DNA of 64,000 bases from Deltaproteobacteria bacterium (GCA_032128115.1 JAQBHB010000036.1:5872-69871), one strand, 5' to 3'. Counted from the first letter of the stretch, positions 1-64,000 are shown. A program made the numbers and translations. The notes: generated by a model not told the origin, from the sequence alone.

Positions 1-602
1 AGGGACGACAACGCCGCTCCCTTGCGCTGCTGCAGCAACGACGCGGGCACCACGACCGGACCAGCTTCGAGCGCCTGCTGCGCGACCACCTGCAGGGCGG
101 CTCCACCTGGCACGGCGAGGGCTGCCCGGACGACGAGTGCTTCTTCACGCTGTGTGCTCACAGCGAGCCGGTGCACTGGACCACGGCCAGCATGGTGGCG
201 CCACTGCCCAACGATCGCTCGGTCCCGTGGCCCGTCTGGGTGTCATTCGCAACGCCCTGCACCGGCATCTTCCTGCCGGTGTATCTGGACGGAACACTGC
301 CGCCGGCGCTGGCGCGGGAATCCGAAGAACCGGATCCCCAGTCGGCCTGGTGGACATTCAAGCGACTCCAGGACGCAGCCGCGGGCGACTGGAAACGCAA
401 CACGCCCCTGCTGCGAGAGGCCTGGGACGACTTCAGCGAGAAGCTCGAGGTCGAGAGAGAGAGCGTCGAGGCGGCGGCGCGAAGCGCTGCGATAGCCGGG
501 GATCGCGACACAGCGGCTGTGATCGTGAGCGACTTCATGGCGCGAACGGTGGAGAAGACCCTGGCCCAGGCCGAACAGCTGCGCGGCCGGATCGCGGCCT
601 AG
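1..602 (+). CDS. 3' part of a gene for a putative peptidase C69/secernin-like (Ntn-hydrolase) protein; 5' end lies upstream of the window
   Basis: Frame 3 is open from base 3 to TAG 600-602 and reads as ordinary protein (..FERLLRDHLQGGSTWHGEGCPDDECFFTLCAHSEPVHWTTASMVAPLPNDRSVPWPVWVSFATPCTGIFLPVYLDG..WWTFKRLQD..). Track ORF 171..602 is only its Met-initiated tail. The family call is from memory of C69-type C-terminal regions; no search was done. Confidence 0.5.
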   Translation, partial: GRQRRSLALLQQRRGHHDRTSFERLLRDHLQGGSTWHGEGCPDDECFFTLCAHSEPVHWTTASMVAPLPNDRSVPWPVWVSFATPCTGIFLPVYLDGTLPPALARESEEPDPQSAWWTFKRLQDAAAGDWKRNTPLLREAWDDFSEKLEVERESVEAAARSAAIAGDRDTAAVIVSDFMARTVEKTLAQAEQLRGRIAA

Positions 603-624
603 ATGCAGCGGGGTGCGCCCGCTC

Positions 625-864
625 TCAGGCGGTGCGGATCTCCGCTACGACCGGGATCGGCCGCACGCGGCGTGCGTGCGGGAAGTAATCTTCCCGCACA
701 CCCCACGGCACACCGAGAGCGATCAGGATCTTTCGCTTGGTTGCCTGGCGACAGGGACGGCCCTTTTCGACGGCGTGAATCGTGCGCGCGGAAATTCCCG
801 CCTTCTCAGCGAGCTCGGTCTGGGTCCAACCCATGGCTTGTCGAGCAGCTCGGATACGATTCAT
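625..864 (-). CDS. XRE-family helix-turn-helix transcriptional regulator (79 aa)
   Basis: N-terminal HTH_3 pattern MGWTQTELAEKAGISARTIHAVEKG. Small size is typical of Cro/CI-type regulators. Convergent with the upstream CDS. Confidence 0.8.
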   Translation of the reverse strand: MNRIRAARQAMGWTQTELAEKAGISARTIHAVEKGRPCRQATKRKILIALGVPWGVREDYFPHARRVRPIPVVAEIRTA

Positions 865-1096
865 GACTGGAGGCTCCAGGCCCGCGGTTCGCCACCCCGA
901 AACGTAGCGTCAAGCCGCAGCTGAGGCGAAGGTGTATCGTTTTCCTCACATGTGCATGAATCGGCAATTGCTTTTGATTCCGGGTAGTTGCCGAAAGAAT
1001 CCCGCGGGGTCCACGCCACTTGTTCCGATCTGAACACCCCTGGAACGAGGTGCGGCCGGTCTCCCCTGCACGGGACACCGGCCGCGTCGAAGTCCC

Positions 1097-1174
1097 TGGG
1101 GTGGGCGAGGGGGATCGAACCCCCGACCTCCAGAACCACAATCTGGCGCTCTAACCAACTGAGCTACGCCCACC
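1097..1174 (-). tRNA. tRNA-His(GTG): tRNA-His (anticodon GTG)
   Basis: The reverse complement folds as a cloverleaf: G(-1)+GTGGGCG acceptor, D arm GCTC/GAGC, anticodon stem CCAGA/TCTGG with loop TTGTGGT, T arm GGGGG-TTCGATC-CCCCT, 3' CGCCCAC-C-CCA. The extra 5' G pairing with discriminator C is the His identity element. CCA is encoded. Confidence 0.95.
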
Positions 1175-1245
1175 GCGAAAGACCGGCGAAGCTATCCACG
1201 GCCCACGGAGGTGTCAACGCGCCGGCTCTCGGCCCTGCGCAGAGG

Positions 1246-1321
1246 TGGTGCCCCGGGGAGGAGTCGAACCTCCGACCCGTCGCTTAGAAGGCGACTGCTC
1301 TATCCGCTGAGCTACCGGGGC
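1246..1321 (-). tRNA. tRNA-Arg(TCT): tRNA-Arg (anticodon TCT)
   Basis: Reverse complement GCCCCGG-TA-GCTC-AGCGGATA-GAGC-A-GTCGC-CTTCTAA-GCGAC-GGGTC-GGAGG-TTCGACT-CCTCC-CCGGGGC-A-CCA. Canonical 76-nt cloverleaf with anticodon TCT and an encoded CCA. Confidence 0.95.
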
Positions 1322-1466
1322 GTTGCCCCTGTTCCTAACCGATTGCGACCCCGAACGCGACTCGATCCCCGCGGCTCTTCGACGCGCATGGAAAGACCTG
1401 CCGGAAGACCTGGCCGAGCGCCTACGCGCCCTGGGCTACACGGACTGAGCGGGAAACCTGGAGGCG

Positions 1467-1742
1467 CTACGCAACCGGGCGCAGGCGGATCGGTTGCAGG
1501 TGCGCGCGGGCGTCGGCCATCTCGTTTTGCTCGCGCTCGATCTGGACGAAGCGCCGGCGGAACCACCACACGACACCGCCGATCATGACCAGCGGCAGTG
1601 CGGTGAGGAAAACCGTCGTGAACAGGAAGGCGGCGCGATTCTCTTCGCCGTTGCCGGAAAAGCACACCGCACAGGCCTGGGCGGCCGCCGGCAGCAGGAT
1701 CACCCCGGTTGCCGCCGCGAGCGCAAACCACCGCCTTCTCAT
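1467..1742 (-). CDS. small membrane-anchored protein with an exported CxxC motif (91 aa), last gene of the oxidase operon
   Basis: In-frame tail of track ORF 1467..2204 starting at ATG 1742: MRRRWFALAAATGVILLPAAAQACAVCFSG..FLFTTVFLTALPLVMIGGVVWWFRRRF. It has a signal-like segment, a CAVC motif, one TM helix and a basic cytoplasmic tail. It lies 35 nt downstream of the subunit-III-like gene. No family recognised. Confidence 0.55.
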   Translation of the reverse strand: MRRRWFALAAATGVILLPAAAQACAVCFSGNGEENRAAFLFTTVFLTALPLVMIGGVVWWFRRRFVQIEREQNEMADARAHLQPIRLRPVA

Positions 1743-1777
1743 CGGGTCCTTCACAGCGTTCTCCGTCGGGATTTTTC

Positions 1778-2371
1778 TCACAGGTAGACCCGCCAGTACA
1801 GGATCGGCCACAGCCCCACGACGAAATACCAGAAGATCTGGGCCCCGGCAAACGTGCCCGGCGCCAGCACCCCGCGGGTGAGCCGCAGCCACACCATCGT
1901 AAGCACCGCGAGTCCAGCGACGGCGTGCAGGCCGTGGATGCCCACGATCAGGTAGAAGAAGCCCCCCAGGGTGCTCGAGGTGAGGGTCAGGCCCTCGTGC
2001 ACGAGCGCCACCCACTCGACCCCCTGGAACACCACGAAGAAGGCGCCGAGGCCCATGGCGATCGCGAGCGGCGTGCTCGTGCTCTTGCGGTCGCGGCGAA
2101 AGGTGCGATTGGCATAGAAGAGCATCGCACCGCTCAGCAGCAGCGCACCGGTGTTGATCGCGGTCTGCTCGATGGGAAGACGCGGCTGGTTCGGGGGGGG
2201 CCATCCGCCAATGGCGGTGGTGCGAACGATGGTGAAAGCGCTGATCAGGCCCGCGAACAGCATCGATTCGCTGATCACGAAGATCAGGCTTCCCATGGCT
2301 GCGTTCGGGAGGATCGGTGCCGGCCTCGGATCGGCCATCACGCGCAGGTTGGCTCGTGATCGCTGGGCCAT
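1778..2371 (-). CDS. cytochrome c oxidase subunit III family protein (second copy, 197 aa)
   Basis: Track ORF 1778..2659 trimmed to ATG 2371 (MAQRSRANL..), because the upstream part overlaps the subunit IV gene. Subunit-III-type helices and motifs: FVISESMLFAGLISAF, FYLIVGIHGLHAVAG, FWYFVVGLWPILYWRVYL. Confidence 0.8.
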   Translation of the reverse strand: MAQRSRANLRVMADPRPAPILPNAAMGSLIFVISESMLFAGLISAFTIVRTTAIGGWPPPNQPRLPIEQTAINTGALLLSGAMLFYANRTFRRDRKSTSTPLAIAMGLGAFFVVFQGVEWVALVHEGLTLTSSTLGGFFYLIVGIHGLHAVAGLAVLTMVWLRLTRGVLAPGTFAGAQIFWYFVVGLWPILYWRVYL

Positions 2372-2403
2372 GATGGGGGGTCCCTCGAGATCGCGGCTGG
2401 GTG

Positions 2404-2754
2404 CTAGGAGTGGGGCTTCCCGGAGAGGGATTTCTCCGCGCCCTTCAGCTCTGCGGCCCAATCGGGCTTGTTCCAGTTCGCACCCCTGTGCTGCATCACG
2501 TCCGGCGCCGTGCCCGCGAAGAACAGGAACACGAAAACCAGCACCGTCGCCAACAGGTAGATCGCGAATTTTGGCTGGACGTTCAGGTGCATGAAGTGCT
2601 TGGCCACCAGGAACGCCTTCACGCAGGCGATGCCGAAGGCCGTGATCAGGGTGAGCCACCAGATCCCGATGAACGGGCCCAGGACGCTGACGCTCAGCAG
2701 GGCCAGCAGGATGAAGTAGATCTTGAAGTAGCTGGGATGGGCGTGTTCGGACAT
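2404..2754 (-). CDS. cytochrome c oxidase subunit IV (prokaryotic COX4/CyoD-type small subunit)
   Basis: 116 aa with three hydrophobic helices and the characteristic VKAFLVAKHFMHL segment. Sits between two subunit-III-type genes in the oxidase operon. Confidence 0.8.
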   Translation of the reverse strand: MSEHAHPSYFKIYFILLALLSVSVLGPFIGIWWLTLITAFGIACVKAFLVAKHFMHLNVQPKFAIYLLATVLVFVFLFFAGTAPDVMQHRGANWNKPDWAAELKGAEKSLSGKPHS

Positions 2755-2767
2755 GGATCCACGGGCC

Positions 2768-3337
2768 TCACTTGGCGATGTACAGAAGCGGGAAGAGGAA
2801 GATCCAGACGATGTCGACGAAGTGCCAATAGATACCGATCAGCTCCACCCGATGGAGTTCACGCCCCTTCCAGGCTTCGGCAGCGACGAAGCCCATGATG
2901 ACCACGCCGCCAATCACGTGCAGGGCGTGCAGGCCCGCGGCCGTGTAGTAGAACGACCAGAACGAGTTGGCCGTGATCGTGTATCCATGGCTGATCTCCA
3001 TGGTCCACTCGAAGCCCTTGACGGTGACGAAGATCGCGCCGCCCAGCATGGTGAGCATCAGCATCCTGGCGGCTTTCTTGCCGTCGCCCTCCTCAGCGGC
3101 CTTGTGGCCCAGCACCGCCGACAGGCTCGAGCTGAGCAGCACCAGCGTGTTGAAGGAGCCGATCCATATGTTGGTGTGGGCGGCGTAGCCGGCCCAGGCC
3201 GGGTGCGCCAGGCGGTGCATGATGTAGGCGGACAGCAGCCCGCCGAAGATCACGATTTCCGAGGCGACCACCCACCACACGGCAAGCCGACCGGTGGGGA
3301 TGCCCGAAGTGCTCCTGGTATTGGCAATCGGTCTCAT
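2768..3337 (-). CDS. ctaE: cytochrome c oxidase subunit III
   Basis: 189 aa. Motifs WWVVASEIVIFGGLLSAY, FYYTAAGLHALHVIGG, IYWHFVDIVWIFLFPLLY. Immediately downstream of subunit I. Confidence 0.9.
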   Translation of the reverse strand: MRPIANTRSTSGIPTGRLAVWWVVASEIVIFGGLLSAYIMHRLAHPAWAGYAAHTNIWIGSFNTLVLLSSSLSAVLGHKAAEEGDGKKAARMLMLTMLGGAIFVTVKGFEWTMEISHGYTITANSFWSFYYTAAGLHALHVIGGVVIMGFVAAEAWKGRELHRVELIGIYWHFVDIVWIFLFPLLYIAK

Positions 3338-3355
3338 GCGTTTCCCTGGTCCCGA

Positions 3356-5056
3356 TCAGCTGGGGACGTTCTGAGGCCAGTAATCTTCGTCACGGCCGGG
3401 AACACTGTACTCGTAGGGGCCGCGATAAACGGTCGGAAGCGTCGAGCCGAAATTTCCGTGGGGCGGCGGCGACGGCGCCACCCATTCGAGGGTGGTGGAC
3501 TTCCACGGGTTGTTGCCAGCGGCCTTGCCGCGGCGGATGCTGACGATGAAGTTGTAGAAGAACACCAGCTGGAACGCGAACATCACCAGCATCGCGATGG
3601 TCGCGAACTCGCGCACGGGTTGCATCGCCGCCAGCTCGGGAAAGTGGGTGAAGTCGTAGACCCGCCGGTGCTGCCCCGCCGCTCCCAGTACGAACAGCGG
3701 TATGAAGATCATGTTGAAGGGGATGATCGTGCCCCAGAAATGGATCTTCCCCAGCGTGTCGTTCATCATCTTGCCGAACATCTTCGGGAACCAGAACGTG
3801 ATGCCCGCGAAGGTGCCGATGATGGCGATGGGGAAGAACGTGTAGTGGAAGTGGGCCAGCACGAAGTAGGTGTCGTGGAAGTAGATGTCGGCGCCACTCG
3901 CCCCCAGGAAGATTCCCGTTACGCCCCCGATCAGGAACTCGGCCACGAAGGACAGTGCCCAGAGCATGGGCGTGGTGAGCGTGATCCGGCCCCGGTACAG
4001 GGTGGCGATATACACGAAGCACATCTCGGCGATGGGGATCGAGATGAGCAGTGTGGTGACCGTGAAGATGTGCGCCATGCGGGGATCGATGCCGGCGATG
4101 AACTGGTGATGCGCCCATACGGTGAAGCTCAGGACCCCGGTGCCGATCGCGGTGTACAGGATCGTGCGGTACGCGAAGAGCTTCTTGCGTGCGAACACGC
4201 ACATGATGTCTGCGGCGATGCCGATGGCCGGCAGCAGCACCACGTAGACCTCCGGATGTCCGAAGAACCAGAACAGGTGCTGCCAGAGCAGGGGATCACC
4301 GCCCCGGTCGGGATCGTAGAAGGCGGTGCCGACCTGCTGGTCCATGAAGAGCATCACGGCGCCGGCGATGAGCGGACCCACCGAGCACATGAACAGGATG
4401 CTGGCGATCACGATGAACCACACCACGATCGGGATGTCGGTGTACTTCATGCCCGGCGCCCGCGAGTTCATGGCGGTGGTCACGAAATTGATGCCGCCAA
4501 GCAGGAAGGCCACGAACTCCAGCGCCACGGCCACGAGCCACAGGGTCGAGCCCATGGGGGTCATGTTGTACTGGGCCTTCGCCGAGAGCGGGGGATAGGC
4601 CGTCCAGGCGCCTCCGAAGCCTCCCCCCTCCACCATGAACGATGCGATCAGAACCAGCGTGCTGATGAAGAACACCTGGTACGAGAGCCGATTGATCTTC
4701 GGAAACACCATGTCGTCGCAGCCGCACATGAGCGGAATCAGGAAGTTCCCGAAGGCGGCCACCAGCACCGGCATGGCCACCCAGAAGATCATGATGGTGC
4801 CGTGATTCGTGATGAGCGCGTTGTAGTCGCCGGGCCCCACCAGGCCGTAGAGGGGGACCTCCATGCCCGGGAACGCGAGTTGCATGCGAAAGACGTAGGC
4901 CATGAAGCCGCCCAGCAGCCCCATGAACATCCCCGTGAAGAGGTACTGCATGGCGATCATCTTGTGATCGGTGGGGAAGATGTACTTGCTGAGGAAGCCC
5001 AGCTCTTCGTGGTGGTGATCGTCGTGATGGATCGCCGATTCGACGCTCTCAGCCAT
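3356..5056 (-). CDS. ctaD: cytochrome c oxidase subunit I (heme-copper oxidase catalytic subunit)
   Basis: 566 aa. Signature segments LFWFFGHPEVYVVLLP and WAHHQFIAG, with HFHYTF near the C-terminal helices. About 12 hydrophobic helices. Confidence 0.97.
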   Translation of the reverse strand: MAESVESAIHHDDHHHEELGFLSKYIFPTDHKMIAMQYLFTGMFMGLLGGFMAYVFRMQLAFPGMEVPLYGLVGPGDYNALITNHGTIMIFWVAMPVLVAAFGNFLIPLMCGCDDMVFPKINRLSYQVFFISTLVLIASFMVEGGGFGGAWTAYPPLSAKAQYNMTPMGSTLWLVAVALEFVAFLLGGINFVTTAMNSRAPGMKYTDIPIVVWFIVIASILFMCSVGPLIAGAVMLFMDQQVGTAFYDPDRGGDPLLWQHLFWFFGHPEVYVVLLPAIGIAADIMCVFARKKLFAYRTILYTAIGTGVLSFTVWAHHQFIAGIDPRMAHIFTVTTLLISIPIAEMCFVYIATLYRGRITLTTPMLWALSFVAEFLIGGVTGIFLGASGADIYFHDTYFVLAHFHYTFFPIAIIGTFAGITFWFPKMFGKMMNDTLGKIHFWGTIIPFNMIFIPLFVLGAAGQHRRVYDFTHFPELAAMQPVREFATIAMLVMFAFQLVFFYNFIVSIRRGKAAGNNPWKSTTLEWVAPSPPPHGNFGSTLPTVYRGPYEYSVPGRDEDYWPQNVPS

Positions 5057-5065
5057 GATGGTTCC

Positions 5066-5776
5066 TTACCGGGTTCCGGCCCGGGGGTTCGCCGCCGCCA
5101 GCGACAGCGAATGTTGGGCGTTCCAGGCGGCGTGGTTTTCGGGTGATTCCACGAAGATCCTCGCGCCCATGAGCCCATGGCCGATGCCGCAGATCTCGGC
5201 GCACTGGATGTCGTACTCGCCCGTCTTGTCGGGCAGCGCCTCGAACCAGCCGCGGATGACGCGTCCGGGCACCGCGTCCTGCTTGAGGCGGAAGACGGGA
5301 ACGGAGAAGCTGTGGAGCACGTCCCGGGATTCGAGCTCGTAGATATACGACTTGCCGGCCTCGATGTGGAGCTCGTCCACCGTCGTGATGTCGTCAGCGG
5401 TGCCGAGCCTCAGGTCGGGCCCCGGGTGCACGAAGGTCCATGCCCACTGCTGACTGATTACGCGCACCGTCGCGTAGGGCTCTTCGGGAAGGTGTTGCTT
5501 GATGTCGTACCAGACCCGCACAGCGCCCACGATGATGAATACGTCGCAGACCAGCACCAGCAGGTGGGGCCAGGTGATCCAGCGCTTGAGTTCCTTTTCC
5601 TCGCCCGTGATGTAGTCGGCCGGCACGCCGTCGCGCTTGCGGTAGCGGACGATGAACCAGAAGAAGAGGCCCTCACACAAGATGAACCAGAAGCCCGTCA
5701 ACACGGCGATGAGCAGGATCAGGTTGTCCAGGCTCTCTGCGTAGGTGGAGACGGCTTCGACGTAGTATTCGATCAT
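5066..5776 (-). CDS. ctaC: cytochrome c oxidase subunit II (CuA subunit, no fused cytochrome c domain)
   Basis: 236 aa. Two N-terminal TM helices and CuA ligand motifs HSFSVP and CAEICGIGHGLM. 9 nt upstream of subunit I. Confidence 0.95.
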   Translation of the reverse strand: MIEYYVEAVSTYAESLDNLILLIAVLTGFWFILCEGLFFWFIVRYRKRDGVPADYITGEEKELKRWITWPHLLVLVCDVFIIVGAVRVWYDIKQHLPEEPYATVRVISQQWAWTFVHPGPDLRLGTADDITTVDELHIEAGKSYIYELESRDVLHSFSVPVFRLKQDAVPGRVIRGWFEALPDKTGEYDIQCAEICGIGHGLMGARIFVESPENHAAWNAQHSLSLAAANPRAGTR

Positions 5777-5788
5777 CTGGATCCAACC

Positions 5789-5893
5789 TCAGAGAACGAA
5801 GATGAAGACGGCTGCAATGAAGAGTCCGATCCCCACCATGCTGATGACGAACGCCCGGCCCGCCAGTTCGTTTGCGTCGTAATCCTTTGCCAT
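5789..5893 (-). CDS. 34-aa single-TM micro-protein between the cytochrome c and coxB genes (not in the ORF track)
   Basis: My own translation of the minus strand: ATG 5893 .. TGA 5789 = MAKDYDANELAGRAFVISMVGIGLFIAAVFIFVL. It is a polar head plus one hydrophobic helix. It fills the whole gap between cytochrome c (stop 5910) and coxB (start 5776). A GAGG lies 13 nt upstream. Confidence 0.5.
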   Translation of the reverse strand: MAKDYDANELAGRAFVISMVGIGLFIAAVFIFVL

Positions 5894-5909
5894 TGCGCTT
5901 CTAGAACCT

Positions 5910-6557
5910 CTACTGGGGGTCGAGCGTCGCGATGTAGGCGACGACGTCCAGCATGGCCTGCTCGTCGGGCAGAGTCATCGCAAAGTTGCGCATCATGCCG
6001 CCGAAGATGTCCTTGGGGTCCGTCCCGCGCATGCCGGAGCGAAACTTGTGGAGCTGCGCCAGCTGGTACCAGTCGTTCGAGTGGAGAGCCGGCCCCTGGG
6101 TCTGCTGATTTCCCTCCGCGTTCGCGCCGTGGCAGCTCGTGCAGACCTGCTTGTAGACCACGCCGCCGCGGGAGGCGTCGCCGCCTGTGAGCACGGGGGA
6201 CGGGTCGGTTGCCGGAAGCGCGCCCACGTACGCCGCGACGGCCTGGATGTCCTCTTCGGTCTTCAAGGTTCGCGCCATGGGGCGCATGCGCAGCCCCTGG
6301 GTGTCGCCCGGGTGTTTCCCCCGGGCGCCGGACTTGAACTTCCCGAGTTGGGCCTGCACGTACCACGTCTCGAGACCCGCGATGGCCGGGGCGTGGAACA
6401 GCTCGTTGCCCTGGCCCTGGGCGCCGTGACACTGGCCGCACAGATCGAAGAGGGCCTCGCCCCGCGCGAGATCCTCGGCGGTCGCGGGCGCCCCGCTGAG
6501 CAGGCAGGCGGCGGCGATGCACGCCGCGCGGGCCACGAGTTTTCGGCGCGCTGCCAT
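5910..6557 (-). CDS. diheme c-type cytochrome (215 aa), first gene of the oxidase operon
   Basis: Track ORF 5910..6746 trimmed to ATG 6557, which has GGGAGA 6 nt upstream. Signal peptide MAARRKLVARAACIAAACLLSGAPATA. Two heme-binding sites, CGQCH and CTSCH, each followed by a Met-containing segment. Confidence 0.88.
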   Translation of the reverse strand: MAARRKLVARAACIAAACLLSGAPATAEDLARGEALFDLCGQCHGAQGQGNELFHAPAIAGLETWYVQAQLGKFKSGARGKHPGDTQGLRMRPMARTLKTEEDIQAVAAYVGALPATDPSPVLTGGDASRGGVVYKQVCTSCHGANAEGNQQTQGPALHSNDWYQLAQLHKFRSGMRGTDPKDIFGGMMRNFAMTLPDEQAMLDVVAYIATLDPQ

Positions 6558-6776
6558 CAGGTCTCCCATCCAGAGCCGGACGAGTGTGATCCGCTCGATG
6601 CGTCGAAGCGGTGGTCGATGATTGCGTGCGCGATCGCCTGACCCGAGGGCCAAGGGGGGCTCGCGCGGCCCAATCGTTAGCCAAGGGCCCCCCATTTCGT
6701 CAAGACCGTCGCGGCCTTGGCTCGCGGCACGAGAGCCGGCGACCACTGCGGTCGTCGGGGGCGATGCCCCCCATTT

Positions 6777-6810
6777 CCCGATGGAGTCAAACCCCCGATG
6801 GAGTCAAACC
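6777..6810. repeat. perfect 17-bp tandem duplication (CCCGATGGAGTCAAACC x2) spanning the DUF420 stop codon
   Basis: Read directly and confirmed through the track translation (..PDGVKPPMESN..). Copy 1 is 6777-6793 and copy 2 is 6794-6810. Copy 2 contains the TGA (6804-6806, minus strand) and last two codons of the DUF420 gene. Confidence 0.9.
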
Positions 6811-7238
6811 GGGACCGGATTGAAATGATACAGGGCGAAATAGATCGCCACGCCCGTCACCGAGACGTAGATCCAGATGGGCCAGGCGATGCGGGCGAGC
6901 CGGCGGTGTCGGTCGATGCGCCCCCGAAGAGCGAGGCGAATCAGCACGATGGCGAACACCGGCACCGTCATGGCCAGAGTCACGTGTGTGAACAAGACCG
7001 CCAGATACGCGAGCTTCACGATGCCTTCGGCGTGGAATGTGGTGTTCTCGAAGCTCCGGGACGCCTTGTGGGCCACGTAGAGAACCAGGAACAGGGACGA
7101 GACCCCGAACGCCGAGAGCATCACCCGGCGGTGGGCATCGATCCGGCCGCGGCGGATCAGGGACCGGCCCCAGATCAGCAGCACCGCTGCCAGGGCGTTG
7201 AGCGAGGCGTTGAGCGTCGGAAGCGTCGAAGGATCCAT
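6804..7238 (-). CDS. DUF420 (CtaM-like) membrane protein associated with heme-copper oxidases
   Basis: 144 aa with four helices. Characteristic LNASLNALAAVLLIWGRSLIRRGRIDAHRRVMLSAF..LFLVLYV pattern. Located directly upstream of the oxidase operon on the same strand. Confidence 0.8.
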   Translation of the reverse strand: MDPSTLPTLNASLNALAAVLLIWGRSLIRRGRIDAHRRVMLSAFGVSSLFLVLYVAHKASRSFENTTFHAEGIVKLAYLAVLFTHVTLAMTVPVFAIVLIRLALRGRIDRHRRLARIAWPIWIYVSVTGVAIYFALYHFNPVPV

Positions 7239-7406
7239 GATTTCCCTTGCCGGGGGGAGCGATTCGTTGCTAAAAATGGGGTGAAAAGGACCCTTTTCGA
7301 GTTACAGGTGCCACGGGTATGGACCTGGGCCGGGTTCCGTGGGTATCATGGCCCGGCTCTTCGGAGCTCCCTGGGAACGCGCGGATATTGCGACGCGGTG
7401 TGGCGG

Positions 7407-9560
7407 ATGTTGCGCTGGTTCGTGACGATTTTCGCGTTCTCATTCGCTGTCTCGGCCCCATGGGCCGCGGGCGGCGCTCCGAACATCATCTTCATCATGC
7501 TCGATGACGTGGGCTACGGGGATCTGGGAAGCTACGGCAGCACATTCGTCGAGACACCGCACCTGGACGATCTGGCAAGCCAGGGCATGCGATTCACCCA
7601 GTATTACGCGAACTCCTCGGTGTGCTCGCCGACCCGCGCCGCCATCCTCACGGGTCGCTATCCCACGGCGGTCGGGATGCGTCGGGTCCTGCCGGAGTAT
7701 TCCCTGCGTGGCCTCGCGGGCGACGCGCCCACGATCCCGCAAATTCTCGGCCAGGCCGGCTACGTGACGGCGCACTTCGGGAAGTGGCATCTGGGCCGCG
7801 CCCGGCCCGAGATGCTTCCGATTCCGCGCGGGTTCGATCACTCGGTGATTCGCGCCTTCGGGGAGTTCGGCTCCTACCGGGATCAGGTCTTCCGGATCGA
7901 CGGTCAGCAGGACGTGGCGAGCAGTGGTCACGCCACCGAAGTCCTGACCGACCACGTGATCCAGTTCATCCAGGAGCATCGCGACCGGACGTTTTTCGTC
8001 AATCTCTGGTTCAACGCGGCCCACACCCCCTACGATCCTCCTCAGGATTGGGTGGACCGCTACGGAAACTCGCCCGAGGGACTCTACGCGGCACACGTGA
8101 GTCACGCCGACGAGCAGGTGGGCCGGATTCTCGAGAGCCTGCGCGAATTGGGAATCGAAGATCGCACCCTCGTGATCGCGACGAGCGACAACGGTCGCGT
8201 CGGAACTCTCGCCATCGACACCGGTGGCGTGTCCGGCTCCAAGGGAGAGCTTTACGAGGGGGGGATTCGCGTTCCCATGATCGCCCGCTGGCCGGATTCG
8301 ATTCCAGTGGGGACGGTCAACGATTCGGTCTTCGTCGGCTTCGACTGGCTTCCGACCCTGGCGACCCTCGCCGGGGTCGACACGTCGCACCTCAGCCTGG
8401 ACGGAAGCGACCTGTCGGGCGCTCTGATCGATCCGGCGCCCCGAGCTCGCGGCGAGACCCTCTTCTGGGAGAGGCCGGGTGGCTTCAATTCCTTTGCGTC
8501 GCCGTCGGGCATGTTCGACCGGTACGCGGTGCGCGATGGCGGCTTGAAGCTGCTCCGTGAGGTCAGGAAGGGTACGGGGAGGCTGGAGTTCTACGATCTG
8601 GAGATCGACCCCCAGGAGCTGGAAGACCTGGCGCCGAATTCGGAGGCCGAGGTAGCGGATCTGGAGCGGCAGTACCGCGCCTGGCGCCGGCGGGTCGGCC
8701 GTTTCGGGTTCGACGTCCAATCGCTACAGGGCGCCGCCACTGCGGGCAACGGAGCATTCGACTTCGACGGAGGCGCTGCAGTCCTGGCGTGGAACGATCG
8801 CTTCGCATTCCATGACGGCGATTTCAGCATGCAGGCGCGTGTCGCTCCTCGGTCGATCGGCCCGGACGAACAATCGATCGCCGAGCACCCCGGGAGCTGG
8901 AGACTCCGGATTCTCGCTGATGGCCGGGTCGAGGTCGCCGTGCGCGATACCAACCCGGGGATCGAGACGCGGCTCGTGAGTCAGGCGGCGCTGGAGCCGG
9001 AGATCGAGCACAACGTGGCTTTTACGATCTACGGCTGGAGAAATTCCGAAAGTACGGTGAGGCTCTACCTGGACGGACAGCTCCAGGCCGAGACAAACGA
9101 GATCGAGACGGTGAATCCGAGCCTGGAGTCGCCCCAGATTGGCAATGGGCCCGACGGCTTCACGCCGTACCGGGGGTCGTTACGAGATCTGGCCTTCTAC
9201 CAGGTGGCGCTGACCGCCGACGAGATCGCCGACGGCGACGCGGATGGAATTCCGGATCCTCGCGACAACTGCATTCGCGAGCCCAACCAGGATCAGACCG
9301 ACTCGGACCTGGACGGCTACGGCAACGCCTGTGATGCGGACTACGACAACAGCGGACGTGTCAGCTTCGGCGACTTCATGGCTCTCCGGCAGGCCTTCGG
9401 CTCGAAGCTGGGAGATCCGGCCTACCGATCCGAGCTGGACGAGGACGGCGATGGTTTGATCAACCTCAACGAATTCGCCTTCTTCCGCGCCCGGCTGGGC
9501 GAGACCCCCGGGCCGTCGGGGCTCGCCTGTGCGGGCGTTGTATCCTGCCGCGCGCCCTGA
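7407..9560 (+). CDS. secreted sulfatase with C-terminal LamG-like and Ca-binding TSP3/dockerin-like modules (717 aa)
   Basis: Track ORF 6717..9560 trimmed to ATG 7407 (MLRWFVTIFAFSFAVSAPWAAG signal peptide). Sulfatase signature SSVCSPTRAAILTGRYP. A later LamG-like segment (VRLYLDGQLQAE..GSLRDLAFYQVALTADEI). Asp-rich repeats DGDADGIPDPRDNC, DQTDSDLDGYGNACD, DYDNSGRVSFGDF, DEDGDGLINLNEF. Confidence 0.88.
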   Translation: MLRWFVTIFAFSFAVSAPWAAGGAPNIIFIMLDDVGYGDLGSYGSTFVETPHLDDLASQGMRFTQYYANSSVCSPTRAAILTGRYPTAVGMRRVLPEYSLRGLAGDAPTIPQILGQAGYVTAHFGKWHLGRARPEMLPIPRGFDHSVIRAFGEFGSYRDQVFRIDGQQDVASSGHATEVLTDHVIQFIQEHRDRTFFVNLWFNAAHTPYDPPQDWVDRYGNSPEGLYAAHVSHADEQVGRILESLRELGIEDRTLVIATSDNGRVGTLAIDTGGVSGSKGELYEGGIRVPMIARWPDSIPVGTVNDSVFVGFDWLPTLATLAGVDTSHLSLDGSDLSGALIDPAPRARGETLFWERPGGFNSFASPSGMFDRYAVRDGGLKLLREVRKGTGRLEFYDLEIDPQELEDLAPNSEAEVADLERQYRAWRRRVGRFGFDVQSLQGAATAGNGAFDFDGGAAVLAWNDRFAFHDGDFSMQARVAPRSIGPDEQSIAEHPGSWRLRILADGRVEVAVRDTNPGIETRLVSQAALEPEIEHNVAFTIYGWRNSESTVRLYLDGQLQAETNEIETVNPSLESPQIGNGPDGFTPYRGSLRDLAFYQVALTADEIADGDADGIPDPRDNCIREPNQDQTDSDLDGYGNACDADYDNSGRVSFGDFMALRQAFGSKLGDPAYRSELDEDGDGLINLNEFAFFRARLGETPGPSGLACAGVVSCRAP

Positions 9561-9662
9561 GCGTGCCGCTGGCGGCTGTGCTTTCCCGGGGGTTGGGATC
9601 GCAGGGGCTTGGGACTACCCTGTCGGAACCCAGGGGGGTGTACGCGGATCGGAGGATGGACC

Positions 9663-10199
9663 ATGGTCGTCGAGGACGAGGAATATTTCGAGCGCCCCCG
9701 GAAAACCAAGGGTTTGAGCTTCGACGCCGATCTGCTGCGCGAGCCGCTGCAGAGTCTTCCCGTGCGCCAGCCCGTGATCTTCTCGTCCAACGATACGGTC
9801 ACCGAGGCCGTGCGCGCCATGCAACAGGAGCACCGGGGTTGCGTGATCGTGACCGACGATGGCACGTCCCAGAGCAAGCTCGTTGGGATCTTCACCGAAC
9901 GCGACGTGCTTTTCCGGATCGTCGACCAGGGGCGCAATCCCGCGACGCTTCCCCTGGTCGATGTAATGACTTTCGATCCCGAGGTGCTTCCCATCACGTC
10001 GACCCTCGCGTACGTCCTCAACAAGATGTCACTCGGCGGTTTCCGCCACATCCCGGTGGTCGACGAGGACCATCACCCGGTCTTCGTTGTATCGGTGCGC
10101 GATGTGGTGGCATACCTGGTCGAGGCGTTTCCCCGCGAGATATTCAACCTGCCCGGCGAGCCTGGCACGCCCACCACCCGGTCCCGCGAGGGAGCCTGA
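9663..10199 (+). CDS. CBS-domain pair protein
   Basis: Trimmed to ATG 9663, with GGAGGA upstream. Two CBS repeats (..VTEAVRAMQQEHRGCVIVTDD..LVGIFTERDV.. and ..TLAYVLNKMSLGGFRHIPVVDED..VFVVSVRDVV..). Confidence 0.8.
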   Translation: MVVEDEEYFERPRKTKGLSFDADLLREPLQSLPVRQPVIFSSNDTVTEAVRAMQQEHRGCVIVTDDGTSQSKLVGIFTERDVLFRIVDQGRNPATLPLVDVMTFDPEVLPITSTLAYVLNKMSLGGFRHIPVVDEDHHPVFVVSVRDVVAYLVEAFPREIFNLPGEPGTPTTRSREGA

Positions 10200-10208
10200 C
10201 CGCTTCTC

Positions 10209-10646
10209 GTGTCGGAGCTGCGCCTTACCCACATCGGCATCTGTGTCGCCGATGCAGAACGCTCCCTGCGTTTCTACTGCGAGGGCCTGGGCTTCCAGCT
10301 CGCTACGGAGCTCCGGGTCCAGGGGGAGCCCAGTGAGACCCTGCTCCAGCTGAAGGACGTGGACTTGCGCGCCATCTACCTGGTGCGCGACGGCGTGACG
10401 ATCGAGCTGCTCTACTACCAGACGCCGGGCTGCCAGGCGAGCCCCGTGCCCCGGGCCATGAACGCCGTGGGACTGACGCACCTGTCGCTGCAGGTGGACG
10501 ACCTGGATGCGCTGCTTCCGCGCCTGGAAGAAGCCGGCGCCCAGATCCTGCGCCACACCCGCATTGAAGTCCCGGAAGCTCGGGCCCAGGCGATCTTCGT
10601 GACCGACCCGGATGGCACGAGGATCGAAATCGTCCAGCGACCGTAG
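10209..10646 (+). CDS. VOC/glyoxalase-family protein
   Basis: 145 aa, GTG start. Pattern LTHIGICVADAERSLRFYCEGLGF ... GLTHLSLQVDDLDA ... FVTDPDGTRIEIV is typical of paired beta-alpha-beta-beta-beta VOC modules. Confidence 0.8.
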   Translation: MSELRLTHIGICVADAERSLRFYCEGLGFQLATELRVQGEPSETLLQLKDVDLRAIYLVRDGVTIELLYYQTPGCQASPVPRAMNAVGLTHLSLQVDDLDALLPRLEEAGAQILRHTRIEVPEARAQAIFVTDPDGTRIEIVQRP

Positions 10647-10711
10647 GACTGAGCTGGTGCAGGGCCGATGCTGGCTTCAAAAGTCAATAGTCAACCCCGT
10701 CCCCGTCTAGT

Positions 10712-13669
10712 CTACAGGCAGTTGTTGACCCCGGAGCTGTCTACGCAGATGGGCAGCTCGTTGCTCTGCGGCCCGCCCGGGTTCTGCACCTGCAGCAGGT
10801 AGGTGCCCTCGGGTGACGGCAACGAATCGAGATTGATTCGGATCAGCTCGGTGCTGCAATAGGGGCCGAACGTGGCTCCGCCCACGTTGCAGCTGCCGTT
10901 GCCGGCGATCGAGCTGCAGCACTCGAGGCTGGCACCCTCGGGCTGCCCGTCGAGCAGGATCACGCTGTCCGAACGCACCCAGGTGCCGGTGATTCCCATG
11001 TCCGTCGTGCTGGTGCCGTTGTTGGGCAGGTGCGGCACGCCCGGATCGCCCGTGTCGCCGCTCCCAGACACCGAGAGCAGCGGCTGCGTATGGGTGGACT
11101 TGCCCCAGTTCTCGGGCAGCCGACCCGTGAGCGTGGCAGTGATGGTGCCCGCCTCGGCCGCCGCCTCCAGCTCCGCGCGGGTGATCTGGATCTGGCCCGC
11201 CTGGTAGAGGCCGGTGTCGGCGTCGTATGAAATGGTGACGGCCGCGCCGTCGACCACGGCCCTGCCCCGCAGGTTGATGGCGCCCCTTGCGTCGGCCGCC
11301 TCGAGATCGTCCAGCAGGTCGAGGGCCGCATCGGCGCGGGCCTGCACGATCCAGAGGCTCGAGTGCAGGGTCACCTGGCGGCCGGTGGCCCCAGAGGTGC
11401 CCGTGCTGGCCTCCTCGAACATCTGGAAGATGTCGCCGGGCCCCACGTTGTAGGTGGGGGTGAACACCAGGAAGGCCGCGGCGAAGGTGGTGATCTCCCG
11501 GAAGCCCACGCTGGGATTCCACTGCAGACTCGGGGGCACCAGACCCGTGCCGGCCGCAAACTCCTGCAACTCTTCCGCCGCGGTCACGCCCATCGAGAAC
11601 TGCAGGAAGCGATCGGTCATGCCGCGCATGGTGGGCGCGTCGAAACCGTTGAGGGTGGCCGAGTTGGTGCCCGCACCCAGGGGAAGCTCGTGGCAGCCCG
11701 CATTCGAGTCGGCGCAGGTGTCCGGGTTGTTGGTGATCCCGCCCTGGTTCATGAAGAAGTCGCGGAAGCCGAGATTCGCGCTGGCCGAGACGCTGTCGTC
11801 GACGCGGCGCGCACGCGCCGGCGGATATTGCACGGACGCCTGGAAGGTGGCCATGTTGTCGCGTTCGGTCGGCGTGAGCTGGTTGCCCCCCGGATTGCAC
11901 GTGCCCGTCTGGTCGCACATCACCCCGGAGAGGGCCCCGTCAACCAGGTCGAGGAAGCACAGGTGGTCGCTGTCCGGATCGCCGGACGTAATGGCGCAGT
12001 CGGTGCCTCCGTTGCCGCCGCCGCCCACGGCCCCGTTGCCGCCGCCGAAGGGGTCGCCGAGCACGCCGTCCCAGTGCAGGGGGATCGTGTTCTTGAGGCC
12101 GCGAATCGGCATGGTCGAGCGGGGCTCGTCGTCGCCGGTGCAGGCGCCGAAGAAGCAGGCGCCGCCGATCCGCCACAGCAGCTGGTCGGTGTTGCCGTCC
12201 GGGTGACAGCTGGCGCACGCGAACGTGCCCGTGTCTGAGGCGTTGGCGTCGTTGAAGGCGATGCGGCCCAGACGCACGGCGTCTGGGGTGGGGTCGTTGC
12301 CCACGGGGATGGTATCGGTGATCGCGAGGTTGTCGGGGTCCGAGACGTCCACCACGGACACGCTGTTGTCCAGGGTGTTCAGCACGTAGGCGGTCTCCGG
12401 TGCGTCGCCGGCGCCGGAGCGGAGTGCAACGCCGCGCGGAATCGCGCCCACGTCGAGAATGTCGCGTACCTCACCGGTGGTGGCATTCACGCTGAACACG
12501 CGGCTCGACGCCGCGGCGGTCACCACCAGGGTCGAGTCGTCGTCGCTGATGGCGATGCCGTAGGGCGTCGCCAGTTGATCGCCCGCCGCCGGGTGGGCCC
12601 CGCAACTGGTTCCGCATTCGGGCTCGGGGAGGGACTCGAGTTCGTGGATGGTGGGCGCGCCGCAGCTGCCGCCATTGCAGTCCACCTCCGCGATCTGGTT
12701 CAGGAAGATGCGGTTGTCGAGATCGATCAGGTTGTCGCCGTCGATTCCGTTCACGGCGTTGCGCGCGTGGGTCTGGGCCACGAAGACCCGGTCGTCGCTG
12801 CTGACGGCGATGCCGTACAGCAGGGTGCCCACGTGCTCCACCACGTCCACCAGGGCGAGCGTTGCGGCGTCGTAGACGTACAGGTCCCGATCCGGAACGT
12901 CGGTATCGATGATGATGTTCTTGGTTTCGCCGGGAAGGTTGGGGTTCGTGGCGAATGCGAAGAGATCGTTCTCGTCCAGCGTGCAGTTCTCGGGTGGCTC
13001 GCCGGCGCCGGTGCCCGTGGGGCACGTCGAGAGCTCCGATTGGTTGCCCGATTCAAAGGCGCTCACGTAGAGGCGGCCGTTGCGAACGGCGATGGCGCGC
13101 GGGTCCTGGGCCGTCAGCGCGATGGGGGCGAGGCCGATATTGTGGCCGCCGATGCCCTGAACCACCACCGCGATCCGGTTCCTGGAAGACAGCGCCACGA
13201 AGGCCCGCGTGTTCGACTCGAAGGCGATACCCACGGGCTCATCGAAATCGGTGGAGCCGTTGCCGTCGATGTCCTGCACCGTTTCGATCACTTCGTTCAA
13301 GAGAGCCGGCCCGAAGGCCGGGTCCGTATTGACGATGCTGATGGAGTCCGACAGGTGATTCGCCACCCAGACGCGATTGCCGTCGGGGCGAACGGCGACA
13401 CTCACCGGCTCGAGGCCGACCTTCAGCTCCTTGAGCACCTTTTTCGTGGCGGTGTCGATGATGCTGAGGCTGTCGCTGGTGGTGTTGACCACATACAGAC
13501 GCGAGCCATCGGGCGAAAGGGCAATGGGATTCGACTGGGGGCTGGTGAACAGGGCGTGCCCCGGAGGCTCATGGGGGCTCGGGACCGGTTGCTGGCCCGT
13601 GCATTTGGCGCCCAGCGCCGACACGGCCAGTGCAGTGATCAGCGTGAGCATCGCGAACGGGTTGCGCAT
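10712..13669 (-). CDS. large secreted protein: YVTN-type beta-propeller repeats + CxxCH-containing middle region + C-terminal Ig-like module (985 aa)
   Basis: Signal peptide MRNPFAMLTLITALAVSALGA. Repeats such as LSPDGSRLYVVNTTSDSLSIIDTATKKV and VRPDGNRVWVANHLSDSISIVN. Motif FACASCHPDGNTDQLLW, a later CADSNAGCHELP, and the tail GTYLLQVQNPGGPQSNELPICV. Confidence 0.75.
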   Translation of the reverse strand: MRNPFAMLTLITALAVSALGAKCTGQQPVPSPHEPPGHALFTSPQSNPIALSPDGSRLYVVNTTSDSLSIIDTATKKVLKELKVGLEPVSVAVRPDGNRVWVANHLSDSISIVNTDPAFGPALLNEVIETVQDIDGNGSTDFDEPVGIAFESNTRAFVALSSRNRIAVVVQGIGGHNIGLAPIALTAQDPRAIAVRNGRLYVSAFESGNQSELSTCPTGTGAGEPPENCTLDENDLFAFATNPNLPGETKNIIIDTDVPDRDLYVYDAATLALVDVVEHVGTLLYGIAVSSDDRVFVAQTHARNAVNGIDGDNLIDLDNRIFLNQIAEVDCNGGSCGAPTIHELESLPEPECGTSCGAHPAAGDQLATPYGIAISDDDSTLVVTAAASSRVFSVNATTGEVRDILDVGAIPRGVALRSGAGDAPETAYVLNTLDNSVSVVDVSDPDNLAITDTIPVGNDPTPDAVRLGRIAFNDANASDTGTFACASCHPDGNTDQLLWRIGGACFFGACTGDDEPRSTMPIRGLKNTIPLHWDGVLGDPFGGGNGAVGGGGNGGTDCAITSGDPDSDHLCFLDLVDGALSGVMCDQTGTCNPGGNQLTPTERDNMATFQASVQYPPARARRVDDSVSASANLGFRDFFMNQGGITNNPDTCADSNAGCHELPLGAGTNSATLNGFDAPTMRGMTDRFLQFSMGVTAAEELQEFAAGTGLVPPSLQWNPSVGFREITTFAAAFLVFTPTYNVGPGDIFQMFEEASTGTSGATGRQVTLHSSLWIVQARADAALDLLDDLEAADARGAINLRGRAVVDGAAVTISYDADTGLYQAGQIQITRAELEAAAEAGTITATLTGRLPENWGKSTHTQPLLSVSGSGDTGDPGVPHLPNNGTSTTDMGITGTWVRSDSVILLDGQPEGASLECCSSIAGNGSCNVGGATFGPYCSTELIRINLDSLPSPEGTYLLQVQNPGGPQSNELPICVDSSGVNNCL

Positions 13670-13834
13670 GAAAGGCCTCCCTCAGCACGGCGATCGGAAT
13701 CGCCACCGTCGAAGCCCCTGGGAGGCCGCATTCTAGCGTGCCCTTCGCAGAACTGGGGAAAAGGGACACGGATCCGTCGAAACGCTTCGCTCCGGCCCCG
13801 CGGGGGGCGGCCGTGACTGATACGCTTCGCGGCC

Positions 13835-14461
13835 ATGGCAAAGGCGTCCAATTCGCGCGCCTCGATCGAGCGGCTCTCGAGCGGTGAGGTGGAAATGGCC
13901 GCGGGAATGCTGGCCCGGGCATTTCGCGACAATCCCTTGAATCGGGCCGTGATCGATTCCGACGACCCGGCGCGCCGCGATCGCTGCAACCTGCACGGCA
14001 TGCGGGCCCTGCTCCCGGTAGCCAGGCAACATGCACAGGTTCTCACGGCCCATGTGGCCGGCCGACTGGCGGGCGCGCTGATCGCGGCGCCTCCCTACGG
14101 CTATCCGCTGCCGCCGCCCCCGTGGAGGTTGCGCCTGCGCTGTCTGCTGGGACAGGGGTGGCGGGTGGGTCATCGCTGGGGCGAGGTGTTCGAGGCCCTG
14201 GATTCCCTGCATCCCCTGGAGCCCGTGGCCTATCTGGGGACGCTGGGGATCGAGCCCGCACTTCAGGGTCGCGGCGCAGGCACGGCACTGCTTTCGGCCT
14301 GGGTCGCCGATCTCGATCGGGATGGGCACGGGGCCTACCTGGAGACGGACGCGGCAGTCACGGTGGCCTTCTACCAACGGGCCGGCTTCCGGGTGATGGG
14401 CGAGTGCCAGGTGTTCGGCACCCCGATCTGGCGCATGCACCGGGAGCCCGAGACGCACTAG
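13835..14461 (+). CDS. GNAT-family N-acetyltransferase
   Basis: 208 aa. Acetyl-CoA binding motif LGIEPALQGRGAGTALLSAWV and C-terminal YQRAGFRV. Confidence 0.8.
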   Translation: MAKASNSRASIERLSSGEVEMAAGMLARAFRDNPLNRAVIDSDDPARRDRCNLHGMRALLPVARQHAQVLTAHVAGRLAGALIAAPPYGYPLPPPPWRLRLRCLLGQGWRVGHRWGEVFEALDSLHPLEPVAYLGTLGIEPALQGRGAGTALLSAWVADLDRDGHGAYLETDAAVTVAFYQRAGFRVMGECQVFGTPIWRMHREPETH

Positions 14462-14501
14462 ACTTCTCGCTTGCCGGGTTGTGCCCGGGTCGGGGGAGTT
14501 C

Positions 14502-15368
14502 ATGTTCGGACGAAGACCGGATGCCACGCTGGTTCGCAAGCTCGGAACCATGCGCCGCTTCATGCCCTACATCTCGCCGCGACGGAACGACTCGGTTTTC
14601 CACCTGCCCCAGGACATCGACGTGGAAGCCGCTCTCGAGTTTCTCGAAAAGCGCAATCGCGAGCGGCCCACCGATCGTCCCCTCAGCCTGTTCCACCTGT
14701 TCCTTCGCTCGCTCTCCCAGGCCCACGTGCTCCGCCCGGGAGTGAATCGCTTCGTAAAGGGCGGAAAGCTCTGGCAGCGGGATGGGGTCTGGCTGTCCTT
14801 CAGCGCCAAGCGCGAACTCAAAGACGGCTCGCCCATGATCACGGTCAAGCGCCGCTTCGAGCCGGAAACCGAGAGCCTGGATGAGATGGCCGACGCCATC
14901 TACGACAAGCTGCGGCCGGCGCGTGCGGGGCGGCGATCCACCAGCGACAAGGAAATGGGGGTGCTGCTGCGCATGCCCGGCTTCGCCATCCGGGCCGCCC
15001 TCGGTGTTGCCCGGCTGGCGGACCGCTTTGGCGTGCTGCCGCTCGGCATGATCGAGAGCGATCCCCTGTTCGCTTCGACCTTCGTGGCCAACCTCGGTTC
15101 GGTGGGTCACCCCGCCGGCTTCCACCACCTCTGGGAGTACGGCACCTGCTCGATCTTCGGAGTGATGGGGCGCATCTGGCACAACGCCCAGGGCCGCCGG
15201 ACCATGACCGTCTGCTGGACATACGACGAGCGCATCGAAGATGGGCTCTACTCGGCCATCGGCCTGGCCGGGATCCAGGAGCGGCTCGAGAATCCCGAGC
15301 TGCTCGAACTCACCCCCGACAAACTCCCAGAGCATCACGGCGACCGGGTGGCGGTCGGGAAGGCCTGA
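14502..15368 (+). CDS. stand-alone 2-oxoacid-dehydrogenase E2-type acyltransferase catalytic-domain protein (no lipoyl domain)
   Basis: Trimmed to ATG 14502 (GGGGGAG upstream). C-terminal block MTVCWTYDERIEDGLYSAIGLAGIQERLENPELL aligns by eye with the E2/CAT-fold DHRxxDG..F...L..P..LL block, but with Glu in place of the catalytic His. Confidence 0.65.
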   Translation: MFGRRPDATLVRKLGTMRRFMPYISPRRNDSVFHLPQDIDVEAALEFLEKRNRERPTDRPLSLFHLFLRSLSQAHVLRPGVNRFVKGGKLWQRDGVWLSFSAKRELKDGSPMITVKRRFEPETESLDEMADAIYDKLRPARAGRRSTSDKEMGVLLRMPGFAIRAALGVARLADRFGVLPLGMIESDPLFASTFVANLGSVGHPAGFHHLWEYGTCSIFGVMGRIWHNAQGRRTMTVCWTYDERIEDGLYSAIGLAGIQERLENPELLELTPDKLPEHHGDRVAVGKA

Positions 15369-15377
15369 GAGGCGAAT

Positions 15378-15391
15378 GGAAAAATTTTTCC
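15378..15391. repeat. perfect 14-bp palindrome GGAAAAATTTTTCC
   Basis: Read directly. Lies 10 nt after the stop of the E2-like gene, at the start of a 327-bp lower-GC intergenic region. Confidence 0.85.
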
Positions 15392-15695
15392 TCGTTTGAG
15401 GAACGATGCTTCCCATGCCGCTTCGAGAATCCTGGCCAACACCCCGCAAATTCAAGTATTTACGAGATGGTTCCAATCGGCACGGAAGTTGCTGACCCTC
15501 CTCCACGACTAGGGTGCTTCCTGGATTCGGGCCGTAGAGTCCCGCCTGGGAGTACGACGCCGGGCCTTCCCTGGGAAGAGAATTGGCTTTGGTGTCCAGA
15601 GGCTCGGCGCGTGCGCCGGGCCTCTGTCGTGTCTGGCCTCGGCCCCCACCCCATGCGGGCGATTCTCGCGGCAATATGAGATCTTGTTCGCCTTG

Positions 15696-16319
15696 ATGGA
15701 ATCCACCCTGCGACCCGACGACGGCCGCCTGGAGCGGGGCCGCCGCAGCCGCAGCCGCATCCGCCAGGCCGCGCGAACCCTGTTCCAGGAGCGCGGCTTC
15801 GACGCCACGACCCTGCGGGCCATCGCGGCCGAAGCTGGCATGGGTGCGAGTTCGATCTATCGCCACGTTCGCAGCAAGGAGGAACTGCTGATTCAGGAGC
15901 TGGCGGACGTGCAGGAGGAGGCCTGGAAGCGCTTCCGCGAGCGCGACGATCGCACGGCCCCCACTCGCGACCGGATCGGCAGCTTCTTCCAGATCCAGCA
16001 CGATCTGCTCGCCCAGGTCCCGGACCTGACCGTGATCGCGCTTCGTGCGAGCACCTATCCCGAGGCCCGGGTGGCCCGCCGGGTCCTGGCGCTCAACGAC
16101 CGGGCGATCGGACTGCTGGCCGAGATCCTCCAGGGTGGGCAGGGCCGCCGCGATCTGGACCGCGAGCTGGACGTGCTGACCGCGGCGCGCACCCTGTTCC
16201 ACGTGGCCAGCGGTGCCCGGCTTTCCTGGGCAAACGGCCTGGTTTCCGAGGAGGGCTGCCGCGATTCCATCGACGCCTCGGTAACGCTGCTCTTCCGGGG
16301 GATCGCAGCCCCCGCTTGA
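15696..16319 (+). CDS. TetR/AcrR-family transcriptional regulator
   Basis: Trimmed to ATG 15696. HTH ARTLFQERGFDATTLRAIAAEAGMGASSIYRHVRSKEELL. Confidence 0.85.
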   Translation: MESTLRPDDGRLERGRRSRSRIRQAARTLFQERGFDATTLRAIAAEAGMGASSIYRHVRSKEELLIQELADVQEEAWKRFRERDDRTAPTRDRIGSFFQIQHDLLAQVPDLTVIALRASTYPEARVARRVLALNDRAIGLLAEILQGGQGRRDLDRELDVLTAARTLFHVASGARLSWANGLVSEEGCRDSIDASVTLLFRGIAAPA

Positions 16320-16347
16320 GGTCCGAACCTCGCCGACCGGAGGATCC

Positions 16348-17907
16348 GTGCCCGCGCCCGACATTCTCGCCCAGCATGCCGAGCGCATGCCCGACCGCAC
16401 GGCGCTCATCGACGACCGCGGCGACGGCCGGGTCACCTCGCTCACGTGGTCGGAGTTCAACGCGGATGTGAACCGCGTGGCCCACGCCCTGCTGGCACGG
16501 GGCATGCGCCGCGGTGACAAGCTGGTCTGGTGCGGCATGAACTCCATCGGCGTCGTGCGGGTGATCCACGCGGCGCGCAAGATCGGCGCCACCGCCGTGC
16601 CGCTCAACTACCGATTCTCGCCCGATGAGGCCGCCTACGTGGTGGACCACAGTGATACGAGCGTGGTGGTGGTGGATGCAGAGAGCGCCGAGTTGATCGG
16701 TGGCGTGCGCGACCGCACTCCGAAGGTTCGCGACGTGCTGGTCTTCGACGGGCCTCCGGGCGCCGATATGGTCGATCTGGAGGCTCTGCTCACAGATGCC
16801 CCCACGTCCGAGCCCGAGCGGGAAGAGAGCGACCAGGTCGCCGCCACCATGATCTACACGTCCGGCACCACGGGCAAACCCAAGGGCGCGATTCGCACCG
16901 GGCTCGGCGATCACAGCCAGGTGAAGGGGATGCTCGCTCTCATCGGCTATCGGCCCGACGACATCTTCCTGACCACGGGGCCCCTGTACCACTCGGGGCC
17001 GTGCGGCTTCATGCAGCTCTCCCAGAACATGGGACACTCGGTGGTGATCCAGCGCAGATTCGTTCCCGAGGATTGGCTGCGCCTGGTGCACACCCACCGG
17101 GTCACCACCACCTTCTCGGCGCCCACGCCGATCCGGATGGTCTGCAATCTTTCAGACGCGGTGAAGGCCCGCTACGACCGCTCCTGCATGAAGCGAATGA
17201 TCGCCAACGCGGCGCCCTGGTCGTTCGCGCTCAAGGAGGCCTACCTGGCCGACTTCCCCGAAGACTCGCTGTGGGAGGTGTACGGATCGACGGAGCTGGG
17301 CGTGAACACGATCCTCGAGCCCGCTGACCAACGCCGCAAGCCAGGCTCGTGCGGCAAGCCAGCGCCCACGGTGGATCTCGTGCTCATCGACGACGCCGGC
17401 GCGGAGATCGCGCAGCCCCATGTGCCCGGCGAACTGTTCGTTCGCAGCAAGACCGTGTTCGAAACCTACTACAAGGCCCACGATCGCTATGAGGAGGATC
17501 GCCGGGGCAGCCACCATACGGTGGGTGACGTGGCCTACTTCGACGAAGAGGGTTTCTACTACATCTGCGACCGCAAGAAGGACATGATCATCTCGGGTGG
17601 GATGAACATCTACCCCGCCGAGATCGAGGCAGCGCTGGAGCACCACACCTCGATCCGGGACGTGGCGGTCTTCGGGATCCCCAGCGAGGAGTGGGGCGAG
17701 AGTGTGCATGCGGTGGTGGTGGTGAGTCCGGGCGACGAATTGGCCGACGACCAGGTAATTGCTTTCGCGCGCGAGCGTCTGGCCGGCTACAAGATCCCGC
17801 GTTCGATCTCGTTCATCGACGAGATTCCCCGCACCGGCTCCGGCAAGATCCTCAAGCGCGTGTTGCGCGAGCCCTTCTGGAAGGGCCACCAGAGCGGCGT
17901 CATCTAG
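16348..17907 (+). CDS. AMP-dependent acyl-CoA synthetase/ligase
   Basis: 519 aa, GTG start. AMP-binding motif MIYTSGTTGKPKGA. Later GDVAYFDEEGFYYICDRKKDMIISGGMNIYPAEIE and the C-terminal GKILKR. Confidence 0.92.
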   Translation: MPAPDILAQHAERMPDRTALIDDRGDGRVTSLTWSEFNADVNRVAHALLARGMRRGDKLVWCGMNSIGVVRVIHAARKIGATAVPLNYRFSPDEAAYVVDHSDTSVVVVDAESAELIGGVRDRTPKVRDVLVFDGPPGADMVDLEALLTDAPTSEPEREESDQVAATMIYTSGTTGKPKGAIRTGLGDHSQVKGMLALIGYRPDDIFLTTGPLYHSGPCGFMQLSQNMGHSVVIQRRFVPEDWLRLVHTHRVTTTFSAPTPIRMVCNLSDAVKARYDRSCMKRMIANAAPWSFALKEAYLADFPEDSLWEVYGSTELGVNTILEPADQRRKPGSCGKPAPTVDLVLIDDAGAEIAQPHVPGELFVRSKTVFETYYKAHDRYEEDRRGSHHTVGDVAYFDEEGFYYICDRKKDMIISGGMNIYPAEIEAALEHHTSIRDVAVFGIPSEEWGESVHAVVVVSPGDELADDQVIAFARERLAGYKIPRSISFIDEIPRTGSGKILKRVLREPFWKGHQSGVI

Positions 17908-18470
17908 GGAATCAGGTCCTCGTCGGCCGCCACCAGCGCCTGCTGAGCCTCGCGCCAGGCCTCGAACCCGGGCCCGTCCCAGGCCCGGTGATCCCCATTG
18001 CGATACGCCTGGGCGTTGCGGTGATAGAGCCAGGCGTTCATGCGGTTGGCCCGGGAGTTCTCGCGTTCGCGGATGCGTCGGGCCGGCACGCCGGCGATGA
18101 TCGAATTCGCCGGGAACTCCGCCCCTTCGGGCACCACCGCCCCGCCGGCCACGATCGAGCCATCGCCGATCACCGCGCCATCCATGATCACGGCGCCGAT
18201 TCCCACCAGACACGCGGTGCCCAGGCTGCAGCCGTGGACCGTGGCGTGGTGGGTCACCGAGCAGAAGTCGCCGATCCGTGTGGGGTGGTCGTAGCCCACG
18301 TGGATCATCGCGAAGTCCTGGAGGTTGGTCATGCGCCCGATGCGGATCTCCTGGCACTCGGCCCGGGCCACCACGTTGTGCCACACGGACGCGCCCGCGG
18401 CGATCGAGATGTTTCCGTAGAGCTGGGCGCTCGGGGCGACCCAGACGCTCTCGTGCAGGTCGGGCTTCAC
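17904..18470 (-). CDS. gamma-carbonic-anhydrase-like / hexapeptide-repeat (LbH) family protein
   Basis: 188 aa. Left-handed beta-helix hexapeptide pattern (IGDFCSVTHHATVHGCSLGTACLVGIGAVIMDGAVIGDGSIVAGGAVV) and an N-terminus VWVAPSAQLYGNISI typical of PaaY/CaiE-like proteins. Its start overlaps the stop of the M20 gene by 4 nt. Confidence 0.8.
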   Translation of the reverse strand: MKPDLHESVWVAPSAQLYGNISIAAGASVWHNVVARAECQEIRIGRMTNLQDFAMIHVGYDHPTRIGDFCSVTHHATVHGCSLGTACLVGIGAVIMDGAVIGDGSIVAGGAVVPEGAEFPANSIIAGVPARRIRERENSRANRMNAWLYHRNAQAYRNGDHRAWDGPGFEAWREAQQALVAADEDLIP

Positions 18471-19645
18471 GCGGCCTCGAACACGGCGCGAGCGCGCTGG
18501 CGCAATTCATCGCTGCAGAGGATGTCGAGCGCCGTCATGGCCAGGGCCTTCGCCCCGTCGAGCGCCGCAGCCTGGCCCATCTCGGAGCCCGCCCACTTGG
18601 TGAACTCCGGGTTGTGGATGGTGCAATGCACCGGCGCGGCTGCCAGCATGGGATGGATGGAGGGCACCCGGTGGCTGATGTTGCCCATATCCGTGCTGCC
18701 CTGGGCGCTCGCCGGCAGCTTGTCGTAGGGGAAGAATTCGCGGCCCAGGGATTCGGCGTTGGAACGAAATGCCGAGGCCAGGGGCTCATTGAAGTGGATG
18801 TCCAGGTAGTCGGCGGCGCCCCACGAGATCGCAACGTCCGCGCCGGTGGCGGCGGAGCCCGCGCGGAAGCAGGCCTCGACCCGACGCTTCAGCGGCGCCA
18901 GGGCTTCGGCGTTGGCTGCGCGCACGTAGAACCGGCCAGACGCCCGCGCGGGTACGATGTTGGGCGCTTCGCCCCCCTCGGTGATGATGCCGTGGATGCG
19001 CTCGTCGCGGCCGATGTGCTGACGCAGTGCCGCTAGCGACTGGTACGCCAGCACCAGGGCGTCGAGCGCATTGATGCCCCGCTCGGGCATGGCGGACGCG
19101 TGGGCGGCGCGGCCATGGTAGGTGACGTCGAGTTCGGCCATGGCGATGCAGGGCATGCTCACCAGGTTGACGCTCGAAGGGTGCATCATGAGCGCGGCGT
19201 CCACCCCTTCGAAGGCGCCCTCGCGAGCCATCAGTTCCTTGCCGCAGCCGTGCTCCTCGGCAGGCGTGCCCAGCAGCCGCACCCGCCCGGGCAGCCGATC
19301 GGCGATCTGGGCGAGGGCCAGAGCGGCACCCACGCTGGCCGTTGCAATCAGGTTGTGGCCGCAAGCGTGACCGATCTCGGGCAGGGCGTCGTACTCGGCA
19401 AGAAGAGCGACGCAGGGTCTGCTGTCGGCACCGAACTCGCTCTGGAAGGCGGTCTCGAGTCCGAAGGCCCCGGCCTCCACCGGGAGTCCGGCATTGCGCA
19501 GGGTCGATACCAGCAGCGCGGCGGCCTTGTGCTCCTGGAACGAGAGCTCCGGATTCGCGTGAAGGCTGCGCGAGATCTCCACCAACCCGGATTGCATGGC
19601 GTCGATCGCCCGGCACAGTTCCCGTTTGGCTTTCGGCAGGTCCAT
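18467..19645 (-). CDS. M20-family amidohydrolase (AbgB / N-acyl-amino-acid deacylase-like)
   Basis: Trimmed to ATG 19645 (MDLPKAKRELCRAIDA..). Motifs HANPELSFQEHKAA and EIGHACGHNLIATASVGAA are typical of M20D amidohydrolases. Confidence 0.85.
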   Translation of the reverse strand: MDLPKAKRELCRAIDAMQSGLVEISRSLHANPELSFQEHKAAALLVSTLRNAGLPVEAGAFGLETAFQSEFGADSRPCVALLAEYDALPEIGHACGHNLIATASVGAALALAQIADRLPGRVRLLGTPAEEHGCGKELMAREGAFEGVDAALMMHPSSVNLVSMPCIAMAELDVTYHGRAAHASAMPERGINALDALVLAYQSLAALRQHIGRDERIHGIITEGGEAPNIVPARASGRFYVRAANAEALAPLKRRVEACFRAGSAATGADVAISWGAADYLDIHFNEPLASAFRSNAESLGREFFPYDKLPASAQGSTDMGNISHRVPSIHPMLAAAPVHCTIHNPEFTKWAGSEMGQAAALDGAKALAMTALDILCSDELRQRARAVFEAA

Positions 19646-19697
19646 GCCGCGTATTCTAGCCGCTCGCTTGCGGCTACGGCTGGGGCTGCGGCGCGGC

Positions 19698-21005
19698 TCA
19701 GGCGAGGACGGGAAGCGGCGCGAAGGGCCCACCGGGAAGCACGGCGGCGGGATCGCCTCCCAGCCAGTGCTGGATGATCGCGGCGTACAGGCGGCGGAAG
19801 TCCGTGGTCACCTTCAGGTTTCCGTCATCGTCCAGGTCGCGGAGGTCGGGCATTGCGCCGTAGATGCCGCCGGCAACCGGAGCGCCCATCAGCATCGAGA
19901 CCCCGGCCCGGCCGTGATCGGTTCCCGATCCCGCGCCCGTCCCGTTCTGGTAGGCGCGCCGGCCGAACTCGGAATAGACCAGCGTGATCACCCGGTCGGC
20001 CATGCCCAGGTATTCCAGATCGAGCTGGAAATCCGCAAGCGCGTCCGAGAGGTTCTGCATCAGACGCCCGTGGCCGAAGTCGATCTCGGTGGTGCCCTGG
20101 TCGGCGTGGGTGTCGAAGCCGCCGGCCACCACGTGGAAGAAGCTGATCTGGCCGGCGTCGCTCGGGGACAGGGCGTCGTGGCGCAGGACGGAGGCCACCT
20201 GGCGCAGGTCGCGCGCCACCCCCGAGTTGGACGAGACGCTTCGCGGTCCCCACCGGTCGTTCTGGATCTCGCCCAGGCGCTGAGACGAGGAGATCAGGAT
20301 GCTCCCGGAGCGGGCGATGTGGGCCACCAGGCCCGAGCGGTCGTGCGCATCGCCGAAAATCGTTGCCCACGCCGCCAATCGGGCCGCGTCCTCGCCGTCG
20401 CTGGCCGCCAGCTTCGACGGCAGATGGAAGTCTGCGAGGCGGCGCGTGCCGATAGTGTCGTTGCTCATTGACGCGAGACTGGCGTTGATGCTCCCGCCGA
20501 ACGAAATGGCGCGCGGCGTCGCCGAGGCGCCCTCGGCGTCCAGCTGTCGCCCCACCCATCCGGTGCTGGCGCGTCCCAGGTCGCCGCTATGCCAGACGTC
20601 TCGGGCGGTGAAATGGGAGAGCGAGCTGTTGGGGAATCCCACGCCGTTGATCAGCGCGAGCTTTCCCTGGTCGAACAGGGCCTTGAGTCGCCCGCAGTTC
20701 GGATTCAGGGCCAGGGCCGTGCCCCGCACCGGGTCACGCCCGATCTCGGTGGCGTCGAGCATTCGGGCGGGGATCGTCAGGTCCGGTCGCAGCTGCCGGT
20801 AGATGCTGTACTGGGAGGTGACATCGCTGTTCAGGGGGATCACCGTGCCCAACAGATCGTTGCCCCCGTCCAGATACACCAGCACCAGGATCGGGTCGTT
20901 CGCCGATGCGGCTGCCGCCGGGCGCACCCGGGAGAGCAGGTGGGTCTGGCTGAGAACGGCCGTGGCCGCGGCGCTTCGCAGAAGCTGTCGTCGCGTGATC
21001 CGCAT
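19698..21005 (-). CDS. DUF1501-family protein (sulfatase-fold) with twin-arginine signal
   Basis: Trimmed to ATG 21005. Tat signal MRITRRQLLRSAAATAVL. Internal GGFDTHADQ and C-terminal TDHGRAG motifs are typical of DUF1501. Confidence 0.8.
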   Translation of the reverse strand: MRITRRQLLRSAAATAVLSQTHLLSRVRPAAAASANDPILVLVYLDGGNDLLGTVIPLNSDVTSQYSIYRQLRPDLTIPARMLDATEIGRDPVRGTALALNPNCGRLKALFDQGKLALINGVGFPNSSLSHFTARDVWHSGDLGRASTGWVGRQLDAEGASATPRAISFGGSINASLASMSNDTIGTRRLADFHLPSKLAASDGEDAARLAAWATIFGDAHDRSGLVAHIARSGSILISSSQRLGEIQNDRWGPRSVSSNSGVARDLRQVASVLRHDALSPSDAGQISFFHVVAGGFDTHADQGTTEIDFGHGRLMQNLSDALADFQLDLEYLGMADRVITLVYSEFGRRAYQNGTGAGSGTDHGRAGVSMLMGAPVAGGIYGAMPDLRDLDDDGNLKVTTDFRRLYAAIIQHWLGGDPAAVLPGGPFAPLPVLA

Positions 21006-21016
21006 GGGGGGTCTCC

Positions 21017-22411
21017 TCAGTGCACCTGGAACTCGGGAAGCGTGAGAAAAAGCGCGACGAGCCTGCGAAAATCGCGCTCGTACCACGCGTTGCTCCCCAG
21101 GTCCTCCTCGTCCACCGAGTCGATCAGCACGCGCCGGGTGGTGTCGGGCAGGGTCAGTTCGAAACGCGCTGCAAGCGAGTCCACGACCTGCGCCGCCGTA
21201 GTGGCGGTCTCGCCGAAGTACCGGATCGGGTCAAAGCGGTAGGAAACGATCCCGTCGGTACCGACGGCCAGATCCTCGGCGAACTCCACCCGTGCCAGGT
21301 ACTGGCTGGTGGTGAGCCACGCTTCGCCCCCGGTCCAGCCCTGTACGCCCGGCGGGTTGAACAGCTCCATGCCCATGCGCCGCATCGCGCGCGGCAGGGT
21401 CTCCATGAGAGTGCCCACACCCAGGTCCCAGATCGCCTGCAGCACGAACTCGACCGGGTTCTTGGCGCTCGATCGGCGCGCGCGCTCGGAATAGAACTCG
21501 TCGTGGGTCAAGATCGCGAAGACCAGGTCGCGGATCATGTAGCCGCTGTCGACGAAGGCATCGGCCAGCTCGTCCACCAGACCGAGATCCGGATCGGGGT
21601 ACGCGAACCAGGCCCAGAGCTTGCGCGAGATGAAATGCGCCAGCGTGGGACGCCCGCTGGTGTCCCGGTGTGTGAACAGGAGATCGATGACGTTTCGATC
21701 CGGCGGAAACTGCTCGCCTTCGGGGGTCTCCACGCCCAATTGGCCAACCGTTTCGAACTGCCGGTCTGCGAACAGGCGCTTGATGCCGTTGTCCCAGTGG
21801 TTGTGCGCGACGATGCTCCGGCCCTCCTCCCGCAGGATGCGGAAGCCCGCGAGGGACCGCGCCATGGCGACCACGTCGTCCTGGGTGTAGTTCGGGAAAC
21901 CCCTCACGTCCGTCGGGCCCAGGGTGAACAGCTCCATCAACTCGCGCCCGTAGTTCTCGTTGGGCGCATCCTTCGAGCTGATCGCTCCGTCCAGGAAGCG
22001 GAGCATGGCCGGGTCCCGGGTCACCTGATGGAGCAGGTCGCGAAAGGGGCCGAGCCCGTACATCCGGAACGTCGCGTTCTGGCGGGCCAGGTCATCGATT
22101 CGGACTCCCACATCGTAGGAGGACGGGAAGTGATCGTGCCAGAAGAGCACCATCTTCTCGTGGAGGCGCCACTCGCGGCTCAGCATCCGCCGCAGCCACC
22201 AGCGCTGGAGCGTCTCCAGGTCGGACCTCCTGCGGCCGTCGCCAGAGGGGCCGACCGCCGGGCTGGGCTCGGCGTCCAGCAGATCTTCGACTGCCCGTCG
22301 TCGGGTCTGGCCCGGCAGCTGTTCGAGGTCCGTCTTGTCGGCGCAGAAAGCCGCGCGTCGCAATAGATGCAACACGTCGCGCTGGTTCAGCCGGCTTCCG
22401 GCGCCCCCCAT
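21017..22411 (-). CDS. DUF1800-family protein
   Basis: 464 aa. N-terminal VLHLLRRAAFCA and internal FWHDHF, ENYGRELMELFTLG motifs are typical of DUF1800. It sits 11 nt upstream of its usual DUF1501 partner. Confidence 0.8.
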   Translation of the reverse strand: MGGAGSRLNQRDVLHLLRRAAFCADKTDLEQLPGQTRRRAVEDLLDAEPSPAVGPSGDGRRRSDLETLQRWWLRRMLSREWRLHEKMVLFWHDHFPSSYDVGVRIDDLARQNATFRMYGLGPFRDLLHQVTRDPAMLRFLDGAISSKDAPNENYGRELMELFTLGPTDVRGFPNYTQDDVVAMARSLAGFRILREEGRSIVAHNHWDNGIKRLFADRQFETVGQLGVETPEGEQFPPDRNVIDLLFTHRDTSGRPTLAHFISRKLWAWFAYPDPDLGLVDELADAFVDSGYMIRDLVFAILTHDEFYSERARRSSAKNPVEFVLQAIWDLGVGTLMETLPRAMRRMGMELFNPPGVQGWTGGEAWLTTSQYLARVEFAEDLAVGTDGIVSYRFDPIRYFGETATTAAQVVDSLAARFELTLPDTTRRVLIDSVDEEDLGSNAWYERDFRRLVALFLTLPEFQVH

Positions 22412-22593
22412 CCACTCACCCCCCGCGCCGGGAACCTATCGATCGTAGGCAGGGCCACTCCGTGAGATAGGTCACATCTCCCCGTGAGATGGGTCGCATC
22501 TCCCTCTCGGTCGCTGGGCATCGCCCCCTCGACTGACGCCCCAGGGGATCCCGGGTACCCTTCGCCAGAACCTCCCGAGCCCCGGAGAGCCCA

Positions 22594-23571
22594 ATGCGCG
22601 CAATCGTGGTCGAGCGTCTGCTGGAGAGTCCGAGTGAGCTTGGGGTGAAGGAGATTCCCGAGCCCGAGCTCGCGCCGGGCACGCTGAAGCTCGACGTACG
22701 CGCCGCCGGCTGCAACTTCTTCGACATTCTGATGGTCCAGGGGCGCTACCAGGTGAAGCCGCCGCTTCCCTTCGTACCCGGCGCCGAGATCGCCGGCGTG
22801 GTGCGCGAAGCGGGGGAGGGCGCCGGAGACTTCGCAGTGGGTGACCGGGTGTTCGGAACCGCTGGCCTGGGCGGATTCGCCGAAACGGCGCTGCTGCCGG
22901 CTCGCGGGGCCTACAAGTTGCCCGAGGCCATGTCTTTCGAAGAAGGTGCCGCCCTGCCCATCATCTATCCCACGTCCTACGCGGGTCTGGTATACCGCGC
23001 CAACCTGCAGGCGGGCGAGAACCTGCTGGTGCATGCGGCGGCGGGCGGTGTGGGCATCGCTGCGGTGCAGATCGGAAAGGCCCTGGGCGCCCGCGTGATC
23101 GCCACCGCCGGCGGGGCCGACAAGCTCGAGGTGGCGCGCCGGGCCGGTGCCGACGAGCTGATCGACTATCGCGAAGAGGACTTCGTCGCCCGCGTGAAGG
23201 AGCTCACCGAGGGCCGGGGAGCGGACGTCATCTACGACCCGGTGGGCGGAGATGTCTTCGACAAGTCGCTGAAGTGCATTGCGTGGAATGGGCGCCTGCT
23301 GGTGATCGGATTCGCCAGCGGTCGCATTCCCGAGGTGAAGGTCAACCGAATCCTGCTCAAGAACATCGCCATCACCGGCCTGCACTGGGGGGCGCACGTC
23401 AGCCACGACCCGGGCAAGATCGAGCCCACCTTCAGGGCGCTGTTCGCGCTCTACGAGCAGGGCAAGATCGAGCCGGTGATCTTCAAGCGCTACTCACTGG
23501 ACGAGGTCCCCACGGCTCTCGAGGCCCTGGCCTCGCGCAAGACCTACGGGAAGCTCGTCATCACTCCCTGA
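22594..23571 (+). CDS. NADPH:quinone oxidoreductase / zeta-crystallin-type medium-chain dehydrogenase
   Basis: 325 aa. GGAGAG upstream. PFVPGAEIAGVV and the nucleotide-binding VHAAAGGVGIAAVQIGKALGARV. Confidence 0.88.
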   Translation: MRAIVVERLLESPSELGVKEIPEPELAPGTLKLDVRAAGCNFFDILMVQGRYQVKPPLPFVPGAEIAGVVREAGEGAGDFAVGDRVFGTAGLGGFAETALLPARGAYKLPEAMSFEEGAALPIIYPTSYAGLVYRANLQAGENLLVHAAAGGVGIAAVQIGKALGARVIATAGGADKLEVARRAGADELIDYREEDFVARVKELTEGRGADVIYDPVGGDVFDKSLKCIAWNGRLLVIGFASGRIPEVKVNRILLKNIAITGLHWGAHVSHDPGKIEPTFRALFALYEQGKIEPVIFKRYSLDEVPTALEALASRKTYGKLVITP

Positions 23572-23576
23572 AGCCC

Positions 23577-24437
23577 TTGTCGCCGCTCGCCTTCGCGAAG
23601 TATCACGCGCTGGGAAACGACTATCTGGTGGTGGAGGCCGCGTCGTGGTCGCCCTGGCTCACGGTGTCGGCATTGCGCCGCATCCAGGATCGCCACCTCG
23701 GGATTGGCGCGGATGGCGTACTGGTGCGCGACGCCGATCCGGCGCCCGGGCGCTTCGCCCTTCGCATCTTCAATCCCGACGGATCCGAGGCGGAAAAGAG
23801 CGGCAACGGCCTGCGGATCTTCGCCCGATACCTGTGGGACGCCGGCCGTGTGGGCGACGCCCCGTTCCCCGTGCACACGCCCGGAGGCGAAGTCTCCTGC
23901 CACGTGCGCCGTGGCGGGCGCTCGGTACAGGTGGAGATGGGGCGGGTTTCGTTCGACAGCCGCCAGATCCCGGTGGCCGGACCGCCGCGCGAGGTGCTGC
24001 GCGAGGCGCTTTCGGTGGCGGGCCGCGAACTGGAGTTCTCGGCCGCGAGCGTCGGCAATCCCCACTGCGTGCTGATCCGCGACTCGGTCTCCGAAGCCGA
24101 GACGCGCGAGTTGGGACCGCTCATCGAGAACGACGCGCGCTTTCCGAACCGCACCAATGTGCAGTTTGCCCGGGTGCGCAACCGCCAGAACCTGGAGATC
24201 CAGATCTGGGAGCGCGGCGCGGGCTACACCCTGGCCTCGGGCACCAGCGCCAGCGCTGCGGCGGCCGTGGCGCATCGCCTGGGCCTCTGCGACGCCCACA
24301 TGACCGTGCACATGCCCGGCGGCGCGCTGGCGATCGAGCTCACCGAAGCCGCAGGCGTGATCCTCACCGGGCCGGTCACCCGCGTCATGCAGGGAACTCT
24401 CGATCCCCGGACCCTTCAGGACCTGGCCTGGAGATGA
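23577..24437 (+). CDS. diaminopimelate-epimerase (DapF) family protein with both catalytic Cys positions occupied by Ser
   Basis: Frame of track ORF 23274..24437. It can only start after the upstream stop (23571), and I chose TTG 23577 (start uncertain). DapF blocks YHALGNDY, FNPDGSEAEKSGNGLRIFARY, VGNPHCV, WERGAGYTLASGTSASAAA. E. coli DapF has QCGNGARC and ACGSGACA at the two aligned sites. Confidence 0.8.
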   Translation: MSPLAFAKYHALGNDYLVVEAASWSPWLTVSALRRIQDRHLGIGADGVLVRDADPAPGRFALRIFNPDGSEAEKSGNGLRIFARYLWDAGRVGDAPFPVHTPGGEVSCHVRRGGRSVQVEMGRVSFDSRQIPVAGPPREVLREALSVAGRELEFSAASVGNPHCVLIRDSVSEAETRELGPLIENDARFPNRTNVQFARVRNRQNLEIQIWERGAGYTLASGTSASAAAAVAHRLGLCDAHMTVHMPGGALAIELTEAAGVILTGPVTRVMQGTLDPRTLQDLAWR

Positions 24438-25866
24438 ACTTCGCTCCGGGCCGGGGGCTATTGAACGAAACGAGCCGACCCGGGGCCCACGCCAGGGTCG
24501 CCGAAACCACCGCCGCGGCGACCAGCCACACCGAGTAGCGATAGTCGATCGCCGGAGCGAGCACCGCCAGAGGCACCACGGACAGCAAGCCGCTCGCAGC
24601 GATCGCCCGCGCGACGCGAGTCCTCTCGTCTCGTGCCCGCCAGGAGAATCCGAATACCAGCGTCGCGAGCAGCAGGTAGACCCACGGCAGACACGGGAGG
24701 CTGCCCTCGCAGGCGTCGAGCAGACTCTTGAGTGGTGCGTAGCCTGGGCGCGGCGAGAACTCGAGGGAGAACGTGTAGCCTTCGATCGGCTCGAACACGT
24801 GGACGAAGACCGGATCGGGTGCGAAGAGGACCGCTCGCATGATTCGGCCCCGATGGACCAGGTACTCCCGGGGGTGATCGACGATCGCTGCGAGCCAGGT
24901 TCCCAGGATCTCCCAGGACTCGCGAGTCGTGAGATGGGCGTGGTCGATGTCCTGGGTGAGCCGGCCGTCGACGCGCACGCGGCGGTAGTCGCAGCGGTAG
25001 GTCCTCGAGATCCAGCGCAGGCGCTTCAGGTCGAGGTCGGCTCGCGTGATCGCGGAACGTGGCACCAGGAGTTCGTTTCTCATGAGCGAGATCTGGGACA
25101 GGTCCCAGAGTGGGACGGCGGTGAAATAGGCCGTCCTCTTCACGCCCACGGTATTGACGACGGCCGCCCCTGAGATCATCGCCACCCCCAACGCGGCAAA
25201 GGCGCCGATCCGGCCCACCCGGCGCGACGCCAGCAGGGAATCCGCCAGCAGCCACAGCAGGGGCAGCACCGTCAAGAGGTTGTTGAAGCGAACCGCCAGG
25301 GCGTAGAACGCGAAGGGGAGCGCGGCCATGGCGGGCCCCTTCCTGCCACTTGCACGGGCCTGTAGCGTTAGCCCGCTCGTCGCCATCAGGGCGGACATGG
25401 AGCCCGAGTCTTTCGAGATGGTCGCCAGCACGCCGAATACCGGGGGGAAGAATCCGAGACCGAGCACGAGCAGTCCGCGCCCGACGGCGCCTTGCGCCAG
25501 GTTCGAGGCGATCAGCGCGAGGCCCGCCCAGTAGCCTCCGGCCTGCACGACGAGCATTCCGCTCGGCCCGAAGCTCACCTGATTCGTCAATTTCCACAGG
25601 TAGACCATGATCGGGGGGTGGGAGTTGTCGATTTCCCCGCTCGCGGCCTGTTGCAGCTGCCACGTGGCGTCCCACTCCATGAAGCCCGGAAAGAAGAGAT
25701 ACAGCGTGGCTGAAAACCCGATGACGCTCGCTAGCCAGGGCGCCCACGCCTTCTGGGACCGCCCCCTCGCTTGCTCCCCTCCGGCCGCGACTTCGATCTT
25801 CTGGTCCACGGGCCTTGCTACCTTGTGCCTGGCGCCTGGGAGAAGGTACCGCGCCGGGGCGCCCAC
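24385..25866 (-). CDS. polytopic membrane protein, GT-C-like glycosyltransferase candidate (493 aa)
   Basis: Ten or more hydrophobic helices. Acidic motif in the first predicted outer loop (FPGFMEWDATW), as in PMT/ArnT-type GT-C enzymes. Divergent from the methyltransferase-GT2-DUF2304 operon. GTG start; the 5' end is uncertain. Fold call not verified. Confidence 0.6.
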   Translation of the reverse strand: MGAPARYLLPGARHKVARPVDQKIEVAAGGEQARGRSQKAWAPWLASVIGFSATLYLFFPGFMEWDATWQLQQAASGEIDNSHPPIMVYLWKLTNQVSFGPSGMLVVQAGGYWAGLALIASNLAQGAVGRGLLVLGLGFFPPVFGVLATISKDSGSMSALMATSGLTLQARASGRKGPAMAALPFAFYALAVRFNNLLTVLPLLWLLADSLLASRRVGRIGAFAALGVAMISGAAVVNTVGVKRTAYFTAVPLWDLSQISLMRNELLVPRSAITRADLDLKRLRWISRTYRCDYRRVRVDGRLTQDIDHAHLTTRESWEILGTWLAAIVDHPREYLVHRGRIMRAVLFAPDPVFVHVFEPIEGYTFSLEFSPRPGYAPLKSLLDACEGSLPCLPWVYLLLATLVFGFSWRARDERTRVARAIAASGLLSVVPLAVLAPAIDYRYSVWLVAAAVVSATLAWAPGRLVSFNSPRPGAKFISRPGPEGSGDREFPA

Positions 25867-25886
25867 TTGATAGAATCGGTGATCCC

Positions 25887-26624
25887 ATGGAGATCGATTC
25901 CGACAGTCTCGAGCGCCTCGTACCCGATCGGGCCGCCCCGTGGGGGGTCACGGGGAGCAAGACACTCGCTCTGCACCTGCAGCGCTACGCGTTCGCGTTG
26001 GAGCACGCGAAACCCGGGCGCCTGCTGGACGCCGCCTGCGGGGTCGGGTATGGCACGCGGCTCCTGTCCGATCAGGCCCCGGGCGTCGAAGCCCACGGAA
26101 TCGACATCTCCGAGCAGACGATCGCCTACGCGCGTAAGCGTTATGGAAATGCGGCGACCCACTTCACCTGGGCCGATGCCCTGCGCTTCAACGACCCGGA
26201 GGGCTTCGACACGATCGTGTCCCTCGAGACAATCGAGCACGTGCCCGATCCCCCTGCGCTGGTGGCGCACCTGCTCACGCTTCTGCGGCCGGGCGGCGTC
26301 TTCGTGGCTTCGGTGCCGACCACGCCGACCACGGACGTCAACCCGCACCACCTCCACGATTTCACCCAGAAGTCGTTCCGACACATGGTAGAGGCCCACG
26401 GGCTGGAGGAGATCGCCAGTACCCAGCAGGTGCATTCGGTGAATCCGCTCACGATGCTCACGAGAAAGGAGGCGCGATTGAGCGACGTCCGACGGGGCCT
26501 CGTCCGCTACTACCTGTCGCATCCGGCGTCCCTGGCCCGTCGGGTGGGAGCGACGCTCCGCTACGGATTCTCCATCCACTACTTGACCGTCGCGTGGCAG
26601 AGCCCGTCCGATCCAGCCGCATGA
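25887..26624 (+). CDS. class I SAM-dependent methyltransferase
   Basis: Trimmed to ATG 25887. Motif I LLDAACGVGYGTRLL, later FDTIVSLETIEHV and LRPGGVFVAS. Confidence 0.85.
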   Translation: MEIDSDSLERLVPDRAAPWGVTGSKTLALHLQRYAFALEHAKPGRLLDAACGVGYGTRLLSDQAPGVEAHGIDISEQTIAYARKRYGNAATHFTWADALRFNDPEGFDTIVSLETIEHVPDPPALVAHLLTLLRPGGVFVASVPTTPTTDVNPHHLHDFTQKSFRHMVEAHGLEEIASTQQVHSVNPLTMLTRKEARLSDVRRGLVRYYLSHPASLARRVGATLRYGFSIHYLTVAWQSPSDPAA

Positions 26625-27334
26625 GTTCCGGAGATGCGATTACCCTGATTCCCGCCTTCAACGAGGAGCCGCGACTGCCCGCGATTCTGGAGGGTCTGCG
26701 CGACGTGTTCGGAGAATCCGAGGTCGTGGTGATCGACGACGGTTCCCGCGACGGGACGGGCGCGGTGGCCCGGCGTCACGGGGCTACGGTGCTGACCCAC
26801 CCCTTCAACCTGGGGTACGGAGCAGCGCTCCAGACCGGCTACAAGTACGCCCTCGGGCGGGGCGCGAAGCTGGTGGTCCAGATAGACGCGGACGGTCAGC
26901 ACGATCCGAGGCAGATCCCCGCACTGGTGCGACTTCTACTCGAGGGGGAGGCCGATCTGGTACTAGGCTCGCGCTTCCTGGAGCCAGGCATGTATCACAT
27001 GGGTCGTATGCGCACGATCGCTCGCCTGGGCTTCCAGCGCCTGGCGCGGGTGGCGGGTCTCCAGATCACCGACCCCACGTCCGGATTCCAGGCCATGAAT
27101 CGAGCCGTACTCGATCTCTACACGCTGGAATTCTTCCCATCCGACTATCCCGACGTCGACGTGTTGCTCGAGGCACACCGCAGCGGTCTGCGCATCCGCG
27201 AATGCCCGGTCGCCATGAACGAGAGTCAGCGACCGTCTACGCTCCATGGCGGTCTCAAGTCCCTCTACTACATCTACCGGCTGGCGCTGGCCCTGTTCGC
27301 GGGGCTGCGCCTGGGAAACCAACGCCAGGGCTGA
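26621..27334 (+). CDS. GT2-family glycosyltransferase (polyprenyl-phosphate sugar synthase type, DPM1/PpgS-like)
   Basis: ATG 26621 overlaps the methyltransferase stop (ATGA). Motifs ITLIPAFNEE, VVVIDDGSRDGT and QIDADGQHDP (DxD). Size and lack of TM helices fit Dpm1-like enzymes. Confidence 0.85.
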   Translation: MSSGDAITLIPAFNEEPRLPAILEGLRDVFGESEVVVIDDGSRDGTGAVARRHGATVLTHPFNLGYGAALQTGYKYALGRGAKLVVQIDADGQHDPRQIPALVRLLLEGEADLVLGSRFLEPGMYHMGRMRTIARLGFQRLARVAGLQITDPTSGFQAMNRAVLDLYTLEFFPSDYPDVDVLLEAHRSGLRIRECPVAMNESQRPSTLHGGLKSLYYIYRLALALFAGLRLGNQRQG

Positions 27335-27348
27335 GGAGGAGGAGAACC

Positions 27349-27798
27349 GTGGATCAGACCATCGACCTGGGCCAGCTGCGCGAGGCCTTCCTTCAGGCCT
27401 CCGAGTCTGACACGCCGCGCGTCATCGCGGTGGTGTTCAGTGTGCTGCTGCTGCTCGCGGTGCTCCTGCTGGTGAGGCGGCGCCGGCTTCGCGAGGAGTA
27501 CACCCCGATCTGGGTTGCCGTCTCCGTGGTGATCACCCTGGTGGCCCTGCGGCTCGACCTGCTCGTCGGCCTGACGCGCGCCGTCGGAGGTTGGACGGTG
27601 AGCTCGACCCTCTTCTTCCTGGGGGAGGTCTTCCTCCTGCTCATCTGTTTGCAATACGCCGTGCGGCTCTCGCGCCACGGAGACCGGATCAAGGACCTGG
27701 CCCAGGAGGCGGCGCTGATGCGCGCCCGGGTCGATCGGCTTTCTGGGCTCGCGGCCCGGGAGCGGGATCGACCGCTGGCCCCGGGGGCGCCCCGGTAA
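27349..27798 (+). CDS. DUF2304-like small membrane protein (149 aa)
   Basis: GTG 27349 preceded by GAGGAGGAGGAG. Helices separated by RRRRLREEYTPIW, then a C-terminal coiled segment (IKDLAQEAALMRARVDRL). Its position directly after a GT2 is the usual DUF2304 context. Confidence 0.7.
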   Translation: MDQTIDLGQLREAFLQASESDTPRVIAVVFSVLLLLAVLLLVRRRRLREEYTPIWVAVSVVITLVALRLDLLVGLTRAVGGWTVSSTLFFLGEVFLLLICLQYAVRLSRHGDRIKDLAQEAALMRARVDRLSGLAARERDRPLAPGAPR

Positions 27799-27815
27799 GC
27801 GGTGCGCTGAGCCGT

Positions 27816-29972
27816 TTACGAGCCGGGGGTCGCCGTCAACTCGAAGCTGCCGTGCTGCGGATCCTCGGAGACCACTCGAATGAATCCGGACTTCAGCAAG
27901 GTGGCCAGAACCGCGTCTCCGGTGAGCCGGATGGAGAATCCGGAGAGGACGAGATCGGGGTCGTCCGGGAACGGGGCCGGGACGTCGCCCAGCGCCGGAA
28001 AAGCGGTGGCGCTTCGGACGGGCAGGTCGGTCTGGACGCGCAGTCGCGCCGCGGGGTTGCCGCTGTCGATCGCCGCCCATCCGCGAAGGATCACGTCGGC
28101 GCTGTCTCCGATCCGGATGACCTGCTCGCGACGCACGAAGCCGCGCACGTCGAAACTGCCCGCGCGTGTGGCTTCGATCTGTACGCTGATCCGGGCGGGG
28201 TCGAAGGCGTCGATCGGCAACCACACCACGTCGTTGTCCGTCAGGTACGGCTGGCGTCTCGGCGTCAGATTGATGAACAAGGTCCGATTGAACAGGTGTT
28301 CGAGGCGATCGGCTGGAAGATCCGGCAGCAGGGAGCGGAAGAACTCCAGCCGCGCTGCCAGCAGCGCGTGGGTCGCCGACTCGTATCCCCAACCGTTCAG
28401 CCAGGCGCCATAGGCGCCGTCGACTACCAACCAGCCCCTGGGGTGATTCCGGGCCACGCGATCGAGTGTGGCGGTGATCGGGGTGGCGGGGCGATCGAAG
28501 ATCGGCTTCGCCGACTGGATCGGATTGAAGCTGCCGAATCCAAGCAGGTTGGCGAGGGCCGCGCAGGCGAGCAGTGCCGCCGGCAGATGCTCGCGCAGTT
28601 TCACGCGGAGCGAGTAGACCACCCCCAGCGGCACGAGGATCAGCATTTCGTCGATCTGTGGCCGAAGCCGTGCGGGGGCCAGCAGATGCTCCGAGGCGAA
28701 CCAGGCCGCGACCACGGCCAGCCCGGCGCCGAGCATGCGGCGGCCCGTGATCCGCAGCGGAGCCGCGACGAGGGCACGGAGAGTCCACAGGAACACCAGG
28801 AATCCGCAGGCAAACCACATCCGCGTGGCGGGAACGCGATGCCAGAGGAACGGGACGCCGAAGCTGCTGGGAAGGGGCACCAGGATCCAGACGGACGTGA
28901 GGAGGACTCCGATCCCGAGAACGCCCAGTTGCCAGCGCAGCCGGTCGTCGGCGTCCGCTGGTGCCGATAGGCGCCGTTTCAGTGTGCGACCGTCCAGGAA
29001 GAAGATCGACAGGAGGGGAAGATAGGTTCCGACCGTGGACGCCTCGCAGATGTTCCATCCCGTCAGGGATCGGAAGCCGGAGGTGACGAGAAACGGGAAG
29101 ATCTGCGCCAGCCATTGAACTGCGACCACCTCCTCCGCGCCCCCGCTGACCCGCATGCCGGGAAAGACCGTTCCGGCGACGCTGGGGATCACGTCGCGCA
29201 GGTAGAAGCCCACCAGCAGCGCCCCCAGGGCGGCCCCCAGTAGTGGCGGAATCAGGTGCGCCGGCCGCAACGCCTGGGGCCGAAACGCAGCAACGGTCAC
29301 CAGCCCGGCGAAAGCGAGCGAGATCAGGGTTGGCGGGTAGAGGTGTGCGAACAGCCAGCCCGCGCTGACGTACAGGGCGAGCGCTGATTTCACCCAGGGC
29401 CGCTGTAACGACGTGAAGACCAGCAGCAGCCATGGAAAGCCCGCCAGCACGGGTCCGAGCGTGGTCCACCAGGTCTGTACGAAGCTGGTGAAGAAGAGCA
29501 CCAGCGCGGCCAGGGCCGCCTGGTTCCGGTTCAGGGGAACGATCTGCAGCAGACGGTAGTAGCCCAGCAGGAAGAGCACGATGAAGAACGCGTGATAGAA
29601 CGAGAACGCGTGGGCCGCCGGCGCCAGGTAGAACGGCCAGAAGAAGGGCTTGAAGACGAGGGACCAGTCGGCGAGTGGGAGCCCGTTCAGGTTGCGTAGA
29701 TCCTCGGCGTAGATCGACGTCCGGTTGAAGCGCTCGAAGCCGTTGTTGACGGTCGCCTGGATCAGGGGCGTCCAGAGACTCCACTCGTCGCTGCGGATGT
29801 CGCGAGGCTGCCCGAGCACGAGTCCGGTTCCGGAAGCGCCGACGCGCTCGAAGACCTGTCCGTAGGAGGAGGGGGTCCAGGCCAGCGCGACGTACACCAG
29901 GGCGGCCATCAACACGACGAGCGTGAACGGATCCCGAGTCGATGCGGTGCGGAGGCTCCCCATCTTCGTCAT
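27816..29972 (-). CDS. 718-aa polytopic membrane protein with C-terminal soluble domain; second GT-C-like candidate, family not recognised
   Basis: About 12 hydrophobic segments in the first ~480 aa. First loop RDIRSDEWSLWTPLIQ (acidic DE-W motif). C-terminal ~230 aa hydrophilic. Convergent with the GT2/DUF2304 operon, 17 nt apart. Confidence 0.6.
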   Translation of the reverse strand: MTKMGSLRTASTRDPFTLVVLMAALVYVALAWTPSSYGQVFERVGASGTGLVLGQPRDIRSDEWSLWTPLIQATVNNGFERFNRTSIYAEDLRNLNGLPLADWSLVFKPFFWPFYLAPAAHAFSFYHAFFIVLFLLGYYRLLQIVPLNRNQAALAALVLFFTSFVQTWWTTLGPVLAGFPWLLLVFTSLQRPWVKSALALYVSAGWLFAHLYPPTLISLAFAGLVTVAAFRPQALRPAHLIPPLLGAALGALLVGFYLRDVIPSVAGTVFPGMRVSGGAEEVVAVQWLAQIFPFLVTSGFRSLTGWNICEASTVGTYLPLLSIFFLDGRTLKRRLSAPADADDRLRWQLGVLGIGVLLTSVWILVPLPSSFGVPFLWHRVPATRMWFACGFLVFLWTLRALVAAPLRITGRRMLGAGLAVVAAWFASEHLLAPARLRPQIDEMLILVPLGVVYSLRVKLREHLPAALLACAALANLLGFGSFNPIQSAKPIFDRPATPITATLDRVARNHPRGWLVVDGAYGAWLNGWGYESATHALLAARLEFFRSLLPDLPADRLEHLFNRTLFINLTPRRQPYLTDNDVVWLPIDAFDPARISVQIEATRAGSFDVRGFVRREQVIRIGDSADVILRGWAAIDSGNPAARLRVQTDLPVRSATAFPALGDVPAPFPDDPDLVLSGFSIRLTGDAVLATLLKSGFIRVVSEDPQHGSFELTATPGS

Positions 29973-30005
29973 CGGAGTGCATTCTACCCGGAAGGGAAGA
30001 GCCGA

Positions 30006-31193
30006 TCAGCGATCCGCGCCCAGGATCAGGCCGCTGGTGGGAACCCCGGTGCCGGCGGTGACCACCGTATGTTCCACGTCCTTCACCTGGTTCACGGCAG
30101 TACCCCGGACCTGGCGCACGGCTTCGCTGATGCCGTTCATGCCGTGGATGTAGGCTTCGCCCAGCTGGCCGCCGTGGGTGTTGATGGGAAGCCGACCGCC
30201 CATCTCGATGTTGCCGTCCTTCACGAAGTCCTTGGCCTCGCCCTTCTTGCAGAAGCCGAACTCTTCCAGCTGGGACAGCACGAACGGCGTGAAGTGGTCG
30301 TAGATCGTGGCGGTCTGGATGTCGTCGGGGCCAAGGCCCGCCGTGGCATAGAGCTGCCGGGCCACGAGCCCCACCTCGGGCAGTCCGGTGATGTCGGCGC
30401 TGTAGAATCCCGTCATCATCTGCTGCTCGTTGCTTGCGCCCTGGGCAGCGGCCCGGATCACGGCGGGCGGCTGGCGCAGATCCCGCGCGCGCGAAAGGCT
30501 CGTCACCACCACTGCGACGGCACCGTCGCTCTCCTGGCAGCAGTCCAGCAGACGCAGGGGCGCCACGATCCAGCGCGAATTCTGGTGATCTTCCAGGCTG
30601 ATCGGCTGCTGGTAGAACCACGCTTCCGGGTTGCTGGCCGCGTGCTTGCGCGCCGCCACCGACACGCGCCCGAAGTCCGCGGTGGTGGCCCCCGTCTCGT
30701 ACAGGTAGCGCTGCCCCACCATCGCGACCCAGGAGGCCGGGGTGAGCAGCCCGTAGGGGGCGTACCAGCCGAAGTGGGCACTCTCGGTGGTGGGCATGGG
30801 GCGCCGACCCTGCACCCCCGTGCCGAAGCGCTGCATGGAGCGCTCGTTCATGGCGCGGTAGCACACCACCGTATTCGCAACCCCCGTGGCCACGGCCATG
30901 GCGGCCTGCAACACCGTGGCGCAGGCGGCGCCGCCGCCGTAGTGCACGCGGCTGAAGAACGTGAGATCCCCCCCGCCCAGGTAGCGATTGATCTCGATGG
31001 CGGGGTTGTTGTCCATGCTGAATGTGGCGTAGCCGTCCACATCCTTCGGCTCGAGTCCCGCGTCGGCAAGGGCGGTGCTCACCGCCTCGACAGCCAGGCG
31101 CAGCTCGCTGCGGCCCGAGTTCTTGGAGAACTCGGTGGCGCCAATTCCGACGATGGCGGTGCGGTCGCGGAGGTCGCTGGCGTGCGCGCTCAT
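30006..31193 (-). CDS. SCP-x/Ltp-type thiolase-fold protein (lipid-transfer-protein-like)
   Basis: 395 aa. TAIVGIGATEFSKNSGRSE, YGGGAACATVLQAAMAVATG, INTHGGQLGEAYIHGMNG and the C-terminal VVTAGTG are typical of nonspecific-lipid-transfer/thiolase family members found with DUF35 proteins. Confidence 0.85.
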   Translation of the reverse strand: MSAHASDLRDRTAIVGIGATEFSKNSGRSELRLAVEAVSTALADAGLEPKDVDGYATFSMDNNPAIEINRYLGGGDLTFFSRVHYGGGAACATVLQAAMAVATGVANTVVCYRAMNERSMQRFGTGVQGRRPMPTTESAHFGWYAPYGLLTPASWVAMVGQRYLYETGATTADFGRVSVAARKHAASNPEAWFYQQPISLEDHQNSRWIVAPLRLLDCCQESDGAVAVVVTSLSRARDLRQPPAVIRAAAQGASNEQQMMTGFYSADITGLPEVGLVARQLYATAGLGPDDIQTATIYDHFTPFVLSQLEEFGFCKKGEAKDFVKDGNIEMGGRLPINTHGGQLGEAYIHGMNGISEAVRQVRGTAVNQVKDVEHTVVTAGTGVPTSGLILGADR

Positions 31194-31203
31194 CGCAGAA
31201 GGC

Positions 31204-31620
31204 TCATGCGGGCAGCGTCAGATCCACGGAGCCGGTCACGTGGTTGCCGAGTTGGTTGCGGCCCGCGATCTCCACGCTGACCCGTCCGTCCGCCTTCCCG
31301 ACCACGCGGCCGCGCAGGGTCATGGTGTCGCCCGGGTAGTTGGGCGCGCCCAGGCGGATGTCCACCTTCTCGAGCCGCGCCTCGGGCCCGGCCCAGTCGG
31401 TCACGAACCGGCCCACGTAGCCGTTGGTCGTGAGGATGTTCATGAAGATGTCTTTCGAGCCGCGCTCGATGGCAAGGTCCCGGTCGTGGTGCACGTCCTG
31501 GTAGTCGCGCGATGCGATGGCCCCCGACACGATCACCGTGGCCGTGAGCGGGAGCACCAACTCGGGCAGGGCGTCTCCCACCTGGATCTGGTCGTAGTGC
31601 AGGGTGGTGGGAGAGGTCAT
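31204..31620 (-). CDS. MaoC-like (R)-hydratase hotdog-fold subunit (138 aa)
   Basis: Tail of track ORF 31204..33600 from ATG 31620, which overlaps the upstream ACAD stop (ATGA). Motif ASRDYQDVHHDRDLAIERGSKDIFMNILTTNGYVGRF. Confidence 0.85.
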   Translation of the reverse strand: MTSPTTLHYDQIQVGDALPELVLPLTATVIVSGAIASRDYQDVHHDRDLAIERGSKDIFMNILTTNGYVGRFVTDWAGPEARLEKVDIRLGAPNYPGDTMTLRGRVVGKADGRVSVEIAGRNQLGNHVTGSVDLTLPA

Positions 31621-32747
31621 CTCGGATCTCCAGGTGCCGCCAGGATCCGTCCCAGCACCTCGAGCTGCTCGCTGGCGCCGCCCAGGGTCATCGCCACCTG
31701 CTTGGCCCATAGGAAGTAGCGGTGGATGGGGTAGTCCACGTCGGCGCCGATACCCCCGTGCAGGTGCTGGGCGGCGTGCGCGACGCGTTCTCCGCCGCGA
31801 CAGGCCCACCACCGGGCAGCCGCGATCTCGGCTGCGGCGGTGCGGCCCTCGGAAACGAGCCAGGCCGCCTGGTACAGGGTGGCGCGCATGGCTTCGACGT
31901 CGATGAAGGCGTCGGCCGCGCGAAGCAAGACGCCCTGGAAGGTGGCGATGGGTCGGCCAAACTGCTTCCGCTGGGTCACGTACTCGGCGGTTCGCCGCAG
32001 GGCCTCTTCCGCGATCCCGAGCTGCACGGCCGAGAGCGCCAGCTGCGCTCGCTGCACGATCCATTCGACGATTTCGGCGCCGTTTGCCGCGTCGCCAAGT
32101 ACCGCGTCGGCCTCCACACGCGCCTGGTTCATCTCGAGGCGACCGTGGGGCTCGCGGTTGGTGGTCTGCTGGCGCTCGAGCTTCACACCGGGGTTGCGCG
32201 GGTCGAGCAGGAACACGCCGCAGGTGTGCTCGCCGGTGCGGGCCGGCACCAGGATCAGGTCGGCGCGCGGGGCGGCCGGCACGCACTCCTTGATGCCGTC
32301 CAGGCGCCAGCCGTCGCCGTCGCGGGCGGCAATCACGCGCGGGAGCGCCGCCACGGATCCCGCCGCTTCGTGCAGGGCGGCGGTGGCGATGCGCTCGCCC
32401 CGGGCCAGCGCCGGGAGCCACGCCTCGCGCTGGGCCTGGCTGCCGAACTCGGCCAGGGGCAGCCCCCCGAGCACCAGGGTCGGGAGCAGCGGCACCGGGG
32501 CCAGGTGACGCCCCAGTTCTTCGAGCACCAGGCAGATCTCCACGATTCCGCAGCCGATGCCGCCGTCGGCTTCGGGCAGCGCCAGGCCCGGAAGGTTTGC
32601 CCGGGACAGCTCCTGCCAGACGTCGTCGTCGAACCACTCGCCGCTGCGTTCCAGCTCCCGCAGGCGTTCGTGGCTGACGCGGTCGGCGAAGATCTGCCGG
32701 GCCAGATCGCGAATGGCTTCCTGCTCTTCGCTGAAGGAGAAGTCCAT
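31617..32747 (-). CDS. acyl-CoA dehydrogenase family protein
   Basis: 376 aa. ACAD N-terminal, middle and C-terminal pattern (MDFSFSEEQEAIRD.., ..QRKQFGRPIATFQGV.., ..LHGGIGADVDYPIHRYFLWAK..). Confidence 0.9.
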   Translation of the reverse strand: MDFSFSEEQEAIRDLARQIFADRVSHERLRELERSGEWFDDDVWQELSRANLPGLALPEADGGIGCGIVEICLVLEELGRHLAPVPLLPTLVLGGLPLAEFGSQAQREAWLPALARGERIATAALHEAAGSVAALPRVIAARDGDGWRLDGIKECVPAAPRADLILVPARTGEHTCGVFLLDPRNPGVKLERQQTTNREPHGRLEMNQARVEADAVLGDAANGAEIVEWIVQRAQLALSAVQLGIAEEALRRTAEYVTQRKQFGRPIATFQGVLLRAADAFIDVEAMRATLYQAAWLVSEGRTAAAEIAAARWWACRGGERVAHAAQHLHGGIGADVDYPIHRYFLWAKQVAMTLGGASEQLEVLGRILAAPGDPR

Positions 32748-32753
32748 GACGAC

Positions 32754-33701
32754 CTACGCCTCCGCCAGCTCGAACTGGAGCAGGGTGCGACCCTCCGCCA
32801 CCGGATCGAAGCGGGCGCGCACGCACATGCCGATCTCGATCGTCTCCGGGTCGATGCCCACCAGGTTCGACACGATCCGCGTTCCCTCCTCGAGCTCCAC
32901 CAGCACGATCGGGTTGGGGTCGGCGAAGGGCGGGATCTTCGGGTGGTGGGCAAGCACGAAGCTGTAGACCACACCGCGGCCACTCGACTCCAGTGCGTCC
33001 CACTCGAGCGATTGGCACTTCGGGCACATGGGACCGGGCGGATGCCGGAGCGCGCCGCAGATGCAGCGCTGAATCAGGAGCACGCCCTTTTCGACGCCCT
33101 CCCAGAAGAAGGCGTTGTCGTGGGTGATGGAGGGCAGCGGGCGCGGTCTCGTGGTTGCGGCCTTTTCCACCGCGTCCAGCTTCTTCGCAGGCGGCCGGAA
33201 CTTGAGGATCCGGAAGCGCATGGTCGCCACTTCGTCCCCGTTCTGATCCCGATAGGTCATCAGCGTGGTGACGAAATGGCCCACGCCCAGAGCCGTCTTC
33301 TTCTCGTCGGAGATCGACTCGACCTCCTGGGTCACGCTGAGCGCGTCGCCGGGTCGCAGGTAGCGCAGGTACTCCTGGGTGCAGTTGGTCGCTACGACGG
33401 ACGTGAAGCCCGCGTCGTCGAGCAGATGCATCACGCCTGGGCGTCTGGAGCTGGGAGCCTCGAGCGGTTGCCTGGGACGCAGCCCGGGCATGTTCCAGGC
33501 CTGCAGCATGGTGGGCGGTGCCACGATGCCAGCGTGCACGGACCGGGCGGCGAAGGCGGGATCCGTGTAGACGGGATTGCGGTCGCCCATGGCGTCGCAC
33601 CAGTGGCGGATCATGGGCAGGTTCACCGGGTCGCGCGCCGTCGAGGGCTCGCCGGTGCGCTTGCCCTCGAACTTCCGGAGCTGTTGGAGCAACTCGCTCA
33701 T
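32754..33701 (-). CDS. fusion of MaoC_dehydrat_N-type hotdog domain and DUF35 (Zn-ribbon + OB-fold) domain (315 aa), ChsH2-like architecture
   Basis: Tail of track ORF 32754..34934 from ATG 33701 (ATGA overlap with the upstream ACAD). N-terminal NLPMIRHWCDAMGDRNPVYTDPAFA..PPTMLQAW. C-terminal Zn ribbon RCICGALRHPPGPMCPKC followed by GVVYSFVLAHHP. Confidence 0.82.
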   Translation of the reverse strand: MSELLQQLRKFEGKRTGEPSTARDPVNLPMIRHWCDAMGDRNPVYTDPAFAARSVHAGIVAPPTMLQAWNMPGLRPRQPLEAPSSRRPGVMHLLDDAGFTSVVATNCTQEYLRYLRPGDALSVTQEVESISDEKKTALGVGHFVTTLMTYRDQNGDEVATMRFRILKFRPPAKKLDAVEKAATTRPRPLPSITHDNAFFWEGVEKGVLLIQRCICGALRHPPGPMCPKCQSLEWDALESSGRGVVYSFVLAHHPKIPPFADPNPIVLVELEEGTRIVSNLVGIDPETIEIGMCVRARFDPVAEGRTLLQFELAEA

Positions 33702-34882
33702 TTGCGTCGCTCGCGGGGCAGCTTCAGACCCAGGGTGGAGACGATTTCGCGCTGGATTTCGTTTACGCCGCCGCCGAAGGTGTTGATCTGGCAGCCGCGC
33801 CACTCGGCCTCCAGGCGTCCGCGCAGTACCGCACCGGGCGAGCCGTCCACCACCGTGCCCACGATGCCCACTACATCGAGGAGCAGGCGGTAGACCTCGA
33901 TCACGGTCTCGCTGCCGTAGATCTTGGCCGACGAGGCGTGGGCGGGATCGAGTCTTCCGTTGTCGAGTTCCCAGGCGAGCTTCCAGTTCATCACCTTGAG
34001 CGCCTCGAGCCGGGCGTAGCACTCGGCCAGGGCTGCCTGCACCCACGGCTTCTCGATCACCGGTGCTCCCGTATCGGACTCGACCTCTCGTGCCCAGGCC
34101 GCCACCTCTTCGAGGTTCTGCGAGGCCCCGCTGCCCATGGCCGCGAGTCCCATGCGCTCGTGGTTGAGCTGCAGGGTGATGAGCTCCCAACCGCCGTTCT
34201 CTTGTCCCACGAGCATGTCCACCGGGACCACCACGTTGTCGTAGTACGACATGGACGTGGTGCCGCCGCCCACGGTGTGGATGGGCGAGCAGGAGAAGCC
34301 GGGCGATTTCGTGTCCACGATCAGGATCGAAATGCCCCGGTGCTTGGACGCATCCGGGTCGGTGCGACAGGCCAGCCAGATGTAGTCGGCGCTGCTGGCG
34401 CCGCTGGTGAAGATCTTGGTGCCGTTGACCAGATAGTGGTCGCCTGCGAGGCGCGCCTCGGTCTTGAGCGATGCCAGGTCGGTGCCCGACTCGGGCTCCG
34501 TGTATCCAATGGCGAAGTGGATGGCGCCGGCCAGGATGCCTTTCAGGAAGCGCTGCTTCTGGGCCTCGGTCCCCCGCGCCATGAGCGCGGGCCCGACGGT
34601 GTTCAGCGTGACGAAGGGCAGGGGCGCCCCGGCGCGCCGCGTCTCTTCGAACCAGATCTGCTGTTCGATTCCCGTGCGGCCCTGGCCGCCGTACTCGACG
34701 GGCCAGCCCACGCCGAGCCAGCCGTCGCTGCCCATCTGTTTGACGATCTCGCGGGACGCGGGACTTCCTTCGCGGCCGCCGGCCGCGAGCCTCGACTGCA
34801 CCTCGGGGGTGATGAGCTTCGCGTAGTAGTCGCGAAGCTCCTGGCGCAGGGCCTTCTGTCCGGGGGTGTGGTCGATGTACAT
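33698..34882 (-). CDS. acyl-CoA dehydrogenase family protein
   Basis: 394 aa. GWLGVGWPVEYGGQG, HFAIGYTEPESGTDLAS, FTSGASSADYIWLACRTD and the C-terminal GGGVNEIQREIV. Confidence 0.9.
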   Translation of the reverse strand: MYIDHTPGQKALRQELRDYYAKLITPEVQSRLAAGGREGSPASREIVKQMGSDGWLGVGWPVEYGGQGRTGIEQQIWFEETRRAGAPLPFVTLNTVGPALMARGTEAQKQRFLKGILAGAIHFAIGYTEPESGTDLASLKTEARLAGDHYLVNGTKIFTSGASSADYIWLACRTDPDASKHRGISILIVDTKSPGFSCSPIHTVGGGTTSMSYYDNVVVPVDMLVGQENGGWELITLQLNHERMGLAAMGSGASQNLEEVAAWAREVESDTGAPVIEKPWVQAALAECYARLEALKVMNWKLAWELDNGRLDPAHASSAKIYGSETVIEVYRLLLDVVGIVGTVVDGSPGAVLRGRLEAEWRGCQINTFGGGVNEIQREIVSTLGLKLPRERRK

Positions 34883-35032
34883 GGATTCGCGGCCGATATC
34901 TTACCCGAAAGAGACCCATTTTTGCGAAGGTCACGCACCGCGCTCGGGATCACCCTGGGCGGCTTCGCAGTGGGGTCTGCCCGGCCGCTTCTCGACACTC
35001 TGGCTGCGCCTGGCCCCTGCTAGAGTTCGAAG

Positions 35033-35761
35033 GTGAGCGGCAATCTGGTCTTCATCACGGGCGCCTCCAGCGGAATCGGCCTCGCCCTGGCGCGCGCCGT
35101 GCCATTCGACGAGGCCCACATCTACGACATCAGCCGCCGCGGATCGGACGATTTCGACCACGTGGCCGCCGACCTCTCGAACCCGGAGTCCTGGGACGTC
35201 CTGGGTGACTTCTTCGCGAAGCAGCTGCAGGACTACGACGGCGATCGCGTGGTGTTCATCCAGTGCGCTGGCACCCTGGACCCCATGGGTTTCTCCGGCG
35301 AGGTGAACGGCGAGGCCTACAAGAAGGCCGTGTTGCTCAACAGCGCCGCGCCCCAGGTGCTTGGCGATGCGTTCCTGGACGCCACCCAACGCACCCGCGC
35401 CCGCTGCACCCTGATCATGATCACCTCGGGCGCGGCCCAGTCGGTGTACGAGGGATGGTCGGCCTACGCCGCTGGCAAGGCAGCCATGGACCAGTGGGTG
35501 CGCACGGCGGGCGCCGAGCAGGCGATCCGCGGCGACCACTGCCGGATCTTCGCGGTGGCACCGGGCGTGGTGGAGACGGCCATGCAGGCCGAGATCCGCA
35601 GGATGACGCCCGATCGCTTTCCCCAGGTGGCCCACTTCAAGGACCTCTTCGAGCACGGGGAGTTGCGTGACCCGGACACGGTGGCCCAGGAGATCTGGGC
35701 GTTGCTGGATCGCAAGCTACCGAACGGGGCCGTCGTAGATCTTCGCGAGATCCGTGCCTGA
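35033..35761 (+). CDS. short-chain dehydrogenase/reductase (SDR)
   Basis: 242 aa, GTG start. Cofactor motif FITGASSGIGLALA and catalytic YAAGK. Confidence 0.88.
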   Translation: MSGNLVFITGASSGIGLALARAVPFDEAHIYDISRRGSDDFDHVAADLSNPESWDVLGDFFAKQLQDYDGDRVVFIQCAGTLDPMGFSGEVNGEAYKKAVLLNSAAPQVLGDAFLDATQRTRARCTLIMITSGAAQSVYEGWSAYAAGKAAMDQWVRTAGAEQAIRGDHCRIFAVAPGVVETAMQAEIRRMTPDRFPQVAHFKDLFEHGELRDPDTVAQEIWALLDRKLPNGAVVDLREIRA

Positions 35762-35807
35762 TCCGGTGTCCGACTCGCATCTCTCGACCCTCGCGCGCGA
35801 GTCGACG

Positions 35808-37382
35808 ATGGATCGCCTGGACCGGGAGCGCTTCGACTGCGTCGTGATCGGCGGCGGCATCTCGGGCGCGGGCATCGCGCGCGAGGCTTCGCTGCGCGGC
35901 CTTTCGGTGGCCGTGCTCGAGGCCGAAGACTTCGCGTCGGGCACCTCGAGCCGCTCCTCCAAGCTGATACACGGGGGCCTGCGCTATCTGGCCATGGGCG
36001 ACGTGGCGCTGGTGCGAAAGACCGCCCTCGAGCGCAAGCAGATCTTCCGCCTGGCTCCGCACCTGGCCGTGCGCCGCTGGATGGTGATCCCCACGCGTTC
36101 GGTCGCCGGCATGCTGAAGATGCGCGTCGCCATCACCACCTACGAGAAGCTCGGCGCCGTCGAATCCGAAGACCTGCACCGGAACTGGTCGCGGGCGGAT
36201 CTCGAGCGCGAAGAGCCCCTGATCTCCCGTTCCGAATTCAAGCAGGCCTCGGTCTACCGCGAGTACCTGACCGACGATGCCCACCTGGTGCTGGCCAACC
36301 TGCGTTCGGCCGCGAGCCTGGGCGCCGCGGCCCTGAACCACGCGCGGGTGGACACCCTCATCCGCGAGGGGGAGCGGGCCGCCGGGGTCGAGGCCGTGTG
36401 TCGCTTCACGGGCCGGCGCGTGCGCGTGCGCGCCCGCGCGGTGGTGAACGCCGCGGGGCCGTGGGTCGAAGCCGTGCGGCGTCTGGAAGACGCAGCGGCC
36501 CCGCCGCTGCTGCATCTGTCGAAGGGCGTGCACGTGGTGGTGCCCGCGGAACGCCTGCCCGTGCGCGAGATGCTGATCCTGAACGCAGCCGGCGGGCGCA
36601 CGATCTTCGTGATCCGCCAGGGCGCGGTGACGTACCTGGGCACCACCGACACCACCTACGAACCGGGGCACGAGGTGTGGCCCCAGATCACCGGCGAAGA
36701 CGTGGACTATCTGCTGGAGCCCACGCGCCGGTACCTGACGGTTGCGCCCCTGCAGCGCCACGACATCGTGGCCGCCTGGGCGGGGCTGCGGCCGCTCATC
36801 GCCCAGCCGGGGAAGTCTCCCCAGGAGATCTCGCGACGCGACGAGGTGCTGGTGGGACCCGCGCGGGTGGTGACGATCGCCGGCGGCAAGCTCACGGGCT
36901 ACCGGCCCATGGCCAGCGAGACCGTGGACAAGGCCGTGAAGGTCTGTGAGCTCAACGCGGCGCCGCGGCCCGCCGAGGAGCCGCCGCTTCCGGGCGGCGA
37001 TTTCGACGGGGCGCTGCCCCCGTTGGAGTCGAGTCTCACGAAGCTTGGCGTGCCCCCCGCGTGCGCGGCGCGCATGGTGCGCCTCTACGGCACCGAGGCC
37101 CTGGAGATCGCCAAGCGCGACACCACACCGCTCGTGGCTGGCGCCGCGGTTCTTTCCTCCGAGGTCGACTGGGCGGTGCAGGCCGAAGCCGCCGCAACCC
37201 TGGAAGACGTGATCTACCGGCGACTGCGCGTCGCCTACTACGTGCCCGACGCCCGGGAAGCGGCCCTCGAGCCTGTGGCGGAGCGGATGGCCCGATTGCT
37301 CGGCTGGAGCGACGTGCGCAAGCGCCACGAGATCGCCCACACCCACGCCCGCCTGGCCGCCGATCTGGACTTTCGCGACTGA
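35808..37382 (+). CDS. glpD: FAD-dependent glycerol-3-phosphate dehydrogenase/oxidase
   Basis: FDCVVIGGGISGAGIAREASLRGLSVAVLEAEDFASGTSSRSSKLIHGGLRYL is the GlpD N-terminal signature. I prefer ATG 35808 because its short leader matches other GlpD proteins. The track start, GTG 35754, remains possible. Confidence 0.88.
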   Translation: MDRLDRERFDCVVIGGGISGAGIAREASLRGLSVAVLEAEDFASGTSSRSSKLIHGGLRYLAMGDVALVRKTALERKQIFRLAPHLAVRRWMVIPTRSVAGMLKMRVAITTYEKLGAVESEDLHRNWSRADLEREEPLISRSEFKQASVYREYLTDDAHLVLANLRSAASLGAAALNHARVDTLIREGERAAGVEAVCRFTGRRVRVRARAVVNAAGPWVEAVRRLEDAAAPPLLHLSKGVHVVVPAERLPVREMLILNAAGGRTIFVIRQGAVTYLGTTDTTYEPGHEVWPQITGEDVDYLLEPTRRYLTVAPLQRHDIVAAWAGLRPLIAQPGKSPQEISRRDEVLVGPARVVTIAGGKLTGYRPMASETVDKAVKVCELNAAPRPAEEPPLPGGDFDGALPPLESSLTKLGVPPACAARMVRLYGTEALEIAKRDTTPLVAGAAVLSSEVDWAVQAEAAATLEDVIYRRLRVAYYVPDAREAALEPVAERMARLLGWSDVRKRHEIAHTHARLAADLDFRD

Positions 37383-37566
37383 ATCGAAGTCTCGAACGAA
37401 ATGATGCGTTTTTCACTCAGTGTGGATCGAGCCCCACCGTTGAATTGGGCAACGGAAAAAGAATTCCCCTTTCTGGACAAACCGATTCCCTCAGAAGCTG
37501 CACCCGAGCTCGTCGCTCTCTTCTCAAGCTGTTGAAAACAAAGGATTTGTTGAATCCACCGGAGTG

Positions 37567-37582
37567 CGGCACGAGATTTGCT
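37567..37582 (+). promoter_or_regulatory. sigma-54 (RpoN) -24/-12 promoter candidate
   Basis: CGGCACGAGATTTGCT matches the consensus TGGCACG-N4-TTGCW at 15 of 16 positions, with correct GG/GC spacing. It lies 72 nt upstream of the PEP-CTERM gene start in a lower-GC 271-bp intergenic region. Palindrome AACAAAggaTTTGTT at 37537-37551. Confidence 0.65.
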
Positions 37583-37653
37583 TGACGAAGAAGTGCGATT
37601 TCTTGCGGGTGGCGCTGTTTCGCGCCCCGCGGGTCGTACTGGGAGGGGACCTC

Positions 37654-38319
37654 GTGTTCCGTATCGTTGCTGTTCTTGCGCTCTTCCTTCTGATTCCCGC
37701 TGCGGGATCGGCCGTCCTCATCGATTCGTTCGACGATGCGGAAAACACGACCGCAAACTCTGGCACCCCCGCGGACAACGCGGCCACGGCATCTGGCTCG
37801 TTCCTGGGGACCAACCGCCAGCTCGACACGACCTGGACGTCGGGCACCAACGACGTCGATGGCGAGATCGACTCGGGCGGCAGCAGCCTGCTCAGCGTGG
37901 CCCTGGGGTCCAGCACCCTGGGCACCGTTTCGGTCCTCTGGCAGAACATCGGGGGCGCCGACCTCACTGCGGGCAGCACCCTGAATGCCATCGGCCTCTT
38001 GATCGACTTCGACGATTTGCCGGCCGACATCACGATCACCGTGACCGACGGCAGCAGCAACTCGGGTTCGTCGGGCACGACCACTGCGGGTGGGATCTTC
38101 GTTCCCACCACGGAGGCCCTGCTCTTCTCGTCATTCAGCGGCAGCGTCGACTTCAGCGACGTGGAGACGATCTTGTTGTTCATCGATCCGCTGTTCGCGG
38201 CGACGGACCTGCAGATCGACTTCATCGAGTCGACCTTTGTTCCCGAGCCGGGCACCGCCCTGCTGCTGGGGCTGGGACTCGTGGGCCTGGGCGTGCGAGG
38301 GCGGAACCGCCGCGCCTAG
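37654..38319 (+). CDS. PEP-CTERM sorting-signal protein (secreted, 221 aa)
   Basis: GTG 37654 preceded by GGAGGGG. Signal peptide VFRIVAVLALFLLIPAAGSA. Ser/Thr/Gly-rich body. C-terminal FVPEPGTALLLGLGLVGLGVRGRNRRA (PEP motif + TM + Arg cluster). Confidence 0.85.
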   Translation: MFRIVAVLALFLLIPAAGSAVLIDSFDDAENTTANSGTPADNAATASGSFLGTNRQLDTTWTSGTNDVDGEIDSGGSSLLSVALGSSTLGTVSVLWQNIGGADLTAGSTLNAIGLLIDFDDLPADITITVTDGSSNSGSSGTTTAGGIFVPTTEALLFSSFSGSVDFSDVETILLFIDPLFAATDLQIDFIESTFVPEPGTALLLGLGLVGLGVRGRNRRA

Positions 38320-38346
38320 CGCGAACTCCAGGAGCGCCGGATTTCG

Positions 38347-38380
38347 AGGCGCAGCCCCACCGGGCTGCGCCTCTTTCTTT
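38347..38380 (+). terminator. rho-independent terminator
   Basis: 11-bp GC-rich stem AGGCGCAGCCC / GGGCTGCGCCT with loop CACC, followed by CTTTCTTT. Begins 28 nt after the PEP-CTERM stop. Confidence 0.8.
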
Positions 38381-38422
38381 GTGGGACCGGGCCGCAGATG
38401 CCTCCGGTAGACTGCAGCCGGT

Positions 38423-39847
38423 ATGGACGAGCTGGTCGAGCGTCTTCGCAGTGACCTGGGAGATCGGGTTCACACGGATCCCGAGACGCTGAATGCCCAC
38501 TGGCGCGACGCCTGGGTGCTTTCGGAGCTTGACGATCTGGAGGATCGTGCACCGGCGCGGCCCCGAGCGGTGGTCGTCGCGCAGAGCACCGCGGACGTCT
38601 CGCGCACCCTGGTCTTGTGCCGCGCGGCACGCGTCCCCGTCGTTCCGTTCGGAGGCGGCTCAGGAGTGTGCGGCGCCATCGTGGTTCCCGACGGGGCGGT
38701 GGTGCTGTCCACGGCCGGTCTCTCCGGTCTGCGCGAGATCGACGACCGCAATCTCACCGCCAGCTTCGGCGCCGGCACCAACGGCATGCAGGCCGAGCGG
38801 GCGGTCGAAGCCCACGGCCTCACCATCGGTCACTGGCCCCAGTCGATCGAAATCTCCACAGTAGGGGGTTGGGTGGCGACCCGTGCCTCGGGTCAGTTCT
38901 CCACCGGCTACGGCAACATCGAAGACATCCTGCTCGATCTCGAGGCCGTGCTCCCGGACGGAAGCGTGCTGCGCACGCGCCGCACGCCGCGGGCTTCTGC
39001 GGGCCCCGACCTGCGTCAGATCTTTCTGGGAAGCGAGGGCACGCTGGGGGTGGTGACCGAGGTGACCTTCTCGCTGCGCGCCCAGCCAGAGGCGCGCCAC
39101 GGTCAGGCCTTCCACTTCGCCGATCTCGAGAGTGGACTCGAGTCGATACGCCTGCTGATGCGCGTGGGCTGGCGGCCGCCGGTGGTGCGCCTCTACGACG
39201 CCGCCGAGTCCGGGCGTCACTTTGGCGATGATTGTCCTTCGGGCCGCGCCATGTTGATCCTGTTGCACGAAGGCCCCGCCGCCGGAGTGGAGGCCGAGCG
39301 CGAGGCGGTGGCGAAGCTCTGCAGCGAACGCGGTGGCGTCGGCGCGGACGCAGGCGTCGTGGATCACTGGATGCGCGAGCGCAATCACGTGCCGGGGTTC
39401 CGGGATTTCCTCGAGAAAGGCGTCGTTCTCGACACCATCGAAGTGGCCTGCACCTGGGATCGGGTGAGCGAGCTCTACCAGCGCGCCACGGATTCGCTGC
39501 GGCAGGTGCCGGGCATGCTGCTGGCCAGCGCCCACTCGAGCCACAGCTACCGGTCGGGGACCAACCTCTACATCACCTTCGTGGCCCGGCCGGAAAGCCC
39601 CGCCGGAATGCGCGACACCTATCGCCAGTGCTGGCGTCGCACCATGGAGGCCGTGCTGGCGGTGGGGGGTGGCATCGCCCACCACCACGGGATCGGCAGG
39701 GTGCGCAAGGACGTGTTGTCCGGCGAGATCGGGGCGGGAGGCGTGGCCCTGTTGCGCGCCCTGAAGGCAGCGCTCGACCCGGAGGGTCTGCTCAACCCCG
39801 GGGCCCTGCTGCCCGACGCGGGGACGAGCGAATCCGCGGTGCGCTAG
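38423..39847 (+). CDS. FAD-linked oxidase, alkyl-dihydroxyacetone-phosphate synthase (AGPS)-like
   Basis: 474 aa. FAD_binding_4 segment VVPFGGGSGVCGA. The block GHWPQSIEISTVGGWVATRASGQFSTGYGNIEDILL resembles the AGPS block (..STxGGWxSTRASGxxxxxYGNIEDL..) more than GlcD-type oxidases. This is by recollection, with no alignment run. Confidence 0.7.
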   Translation: MDELVERLRSDLGDRVHTDPETLNAHWRDAWVLSELDDLEDRAPARPRAVVVAQSTADVSRTLVLCRAARVPVVPFGGGSGVCGAIVVPDGAVVLSTAGLSGLREIDDRNLTASFGAGTNGMQAERAVEAHGLTIGHWPQSIEISTVGGWVATRASGQFSTGYGNIEDILLDLEAVLPDGSVLRTRRTPRASAGPDLRQIFLGSEGTLGVVTEVTFSLRAQPEARHGQAFHFADLESGLESIRLLMRVGWRPPVVRLYDAAESGRHFGDDCPSGRAMLILLHEGPAAGVEAEREAVAKLCSERGGVGADAGVVDHWMRERNHVPGFRDFLEKGVVLDTIEVACTWDRVSELYQRATDSLRQVPGMLLASAHSSHSYRSGTNLYITFVARPESPAGMRDTYRQCWRRTMEAVLAVGGGIAHHHGIGRVRKDVLSGEIGAGGVALLRALKAALDPEGLLNPGALLPDAGTSESAVR

Positions 39848-39901
39848 CATGGCCGGCCCTCCGGCCGCGTGGGCCGGAGAACCACCAGGCGAACGAGAGG
39901 C

Positions 39902-40987
39902 ATGGTCGATCCGAAGCGCGCGGGCGTGTCGGCGAAGGATTGGGAAGAGGCGACGGCCTCCTGCCACGAGCTTCGCGTGGCGAAGATCGTGGAGGAGACC
40001 CACGACGCCCGCTCCATCGTGCTCGCGGTGCCCGAGTCCCTGCGCGGGCGCTTCGCCTACAAGGCGGGGCAGTTCCTCAGCTTCAAGATCCCGTATCGGG
40101 GCGTGGTGCTGACGCGCAGCTATTCCCTGTGCAGTTCGCCCGAGTGCGATCCGGAGCACAAGATCGCCGTCAAGCGGGTCGACGACGGCAGGGTCTCCAA
40201 CTGGATGAACGACGAGCTTCGCGAGGACGACACCTTGATGGTGGTGCCGCCGGCGGGCTTCTTCGTGCTCGACGACGCGACCAACAAGCTGGTGCTCTTC
40301 AGCGGCGGCAGCGGCATCACGCCGTGCATCGCGTTGATCAAGACGGCACTCGTCACCACGCGTCGAGATCTCAAGCTGGTGTACGCCAACCGCGACGCCC
40401 GCTCGATCATCTTCCAGCAGGAGCTCGAGGCGTTGCGCGAAAAGCACGGAGATCGCTTCGAGATCGTGCACTCGCTCGACGACGTGGACGGGTTCCTGGA
40501 TCTGCACGCGGTCAAGCGCCACGTGGGCGATGACGTGGGTGCCGACTTCTACCTGTGCGGCCCGGGCCCCTTCATGGCGACGGTGGAGGCATCTCTCGAA
40601 GAGATGGGCGTGCACATGGACCGTATCCATGTGGAGCACTTCGCATCGCCCGCGGATCCCGGAGAGGCGGCAGAGGAAGCGGCGGCACCTGCCGCCGAGG
40701 GCGAGGTGGTGCCCGACTCGATCACGGTGGTGCTCGATGGGGTGACCCACCAGGTTCCCTACGAAGCGGGGGAGAAGGTGCTGCACGCGGTGCGGCGTGC
40801 GGGCCTCGAGCCCCCCTTCTCGTGCGAGGAGGGCTACTGCTCGTGCTGCATGGCGAAGCTCGTCGGCGGCCAGGTGCAGATGGCCACCAACGACTGCCTG
40901 ACCCCCGAGCTCCTGGAAGAGGGCTGGGTGCTCACCTGCCAGTCGCGCTGCGTGAGCGCCAGGATCCGGGTCGAATACCCGGACTGA
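39902..40987 (+). CDS. ferredoxin-NAD(P)+ reductase-type oxidoreductase with C-terminal plant-type 2Fe-2S domain (PaaE-like)
   Basis: Trimmed to ATG 39902. FAD-binding RSYSLCSSP, NAD-binding LVLFSGGSGITPCIAL, and a C-terminal cluster CEEGYCSCCMAKL..LTCQSRC. Confidence 0.85.
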   Translation: MVDPKRAGVSAKDWEEATASCHELRVAKIVEETHDARSIVLAVPESLRGRFAYKAGQFLSFKIPYRGVVLTRSYSLCSSPECDPEHKIAVKRVDDGRVSNWMNDELREDDTLMVVPPAGFFVLDDATNKLVLFSGGSGITPCIALIKTALVTTRRDLKLVYANRDARSIIFQQELEALREKHGDRFEIVHSLDDVDGFLDLHAVKRHVGDDVGADFYLCGPGPFMATVEASLEEMGVHMDRIHVEHFASPADPGEAAEEAAAPAAEGEVVPDSITVVLDGVTHQVPYEAGEKVLHAVRRAGLEPPFSCEEGYCSCCMAKLVGGQVQMATNDCLTPELLEEGWVLTCQSRCVSARIRVEYPD

Positions 40988-43388
40988 ACGCCGTCTGTGT
41001 GCCCCGCACCCGCGGCGCTGCGCCGAAGCGAACCAGCAGGGCCGGTGCCACCAGCACGTCGGCCAGGAACGCCGACACGATTGCGAAGCCCGTGAAGATC
41101 CCCATCTGCACCAGGTTCTGCATGGTGGCGAACGTGTACACGAGGAAGCCCGACGCCAGCACGATGGAAGTGAACAGCATGGCGCGCCCGGTGGTCTCCA
41201 GGCTGCGTTGCACGGCCAGGTGCGGGTCGCCGGTCATGGCGGAATAGCGCTGGAACTGGTGGGCGAAATGGATGGTGTCGTCGACGGCGATGGAGAGCAC
41301 CACGGCGCCGCTCATCATCGTGGAGAAGTCGATGGGGAACCCGAGCCATCCCATCAGACCCAGGGTCAGTGCAATCGGCGCCAGGTTCGGGATCATGCTG
41401 AGCAGGCCGCCTCGCAGGCTGCCCAGCACCAGGATCATGAGCGGTGTCACTACCAGGAGCGCGATGGCGTAGGAACTCGCCATGCTCCGGATCATCCCGG
41501 TGAACGTTCCCGCGTGGAGCGCCAGGGAGCCGGTCACGGTGATCCCCACATCGTCGCCGAGCAGCTGGCGGAACTTCTCCTCGATCTCGGCGATCACAGG
41601 CATGTGGTCGAAAGCGTCGGCATCGGTGACCCGCAGCGAGAAGCTCGCCAGCTGGAAGCGCGAGTCCACCACGTCTTCCAGGTCGTCGCTGCCCGTGTTC
41701 TCGAACAGCAGGAACTCCTGGGCCACCAGGCGGCGATCGTCGGGAATCGCGTAGAACGCCGGGCGGTTCTCGTTCAGGGCCTGGTGGATTTCCTGGAGCA
41801 CGTCGGCGGCCGACACGGTCTTGCCCACCGTGACGTGGTTGCGATCGATGGTTTCGCTCCACACCCGAAGCTCTTCGAGCCGGGCCAGCAGCGTAGGATC
41901 GTGAAGACCGTTATCCACCCGCGTGTCCAGCACGATCTCCAGGGGCGCGCTGCCGCCGAATCGCTCGTCGAGGATCTCGGCGGCGATGCGCACCGGCTCG
42001 TCTTCCGGCATCCAGGTGACCGGGTTGTGGGAGAACCGCAGCTGCCCGATGCCCGTGGCGCTCAGCACCATCAGGAGCGCCAGGCCCGCCAGGACGGCGC
42101 TGGGGCGGCGGGTGGCCAGGTTTCCCAGGGCCGCCAGCACGCCGTCGACCCGCGAGCGCGGCGCATGGATGGGCCGCCTGGAAAGCGGCGCCAGCGCCAG
42201 CCCCGCCGGCAGCAACACCACGGTGAACGCGAACGCGAAGATCACGCCCACGGGCCCGAAGATTCCGAAGTGCGCCACGGGCGCGAGACCTGCGTTGGCA
42301 AACGAGGCCAGGCCGCCGGCGGTGGTGAGGCTCGTCATGGCGATGGGCAGCCCCGAGTGACCCAGGGCGCCAGCGATGGCGTCGACCTTGTCTTCTCCTC
42401 GGGACAGGGCCCGGTAGAAGATCGTCAGCACGTGGATCGAATCGCCCACCCCCACCGCCAGCAGGAACGAAGGCAGCACCTGGATCGGCAGCGTGATGGG
42501 CACACCCGCCGCCGCCATGCTGGCGATGGTGCAGAGCAACGCGAGCAGCACCACGGCCAGGGGCAACAGCACTCCCGACAGCCGCCGGAAGAGTACGTAC
42601 AGAAGCAGCGTCATGATGCACACGGCGAGCGTCACGAACAGCGCGATGTCGCGCTGCATGGCCTTCATGAGCCGGGTCTCGATCATCGGGCCGCCTGTGG
42701 CGTGCAGACGGAAGTCCGGTCCATCGAAGCGTTCCATCACGCCCAGCGTGGCGTCGGCGATGGCGTAGGCCTCCTGCTCCGTGAGGAACGGGTGGCCCAC
42801 CTGCGCGCTCTCGTCGTCGAATCCGGACAGTTCCTCGACTCGCGCGCCGAGAGACGAATACGTGTCCGGTTCGACGAGCACGCTGGTGAGCCGCCCGTCC
42901 TCCGAGATCCAGAGATTCCGATAGAGCGGGTGCGCGAGCACGATCTCGCGGATGCGCGCCAGATCGGCGTCGTTGCGGGGCCAGTCCTCCAGCAGGTCGT
43001 CGACGATGAGCTCGTCTGCGACGCCGCGGGTGTAGCGGACGTTGATCAGGCTCGTGACCTCGTGCACCTGGGGGACGTCGCGCTCGAGCGCCCGGTGGAA
43101 CGCGCGCAGCTTCTCGAGGAACGCCAGGTTGAAGACATCCGGCGGCTCGACGGCGATGAAGATCGAGCCCTCGCGCTGGAACTGTGCGCGGAAGGCGTCG
43201 TAGTGGACGCGCGCCGGGTCGTCCGGGTGCAGAAAGGCCTGGTCGGAGCCGTCGATCGCGAGTTTCGGCAGCTGGCTTGCGAGGGCGACTACCGCCAGTC
43301 CCGTGACCGCCAGCGCTCGCAGGGGGTGCTGGGCCACGGCGCGTCCCCAACGCTCGAAGCCGTTCTCGATCTGCTGGCGGATCTCCAT
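40932..43388 (-). CDS. RND-superfamily permease of the COG1033 / MMPL / HpnN-like type (818 aa), paralog 1
   Basis: Two 6-TM bundles, each preceded by a large periplasmic loop. Paralogous to 48831..51236 along the full length (e.g. VTSLINVRYTRG vs VTSLVNARLTRG, LLFENTGSDDLEDVVDSRFQ vs LLFENSGSDDLEDLVDSRFQ). Confidence 0.85.
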   Translation of the reverse strand: MEIRQQIENGFERWGRAVAQHPLRALAVTGLAVVALASQLPKLAIDGSDQAFLHPDDPARVHYDAFRAQFQREGSIFIAVEPPDVFNLAFLEKLRAFHRALERDVPQVHEVTSLINVRYTRGVADELIVDDLLEDWPRNDADLARIREIVLAHPLYRNLWISEDGRLTSVLVEPDTYSSLGARVEELSGFDDESAQVGHPFLTEQEAYAIADATLGVMERFDGPDFRLHATGGPMIETRLMKAMQRDIALFVTLAVCIMTLLLYVLFRRLSGVLLPLAVVLLALLCTIASMAAAGVPITLPIQVLPSFLLAVGVGDSIHVLTIFYRALSRGEDKVDAIAGALGHSGLPIAMTSLTTAGGLASFANAGLAPVAHFGIFGPVGVIFAFAFTVVLLPAGLALAPLSRRPIHAPRSRVDGVLAALGNLATRRPSAVLAGLALLMVLSATGIGQLRFSHNPVTWMPEDEPVRIAAEILDERFGGSAPLEIVLDTRVDNGLHDPTLLARLEELRVWSETIDRNHVTVGKTVSAADVLQEIHQALNENRPAFYAIPDDRRLVAQEFLLFENTGSDDLEDVVDSRFQLASFSLRVTDADAFDHMPVIAEIEEKFRQLLGDDVGITVTGSLALHAGTFTGMIRSMASSYAIALLVVTPLMILVLGSLRGGLLSMIPNLAPIALTLGLMGWLGFPIDFSTMMSGAVVLSIAVDDTIHFAHQFQRYSAMTGDPHLAVQRSLETTGRAMLFTSIVLASGFLVYTFATMQNLVQMGIFTGFAIVSAFLADVLVAPALLVRFGAAPRVRGTQTAFSPGIRPGSWRSRSATGR

Positions 43389-43476
43389 GGCCGCAGCGTG
43401 GCGTTCGCAACGGAAGATGTCCTGATGAGAACCTGGGGGTTTCCTGGGGGTGTTGCTGTGTTCGAAGCTATTGAAA

Positions 43477-46400
43477 TTACTGGAGTTTTTCTGCCATCCG
43501 GGATGCGAGTTCGGGATATCGGCGGCCCGAGCGGGGCGCGTTCCGGATGCCGCATCGGCGCCAACCGGCGATCGCCTCGTCCATCAGCAGCCGGGCCCGC
43601 CTCGCATCGCCGGTGGCCCCGCGCCGGAGCAACATGTGGGCGTAGCTGGCCCGGGTCGAATGCGGAGCCAGGACCAGTCCCATGCCGGTCTCGCGCGCCA
43701 GGGCGCGCTCGAATTGTACTGCGGCCGCGTCGAAGCGTCCGAGTACCGTGTCGAGTCCCGCCAGCATCGTGCCCACGCTGGCCATGGGCACACGAAGAAG
43801 GTCGTGCACCATCACCAGGTCTGCGTAGGGCGCCAGCAGCTCGCGCAGCTGCTCCGCCCGGGCGCGGTCTTCCAGCACCATGGCCAGCCCGCCGAACGAT
43901 CCGATGGTCGGTAGCCAGTGCTCGTCGCGAGGAATGCTTGCAAATTCGTCCACCGCCAACTCGTCCAGTTCGCGCTGGGCTCGCGGGGTCTCGCCCTGTT
44001 CGGCCCACACCTGCGCCAGCGTCGCCCGGATTGCCGGTGCCCAGCTGTACGGCGATTCGATCATCTCGCCGAAGAAGATCGGGCTCTCTTCCACATCGTC
44101 GCGATCGCCCCGGGCCAGACGCACGAAGTACATCTGCCCGGCGTACACGAAGTTCGCGTAGTCCACGGTGCCGCGCCCGCGCTCGCGAGCCTCGCGGATC
44201 AGCGTCTCCGCCTCGTCGAAGTCTCCCATCGCCGCCGCGCGGCTGCCGCGCCACACACTTGCCTGCCACTCGAAGAGCGGCTGCCGCAGTTCACTGGCGA
44301 TCTGTGTGTAGGTGTCGAGCGCGTCGTAGGCGGCGGAGATCTCGCCCTGCAGCATGTGGGCACCCATCAAGACGTCGTGGCCGGCGGCGGCCAGGCTCTT
44401 GTCGTCGATCTCCTGCGCCAGATCGAACATCTCCGCCGCCAGGGTGCGCCGCTCCCCGATCCGGTCGGGCCCGAGACAGGCCCAGCGCGATGCCAACAGC
44501 ACATCGCGCAGGGCCTCGCGATCGCCGGTGTCGCGAGCCATGGCGCGTGCCTCGCGGCTGAGTTCCGCGCGGGTCGCCATGGAAAGCGAGTGGGGCGGTG
44601 TGCCGATGCGCCGGCCCAGGAGGCGGGCCCGCAGGGCCGGATGGTCGTCGCCGATGGCCAGGAGGGCCTCTTCCACCAGCGCCAGGATGTCGTCGGCCAC
44701 CGGGGCGCCCATCTCGCCGCCCCGGTAACCGAGTGCAGCTCGGGCGAGCAGGTCGGGTCGCGAGAGTGCGCGCGCGATCTCGGCGGCGGCGCGGTAGGCG
44801 TCGCGCGCCACCGGCGGGCCCGCAGCGGTGGCGTGGGCATCGCCGCATTCCAGTAGCAGCTCGCAGCGCCGGGTTTCGTCCCGGGGCACGCACAATTCGA
44901 GCGCGTGCACGGCTCGCCCGTACTGGCGCGCCGCCTCTTCGTACGCCAGCAGACGTTGGGCGCGTTCGGCCGCGCGGGTGCAATAGTGCACCGCCCGCTT
45001 CGGGTCGCCGCCCGCAGAGGCCAGGAAGAAGTGATGTGCCAGCTCCGCCAGGTGGGGCTCCGGATGGGCGCCACAGGCTTCCTCCAGCGCCTCGGCGGTT
45101 CGCAGGTGCAGGCGCACGCGCTCCGCGTTGTCGAGTTCGTCGTACAGGGTCTGTCGGATCAGGGCATGCCCGAAGACGTACACGCCCGGATTCTCGGGAG
45201 ACTCGGCCAGGACATGGGCCGAAACCGCCTCCCCCAGCGCGTCGAGCAGCCGATCGCGTTCCACCCCGGACACCCGGGAGAGCTGCCCGCTGGCGAAGTC
45301 CCGGCCCAGCACCGAAGCCACACGCAGGACGCGATTGCACTCGGACGAAAGCGAATCCAGCCGCCGGCCGATGGCGTCGCGCACGCTCTGGGGAAGAGCC
45401 AGGGGAGAAGAGCCCGCCTCGTCCCAGTTCTCAGCGGGGCCATCCGCCAGCAGCCGCACCACCTCCTGCACGAAGAACGGGTTGCCCTCGGTCATCTCAC
45501 ACACACTCGACAGCATGCGCGCCGATGGGGGCCGTCCGCCCACGCCTTCCACGAGCAGGGCAACGTCCCGGGCCGGGAGCCCGCGGAGTGCGATACGTTC
45601 GCACACGGGCTCGCGAGCCAGGGCCCCGAGCACGGTCGCCAGCGGGTTGCCCCGGTGCACCTCCACGTCGCGGTAGGCTCCGATCAACAGCACGGGCGCG
45701 TGGGCGATCTCACCGGTCGCGAACCGAAGCAGCTGCAGGGATGCATCGTCTGCCCAGTGCAGATCGTCCAGCATCAGGACAAGCGGCTTGCGTCGCGCCA
45801 GTGCCAGCAGGAAGCGCGTCACGCTCTCGAAGAGACGGAAGCGCGCCTGCTCGTTTCCCAGCGGGGGTGCTTCGGGTACGTCGCCCAGGCGTTCCCGGAG
45901 CTCGGGAGCCAGGTTTGCGATCTCGGCGACGCCGGGGCCCAGGTCGTGGGGCAACGTGGCCGCGTCGGCATCCTCGATGCAAGCGCGCAGCAACCGCACC
46001 CAGGGCCAGAAGGCGGGCGCGCCGCCGCCTTCGTGGCACCGGGCCGAATACACCAGGGCGCCGCGCCGGCGGGCCTGGGCGCCAAATTCCTGGGCGGTGC
46101 GCGTCTTGCCGATCCCGGGTTCACCCACCAGCAGCAGCAGGCGCCCGTGCCCCGAGAGGGCCGAGGCCAGGCCCGCCCGCAGGCTCTGGATGGCCGGGTC
46201 GCGCCCGACGAACGGAGTGTCGGCGGCGGGCGCGGGCAGGGGGACCAGGTCGCCGTCTGCCCGGGGGCCGCCGGGAGACCGCGCCACGGCAGCGGCGAAG
46301 CGGTAGCCGCGACCGTGCACCGTGGCGATCACCGCGCCCCGGCGATCGTCGCCCACGGCGCGTCGCACCGCGGCCACGCAGCTGGGGAGCACCGACTCGG

Positions 46401-46581
46401 ACACGGCGGCGCCCTGCCAGACGCCGTCCAGCAGCTCGGTCTTGGATACCACCCGTTCCCGGTGGTGCAGCAGGTGCAGCAGCACGTCGAAGGCTCGGGG
46501 TTCGAGCTTCACGACCTTCCCGCGTCGTCGAAGCTGGAACAGCTCCTCGTCGAGTTCGCAGTCGCGAAAGGCGTAGATCAC
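43477..46581 (-). CDS. large transcriptional regulator: N-terminal OmpR/PhoB-type winged-helix DNA-binding domain + P-loop NTPase + TPR-like repeats (1034 aa)
   Basis: wHTH VKLEPRAFDVLLHLLHHRERVVSKTELLDGVW..VHGRGYRF. Walker A LLLLVGEPGIGKTRTA and Walker B LVLMLDDLHWAD. Long helical-repeat C-terminus. No receiver domain. Confidence 0.85.
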   Translation of the reverse strand: MIYAFRDCELDEELFQLRRRGKVVKLEPRAFDVLLHLLHHRERVVSKTELLDGVWQGAAVSESVLPSCVAAVRRAVGDDRRGAVIATVHGRGYRFAAAVARSPGGPRADGDLVPLPAPAADTPFVGRDPAIQSLRAGLASALSGHGRLLLLVGEPGIGKTRTAQEFGAQARRRGALVYSARCHEGGGAPAFWPWVRLLRACIEDADAATLPHDLGPGVAEIANLAPELRERLGDVPEAPPLGNEQARFRLFESVTRFLLALARRKPLVLMLDDLHWADDASLQLLRFATGEIAHAPVLLIGAYRDVEVHRGNPLATVLGALAREPVCERIALRGLPARDVALLVEGVGGRPPSARMLSSVCEMTEGNPFFVQEVVRLLADGPAENWDEAGSSPLALPQSVRDAIGRRLDSLSSECNRVLRVASVLGRDFASGQLSRVSGVERDRLLDALGEAVSAHVLAESPENPGVYVFGHALIRQTLYDELDNAERVRLHLRTAEALEEACGAHPEPHLAELAHHFFLASAGGDPKRAVHYCTRAAERAQRLLAYEEAARQYGRAVHALELCVPRDETRRCELLLECGDAHATAAGPPVARDAYRAAAEIARALSRPDLLARAALGYRGGEMGAPVADDILALVEEALLAIGDDHPALRARLLGRRIGTPPHSLSMATRAELSREARAMARDTGDREALRDVLLASRWACLGPDRIGERRTLAAEMFDLAQEIDDKSLAAAGHDVLMGAHMLQGEISAAYDALDTYTQIASELRQPLFEWQASVWRGSRAAAMGDFDEAETLIREARERGRGTVDYANFVYAGQMYFVRLARGDRDDVEESPIFFGEMIESPYSWAPAIRATLAQVWAEQGETPRAQRELDELAVDEFASIPRDEHWLPTIGSFGGLAMVLEDRARAEQLRELLAPYADLVMVHDLLRVPMASVGTMLAGLDTVLGRFDAAAVQFERALARETGMGLVLAPHSTRASYAHMLLRRGATGDARRARLLMDEAIAGWRRCGIRNAPRSGRRYPELASRMAEKLQ

Positions 46582-46611
46582 CCGCGCAGGGTATCACGCG
46601 CGAGCCGCGCC

Positions 46612-48015
46612 CTAGAAGCTGTAGCGGATCTCGAAGAAGATGCGGTCGTTGCGGGCGATGTTCTGGAACGTGGCCAGGCTTCCCTTCTGGTAGAAGACGA
46701 TGCCGCCCGCCAGCTCGAGTGCATCGCGAAGATCGTAGCTGGCGTCGAGCCGGACGACGCTGCCGTCATTGGCGGTGGGCCCCAGGATCAGCCCCAACAG
46801 GGTCATCTGCAGACGATCGTTCAGGAAATTTGCGGTGATCCGCGCCGCCGTCTCCATCGAATTCTTCTGCTGCCCGTCGGGGAACGCCTTCAACGCGCTG
46901 TCGAAATCGTTGATGTGTCGGTTTGCGATCTCCAGGGAAAAGTTCCAGTCGTTGATGCCGTAGTACTCGACGCCCGCCATGAAGTCGGTGCGCGACTTTT
47001 CGTCGCTGACGTTGAAATAGTCGTAACCGTCGATCCAGGCCAGCTCGCTCTTGAACAGCCAGCTTCCCAGGGTGTAGTTGCCGCCGCCGCCCACCAGAAG
47101 CAGGCGGTCGTGGTTGAGCTGGGTTCCTGACGGATCCAGGAACGCGATGTCCTCGTAGTACGACGCCAGGTTGAGCGAGACGTCCCAGCCCTGGAAGACG
47201 CCGTTCGCGGCGAGGCCGTACTCCGGGCTGCTGGGTTTTCGCTGGGCGGGACTCGAAGCGGGGGCCGGAAAGAAGTCGTTTCCGAAAACCGGCTGGATGC
47301 TGAAGCGGATTTCCGGGATCACCAGGCCGGTGATGCTCCAGGGGCCGATGTAATAATCGCCCCGGATCATCGCCACCCCGAGCTTCAGATCCTCGATGTC
47401 GGCCAGGCCCGGCTCCCGGTTGTCCAGCGGGTTGATCACGTCGAGTACGCGCAGGGAGTCGGAGCGGCCCCAGTTCACGATCTGGCGCCCGATCTTGATG
47501 TCGAAGTCTTTGTGGAGGCTTCCGGCCAGGTAGGCCTCCTGCAGTTGGACATCCCACTCGTAGTTGTTCAAGACCTGCCGGGTGTAGTTCCGGTCGTTGA
47601 TGATGTACATGAAGTCGTAGAACGCGTAGCCATCGACGCGAATGCGCCAGTCGGCCGGTAGATTGCCGTCCAGTTCGAGGCCGAGCTTCGTGCGCAGCTT
47701 GGAGAGCCCGCCGTAAGGAGCCCCGTTGGGGGCGGGACCGGTGGACCGGTGGCTCAGATAGTTGACGGAAGTGCTGAGCAGGAGATCCCCGCCCATGTCC
47801 CACCAGCTCCAGAACGAGCCGTCCTCGATCTCCTCCAGAAGAGATTCGTTGGGCTCGCCGGACTCCTCGTCCCCGTCTTCGAAGCCGCCGAGCAGATCAT
47901 CCAGGTCGCCTCCGACCTCATCGGCGCGCACCGGGGCCGCCGTGACTGCACACGCGGCCGCCAGGGCCGCTGCGAGCAGTCGGACGGGGGCGCGCATCCT
48001 CGAACCGCGCACCAC
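46612..48015 (-). CDS. outer-membrane beta-barrel protein (DUF1302-like / porin-like), 467 aa
   Basis: Signal peptide ..RLLAAALAAACAVTAAPVRA, an acidic linker, then alternating amphipathic strand pattern. The C-terminal ..FFEIRYSF has a terminal Phe typical of BAM substrates. The family name is tentative, and the start could be Met 47997. Confidence 0.65.
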   Translation of the reverse strand: MVRGSRMRAPVRLLAAALAAACAVTAAPVRADEVGGDLDDLLGGFEDGDEESGEPNESLLEEIEDGSFWSWWDMGGDLLLSTSVNYLSHRSTGPAPNGAPYGGLSKLRTKLGLELDGNLPADWRIRVDGYAFYDFMYIINDRNYTRQVLNNYEWDVQLQEAYLAGSLHKDFDIKIGRQIVNWGRSDSLRVLDVINPLDNREPGLADIEDLKLGVAMIRGDYYIGPWSITGLVIPEIRFSIQPVFGNDFFPAPASSPAQRKPSSPEYGLAANGVFQGWDVSLNLASYYEDIAFLDPSGTQLNHDRLLLVGGGGNYTLGSWLFKSELAWIDGYDYFNVSDEKSRTDFMAGVEYYGINDWNFSLEIANRHINDFDSALKAFPDGQQKNSMETAARITANFLNDRLQMTLLGLILGPTANDGSVVRLDASYDLRDALELAGGIVFYQKGSLATFQNIARNDRIFFEIRYSF

Positions 48016-48030
48016 TGTTCGTCTCCCGGG

Positions 48031-48834
48031 TCAAAGCCCTTTTTCGAGTTGTCGAATCGTGAACTGGCTCTCCGCCAGGTCCTGGTTGAAGCGAACATTA
48101 TCGGCCTTGATCACGGTCTTGTGCAGGGTGGCCTTGCCCTTCTTGGTGGTCATCTCCATCTCGGTGGGGACCCAGATACCGTCGATCTTCTCCAGCTTCT
48201 TCACATCCAGATACTTCTCGCGATTGCCCTTCTTCACCCAGTTCTTGGATCGGACGACCACGTCGTTGTCCTGGCGCACGAAGAAGATCGACTTGGTGTA
48301 GCCGGTTTCGTCGATCTCCTTCTCCGTATTGGGGATCGCTTCCACGATCCAGATCTTGTGGCCATCCAGCTCGGTCTCTTTGATCAGGCGGTAATCGTAG
48401 CGGTCGAGCTCACGGGAGGTCATGTCGGCGTAGGTGAAGTCCGAGCCCATGAAGCTGCCGCTCTTGTCGCTACTGGCGATTCGTTTGGTCTTCTTCAGGG
48501 CGGGCAGATACAGCCACTGGTCGTCGTCCGCGTCCGCGTCGTCGTAATCGAATGTGAGGAATCCGGTGTCCTTCACGTCAGCGGGCGACTGGAAGAACAT
48601 GATCGTCTCGGTGTCTTCTCCCTTGTCGCGGCGATAGGAGCGGATTTCGCGTTCGCGGCGACTGCCGTTCTTGTCGATCAGCGTCATCGCCATGTCCTGG
48701 ATGGCGTTGTCGCCGTCATCGCGGGCGTCCACGCGCTCCATGATCTCACGTCCCGTGGGTTCCGCGGCGGCGGGAGCCGAAAGCAGCAGGGCCAGGGCGC
48801 TCGACAGGATCGCAACGAGGGTGTGCCGTCTCAT
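48031..48834 (-). CDS. LolA-like 'outer membrane lipoprotein-sorting' fold protein (periplasmic, 267 aa)
   Basis: Tail of track ORF 48031..49869 from ATG 48834 (ATGA overlap with the RND stop). Signal peptide MRRHTLVAILSSALALLLSAPAAA. Blocks IMERVDARDDGDN, MFFQSPADVKDTGFL, QWLYLPALKKTKRIASSDKSGSFMGSDFTYADM are typical of the LolA_like family that accompanies COG1033 RND genes. Confidence 0.82.
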   Translation of the reverse strand: MRRHTLVAILSSALALLLSAPAAAEPTGREIMERVDARDDGDNAIQDMAMTLIDKNGSRREREIRSYRRDKGEDTETIMFFQSPADVKDTGFLTFDYDDADADDDQWLYLPALKKTKRIASSDKSGSFMGSDFTYADMTSRELDRYDYRLIKETELDGHKIWIVEAIPNTEKEIDETGYTKSIFFVRQDNDVVVRSKNWVKKGNREKYLDVKKLEKIDGIWVPTEMEMTTKKGKATLHKTVIKADNVRFNQDLAESQFTIRQLEKGL

Positions 48835-51236
48835 CCGGTGGTCTCCGTACTCATGTGGGAAAGGGGTCGCGGGCGCGCAACCAGGGTGATCAGCGCCGGC
48901 GACAGCAGCACGTCGGCGAGGAAGGCGATGACGATGGTGAAGGCCGTCAGCAGGCCGAACTGCAGCAGGATTCTCATGGAGGCGAAGGCGTAGACCAGGA
49001 AGCCCGTGGAGAGCACCAGGCTCGTGAAGAGCAGGGCCTGACCGGTGGACGAGAGGGTTTCTCGCACTGCGCTTCGAATATCTCCGCTGCGCTCGTAGTA
49101 GCGCCTGAAATTGTGCATGAAGTGGATCGTGTCGTCCACGGCGAGGCCGATGGCGATGCTCCCGATCAGGAGCGTGAAGGCGTCCAGGGGCAGTCCGAAC
49201 CAACCCATCAGCCCGATCGTCACCAGGATGGGCGCCAGGTTCGGAACCATGCTCAACAACCCGATCCGCAGGTTTCCGATCAGGAGGATCATGAGCGGCG
49301 TGATGATCAGGAAGGCCAGGACGTAGGTCTTGGCCATGCTGTACATCACGGCCTTGATGGTGCGACCCAGGATGCTCATGATTCCGGTGGCGGTGACCTG
49401 GTAGCTGTCGGGCAGGATCTGGCTGTACCCCGCCTGGAGCAGATCGATGAAGTCGCCGTAGTCGATGGCGTCGACGAAGGGCAATTTGATGGTGAACCGG
49501 GCCACCTGGAAGCGCGAGTCCACCAGGTCTTCCAGATCGTCGGACCCGCTGTTTTCGAAGAGCAGCAGCTCCTGGGCCACCAGCAGGCGATCGTCGGGAA
49601 TGGCGTAGAAGTCGCTCCGGTTCTCGTTCAGGGCCTGGTGGATCTCCTTGACCACGTCGGCCACGGAGACGGTCTTGCCCACGTGCACCTTGTTCAGCCG
49701 CGCGTCTTCGGAGAAGCGACGCATCTCGTCCAGGCGATTCAGGGCCGCGGGCTCGTGCAGTCCGTTCTCGACGCCCGTATCCACCAGGATCTCCAGGAAC
49801 ATGGATCCCGCAAGGCGGTCGTTGATGACGTCGCTGGAGACCCGGAAGTAGTCGTCCCGCGGAAACCACTCGAGCGGTGCGTGGGAGAAACGCAACTGGG
49901 CCGCGCCCACGGCACAGAAGGCCAGGATGCAGGCGCTTACCAGCACCACGGCTCCCGGGTGTTGCGTGGCGAAGTCGCCCGCGCGCACCAGCCAGCGCTG
50001 GGTCACCTGGGGCGCCGGGTCGGCCGTCCGGGCCGCCCCCATGGGCACCACCGAGATCAGGGCGGGCAGCAGCACCACCGTCATCAGGAGCGACATCATC
50101 ACGCCCACCGGGGCGAAGATCCCGAACTCGGCGATGGGACCCAGCTCGGCGCTCGCGAAGGAGATCAGGCCCCCGGCCGTGGTGAGACTCGTCATCACGA
50201 TGGGGAGCCCCGAGTGGCCCAGGGCCCCGGCGATGGCCTCCTTCTTGGCGTGTCCGGCGCGCCGGCGCTGATAGAAGATCACCAGTACGTGCACGGCGTT
50301 TCCGACACCCACGGCCAGCAGGAACGAGGGCAGGATCTGGGTCGGGAGCGCCAGTTCCACACCGGCGGCCGCCATGATCGAGAGGGTCGAGAGCAGAGAC
50401 AAGATCACGATCAAGAGCGGCAGGGCGACGGCCGCTGGGCGGCGGAACAACAGGAAGAGCAGGGCGCCGATGGCGACGATGGCCAGCAACGTGAAACGGG
50501 ACATGTCGCGCCGCATGGAGTTCTGAAGGGCGTCGGTGAGAACCGGGGCCCCGGCCATGTGGATGCGGAAATCCGGCGCGTCGTAGCGCTTCACCACCGC
50601 GTTGATGGCGGTGACGATTTCGTGGTTCTCCGCGCCGGTGATGAACGGGAGGGGTGCGGCGTCTGCATCGTCGTCGAACCCGGCCAGGTCGTCATCCACG
50701 CCGATCGAGGTGTAGGCGTCGGTCTCGATGGTGAAGGTCGTGATGCGGCCATCTTTCGAGAGGAGCAGGTTCGTGTACAGGGGATTCGAGAGGGCGCGCA
50801 GTTTCGCCGTGGCCAGCTGCTCGGGGGTCTCGGGCCACTCCTCGAGGAGATCGCCCACGATCAGCTCGTTCTCCTCGCCGCGGGTGAGCCGCGCGTTGAC
50901 GAGGCTGGTCACCTCCACGAGCTTGGGAACCTGGTTCTCGATGTCGCTGTGCATCGCGCGCAGCTTCTCGAGGAACACCAGGTCGAAGATCTCCGGCGTC
51001 TCTACCGACAGCAGGATGGCGTCGTCGCGACCGAACTGCTGGCGGAAGGCGTCGTAGGTGAGGCGCACCGGGTCGTCTTCCTTCAGGAAGCCCTCCGTCG
51101 AGGTATCGATCGCGATCTTCGGAAGCTGGGTGAGCAAGCCGGCCACGACGATCAGAACGATTCCGATGGTCTGCCAGGCGTGTTCGTACGCGAAACGCCC
51201 CCAGCGCGAGAGTTCGCTCTCGAAACGTTCCCTCAC
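48831..51236 (-). CDS. RND-superfamily permease of the COG1033 / MMPL / HpnN-like type (801 aa), paralog 2
   Basis: Same architecture as 40932..43388. Its start overlaps the TetR stop by 4 nt. Confidence 0.85.
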   Translation of the reverse strand: MRERFESELSRWGRFAYEHAWQTIGIVLIVVAGLLTQLPKIAIDTSTEGFLKEDDPVRLTYDAFRQQFGRDDAILLSVETPEIFDLVFLEKLRAMHSDIENQVPKLVEVTSLVNARLTRGEENELIVGDLLEEWPETPEQLATAKLRALSNPLYTNLLLSKDGRITTFTIETDAYTSIGVDDDLAGFDDDADAAPLPFITGAENHEIVTAINAVVKRYDAPDFRIHMAGAPVLTDALQNSMRRDMSRFTLLAIVAIGALLFLLFRRPAAVALPLLIVILSLLSTLSIMAAAGVELALPTQILPSFLLAVGVGNAVHVLVIFYQRRRAGHAKKEAIAGALGHSGLPIVMTSLTTAGGLISFASAELGPIAEFGIFAPVGVMMSLLMTVVLLPALISVVPMGAARTADPAPQVTQRWLVRAGDFATQHPGAVVLVSACILAFCAVGAAQLRFSHAPLEWFPRDDYFRVSSDVINDRLAGSMFLEILVDTGVENGLHEPAALNRLDEMRRFSEDARLNKVHVGKTVSVADVVKEIHQALNENRSDFYAIPDDRLLVAQELLLFENSGSDDLEDLVDSRFQVARFTIKLPFVDAIDYGDFIDLLQAGYSQILPDSYQVTATGIMSILGRTIKAVMYSMAKTYVLAFLIITPLMILLIGNLRIGLLSMVPNLAPILVTIGLMGWFGLPLDAFTLLIGSIAIGLAVDDTIHFMHNFRRYYERSGDIRSAVRETLSSTGQALLFTSLVLSTGFLVYAFASMRILLQFGLLTAFTIVIAFLADVLLSPALITLVARPRPLSHMSTETTG

Positions 51237-51919
51237 GCTTCCGCTCCCCTGCGAGCGCGCGGTTCAGTGATCCCGTGCAGCACGAGCTCGGAAACAGCAC
51301 GGGTGAATTCTTCGATGTGCTCGGGCGTGATCTCGCGCAGGTCGAACATGCGGCGAACCACCGGGGCTGCCAGGAAGAACCACAGGCACATCCCGGCCAG
51401 TGCGGGCACGAAGTACATGGGGTCGACGCGCCGGAACTCGCCCGCCTCGAAGCCGTCATGCAGTACGGCCTGGATGGCCGCCAGATTCGGGCGTCCGAAC
51501 TGCTCGACGAATCCCTCGATCACGTCGTCCTCGGCGAACAGGATCTGCTCGGCCGCCAGGCGTGGGAAGTAGGGGTCATCCTTGAAGCCGGCGATCCAGC
51601 TCTCGATCAGGCCCTGCACGCGTTCTCCGGCACTTCCGCCGCCGCGGCTGGCCTGCTGGATGCGTTCGATCCCCTCGCTGGCGACCTCCAGTATCACGGC
51701 GCGCAGCAGCCCCTGCTTGCCGCCGAAGTAGTAGTTCACCAGTGCGGGCATCACCCCGGCCCGCTCGGCCACCTCGCGCGCGGTGACGAGCGGGTAGCCC
51801 TTTTCCGCCATCAAGAACCGGGCCGCCTGCAGCAGGGCGCGGCGCCCCTCACCCGTTCGGGAACCGGCGGGCCGCCCGGGTCCGCGACGTTCGGGAGATT
51901 CGGTGCCAGAGCGAGGCAT
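51233..51919 (-). CDS. TetR/AcrR-family transcriptional regulator
   Basis: 228 aa. HTH AARFLMAEKGYPLVTAREVAERAGVMPALVNYYFGGKQGLL. First gene of the RND operon. Confidence 0.88.
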   Translation of the reverse strand: MPRSGTESPERRGPGRPAGSRTGEGRRALLQAARFLMAEKGYPLVTAREVAERAGVMPALVNYYFGGKQGLLRAVILEVASEGIERIQQASRGGGSAGERVQGLIESWIAGFKDDPYFPRLAAEQILFAEDDVIEGFVEQFGRPNLAAIQAVLHDGFEAGEFRRVDPMYFVPALAGMCLWFFLAAPVVRRMFDLREITPEHIEEFTRAVSELVLHGITEPRARRGAEA

Positions 51920-51960
51920 TAAATTTATTGTATGTTCATTTATTAATTACAACAAGAGAA
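51920..51960. promoter_or_regulatory. AT-rich divergent promoter/operator region
   Basis: TAAATTTATTGTATGTTCATTTATTAATTACAACAAGAGAA is almost devoid of G/C in an otherwise high-GC window. Direct repeat ATTTATT (51923-51929, 51938-51944). Inverted repeat TTGTA (51928-32) / TACAA (51948-52). Abuts the TetR start codon. Confidence 0.55.
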
Positions 51961-51999
51961 CTCTGGGGAAATCGGGTGCTCTCACCTAACGTGCCGGAG

Positions 52000-52446
52000 A
52001 TGCGGGGCTTTTCTTGCCTGGGCGCCGCCCTGGCCAGCGGTCTGGTGGGGCTCGCCTGTGCCACCCAGCCGGAGATTGGCGTGGAGATCGGCCTGGCCTC
52101 GGTGCGGTCGGTCGAGGCGGTGGTCATGGATTCGATCCCCAAGAATGTTCTCGTGATCGTGCGGGGCCGCCTGCCCAACGCCTGCACCCGCCTGGGGAGG
52201 CCTCGTCGCGAGCGTTTCGCCGGCCGTTTCGAGTACACCCTGCCGATTCGACGCGACCCTACCGAGCCGTGTGCCCAGGCGATCCAGGAATTTGAAACCA
52301 GTTTCCGGATCGCGGCCCACGATCTGGAGGAGCGCCTCTACCGGGTGTCGGTGAACGGGGTGAAGGACGACTTTTCGATCCTGATCGAGCCGGGCACTGA
52401 GGATTTCTACCGGGATGAGGGCCTCGGAGAGTTCGATCCGCCTTGA
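52000..52446 (+). CDS. hypothetical lipoprotein (148 aa)
   Basis: Trimmed to ATG 52000. MRGFSCLGAALASGLVGLAC has a lipobox (LVGLAC). No family recognised. The start is uncertain, since GTG 51991 is also possible. Confidence 0.55.
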   Translation: MRGFSCLGAALASGLVGLACATQPEIGVEIGLASVRSVEAVVMDSIPKNVLVIVRGRLPNACTRLGRPRRERFAGRFEYTLPIRRDPTEPCAQAIQEFETSFRIAAHDLEERLYRVSVNGVKDDFSILIEPGTEDFYRDEGLGEFDPP

Positions 52447-52506
52447 CCGCCTGCCGATCGCGGCGCACCATCGGTCGTGCCCCCCGACAACCTCGAGGGA
52501 CTCGCC

Positions 52507-52839
52507 ATGAACCGTCACTCGCTCCGACGTCAGGCGCTCGTGCTCGTAGCCGTGTGCGTCCTGCTCCCCCTTCCCGTTCACGCCGGGCACGACGACGCTC
52601 CGAGCCTCCTGAGTGAGGGCGGGTCCGGAACCGGCGCTGCGCTCGCGAGCCTGGTGTACGCGCCTCTCAAGCTGGCCTATGCGGCCGGTGGGCTCGTAAT
52701 CGCGGGGATCACCTGGGCATGGACGGCGGGTGACACCAACGTGTCTGGACCGATCTATCGAAGCTCGGTGGGCGGCGACTACGTCATCACTCCCGATCAG
52801 TTGTTGCGCGAAGAACCTCTCAGCTTCGCCGGCCAATGA
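52507..52839 (+). CDS. hypothetical secreted/membrane protein (110 aa)
   Basis: Trimmed to ATG 52507. Signal peptide MNRHSLRRQALVLVAVCVLLPLPVHA and an internal hydrophobic segment AAGGLVIAGITWAW. No family recognised. Confidence 0.5.
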   Translation: MNRHSLRRQALVLVAVCVLLPLPVHAGHDDAPSLLSEGGSGTGAALASLVYAPLKLAYAAGGLVIAGITWAWTAGDTNVSGPIYRSSVGGDYVITPDQLLREEPLSFAGQ

Positions 52840-52860
52840 CCCGCGATCGCGGCGCAGGCG

Positions 52861-53460
52861 CTACACCGGGGCGCCGCCGTGTGTTTCTTCCAGGTGTGCC
52901 GTGCACGCCAGCAACTGCACACGCCAGGGTGGAGACGCCTCCACGATCGTGAGCGCCGTGTTCGGGAAGCCCGTCACCTCCGGATCCAGCACGCCTGCCC
53001 CCAAGTGTCGCGACACGAGGGAATGGCATACGAGGCCGTGGGTCACCACCGCCAGGTTCCCGCGCGTTCCGGACGCGATTTCACGGATCCGATCCCAGGC
53101 CGTATCCACGCGTCGATGAAAGACCTCCCAGCTCTCGCCGCCAGGTGGCACGAACTGCGGCCCGAAGGGATCCTGGGCCAGTTCCGCGTACGGCCTGCCC
53201 CGCAGGTCTCCGAAGTTGCGCTCCTGCAGAAGCGGCTCGAACTCGAGTTGAACACCCGTCGATGCACGCAGCGCCTCCGACGTCATGACGGCGCGGGAGA
53301 GGTCGCTGGAGAGAATGTGCGCCACGCCCTCGTCCCGCAATCGCCGGGCCAGGCGTTGCGCTTGCTCGCGGCCCCGGTCACTCAGAGGCGTGCCGGGGGT
53401 CTGAAGCACCCGCGCCGCGTTGGACGGCGTTTCAGCGTGGCGGATCAGGAGGATCGCCAC
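52861..53460 (-). CDS. histidine phosphatase (phosphoglycerate-mutase-like) family protein
   Basis: 199 aa. N-terminal catalytic motif ILLIRHAETPSN, later LSDRGREQA and VVTHGLV. Confidence 0.85.
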   Translation of the reverse strand: MAILLIRHAETPSNAARVLQTPGTPLSDRGREQAQRLARRLRDEGVAHILSSDLSRAVMTSEALRASTGVQLEFEPLLQERNFGDLRGRPYAELAQDPFGPQFVPPGGESWEVFHRRVDTAWDRIREIASGTRGNLAVVTHGLVCHSLVSRHLGAGVLDPEVTGFPNTALTIVEASPPWRVQLLACTAHLEETHGGAPV

Positions 53461-53468
53461 GCTCGCGT

Positions 53469-53837
53469 CTAGCTCGCCTGCTTCGTGAACATCGCCATGT
53501 CGAAGTAATCACGCCAGGCGGTGATCTGGCCCTCGGAGTTCACCTCGAAGGCGCCCATCACCGGAAGCTCTACCGGCTTGCCGTTCAGCACGAAGCGATC
53601 CAATCGCTCCGTGTAGACGGTGTTTCCGCTGCTGGCGATTCCGCGCAGTTCGAACTCCGCCTCGCTCGCTGGCGACAGGAACTGACCCAGAATGGCCCGA
53701 ATCGCGTCGTGGCCCACGACCGGGGCAATCGGAATGTTGTGGTAGACCGCGTCGCTGCTGAAGAAGCCCAGCAACTCCTCCAGGTCACGCCGCGGAATGG
53801 CCGTGCAGAAATCTCGAACGACTTTTTCGGGTTCCAT
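53469..53837 (-). CDS. SnoaL/NTF2-fold protein, limonene-1,2-epoxide-hydrolase-like
   Basis: 122 aa. Pattern VRDFCTAI..DLEELLGFFSSDAVYHNIP..G.DAIRA..F and the C-terminal ITAWRDYFD. Confidence 0.72.
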   Translation of the reverse strand: MEPEKVVRDFCTAIPRRDLEELLGFFSSDAVYHNIPIAPVVGHDAIRAILGQFLSPASEAEFELRGIASSGNTVYTERLDRFVLNGKPVELPVMGAFEVNSEGQITAWRDYFDMAMFTKQAS

Positions 53838-53848
53838 GCGGCCAGTCT

Positions 53849-53888
53849 ATCAGGAAGCGGCGCGGACCATCAGGAAGCGGCGCGGACG
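53849..53888. repeat. 20-bp tandem duplication (ATCAGGAAGCGGCGCGGAC C/G) spanning the stop codon of the DUF330 lipoprotein gene
   Basis: Read directly and confirmed through the track translation (..SLSGSGADHQEAARTR..). Copy 1 is 53849-53868 and copy 2 is 53869-53888, with 19 of 20 bases identical. Copy 2 holds the last five codons (VRAAS) plus TGA of the gene ending at 53870. Confidence 0.9.
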
Positions 53889-54481
53889 AGGAAGGCGGCG
53901 TAGATTCGCGTGAGGGCCCGGTTCATGGCGCGCACCGAGGCTTCGACGCTCTCGTCGCTGGCCCGCTCCTCCTCGTAGAAGGTCTCCAACACCGCCAGGT
54001 CGCGCTGCGGCATGCGCACCACCACCAGCTCCAGCTCCACGCGCACCCGGGGTGGATTCTCTCCGAGAATCCGCTCGAGACGCAGGATCCGGCCGCCCAG
54101 GAGGTAGTCGGCGTCGATCCGCATTTCGGGGGTCACCACCTGGGGAGCGGCGCCCGCGGCGCGCAGGTAGCGCGCCAGTTCGAGCTGGGCCATCCGCGTC
54201 GGCGGCTCGACCCAGCGGTGATACGAATGCCGCAGCAGTTCCGGCGAATCTTCGCCGTCCCGGTAGACCAGCGGACGCTCTCCCGCCAGGGCATCCGCCT
54301 GGAACAGGTCCACCTCCAGCGTACCCGGGAACACGGGAGCCGCCCGCGGGCTCGCCGGGGGGCTGATCTGGAGCCGGTAGAAGTGATCGCGGGGGGCGGG
54401 GGGCGCTACACAGCCCAGCGCGACCAGGGCCGTGGCCCCCGCCCGACGCAAGGCCCCGGCGGCACGACCCCGGCTCATCAC
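53870..54481 (-). CDS. ABC-transport auxiliary lipoprotein (DUF330, PqiC/YmbA-like)
   Basis: 203 aa. Lipobox ALVALGC. Motifs RDHFYRL and DYLLGGRILRLE are typical of DUF330. ATGA overlap with the MlaD-like gene. Confidence 0.78.
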   Translation of the reverse strand: MMSRGRAAGALRRAGATALVALGCVAPPAPRDHFYRLQISPPASPRAAPVFPGTLEVDLFQADALAGERPLVYRDGEDSPELLRHSYHRWVEPPTRMAQLELARYLRAAGAAPQVVTPEMRIDADYLLGGRILRLERILGENPPRVRVELELVVVRMPQRDLAVLETFYEEERASDESVEASVRAMNRALTRIYAAFLVRAAS

Positions 54482-55272
54482 TCACCCGTCCCGGCGTCGG
54501 GATCGGTGGACCGCCCTCGCAGCAGCAGACTCGGATCGCGGCGGATCTGGTTGCTGAACTCCGCCAGGTTGCGGGCGGTGGCGTCCAGATTGCGGCTCAC
54601 CGCATCGATGTGTCGCGCCACGGCCTCGAGGGAATGGTGCAGGTCATCGACGGAGTGGTCCAGGCTGCCCTGGTTGCGTGCCAGGAGTCCATTGGCCTGG
54701 GTGAGCAGCTGGTCGAGCTGTCCGCGTGTGGTATCCAGGTCGCCGGTAGCGGCGGCCAGGTTGTTCACGATCTCCGGCACACCTTCGGCCAGGCTATCCA
54801 CCAGAGGCCGGATGCTTTCCTGCAGCAACGTCTCGATGTCGTCCGCGATCTTCGAAACGGCTGCCAACAGGTTCGGCGCCTCGCCGCCAGGGATCTCGCC
54901 GCCGGGTTGGATCGCCGATGCCGAGGATCCCGCCCGGATGTCGATTCCCACGGCGGAGAGCAATCCCCCGGCACTGATGCGGGCCTCGCTGTCCGACGGA
55001 ATCCGCCACCCGCGGCGCACGCCCACTTCCACGCGGAAGCGCTGTTCTCCCCCGGGTGCTGCGGGTGCGATGCTCTCGATCAAGCCCACGGGATAGCCCT
55101 CGAAGAGCACCTCGCTGCCCGCGGCCAGCCCCATCACGTTGCCGTAGTGGATGTAATAGTGGTCGGTCGCGCCGGTGCGCCCGGTGAGCACCGCCAGCCA
55201 CACCACCAGGGCGATGACCATGGCCAGCACGAAGCTTCCGACCATCACGTAGTTTCGCCGGTCGTCAGTCAC
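54478..55272 (-). CDS. mlaD: MlaD/MCE-domain substrate-binding protein of an Mla/Mce-type ABC transporter
   Basis: 264 aa. N-terminal TM anchor VMVGSFVLAMVIALVVWLAVL. MCE domain YYIHYGNVMGLAAGSEVLFEGYPVGLIESI. Helical C-terminus. Confidence 0.85.
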   Translation of the reverse strand: MTDDRRNYVMVGSFVLAMVIALVVWLAVLTGRTGATDHYYIHYGNVMGLAAGSEVLFEGYPVGLIESIAPAAPGGEQRFRVEVGVRRGWRIPSDSEARISAGGLLSAVGIDIRAGSSASAIQPGGEIPGGEAPNLLAAVSKIADDIETLLQESIRPLVDSLAEGVPEIVNNLAAATGDLDTTRGQLDQLLTQANGLLARNQGSLDHSVDDLHHSLEAVARHIDAVSRNLDATARNLAEFSNQIRRDPSLLLRGRSTDPDAGTGE

Positions 55273-56092
55273 GGTTGCGGCTCCCGCCGGTCAGACGCGC
55301 GAGATATTCATCCGGGTCCAGGGTCTCTTCCACGAAGTGACGACTCAGCAGGTTGTGGATCCTCGGGTTGTCGCTGTTCCGAACCGCCTCGGCGCTGTCC
55401 AGGGCGAGGAGTTCTCCCTTGTCGAGCACGGCGATGCGGTCGGCGATTCGGAAGGCGCTGTCGAGATCGTGGGTCACCACCACGATGGTCATGCCCAGGG
55501 CATCGCGCAGGCGCAGGATCAGTTCGTCCAGCCCGGCGGCCACCACCGGATCGAGGCCTGCCGAGGGCTCGTCGCAGAACAGCAGCGTCGGATCCATGAT
55601 GATCGCCCGCGCGAATGCCGCGCGCTTGATCATTCCGCCGGAGAGTTCCGAGGGCATCAGGTCTTCGAAGCCCGCGAGACTCACGATCTCCAGCTTGAGC
55701 CGCAGCATGATCTCCATGGTGTCGGCGTCCAGGTTGGTGTGTTCCCGGAGGGGCAGCTTGATGTTGTCGCCCAGATTCATGGAGCTGAAGAGCGCGCCGC
55801 CCTGGAAGGCCACGCCGATCTTCTTGTAGATCTCGTACTGGCCCAGATCGTCCAGCTCGCCCAGCAGCTTGCCCAGCAACCGGATCGAGCCCGAGCTGGC
55901 ACGCTCCAGGCCCAGCAGATGCCGGAGCAGCGTGCTCTTGCCCGAGCCGCTGCCGCCCATGATCACCATGATCTCGCCCGGCAGAACCGTCAGGCTCACA
56001 TCGTGGAGGATCTCGCGCTCGCCGTAATGGGCGACCAGGTTGTCCACCTGGATCACCGGGGTGCTGGCATTCTGGGGGGACGCTGCGCGCAT
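55265..56092 (-). CDS. mlaF: ABC transporter ATP-binding protein (MlaF-like)
   Basis: 275 aa. Walker A GGSGSGKST, signature LSGGMIKRAAFARA, Walker B LLFCDEPSAGLD, H-loop VVVTHD. Confidence 0.92.
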   Translation of the reverse strand: MRAASPQNASTPVIQVDNLVAHYGEREILHDVSLTVLPGEIMVIMGGSGSGKSTLLRHLLGLERASSGSIRLLGKLLGELDDLGQYEIYKKIGVAFQGGALFSSMNLGDNIKLPLREHTNLDADTMEIMLRLKLEIVSLAGFEDLMPSELSGGMIKRAAFARAIIMDPTLLFCDEPSAGLDPVVAAGLDELILRLRDALGMTIVVVTHDLDSAFRIADRIAVLDKGELLALDSAEAVRNSDNPRIHNLLSRHFVEETLDPDEYLARLTGGSRNRD

Positions 56093-56093
56093 G

Positions 56094-56912
56094 TCAGCGG
56101 GTGGTGATGAACACGAATATCATGTCCGTGAGAACGATGGCGGTGATCGCTTGCACCACGGATCGGGTCGTGGCGGCGCCCACCCCCTCGGCGCCCCCTC
56201 GAACCCGCGCGCCGTTGGCGACGCCGATGATCGTGATGAGGATCGCGAACAGGACGCTCTTGGTGAGGCCCCGCATCACGTCCTCGGCGTGCAGGTACCG
56301 GAGAGCCTGGTCCACGTACGCAGTGAAAGTCGATCCCAGGTCCGCCGACACGTAGAGCCCCGCTCCAAAGAGCGCCACCAGGTCGGCCCACAGCGTGAGC
56401 GCCGGGAGCATCACGACCATGGCGATCAGGCTGGGCACTACCAGGAAGCGCACCGGGTTGATGCCCATCACCCGCAGTGCGTCGACTTCGTTGCTGATGG
56501 TCATGGTTCCCAGGCGCGCAGCCAGGGCCGATCCCGAGCGCCCGGCCACCAGGATCCCGGTGATCAGAGGTGCGAACTCGCGGGTCACCGAAAGGGCAAC
56601 CCCCAATACCACCTGGTGCTGGGCGCCGAACGGCTCCAGGGCGTCGATGCCCTGGATCGCCAACATGAGTCCGATGGTGAACGAGAGCAGGGTGGCGATG
56701 GGCAGCGCATGGATTCCCACCTGCATCATCTCGGCGAAAGCGGGGGCCGCGCGCACCGGCTGGTGCCGCCGCCGGCCGAGCACCAGCCAGTACAGCGATT
56801 GCCCCAGGAGGCTGGCGCCGAAGCCCAGGGTCTCGAGACCGCGGGCGGTGCTCCGGCCGATGCTCTCCAGCAGCCCCGGCGGGGAAGAGGCGGTGTCACT
56901 CGCCTCCGGCAT
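56094..56912 (-). CDS. mlaE: MlaE-family ABC transporter permease
   Basis: 272 aa. MlaE blocks REFAPLITGILVAGRSGSALAARLGTM, EVDALRVMGINPVRFLVVP, LTKSVLFAILITIIG. Confidence 0.9.
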   Translation of the reverse strand: MPEASDTASSPPGLLESIGRSTARGLETLGFGASLLGQSLYWLVLGRRRHQPVRAAPAFAEMMQVGIHALPIATLLSFTIGLMLAIQGIDALEPFGAQHQVVLGVALSVTREFAPLITGILVAGRSGSALAARLGTMTISNEVDALRVMGINPVRFLVVPSLIAMVVMLPALTLWADLVALFGAGLYVSADLGSTFTAYVDQALRYLHAEDVMRGLTKSVLFAILITIIGVANGARVRGGAEGVGAATTRSVVQAITAIVLTDMIFVFITTR

Positions 56913-57231
56913 CGAGCCCTTCGGGCAGCCTGTCGTGAATCGTGAACAGCTCGTCGAGCCGCGCCAGTTCGAGCACCCGCATGGCCGCGCTGCCCACCGA
57001 TACCAGCGCGAATTTGGTGCCGTTGCGCCGGGCCGCCTGGAACGCCTCGATGAGGCTGGCCACTCCCGAGCTGTCGATGTAGTTCACGTCCGAGAGGTCG
57101 ACCCAGACGTCTTGCTTGCGTCCCACGGACTCCAGCAGGATCTGCCGCGCTCGCGGGGATTGCTCGAGATCCACGTCCCCCTGTAGGCAAACCACGATCC
57201 CGATCGAGACATCCCTTACCGAGTGCCGCAC
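56896..57231 (-). CDS. STAS-domain protein (anti-sigma-factor-antagonist / MlaB-like) with canonical phospho-serine motif
   Basis: 111 aa. VDLSDVNYIDSSGVASLIEAFQAARRNG carries the SpoIIAA/RsbV-type DSSG motif. Its 3' end overlaps the mlaE-like start by 17 nt. Confidence 0.88.
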   Translation of the reverse strand: MRHSVRDVSIGIVVCLQGDVDLEQSPRARQILLESVGRKQDVWVDLSDVNYIDSSGVASLIEAFQAARRNGTKFALVSVGSAAMRVLELARLDELFTIHDRLPEGLDAGGE

Positions 57232-57256
57232 TGTGTCCTCCCGCTCCGGGCCTGGG

Positions 57257-57685
57257 TCATTCGATCCGCTTCACCATTCTAAACAAGTTGCCGGGCTCGG
57301 CGTCGGTATTCACGAATTCGGCCCGGTCCATCACCGACCGGATCAGATGGGTTCCCAACCCGCCCGGGCGCAGGTCGTCCAGGTCGCGCGGCTTCACCTG
57401 CGCCGGATCCACCTTGGGAGCGAAATCGCGCAGGGAGAAGATGAGCTCGTCGCCCCGACGATCCACGTGGAGCTGGATCTCCCCGCCGGGAAGCCCGCCG
57501 TAGGCGTGGCGGATCACGTTCTGGCAGGCCTCGTCCACGGCCATCACCACATCGGTGACGCACCCGTCGCCGGCGCCGCTCCCGACGATGCAGGCGCGGA
57601 CCGCGTCGCGAACCTCGCACAGCTGGTCGGCCTGGGCCGGGAATCGCAGGTCCAGCAGACGCTCCGGCGCCGCAGCTTCGGTCAC
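57257..57685 (-). CDS. RsbW/SpoIIAB-type anti-sigma serine kinase (HATPase_c, 142 aa)
   Basis: Tail of track ORF 57257..58750 from GTG 57685, which overlaps the phosphatase stop (GTGA). N-box VDEACQNVIRHAY and G-box RPGGLGTHLIRSVMD. Confidence 0.85.
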   Translation of the reverse strand: MTEAAAPERLLDLRFPAQADQLCEVRDAVRACIVGSGAGDGCVTDVVMAVDEACQNVIRHAYGGLPGGEIQLHVDRRGDELIFSLRDFAPKVDPAQVKPRDLDDLRPGGLGTHLIRSVMDRAEFVNTDAEPGNLFRMVKRIE

Positions 57686-58989
57686 AGGTCGTCCGCCGCG
57701 GGCTCGACCGCCAGCATGGTGAGGTCGTCGCGGATCTGGTGCGTCGCCACGTCGGTCACGATGGCGTCGACCCGGCCGCCGATCGGCTCGTCCGCGAAAC
57801 GGTCGATGATGCGTTTGACGCCCTCGGCACCCAGGGGGGCGGAGCCCGCGCAGGCCTCGGTCAGCCCGTCGGAAAAGACGTAGAGCGAGCACCCGTTCAG
57901 CGACAGGGCAACCTCGGGGAAGCTTCCGGAGGCCAGGCCGATGCCCAGGGGTGGGGCCTGGGCGCGGATCTCCTCGAAGCGGCCCGGTCCCGAGCGCAGC
58001 AGGGCCGGCTCGTGACCGGCGTTGGCAATCACCGCCACGCGCGACTTGCGGTCGTAGACGCCGGCCAGCATCGTGACGAACTTGCCGTGGGAGGCGGTCT
58101 CGGAGAGCTCGCGATCGAGCTCGGCTAGCAGGTCGTTGGGATTCTCGATCGACCGGGCCAGATAGCGATACAAGCTCGACGTCTTCACCATCATCAAGGC
58201 GGCGTCCATTCCCTTGCCGGACACGTCGCCCAGGCAGAAGCCCACCCGCCCGTTCTGGAGAGGCAGGATGTCGTAGAAGTCCCCTGAAACCGTTCGCGCC
58301 GGAACGTTCACGCCGAAGATCGGGAAGGGCTCCGGCCGCGGAGCGGGCAGCAGGCTCCGCTGGATCTCCGCGGCGGTGCCCAGGTCGCGCTTCACGCGTT
58401 CGTGGTCGACCAGATCGGCGGTCATGCGCGCGTTGGCCATGGCCAGGGCCGCGGAAGACGCCAGCACCCGCAACAGCCGGGCATCGTTCTCGCTGAAGCG
58501 CCCGTCGCCCGCGGCTTTGTTCACCATCTGGATGGCGCCCATGGGGCGATCCATGAAGCTGATGGGTGAGCACAGGACGGAGCGCGTTTCGAAGCCCGTG
58601 CGCTCGTCCATCTCGCGGGCAAAATCCGGGTCGCGGGACACGTCGAAGATGCGCTGGCACATGTTCTCGCGCACCGTGCGACCTACGATGCCCTGGTTCT
58701 CCGAGAGGCGAGCGCCATCGATCCTTCCGGGACCCACCGAGGCGTGGCACACGATCTCGCGACTCTCCGGGGCCACCAGCCAGATGGAACCGGAGCGGGC
58801 GCCCACGGATTCGACGATGGACGGGAGCGCCCGTTTCAGGGCGGTCTCCACGTCCAGGGATTCGGCGAAGTCCTGGTTCATGCGGGCCAGCAGGGCGAGC
58901 GCCGGGGAGAAGTCTTCGCCCCCGGTGTTCGTGGCAACTCCTCCCGGCACGGCAGTCGGGCCCTTGGGTCGCGGTGTTTCGAGGCTCAC
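57682..58989 (-). CDS. GAF-domain PP2C/SpoIIE-type serine phosphatase (RsbU-like)
   Basis: Tail of track ORF 57682..60126. Start chosen at GTG 58989 (GGAG 9 nt upstream); ATG 58881 is the alternative. GAF: SGSIWLVAPESREIVCHASVG..GIVGRTV. PP2C: VSGDFYDIL, CLGDVSGKGMDAALMM, ANAGHEP, VFSDGLTEA, DDLTMLAV. Confidence 0.85.
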   Translation of the reverse strand: MSLETPRPKGPTAVPGGVATNTGGEDFSPALALLARMNQDFAESLDVETALKRALPSIVESVGARSGSIWLVAPESREIVCHASVGPGRIDGARLSENQGIVGRTVRENMCQRIFDVSRDPDFAREMDERTGFETRSVLCSPISFMDRPMGAIQMVNKAAGDGRFSENDARLLRVLASSAALAMANARMTADLVDHERVKRDLGTAAEIQRSLLPAPRPEPFPIFGVNVPARTVSGDFYDILPLQNGRVGFCLGDVSGKGMDAALMMVKTSSLYRYLARSIENPNDLLAELDRELSETASHGKFVTMLAGVYDRKSRVAVIANAGHEPALLRSGPGRFEEIRAQAPPLGIGLASGSFPEVALSLNGCSLYVFSDGLTEACAGSAPLGAEGVKRIIDRFADEPIGGRVDAIVTDVATHQIRDDLTMLAVEPAADDL

Positions 58990-59090
58990 GGATGGGCGCT
59001 CCCGTCGGGGCAGCGGCCCCAGGGTATCCGATTCCGGCGCTCGGGACGGGGTTACCTGCCCCGGGGCCGCCAGCGTGCGCAGCGCGCGAA

Positions 59091-59786
59091 TCAGCCCGAC
59101 GCGAGCCCGCGCAGGATGATCTCCATCAGGGCGTCGGCGGTCTTCTTGGGCGAGGCCGCGATCTGGCCCATCACGTCCGGCTGCGAGAACTCGCGGCCGA
59201 GTCCGCCCAGCAGGTGCGCCATGGCCACGCTGTCCACCGGGCGGATCTGCCCATCGGCCACGGCGCGGTCCAGCAGGCTCCGGGTCACCGCCATCACGTA
59301 GCCCTCGTGGGCGTCCAGCAGCGGCTTGGCCCCGGGCAGATCGGCGAAGTCGCGACTGAACGCGGCCGTGGAGGGCTGCACGGCTTCGTTCACCGCCTCC
59401 AGGTAGGCGCGCAGGGCCTGAAGCGCCGGCAGGGTCGGGTCGAGCGATTCGATCGCGGCGCGCCCGATCCGGTGCAGACGGCGATCGACCACGGTGAGCA
59501 CCAGCTGGTCCTTGCCGGGCGAGATCTCGTACAGGGTGCGCAGCGAGCAACCCACCTGGCCCGCGATCTCGGCCATGGTGAGGTCCGCCAGACCGCTGCG
59601 CACCACCAGCTCCTCGAGCGCGTCGAGCACCTGACGCTGGCGCTCGGTGAGCCGCTGCTCGGCGTCCGGGGGCAGCAAGGGCTTCGGCGCGCGCACACCG
59701 GGCAAACGCGCGTGGGTGTGGCGGGCCGCGGGCGCGGTCAAGGGAGCAGCGCCTCGGGGATTTCCACGACCCGGGCCCGCAGCCAC
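59091..59786 (-). CDS. TetR-family transcriptional regulator
   Basis: HTH LADLTMAEIAGQVGCSLRTLYEISPGKDQL. ATG 59786 would overlap the upstream gene by 49 nt. GTG 59696 is a non-overlapping alternative start. Confidence 0.8.
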   Translation of the reverse strand: MAAGPGRGNPRGAAPLTAPAARHTHARLPGVRAPKPLLPPDAEQRLTERQRQVLDALEELVVRSGLADLTMAEIAGQVGCSLRTLYEISPGKDQLVLTVVDRRLHRIGRAAIESLDPTLPALQALRAYLEAVNEAVQPSTAAFSRDFADLPGAKPLLDAHEGYVMAVTRSLLDRAVADGQIRPVDSVAMAHLLGGLGREFSQPDVMGQIAASPKKTADALMEIILRGLASG

Positions 59787-61495
59787 TCGCCCAGGCTCTT
59801 GGCCTGGGGGTCCTGGCGCGTCGAGGCGGCGACGCCTTCGTCCAACAGGCCGTGGACCACGAAGTTGAGCGAGCGCAGGGCGGGCAGCCGGTAGCGGTCC
59901 AGCTGGAGGTCGGCGATCTCCCCGAGCAGTTCGCGCAGCCGGTCGCTGGTGAGGAAGCCGTCGAGCCAGGCCCAGGCCTCGTCGCTGCGTGCGAACACTC
60001 CCAGGTTGGCGTTGCCGCCCTTGTCGCCCGAGCGCGCTCCCACCACCACGCCGAGCGGCGCAAGCCGGGTGGGGCCGCCGGGTGCCTCCGCCGACGGGCC
60101 CGGCGGCAGCTGCAGCGAGACCTCACCCGGCGGGATCACCGACTCCACCTGCGACGTCTCCCCGCCCACGAGCACGACTTCCTGGGGTACCGCCTCGGCG
60201 GGCACACGCGCCGGCTCGTAGACGCCGAAGGGCCGTCCCGCGGAAGGGCCTCCCCCCACGCCGAAGAACCCGGGGATCGTGGCGAGCCCCAACTCGATCA
60301 CCGCGTTCGAGAAGGCGCGCCCCACCTTGTTCTCGTCCGGATCCTTGACGCTGATCTTGAGAATCGCCACCGCCTGTTCGTTGCTGGCCGGGTCGGGTTG
60401 ATCCGTGCGGATGAGACGCGTGGTGACCTGCGCGAAGTCGCTGGGCGCGAACGGGCACGCCACCCAGAAGGCATCCTCGATGAGCTTCGCCTTGGCCTCG
60501 ATGTCGAGACCGGTGAGGCAGACGTTCATGTCGTTGCGGAAGCCTCCAGAGCGGTTCAGGCAGACCTTGAGGGTCGCCGGCGGCGGCTCGCCCTGGATGC
60601 CGTGCATGCGCACCCGGTCGGGCGCGATCTCTTCCAGCTGGATGCTGTCGAAGCGGGTGGTGACGTCGGGCCCGAAATACTCGGGGCCGGCGATTTCATA
60701 CAGCAGCTGCGATGTGACGGTTCCGATCGAGACCTGGCCGCCGGTGGCCTCGTGCTTGCCGATCACGCTCGTGCCGTCCGCTGCGACTTCCGCCCACGGG
60801 AAACCCACGCGGGCCATGCCCGGCACCTCGGTGAAGAAGGAGTAATTGCCGCCGGTGGCCTGGGTGCCGCACTCGATCACATGGCCCGCGGCCACGGCGC
60901 CGGCCAGGGCGTTCCAGTCGCTTCGCTGCCAGCCGTGGTGCCAGGCGGCGGGACCGCATACCACCGCGGCGTCGGTAACGCGACCCGTGATCACGATGTC
61001 GGCGCCGCGATCCAGGGCATCGACGATGCCCCAGCACCCCAGGTAGGCATTTGCGGTCAGGAACCTGGAGGTGTCCTTGATGGGCTCGCCCGTCTCGAAG
61101 TGGGTGAGTTGGTTGCCGGCCACCAGGTCCGGGAGCCGGGACATGAGATCGTCTCCGCGCACGTAGGCGATCTTCGGATGCAGGCCGAGCTCTTCCGCCA
61201 GCTTCGCCACTGCGTTGGCGCAGCCGTCCGGGTCGAGGCCGCCCGCGTTCGAGACCACCTTGATGCCGCGGTCCAGGCACGTCCCCATGACCTGCTCCAT
61301 CTGGGTGACGAAGGTGTGGGCGTAGCCGCCTCCGGGTCGCTTCATGCGGGTGCGGGCCAGGATCAGCATGGTGAGTTCGGCCAGCCAGTCGCCGGTCAGG
61401 ACGTGAATGGGGCCGCCCTCCACCATCTCTCTTGCGGCCGAGAGCCGGTCTCCGAAGAAGCCCGAGCAGTTCGCGATCCGAATGGGCTCTGCCAT
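59738..61495 (-). CDS. DUF1446 (AtuA-like, acyclic-terpene-utilisation family) protein, 585 aa
   Basis: Tail of track ORF 59738..63373 from ATG 61495, which shares one base with the carboxylase TGA. N-terminus MAEPIRIANCSGFFGDRLSAAREMVEGGPIHVLTGDWLAELTM and GHVIECGTQATGGNY are typical of AtuA/DUF1446. Confidence 0.8.
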   Translation of the reverse strand: MAEPIRIANCSGFFGDRLSAAREMVEGGPIHVLTGDWLAELTMLILARTRMKRPGGGYAHTFVTQMEQVMGTCLDRGIKVVSNAGGLDPDGCANAVAKLAEELGLHPKIAYVRGDDLMSRLPDLVAGNQLTHFETGEPIKDTSRFLTANAYLGCWGIVDALDRGADIVITGRVTDAAVVCGPAAWHHGWQRSDWNALAGAVAAGHVIECGTQATGGNYSFFTEVPGMARVGFPWAEVAADGTSVIGKHEATGGQVSIGTVTSQLLYEIAGPEYFGPDVTTRFDSIQLEEIAPDRVRMHGIQGEPPPATLKVCLNRSGGFRNDMNVCLTGLDIEAKAKLIEDAFWVACPFAPSDFAQVTTRLIRTDQPDPASNEQAVAILKISVKDPDENKVGRAFSNAVIELGLATIPGFFGVGGGPSAGRPFGVYEPARVPAEAVPQEVVLVGGETSQVESVIPPGEVSLQLPPGPSAEAPGGPTRLAPLGVVVGARSGDKGGNANLGVFARSDEAWAWLDGFLTSDRLRELLGEIADLQLDRYRLPALRSLNFVVHGLLDEGVAASTRQDPQAKSLGEWLRARVVEIPEALLP

Positions 61496-63456
61496 CACGC
61501 GTCTCCTTCCGCTGTCTCGTCCCTGACGGGATCCACCACCAGCAGCAGGGCGCCGTTGTCCACCTGTTCGCCCACGGCCACGTGCACCTCGGCAACGACG
61601 CCGTCTTCCGGCGCCGTGATGGGATGCTCCATCTTCATGGCCTCGAGGACGACCAGCGTTTGACCCGCGCGGACCGCGGCGCCCACCGACACGCGCACGT
61701 CGATCACCTTGCCCGGCATGGGGGCGACGAGTCCGCCCGAAGTCTTCTCGGCACCGGGTACCTGGAAGCGCGGCCGCACTCTCAGCTCCACGTCGCCGTG
61801 GGAGCCCTGGATCACCAGCCGATCGCCAGCGCGGCTCACTCGCGAGCCGAGTCTTCGCCCCTCGATCTCGAGATCGATGGACGCGGGACTCCAGGCGTGG
61901 ATCCGGGCGTGGGAGCCATTGCCCAGGCGGAAGCGGCCGTCGCGGAGCGCCCGGTAGCGAACGACGATCTCGCGCTTCCCGACCTGGAACTCGAGCTTCT
62001 GGTCCGGGAGCCGCGCGTTGCGCCAGCCCGAGGGCGCGTCGCCGAGCACAGCTGCCTCGGCGCGGTTCGCCCCCTGGATCCACAGGGCCGCCACGTGCGC
62101 CACACGCTCGAGCGCCTCTTCCGAAAGCTCGAGAGATCGCGGCAGCGCCACCCGCTCGATGAAGTCGGTGGTGGTGTCGCCGGCCAGGAACTCCGGCGTG
62201 CGCAGGACCGCCACCAGGAAGTCGCGATTGGTGGTGACACCGCCCAGGTGGGTGCGCGAAAGTGCCAGGGCCAGTCGGCCGGCCGCCTCGGCGCGGGTGG
62301 GTGCAAAGGCGATCACCTTGGCCAGCATGGGGTCGAAGTCCACGCCGATGACCGAGCCCGCTGCGACTCCCGAGTCCCAGCGCACCTGGGGAGAGGGGGC
62401 CGGCTCGAAGGCGATCAGGGTTCCAGTCGCCGGAAGGAACCCCGCCGCCGGATCTTCCGCGTAGAGGCGCGCTTCGATGGCGGCGCCGCTCCAGGCGACG
62501 TCGTCCTGCCCGTAACCCAGCGGCTCCCCGGCGGCGATGCGCAGTTGTTCCCGCACCAGATCGATACCCGTCACCGCCTCGGTGACGGGGTGCTCCACCT
62601 GGAGTCGGGTATTCACCTCGAGGAAGAAGAACGCGCCCGAGTCGTCGTCTACCAGGAACTCGACGGTGCCCGCCGATTGGTAGCCCAACCCCTGCGCGAG
62701 CTTCAGCGCCGCATCGCCCATGGCGCTGCGCAGTGCCGGATCGAGGCGAGGCGACGGCGACTCCTCCAGGATCTTCTGGTGGCGACGCTGGATCGAGCAC
62801 TCGCGCTCGCCAAGGTGCACGATCTTGCCGTGCTGATCGCCCAGGATCTGGATCTCCACGTGACGCGCGCGGGTCACGTAGTGCTCGAAAAAGACCCGAT
62901 CGTCGCCGAAGGAACTCGCGGCCTCGCGTTTCGCCGCGGCCACGGCCTCCTGGAGGTCCGCTGGTACCTTCACGATCCGCATGCCCTTGCCGCCGCCGCC
63001 CGCGGCCGCCTTCACCAGCAGCGGATAACCCAGGTCCTTGGCACCGCTGATGTCGTCGCAGGAGGGAAGGGTGGGTACGCCCGATTCGATCGCCAGCGCC
63101 TTGGCGGCCAGCTTGTCGCCCATGCGTTCGATGGCCTCGGGGGTGGGGCCCACCCAGACCAGGCCCGCCGCCGCCACGTCGCTCGCGAAGCTGGCGTTCT
63201 CGGCGAGGAATCCGTAGCCGGGGTGGATGGCCTCCGCCCCGGTGGCGCGCGCCGCGTCGAGAATGGCTTTGCCGTCGAGATAACCGGCGGATCCGGCCGG
63301 CAGGCGCACCGCCTCGTCGGCGTCCGCCACGTGCGGCGCATCGGCGTCCGCGTCCACGTAGACCGCGATACATCGGATGCCCATGTCGTGGGCGCTTCGG
63401 ATCACCCGACGCGCAATCTCGCCCCGATTCGCCACCAGGAGGCTGGTGAAACTCAC
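61495..63456 (-). CDS. biotin-dependent acyl-CoA carboxylase alpha subunit (biotin carboxylase + BCCP; methylcrotonyl-/geranyl-CoA carboxylase type)
   Basis: 653 aa, GTG start. LLVANRGEIARRVIR, ATP-grasp GYPLLVKAAAGGGGKGMR, EMNTR-like LEVNTRLQVEHPVTE, and C-terminal biotinyl motif LVVLEAMKMEHPI. Confidence 0.92.
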   Translation of the reverse strand: MSFTSLLVANRGEIARRVIRSAHDMGIRCIAVYVDADADAPHVADADEAVRLPAGSAGYLDGKAILDAARATGAEAIHPGYGFLAENASFASDVAAAGLVWVGPTPEAIERMGDKLAAKALAIESGVPTLPSCDDISGAKDLGYPLLVKAAAGGGGKGMRIVKVPADLQEAVAAAKREAASSFGDDRVFFEHYVTRARHVEIQILGDQHGKIVHLGERECSIQRRHQKILEESPSPRLDPALRSAMGDAALKLAQGLGYQSAGTVEFLVDDDSGAFFFLEVNTRLQVEHPVTEAVTGIDLVREQLRIAAGEPLGYGQDDVAWSGAAIEARLYAEDPAAGFLPATGTLIAFEPAPSPQVRWDSGVAAGSVIGVDFDPMLAKVIAFAPTRAEAAGRLALALSRTHLGGVTTNRDFLVAVLRTPEFLAGDTTTDFIERVALPRSLELSEEALERVAHVAALWIQGANRAEAAVLGDAPSGWRNARLPDQKLEFQVGKREIVVRYRALRDGRFRLGNGSHARIHAWSPASIDLEIEGRRLGSRVSRAGDRLVIQGSHGDVELRVRPRFQVPGAEKTSGGLVAPMPGKVIDVRVSVGAAVRAGQTLVVLEAMKMEHPITAPEDGVVAEVHVAVGEQVDNGALLLVVDPVRDETAEGDA

Positions 63457-64000
63457 AGCCTGAACACCCCGTATCCGTCGGTGCCTTTGACTGCCTGGTT
63501 GCGCACGATGGACAGGCAGATTCCCAGCACCGTGCGCGTATCGCGGGGATCGATGATGCCGTCGTCGCTGATGGCGCCCGTGGCTGCCAGCGCCAGCGAT
63601 CCCTTTTCCTGGATCGCCTCCACCATCTCTACCATCCGGGCGTCGGCCTCCTCGTCAAAGGGTTCGCCCTTCCGGGCCGCTCGGGCGCGGCGTACGATCG
63701 ACATCACCCCTGCGATCTGCTTGGGTCCCATCACGGCGATCTTGGCCGTGGGCCAAAGGAACGTGAAGCGATTGTCGTAGGCACGGCCAGACATGGCGTA
63801 GGTGCCCGCTCCGTAGGACGCGCCGAAGATCACGGTCAGGTGTGGCACGTTCGAGTTCGCGACCGCGTTGATCATTTGCGAGCCCTTTTTGATGATGCCC
63901 GCCTGCTCGAAGTCGCGACCCACCACGAACCCGGTCAGGTTCTGGAGGAAGAGCAGCGGCGTGTCGATCTGGTTGCAGAGCTGAACGAAGTGGGCGGCCT
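63453..64000 (-). CDS. acyl-CoA carboxylase carboxyltransferase (beta) subunit, 3' part; 5' end beyond the window
   Basis: The reading frame stays open to base 64000 (..AAHFVQLCNQIDTPLLFLQNLTGFVVGRDFEQAGIIKKGSQMINAV..PHLTVIFGASYGAGTYAM..FLWPTAKIAVMG..). Its stop overlaps the alpha-subunit start by 4 nt. Confidence 0.9.
   Translation of the reverse strand, partial: AAHFVQLCNQIDTPLLFLQNLTGFVVGRDFEQAGIIKKGSQMINAVANSNVPHLTVIFGASYGAGTYAMSGRAYDNRFTFLWPTAKIAVMGPKQIAGVMSIVRRARAARKGEPFDEEADARMVEMVEAIQEKGSLALAATGAISDDGIIDPRDTRTVLGICLSIVRNQAVKGTDGYGVFRL

Follow-up and report, generated by a model that had tools for sequence, protein, structure and literature searches.

Seven tightly packed minus-strand genes in a deltaproteobacterial genome join a complete set of kinase, PP2C phosphatase and phosphorylatable STAS protein to an Mla/MCE-type lipid transporter, and all seven genes are found in the same order, with the lipoprotein gene last, in 65 of 70 evaluable species-level genomes. 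The presence of a transporter instead of a sigma factor in this conserved operon suggests that transport is switched by phosphorylation. We give about an even chance to the reading that the block is one operon, in which an Mla/Mpc-type ABC transporter moving lipids across the envelope is encoded together with its own serine phospho-switch.

Two structural and biochemical studies of E. coli MlaFEDB, by Thong et al. 2016 (PMC5016091) and by Kolich et al. 2020 (PMC7367683), proposed that MlaB might be phosphoregulated at Thr52, without a kinase. The sequence-only reading of this DNA had noted no characterised example of such a switch on an Mla/Mce transporter. A literature search found no paper on this operon, but the idea of MlaB phosphoregulation dates from 2016 and 2020 and is not wholly new; what is new is that an operon provides the kinase. 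In this operon family a transporter related to MlaFEDB is hard-wired to a kinase, to a sensor-domain phosphatase and to a STAS protein bearing a canonical phospho-acceptor. If the proposed reading is true, the operon would provide the first natural phospho-switch for an Mla/MCE-type transporter and, with it, the example that the MlaB Thr52 hypothesis has lacked. The switch would be shared by hundreds of species, among them Paramagnetospirillum magneticum AMB-1, and the transporter would join the short list of partner-switching outputs that are not sigma factors. The question touched is how bacterial lipid traffic between two membranes is adjusted on a fast time scale.

Genes and proteins of the block

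The block was delineated by ORF calling and sequence reading of the window, the whole 64-kb stretch of DNA analysed, and occupies positions 53870-58989 on the minus strand (Table 1). All seven head-to-tail genes of the sequence-only reading lie where it had placed them, with Pfam domains that agree, and the motifs it quoted (VSGDFYD, GDVSGKG, NAGHEP, FSDGLTE, DDLTML, EACQNVIRHAY, GGLGTHL and DLSDVNYIDSSGVASL) are all present. The GTG start of the kinase gene lies on the phosphatase stop in a 4-nt GTGA overlap, again as that reading had it. A 25-nt gap separates the kinase and STAS genes, the end of the STAS gene and the beginning of mlaE share 17 nt, and the remaining junctions are a 1-nt gap (MlaE/MlaF), an 8-nt overlap (MlaF/MlaD) and a 4-nt overlap (MlaD/lipoprotein). 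The overlaps of 4-17 nt argue for co-translation.

Table 1. Features of the seven-gene block and of the two co-directional genes downstream of it.
Feature	Position	Strand	Details
GAF + PPM/PP2C (SpoIIE-type) serine phosphatase	57682..58989	-	~435 aa; Pfam GAF_2 1e-13, SpoIIE/PPM 8e-36
RsbW/SpoIIAB-like serine kinase	57257..57685	-	142 aa; Pfam HATPase_c_2 2e-25
Single-domain STAS protein	56896..57231	-	111 aa; Pfam STAS 3e-17
Ser54 codon, D-S-S-G motif of STAS, predicted phospho-acceptor	57070..57072	-	
MlaE-family ABC permease	56094..56912	-	272 aa; Pfam MlaE 2e-67, residues 59-268
MlaF-like ABC ATPase	55265..56092	-	275 aa; Pfam ABC_tran
MCE (MlaD-family) protein	54478..55272	-	264 aa; Pfam MlaD 2e-11, residues 36-115
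ABC-type transport auxiliary lipoprotein (DUF330/PqiC-like)	53870..54481	-	203 aa; Pfam ABC_trans_aux 5e-12
SnoaL/limonene-epoxide-hydrolase (LEH)-like gene	53469-53837	-	downstream, co-directional; Pfam
His_Phos_1 phosphatase-superfamily gene	52861-53460	-	downstream, co-directional; Pfam

The phosphatase, for which the start at 58989 is plausible and not fixed, retains the metal-binding motifs SGDFYD, GDVSGKG, NAGHEP, DG.TE and RDD.T across 77 orthologues, and a REC-PP2C variant occurs at one related locus (L080). The start of the kinase was set at 57685, in agreement with a database protein that is 99% identical (P0121), and in the PDB the kinase matches B. subtilis RsbW best (6M36, E 5e-7). 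In 84 sequences the kinase keeps the N box DEACQN..RHAY and the G2 box RPGGLG.H; its G1 box is atypical, with D-F-A-P in the place of DxGxG. Its matches to the NCBIfam RsbW and SpoIIAB equivalog models score far below the cutoffs. Phosphatase and kinase form one polypeptide, by in-frame fusion, in 48 of 76 related loci, which fits two antagonistic enzymes that have a common substrate, the adjacent STAS protein. In essentially every locus the kinase, phosphatase and STAS genes either adjoin one another or are fused, and close relatives include a kinase-STAS fusion (P0277).

The STAS protein scores above the cutoff of the NCBIfam anti-sigma-antagonist superfamily TIGR00377 (65 bits) and below that of mlaB_1 (23 bits against a cutoff of 90 bits). 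Residues D53-S54-S55-G56 are invariant in 84 orthologues. An AF2 model (pLDDT 83) has the STAS fold and places Ser54 as the first residue of helix alpha2 (helix 54-70). RsbV (TM 0.8-0.88), TM1442 and SpoIIAA are the best matches in fold comparison, while the TM-score to MlaB is 0.56-0.73 (TMq/TMt across chains); by sequence, TM1442 is matched at 1e-12 and MlaB at E 0.04. By both sequence and predicted fold the protein is thus nearer to RsbV, SpoIIAA and TM1442 than to MlaB. A full-length alignment with E. coli MlaB (27% identity, BLASTP E 2e-4, hhalign probability 89%) nevertheless puts Ser54 on Thr52 of MlaB.

The permease matches TIGR00056 at 206 bits and has no fused STAS domain. The ATPase is closest in the PDB to the MlaB-dependent MlaF proteins of E. 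coli, A. baumannii and P. aeruginosa (E ~1e-50), and its Walker A/B motifs, LSGGM signature and H-loop are conserved. Both score below the cutoffs of the E. coli-type NCBIfam models, and they are therefore regarded as members of the MlaE and MlaF families and not as orthologues. An acidic-Tyr-Leu tail at the C-terminus of the ATPase, LDPDEYLxRLTG, is conserved in 74 orthologues; it is in the same length class as the "handshake" extension of MlaF, and its alignment to the E. coli CTE shifts with the sequence set used. The MCE protein starts with a membrane helix, has a single MCE domain and continues C-terminally in a long helical stretch; it matches the Mce family model TIGR00996 at 96 bits; its orthologues are 295-333 aa long, with faint Helical_needle and Mce4_CUP1 matches. 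The lipoprotein has the lipobox LVALGC. Neither mlaC nor mlaA was found within the seven-gene block by ORF, Pfam or NCBIfam analysis.

Conservation of the block

A survey conducted through the kinase found the family in at least 431 species-representative genomes. Among the best 80 loci, which were examined, all seven genes are in order at 65, 10 are cut by a contig end and 5 deviate. The adjacency that the sequence-only reading had proposed to survey is therefore conserved, and it extends over three phyla: Myxococcota, Alphaproteobacteria (Rhodospirillales) and Nitrospirota. The flanking genes vary from locus to locus while the block stays. At four loci (L073, L086, L007 and L057) the regulatory module occurs without the full transporter, which counts against the proposed switch on transport.

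Of 86 loci, 15 have a His_Phos_1 gene after the lipoprotein gene, in some with a 4-nt overlap; these 15 all belong to a Myxococcota-like subset. The SnoaL/LEH-like and His_Phos_1 genes downstream of the present block may be members of the transcription unit in this lineage only.

Relation to Mla, Mpc and partner-switching systems

Like E. coli MlaFEDB (6XBD, 6XGY), the block encodes an MlaE-type permease, an MlaF-type ATPase with the LSGGM signature, an MCE protein and a small free-standing STAS protein (in E. coli MlaB, a subunit on the helical subdomain of MlaF), and the C-terminal tail of the ATPase is ~25 residues long in both. The two systems differ in that E. coli has no kinase or phosphatase gene in its operon and mlaB is the last gene there, whereas the STAS gene here is 5' of mlaE. 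MlaD of E. coli is a short protein of 183 aa whose partners are soluble MlaC and outer-membrane MlaA; the present system has a long MCE protein and a PqiC-like lipoprotein instead. The STAS proteins themselves are distant, as the low identity and the failed MlaB family model indicate. Kolich et al. 2020 (PMC7367683) determined that Thr52 is at the centre of the MlaF-MlaB interface and that T52E weakens binding.

By Pfam domains and gene order the Mpc four-gene set (MlaE-type permease, MlaF-type ATPase, long MCE protein of the putative "needle" kind and PqiC-like outer-membrane lipoprotein) is present. Brucella abortus MpcEFDA is an Mla-Pqi chimeric system in which the permease has an N-terminal STAS domain that has been called MlaB-homologous (PMC12436622), and the fused STAS-MlaE layout was also found in four plasmid or chromid comparators (Sphingobium, Klebsiella, Azoarcus and Ruegeria). 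These five systems have the order STAS, MlaE, ATPase, long MCE protein, PqiC-like lipoprotein in common with the block. In the Mpc systems, however, STAS is the N-terminal domain of the permease, whereas here it is a separate gene with a DSSG motif, immediately 5' of mlaE and overlapping it, preceded by kinase and phosphatase genes that the Mpc systems do not encode. The ATPase tails also differ, LDPDEYLxRLTG being missing from the four comparators. In position, the STAS gene is thus the equivalent of the domain that related transporters carry fused to MlaE. No STAS-MlaE fusion was present among the 150 nearest cluster representatives of the STAS protein, and BLASTP detected no similarity between it and a fused STAS domain. 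The earlier identification of this protein as the MlaB equivalent is supported by its gene position and by the alignment of Ser54 with Thr52, but not by sequence and fold, which are nearer to RsbV and SpoIIAA.

The three regulatory proteins have their counterparts in the RsbU-RsbV-RsbW-SigB and SpoIIE-SpoIIAA-SpoIIAB-SigF systems of B. subtilis: a PPM phosphatase whose N-terminal domain is a sensor, a STAS protein whose D-S-[ST]-G acceptor lies where helix alpha2 begins, and a GHKL serine kinase, which the kinase here resembles in its N and G2 boxes but not in its atypical G1 box. Here there is no linked sigma factor, transporter genes lie downstream, and phosphatase and kinase are often one polypeptide. 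Outputs other than sigma factors are known from Vibrio fischeri SypE-SypA (PMC10120452) and Anabaena HenR/Alr3423/All4160 (PMC13555669), in which an envelope-related process is under the direct control of the phosphorylation state of a STAS domain. Kinase and PP2C domains share one chain in SypE, as in the fused proteins here, but SypE has a receiver domain between them. The outputs of these two systems are biofilm polysaccharide and a glycosyltransferase, respectively, and neither is coupled to an ABC transporter.

A candidate phospho-switch and its alternatives

In the proposed mechanism, unphosphorylated STAS would bind the ATPase with its alpha2-centred helical face, in the manner of MlaB on MlaF, and would stabilise or activate the ATPase on the permease. 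The RsbW-like kinase would bind the same STAS face and phosphorylate Ser54; phospho-STAS could not bind the ATPase and transport would be off. The PP2C phosphatase would strip the phosphate and turn transport on again, its activity being set by the N-terminal sensor, which is a GAF domain here and a receiver domain in a Nitrospirales relative. The STAS-ATPase contact would then be a regulated site on an ABC transporter. We infer both STAS-ATPase binding and STAS phosphorylation, and the sign of the switch is taken by analogy from the T52E variant of E. coli MlaB (Kolich et al. 2020). As the STAS protein resembles RsbV/SpoIIAA more than MlaB and is a candidate partner of the ATPase, this mechanism is the best-supported inference and not a demonstration. 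That the kinase/phosphatase pair reversibly phosphorylates the STAS subunit, and so controls engagement of the permease by the ATPase, is put forward tentatively, at a little under an even chance.

The same genes would also serve a scheme with the classical partner-switch topology and the transporter as the alternative partner of the kinase: the ATPase or permease is bound and inhibited by the kinase, alone or in its fusion with the phosphatase, and unphosphorylated STAS pulls the kinase off without ever touching the transporter. This accounts equally well for the operon linkage, the nearest matches of the STAS protein in sequence and fold are antagonists with no target other than their kinase, and a distance-matrix partial correlation, which is a weak method, gives similar values for MlaF-kinase (0.25) and MlaF-STAS (0.29). 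An RsbW-type kinase binding an ABC ATPase is nevertheless without known precedent, whereas the structure of a STAS-MlaF complex has been solved (PMC7367683). Inhibition by the kinase would also mean that this transporter, alone among the Mla/Mpc systems compared, has neither a STAS subunit nor a STAS domain, and would leave the fused-domain position of the STAS gene unexplained, and we consider it unlikely.

The module could instead be an ordinary anti-sigma system in which the kinase sequesters a sigma factor encoded elsewhere and the transporter is merely co-transcribed or belongs to the regulon. Multi-domain PP2C-kinase-STAS proteins linked to SigF occur in mycobacteria (Rv1364c), a precedent in favour of such a system, and the kinase resembles RsbW/SpoIIAB models and RsbW structures. 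A sigma factor gene is, however, normally adjacent in the known systems. We searched six-frame ORFs by phmmer with E. coli RpoS, FliA and RpoE and an ECF sigma factor from a related locus (L079), at E values up to 1-10. The search, which spanned 64 kb of this genome and ~16 kb per relative, found no sigma-70-family ORF in the window, in line with the sequence-only reading, and only a single ECF-like ORF among 86 related loci, unlinked, on the opposite strand and ~4 kb upstream of the phosphatase gene. The kinase is far under the RsbW and SpoIIAB equivalog cutoffs, and the module travels with the transporter over three phyla while its flanks change. An anti-sigma role is accordingly judged quite improbable.

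Least probable, and very much so, is a constitutive MlaB-like structural STAS subunit whose neighbouring kinase and phosphatase have another substrate or are not catalytically engaged, with no phospho-switch on transport: the G1 box of the kinase is atypical and MlaB and the fused STAS domains conserve a Ser/Thr at the Ser54 position without a known kinase, so that the residue alone does not imply phosphorylation, but the catalytic motifs of both enzymes and the DSSG acceptor are invariant over wide divergence, and the three genes stay together to the point of the kinase-STAS fusion in close relatives. The phospho-switch hypothesis is directly testable, as the block was confirmed in P. magneticum AMB-1, a genetically tractable bacterium with an existing RB-TnSeq library (PMC8788322).

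Organisation and conservation of the operon

ORF calls, Pfam and the sequence itself bear out the seven genes and the domains that the sequence-only reading had assigned to 53870-58989 of the minus strand, and every motif cited there was found. From the phosphatase to the lipoprotein, successive genes overlap by 4 nt (GTGA), stand 25 nt apart, overlap by 17 nt, stand 1 nt apart, and overlap by 8 nt and finally by 4 nt. The kinase gene starts at 57685 and encodes 142 aa, matching the database protein P0121 (99% identical); for the phosphatase, 58989 is a plausible start that is not fixed. A promoter and terminator scan of 52400-59400 gave nothing above shuffled expectation and is uninformative at 68% G+C. 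Some 100 nt before the phosphatase gene, and read in the same direction, is a TetR-family regulator gene (59091-59786, minus strand; weak Pfam match to TetR_N at 4e-4, below cutoff).

Features of the seven-gene block and of the genes downstream of it
Feature	Position in the window	Strand
GAF + SpoIIE-type PPM phosphatase	block gene 1	minus
HATPase_c_2 kinase, RsbW/SpoIIAB-like	block gene 2	minus
STAS protein, 111 aa	block gene 3	minus
MlaE permease, 272 aa	block gene 4	minus
MlaF-like ABC ATPase	block gene 5	minus
MCE/MlaD protein, long helical tail	block gene 6	minus
ABC_trans_aux (DUF330/PqiC-like) lipoprotein, lipobox present	block gene 7	minus
SnoaL/LEH-like gene + His_Phos_1	downstream of block	minus
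TetR	51233-51919	minus
MMPL/RND with sterol-sensing domain	48831-51236	minus
LolA-like/DUF1329	within ORF 48031-49869	minus
DUF1302	46612-48015	minus
AAA_16 + Trans_reg_C regulator	43477-46581	minus
Second MMPL	40932-43388	minus

The block is strongly conserved. Public data hold more than 1,200 close homologues of the STAS protein and nearly 900 of the kinase, and the contigs with STAS homologues at 36-65% identity all carry this set of seven genes in unchanged order between differing flanks. The sequence-only reading had called for a survey of gene neighbourhoods. When an alignment of the kinase was scanned against one genome per species, relatives were found in at least 431 genomes, and the best 80 of their loci were annotated by tblastn; the seven genes stand in order in 65 of these 80, ten are cut by a contig end and five deviate. 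By record titles the loci come from Myxococcota/'Deltaproteobacteria' MAGs (the relatives of the window), many Rhodospirillales (including Magnetospirillum, Paramagnetospirillum, Phaeospirillum and Terasakiella) and two Nitrospirota. The locus of Paramagnetospirillum magneticum AMB-1 (L096; AP007255.1 365247-380914) was confirmed via precomputed Pfam labels. Among the deviating loci, L073 has the phosphatase-kinase-STAS module and no transporter genes, L086 has the module with His_Phos_1 and MMPL genes directly after STAS, L007 has the module and the ATPase only, and L057 has the module and the permease only, followed by hydrogenase maturation genes. The partial or absent transporter in these four may reflect rearrangement, decay or assembly error. 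The fifth, L083 (5500-8000; the second Nitrospirota genome), has nusA and infB upstream on the other strand instead of the phosphatase gene.

The phosphatase and kinase are joined in a single GAF-PP2C-HATPase_c_2 protein of 550-610 aa in 48 of 76 loci, among them AMB-1 (L096 7001-8668; 555 aa), L037, L043, L061 and L073, the last of which had this composition confirmed by Pfam; the NCBI name is 'ATP-binding SpoIIE family protein phosphatase'. The lineage of the window has them as separate genes that overlap by 1 or 4 nt. In one Nitrospirales genome (L080 4045-5385) a receiver-domain PP2C (REC-SpoIIE) replaces the GAF-PP2C upstream of kinase-STAS-Mla, and the sensor input is therefore modular. 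The PPM metal-binding motifs, the N and G2 boxes of the kinase and all ABC motifs of the ATPase are conserved among relatives; the G1 box reads D-F-A-P as against DxGxG, which is a caveat on kinase activity.

The STAS protein and the transporter

By sequence and predicted fold, the STAS protein is a textbook candidate substrate of the kinase. The motif D53-S54-S55-G56, in which Ser54 is the predicted phospho-acceptor, does not vary in 84 STAS sequences, and an AF2 model (pLDDT 83) has a STAS fold with helix alpha2 beginning at Ser54. The model resembles RsbV (TM 0.8-0.88) more than MlaB (TM 0.56-0.73); TM1442 is matched at 1e-12 and MlaB at E 0.04. Aligned over its full length, STAS is 27% identical to the MlaB protein of E. 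coli (E 2e-4; hhalign probability 89%), and Ser54 falls on Thr52. This threonine occupies the middle of the contact surface between MlaF and MlaB; T52E lowers MlaF binding, and ATPase activity is abolished by T52A (PMC7367683, PMC5016091).

As judged from its genes, the transporter is no Mla system in the narrow meaning of the term: it has a long MCE protein, and the block closes with a PqiC-like lipoprotein gene instead of mlaC or mlaB. Its gene layout equals that of the Mpc (Mla-Pqi chimeric) system of Brucella abortus, in which the permease MpcE has an N-terminal STAS domain that its authors called MlaB-homologous (PMC12436622). Comparator operons on replicons of Sphingobium, Klebsiella, Azoarcus and Ruegeria share this four-gene layout, and their permeases have 365-382 aa compared with 272 aa in the window; the STAS_2 + MlaE composition was confirmed by Pfam for the Sphingobium protein only. 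The N-terminal 125 residues of all four comparator permeases align with STAS and MlaB, and their acceptor position reads D-[ST]-[AG]-G. The window family departs from these comparators in two linked respects: STAS is a separate gene that lies directly 5' of the permease gene and overlaps it, and it is preceded by the kinase and phosphatase. All four of the inspected Mpc-type operons with a long permease read as a STAS-MlaE fusion (L093, L097, L098 and L099) are on plasmids or chromids, and 205 plasmid records carry MlaE-like matches, including 64 from Klebsiella, 44 from Citrobacter and 33 from Escherichia.

Several observations favor the STAS protein as the equivalent of MlaB. Besides the Ser54-Thr52 alignment, its gene stands before the permease gene as the STAS domain stands before MlaE in the fused permeases, the permease has no STAS domain of its own, and the operon has no second STAS gene. 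The ATPase is nearest to MlaB-dependent MlaF proteins. It ends in a conserved tail, LDPDEYLxRLTG, which matches in size the MlaF 'handshake' extension that docks at the MlaF-MlaB groove; the four STAS-fused comparators have no such tail. The alignment of this tail to the C-terminal extension of E. coli MlaF is suggestive only, since one MAFFT run puts its Tyr/Leu on Tyr261/Leu265 and another sequence set gives a different result.

Against the equivalence stand the RsbV/TM1442-like fold and sequence, the failure of STAS to pass the NCBIfam MlaB model, the instability of the tail alignment, and the Ser/Thr that is kept at the acceptor site in STAS domains with no known kinase. The 150 cluster representatives nearest to STAS include no STAS-MlaE fusion, and BLASTP gave no alignment between STAS and the STAS domain fused to the Sphingobium permease. 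Mirror-tree partial correlations (pairwise distances of seven proteins in 65 loci) were 0.33 for STAS-PP2C, 0.29 for STAS-MlaF and 0.26 for STAS-kinase, and are not relied on because the certain MlaE-MlaF contact scored -0.07.

Long matches in the search for STAS-MlaE fusions, among the closest relatives of STAS (44-49% identity), proved instead to be TLC/MFS transporters carrying STAS at the C-terminus (P0281, P0334, P0345 and P0363; 830-844 aa) and a kinase-STAS fusion (P0277, 250 aa). Transporters have therefore acquired a STAS domain of this subfamily more than once. A 146-aa STAS homologue (L006 8001-8441) has a tandem internal duplication of the DSSG-bearing segment and could be a variant or an assembly artefact.

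A proposed phospho-switch and its alternatives

The best-supported reading, to which we give about an even chance, is the phospho-switch put forward by the sequence-only reading. Unphosphorylated STAS would bind the ATPase as MlaB binds MlaF and license transport; the kinase would bind the same helical face and phosphorylate Ser54, which would take STAS off the ATPase; and the PP2C, under sensor control, would reverse the phosphorylation. The sign of the switch, off when phosphorylated, is inferred from the E. coli T52E result. The RsbV-like character of STAS would also suit a module in which the kinase, rather than STAS, contacts the transporter; the MlaF-like ATPase and the gene position of STAS speak for STAS, and we consider this alternative unlikely. 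A sigma factor encoded elsewhere, the output of classical modules, is a still less probable target. The claim that the window encodes none held up, as phmmer with RpoS, FliA, RpoE and an ECF sigma matched nothing, and 86 related loci yielded one ECF-like ORF (L079, opposite strand, ~4 kb upstream of the phosphatase); these single-sequence queries covered the window and the 86 loci only and can miss divergent ECF sigmas. That STAS is a constitutive subunit with no switch would fit the acceptor residues kept where no kinase is known, and is the least probable of the three alternatives beside the conserved phosphatase and kinase genes.

Parts of the proposed phospho-switch have precedents. Non-sigma outputs of partner-switching modules are known from SypE/SypA and Anabaena HenR/All4160 (2026, PMC13555669), the MlaB-MlaF complex is known (PMC7367683), and phosphoregulation of MlaB was proposed without a kinase in 2016 (PMC5016091) and 2020 (PMC7367683). 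Full-text searches turned up no account of the operon and no paper connecting an Mla/MCE transporter with an RsbW-type kinase or PP2C, and the AMB-1 RB-TnSeq paper (PMC8788322) does not mention the block genes. The operon family is widespread, is uncharacterised in the searched literature, and is directly testable in AMB-1.

The genes at 40932-53837 on the minus strand, downstream of the block, look like a lipid-export island. These MMPL/TetR genes were considered as the real target of the module and rejected, since only the Myxococcota-like subset has His_Phos_1, TetR and MMPL beside the operon. MMPL matches occur in 9 of 86 loci, and in eight of the nine they adjoin the module as in the window.
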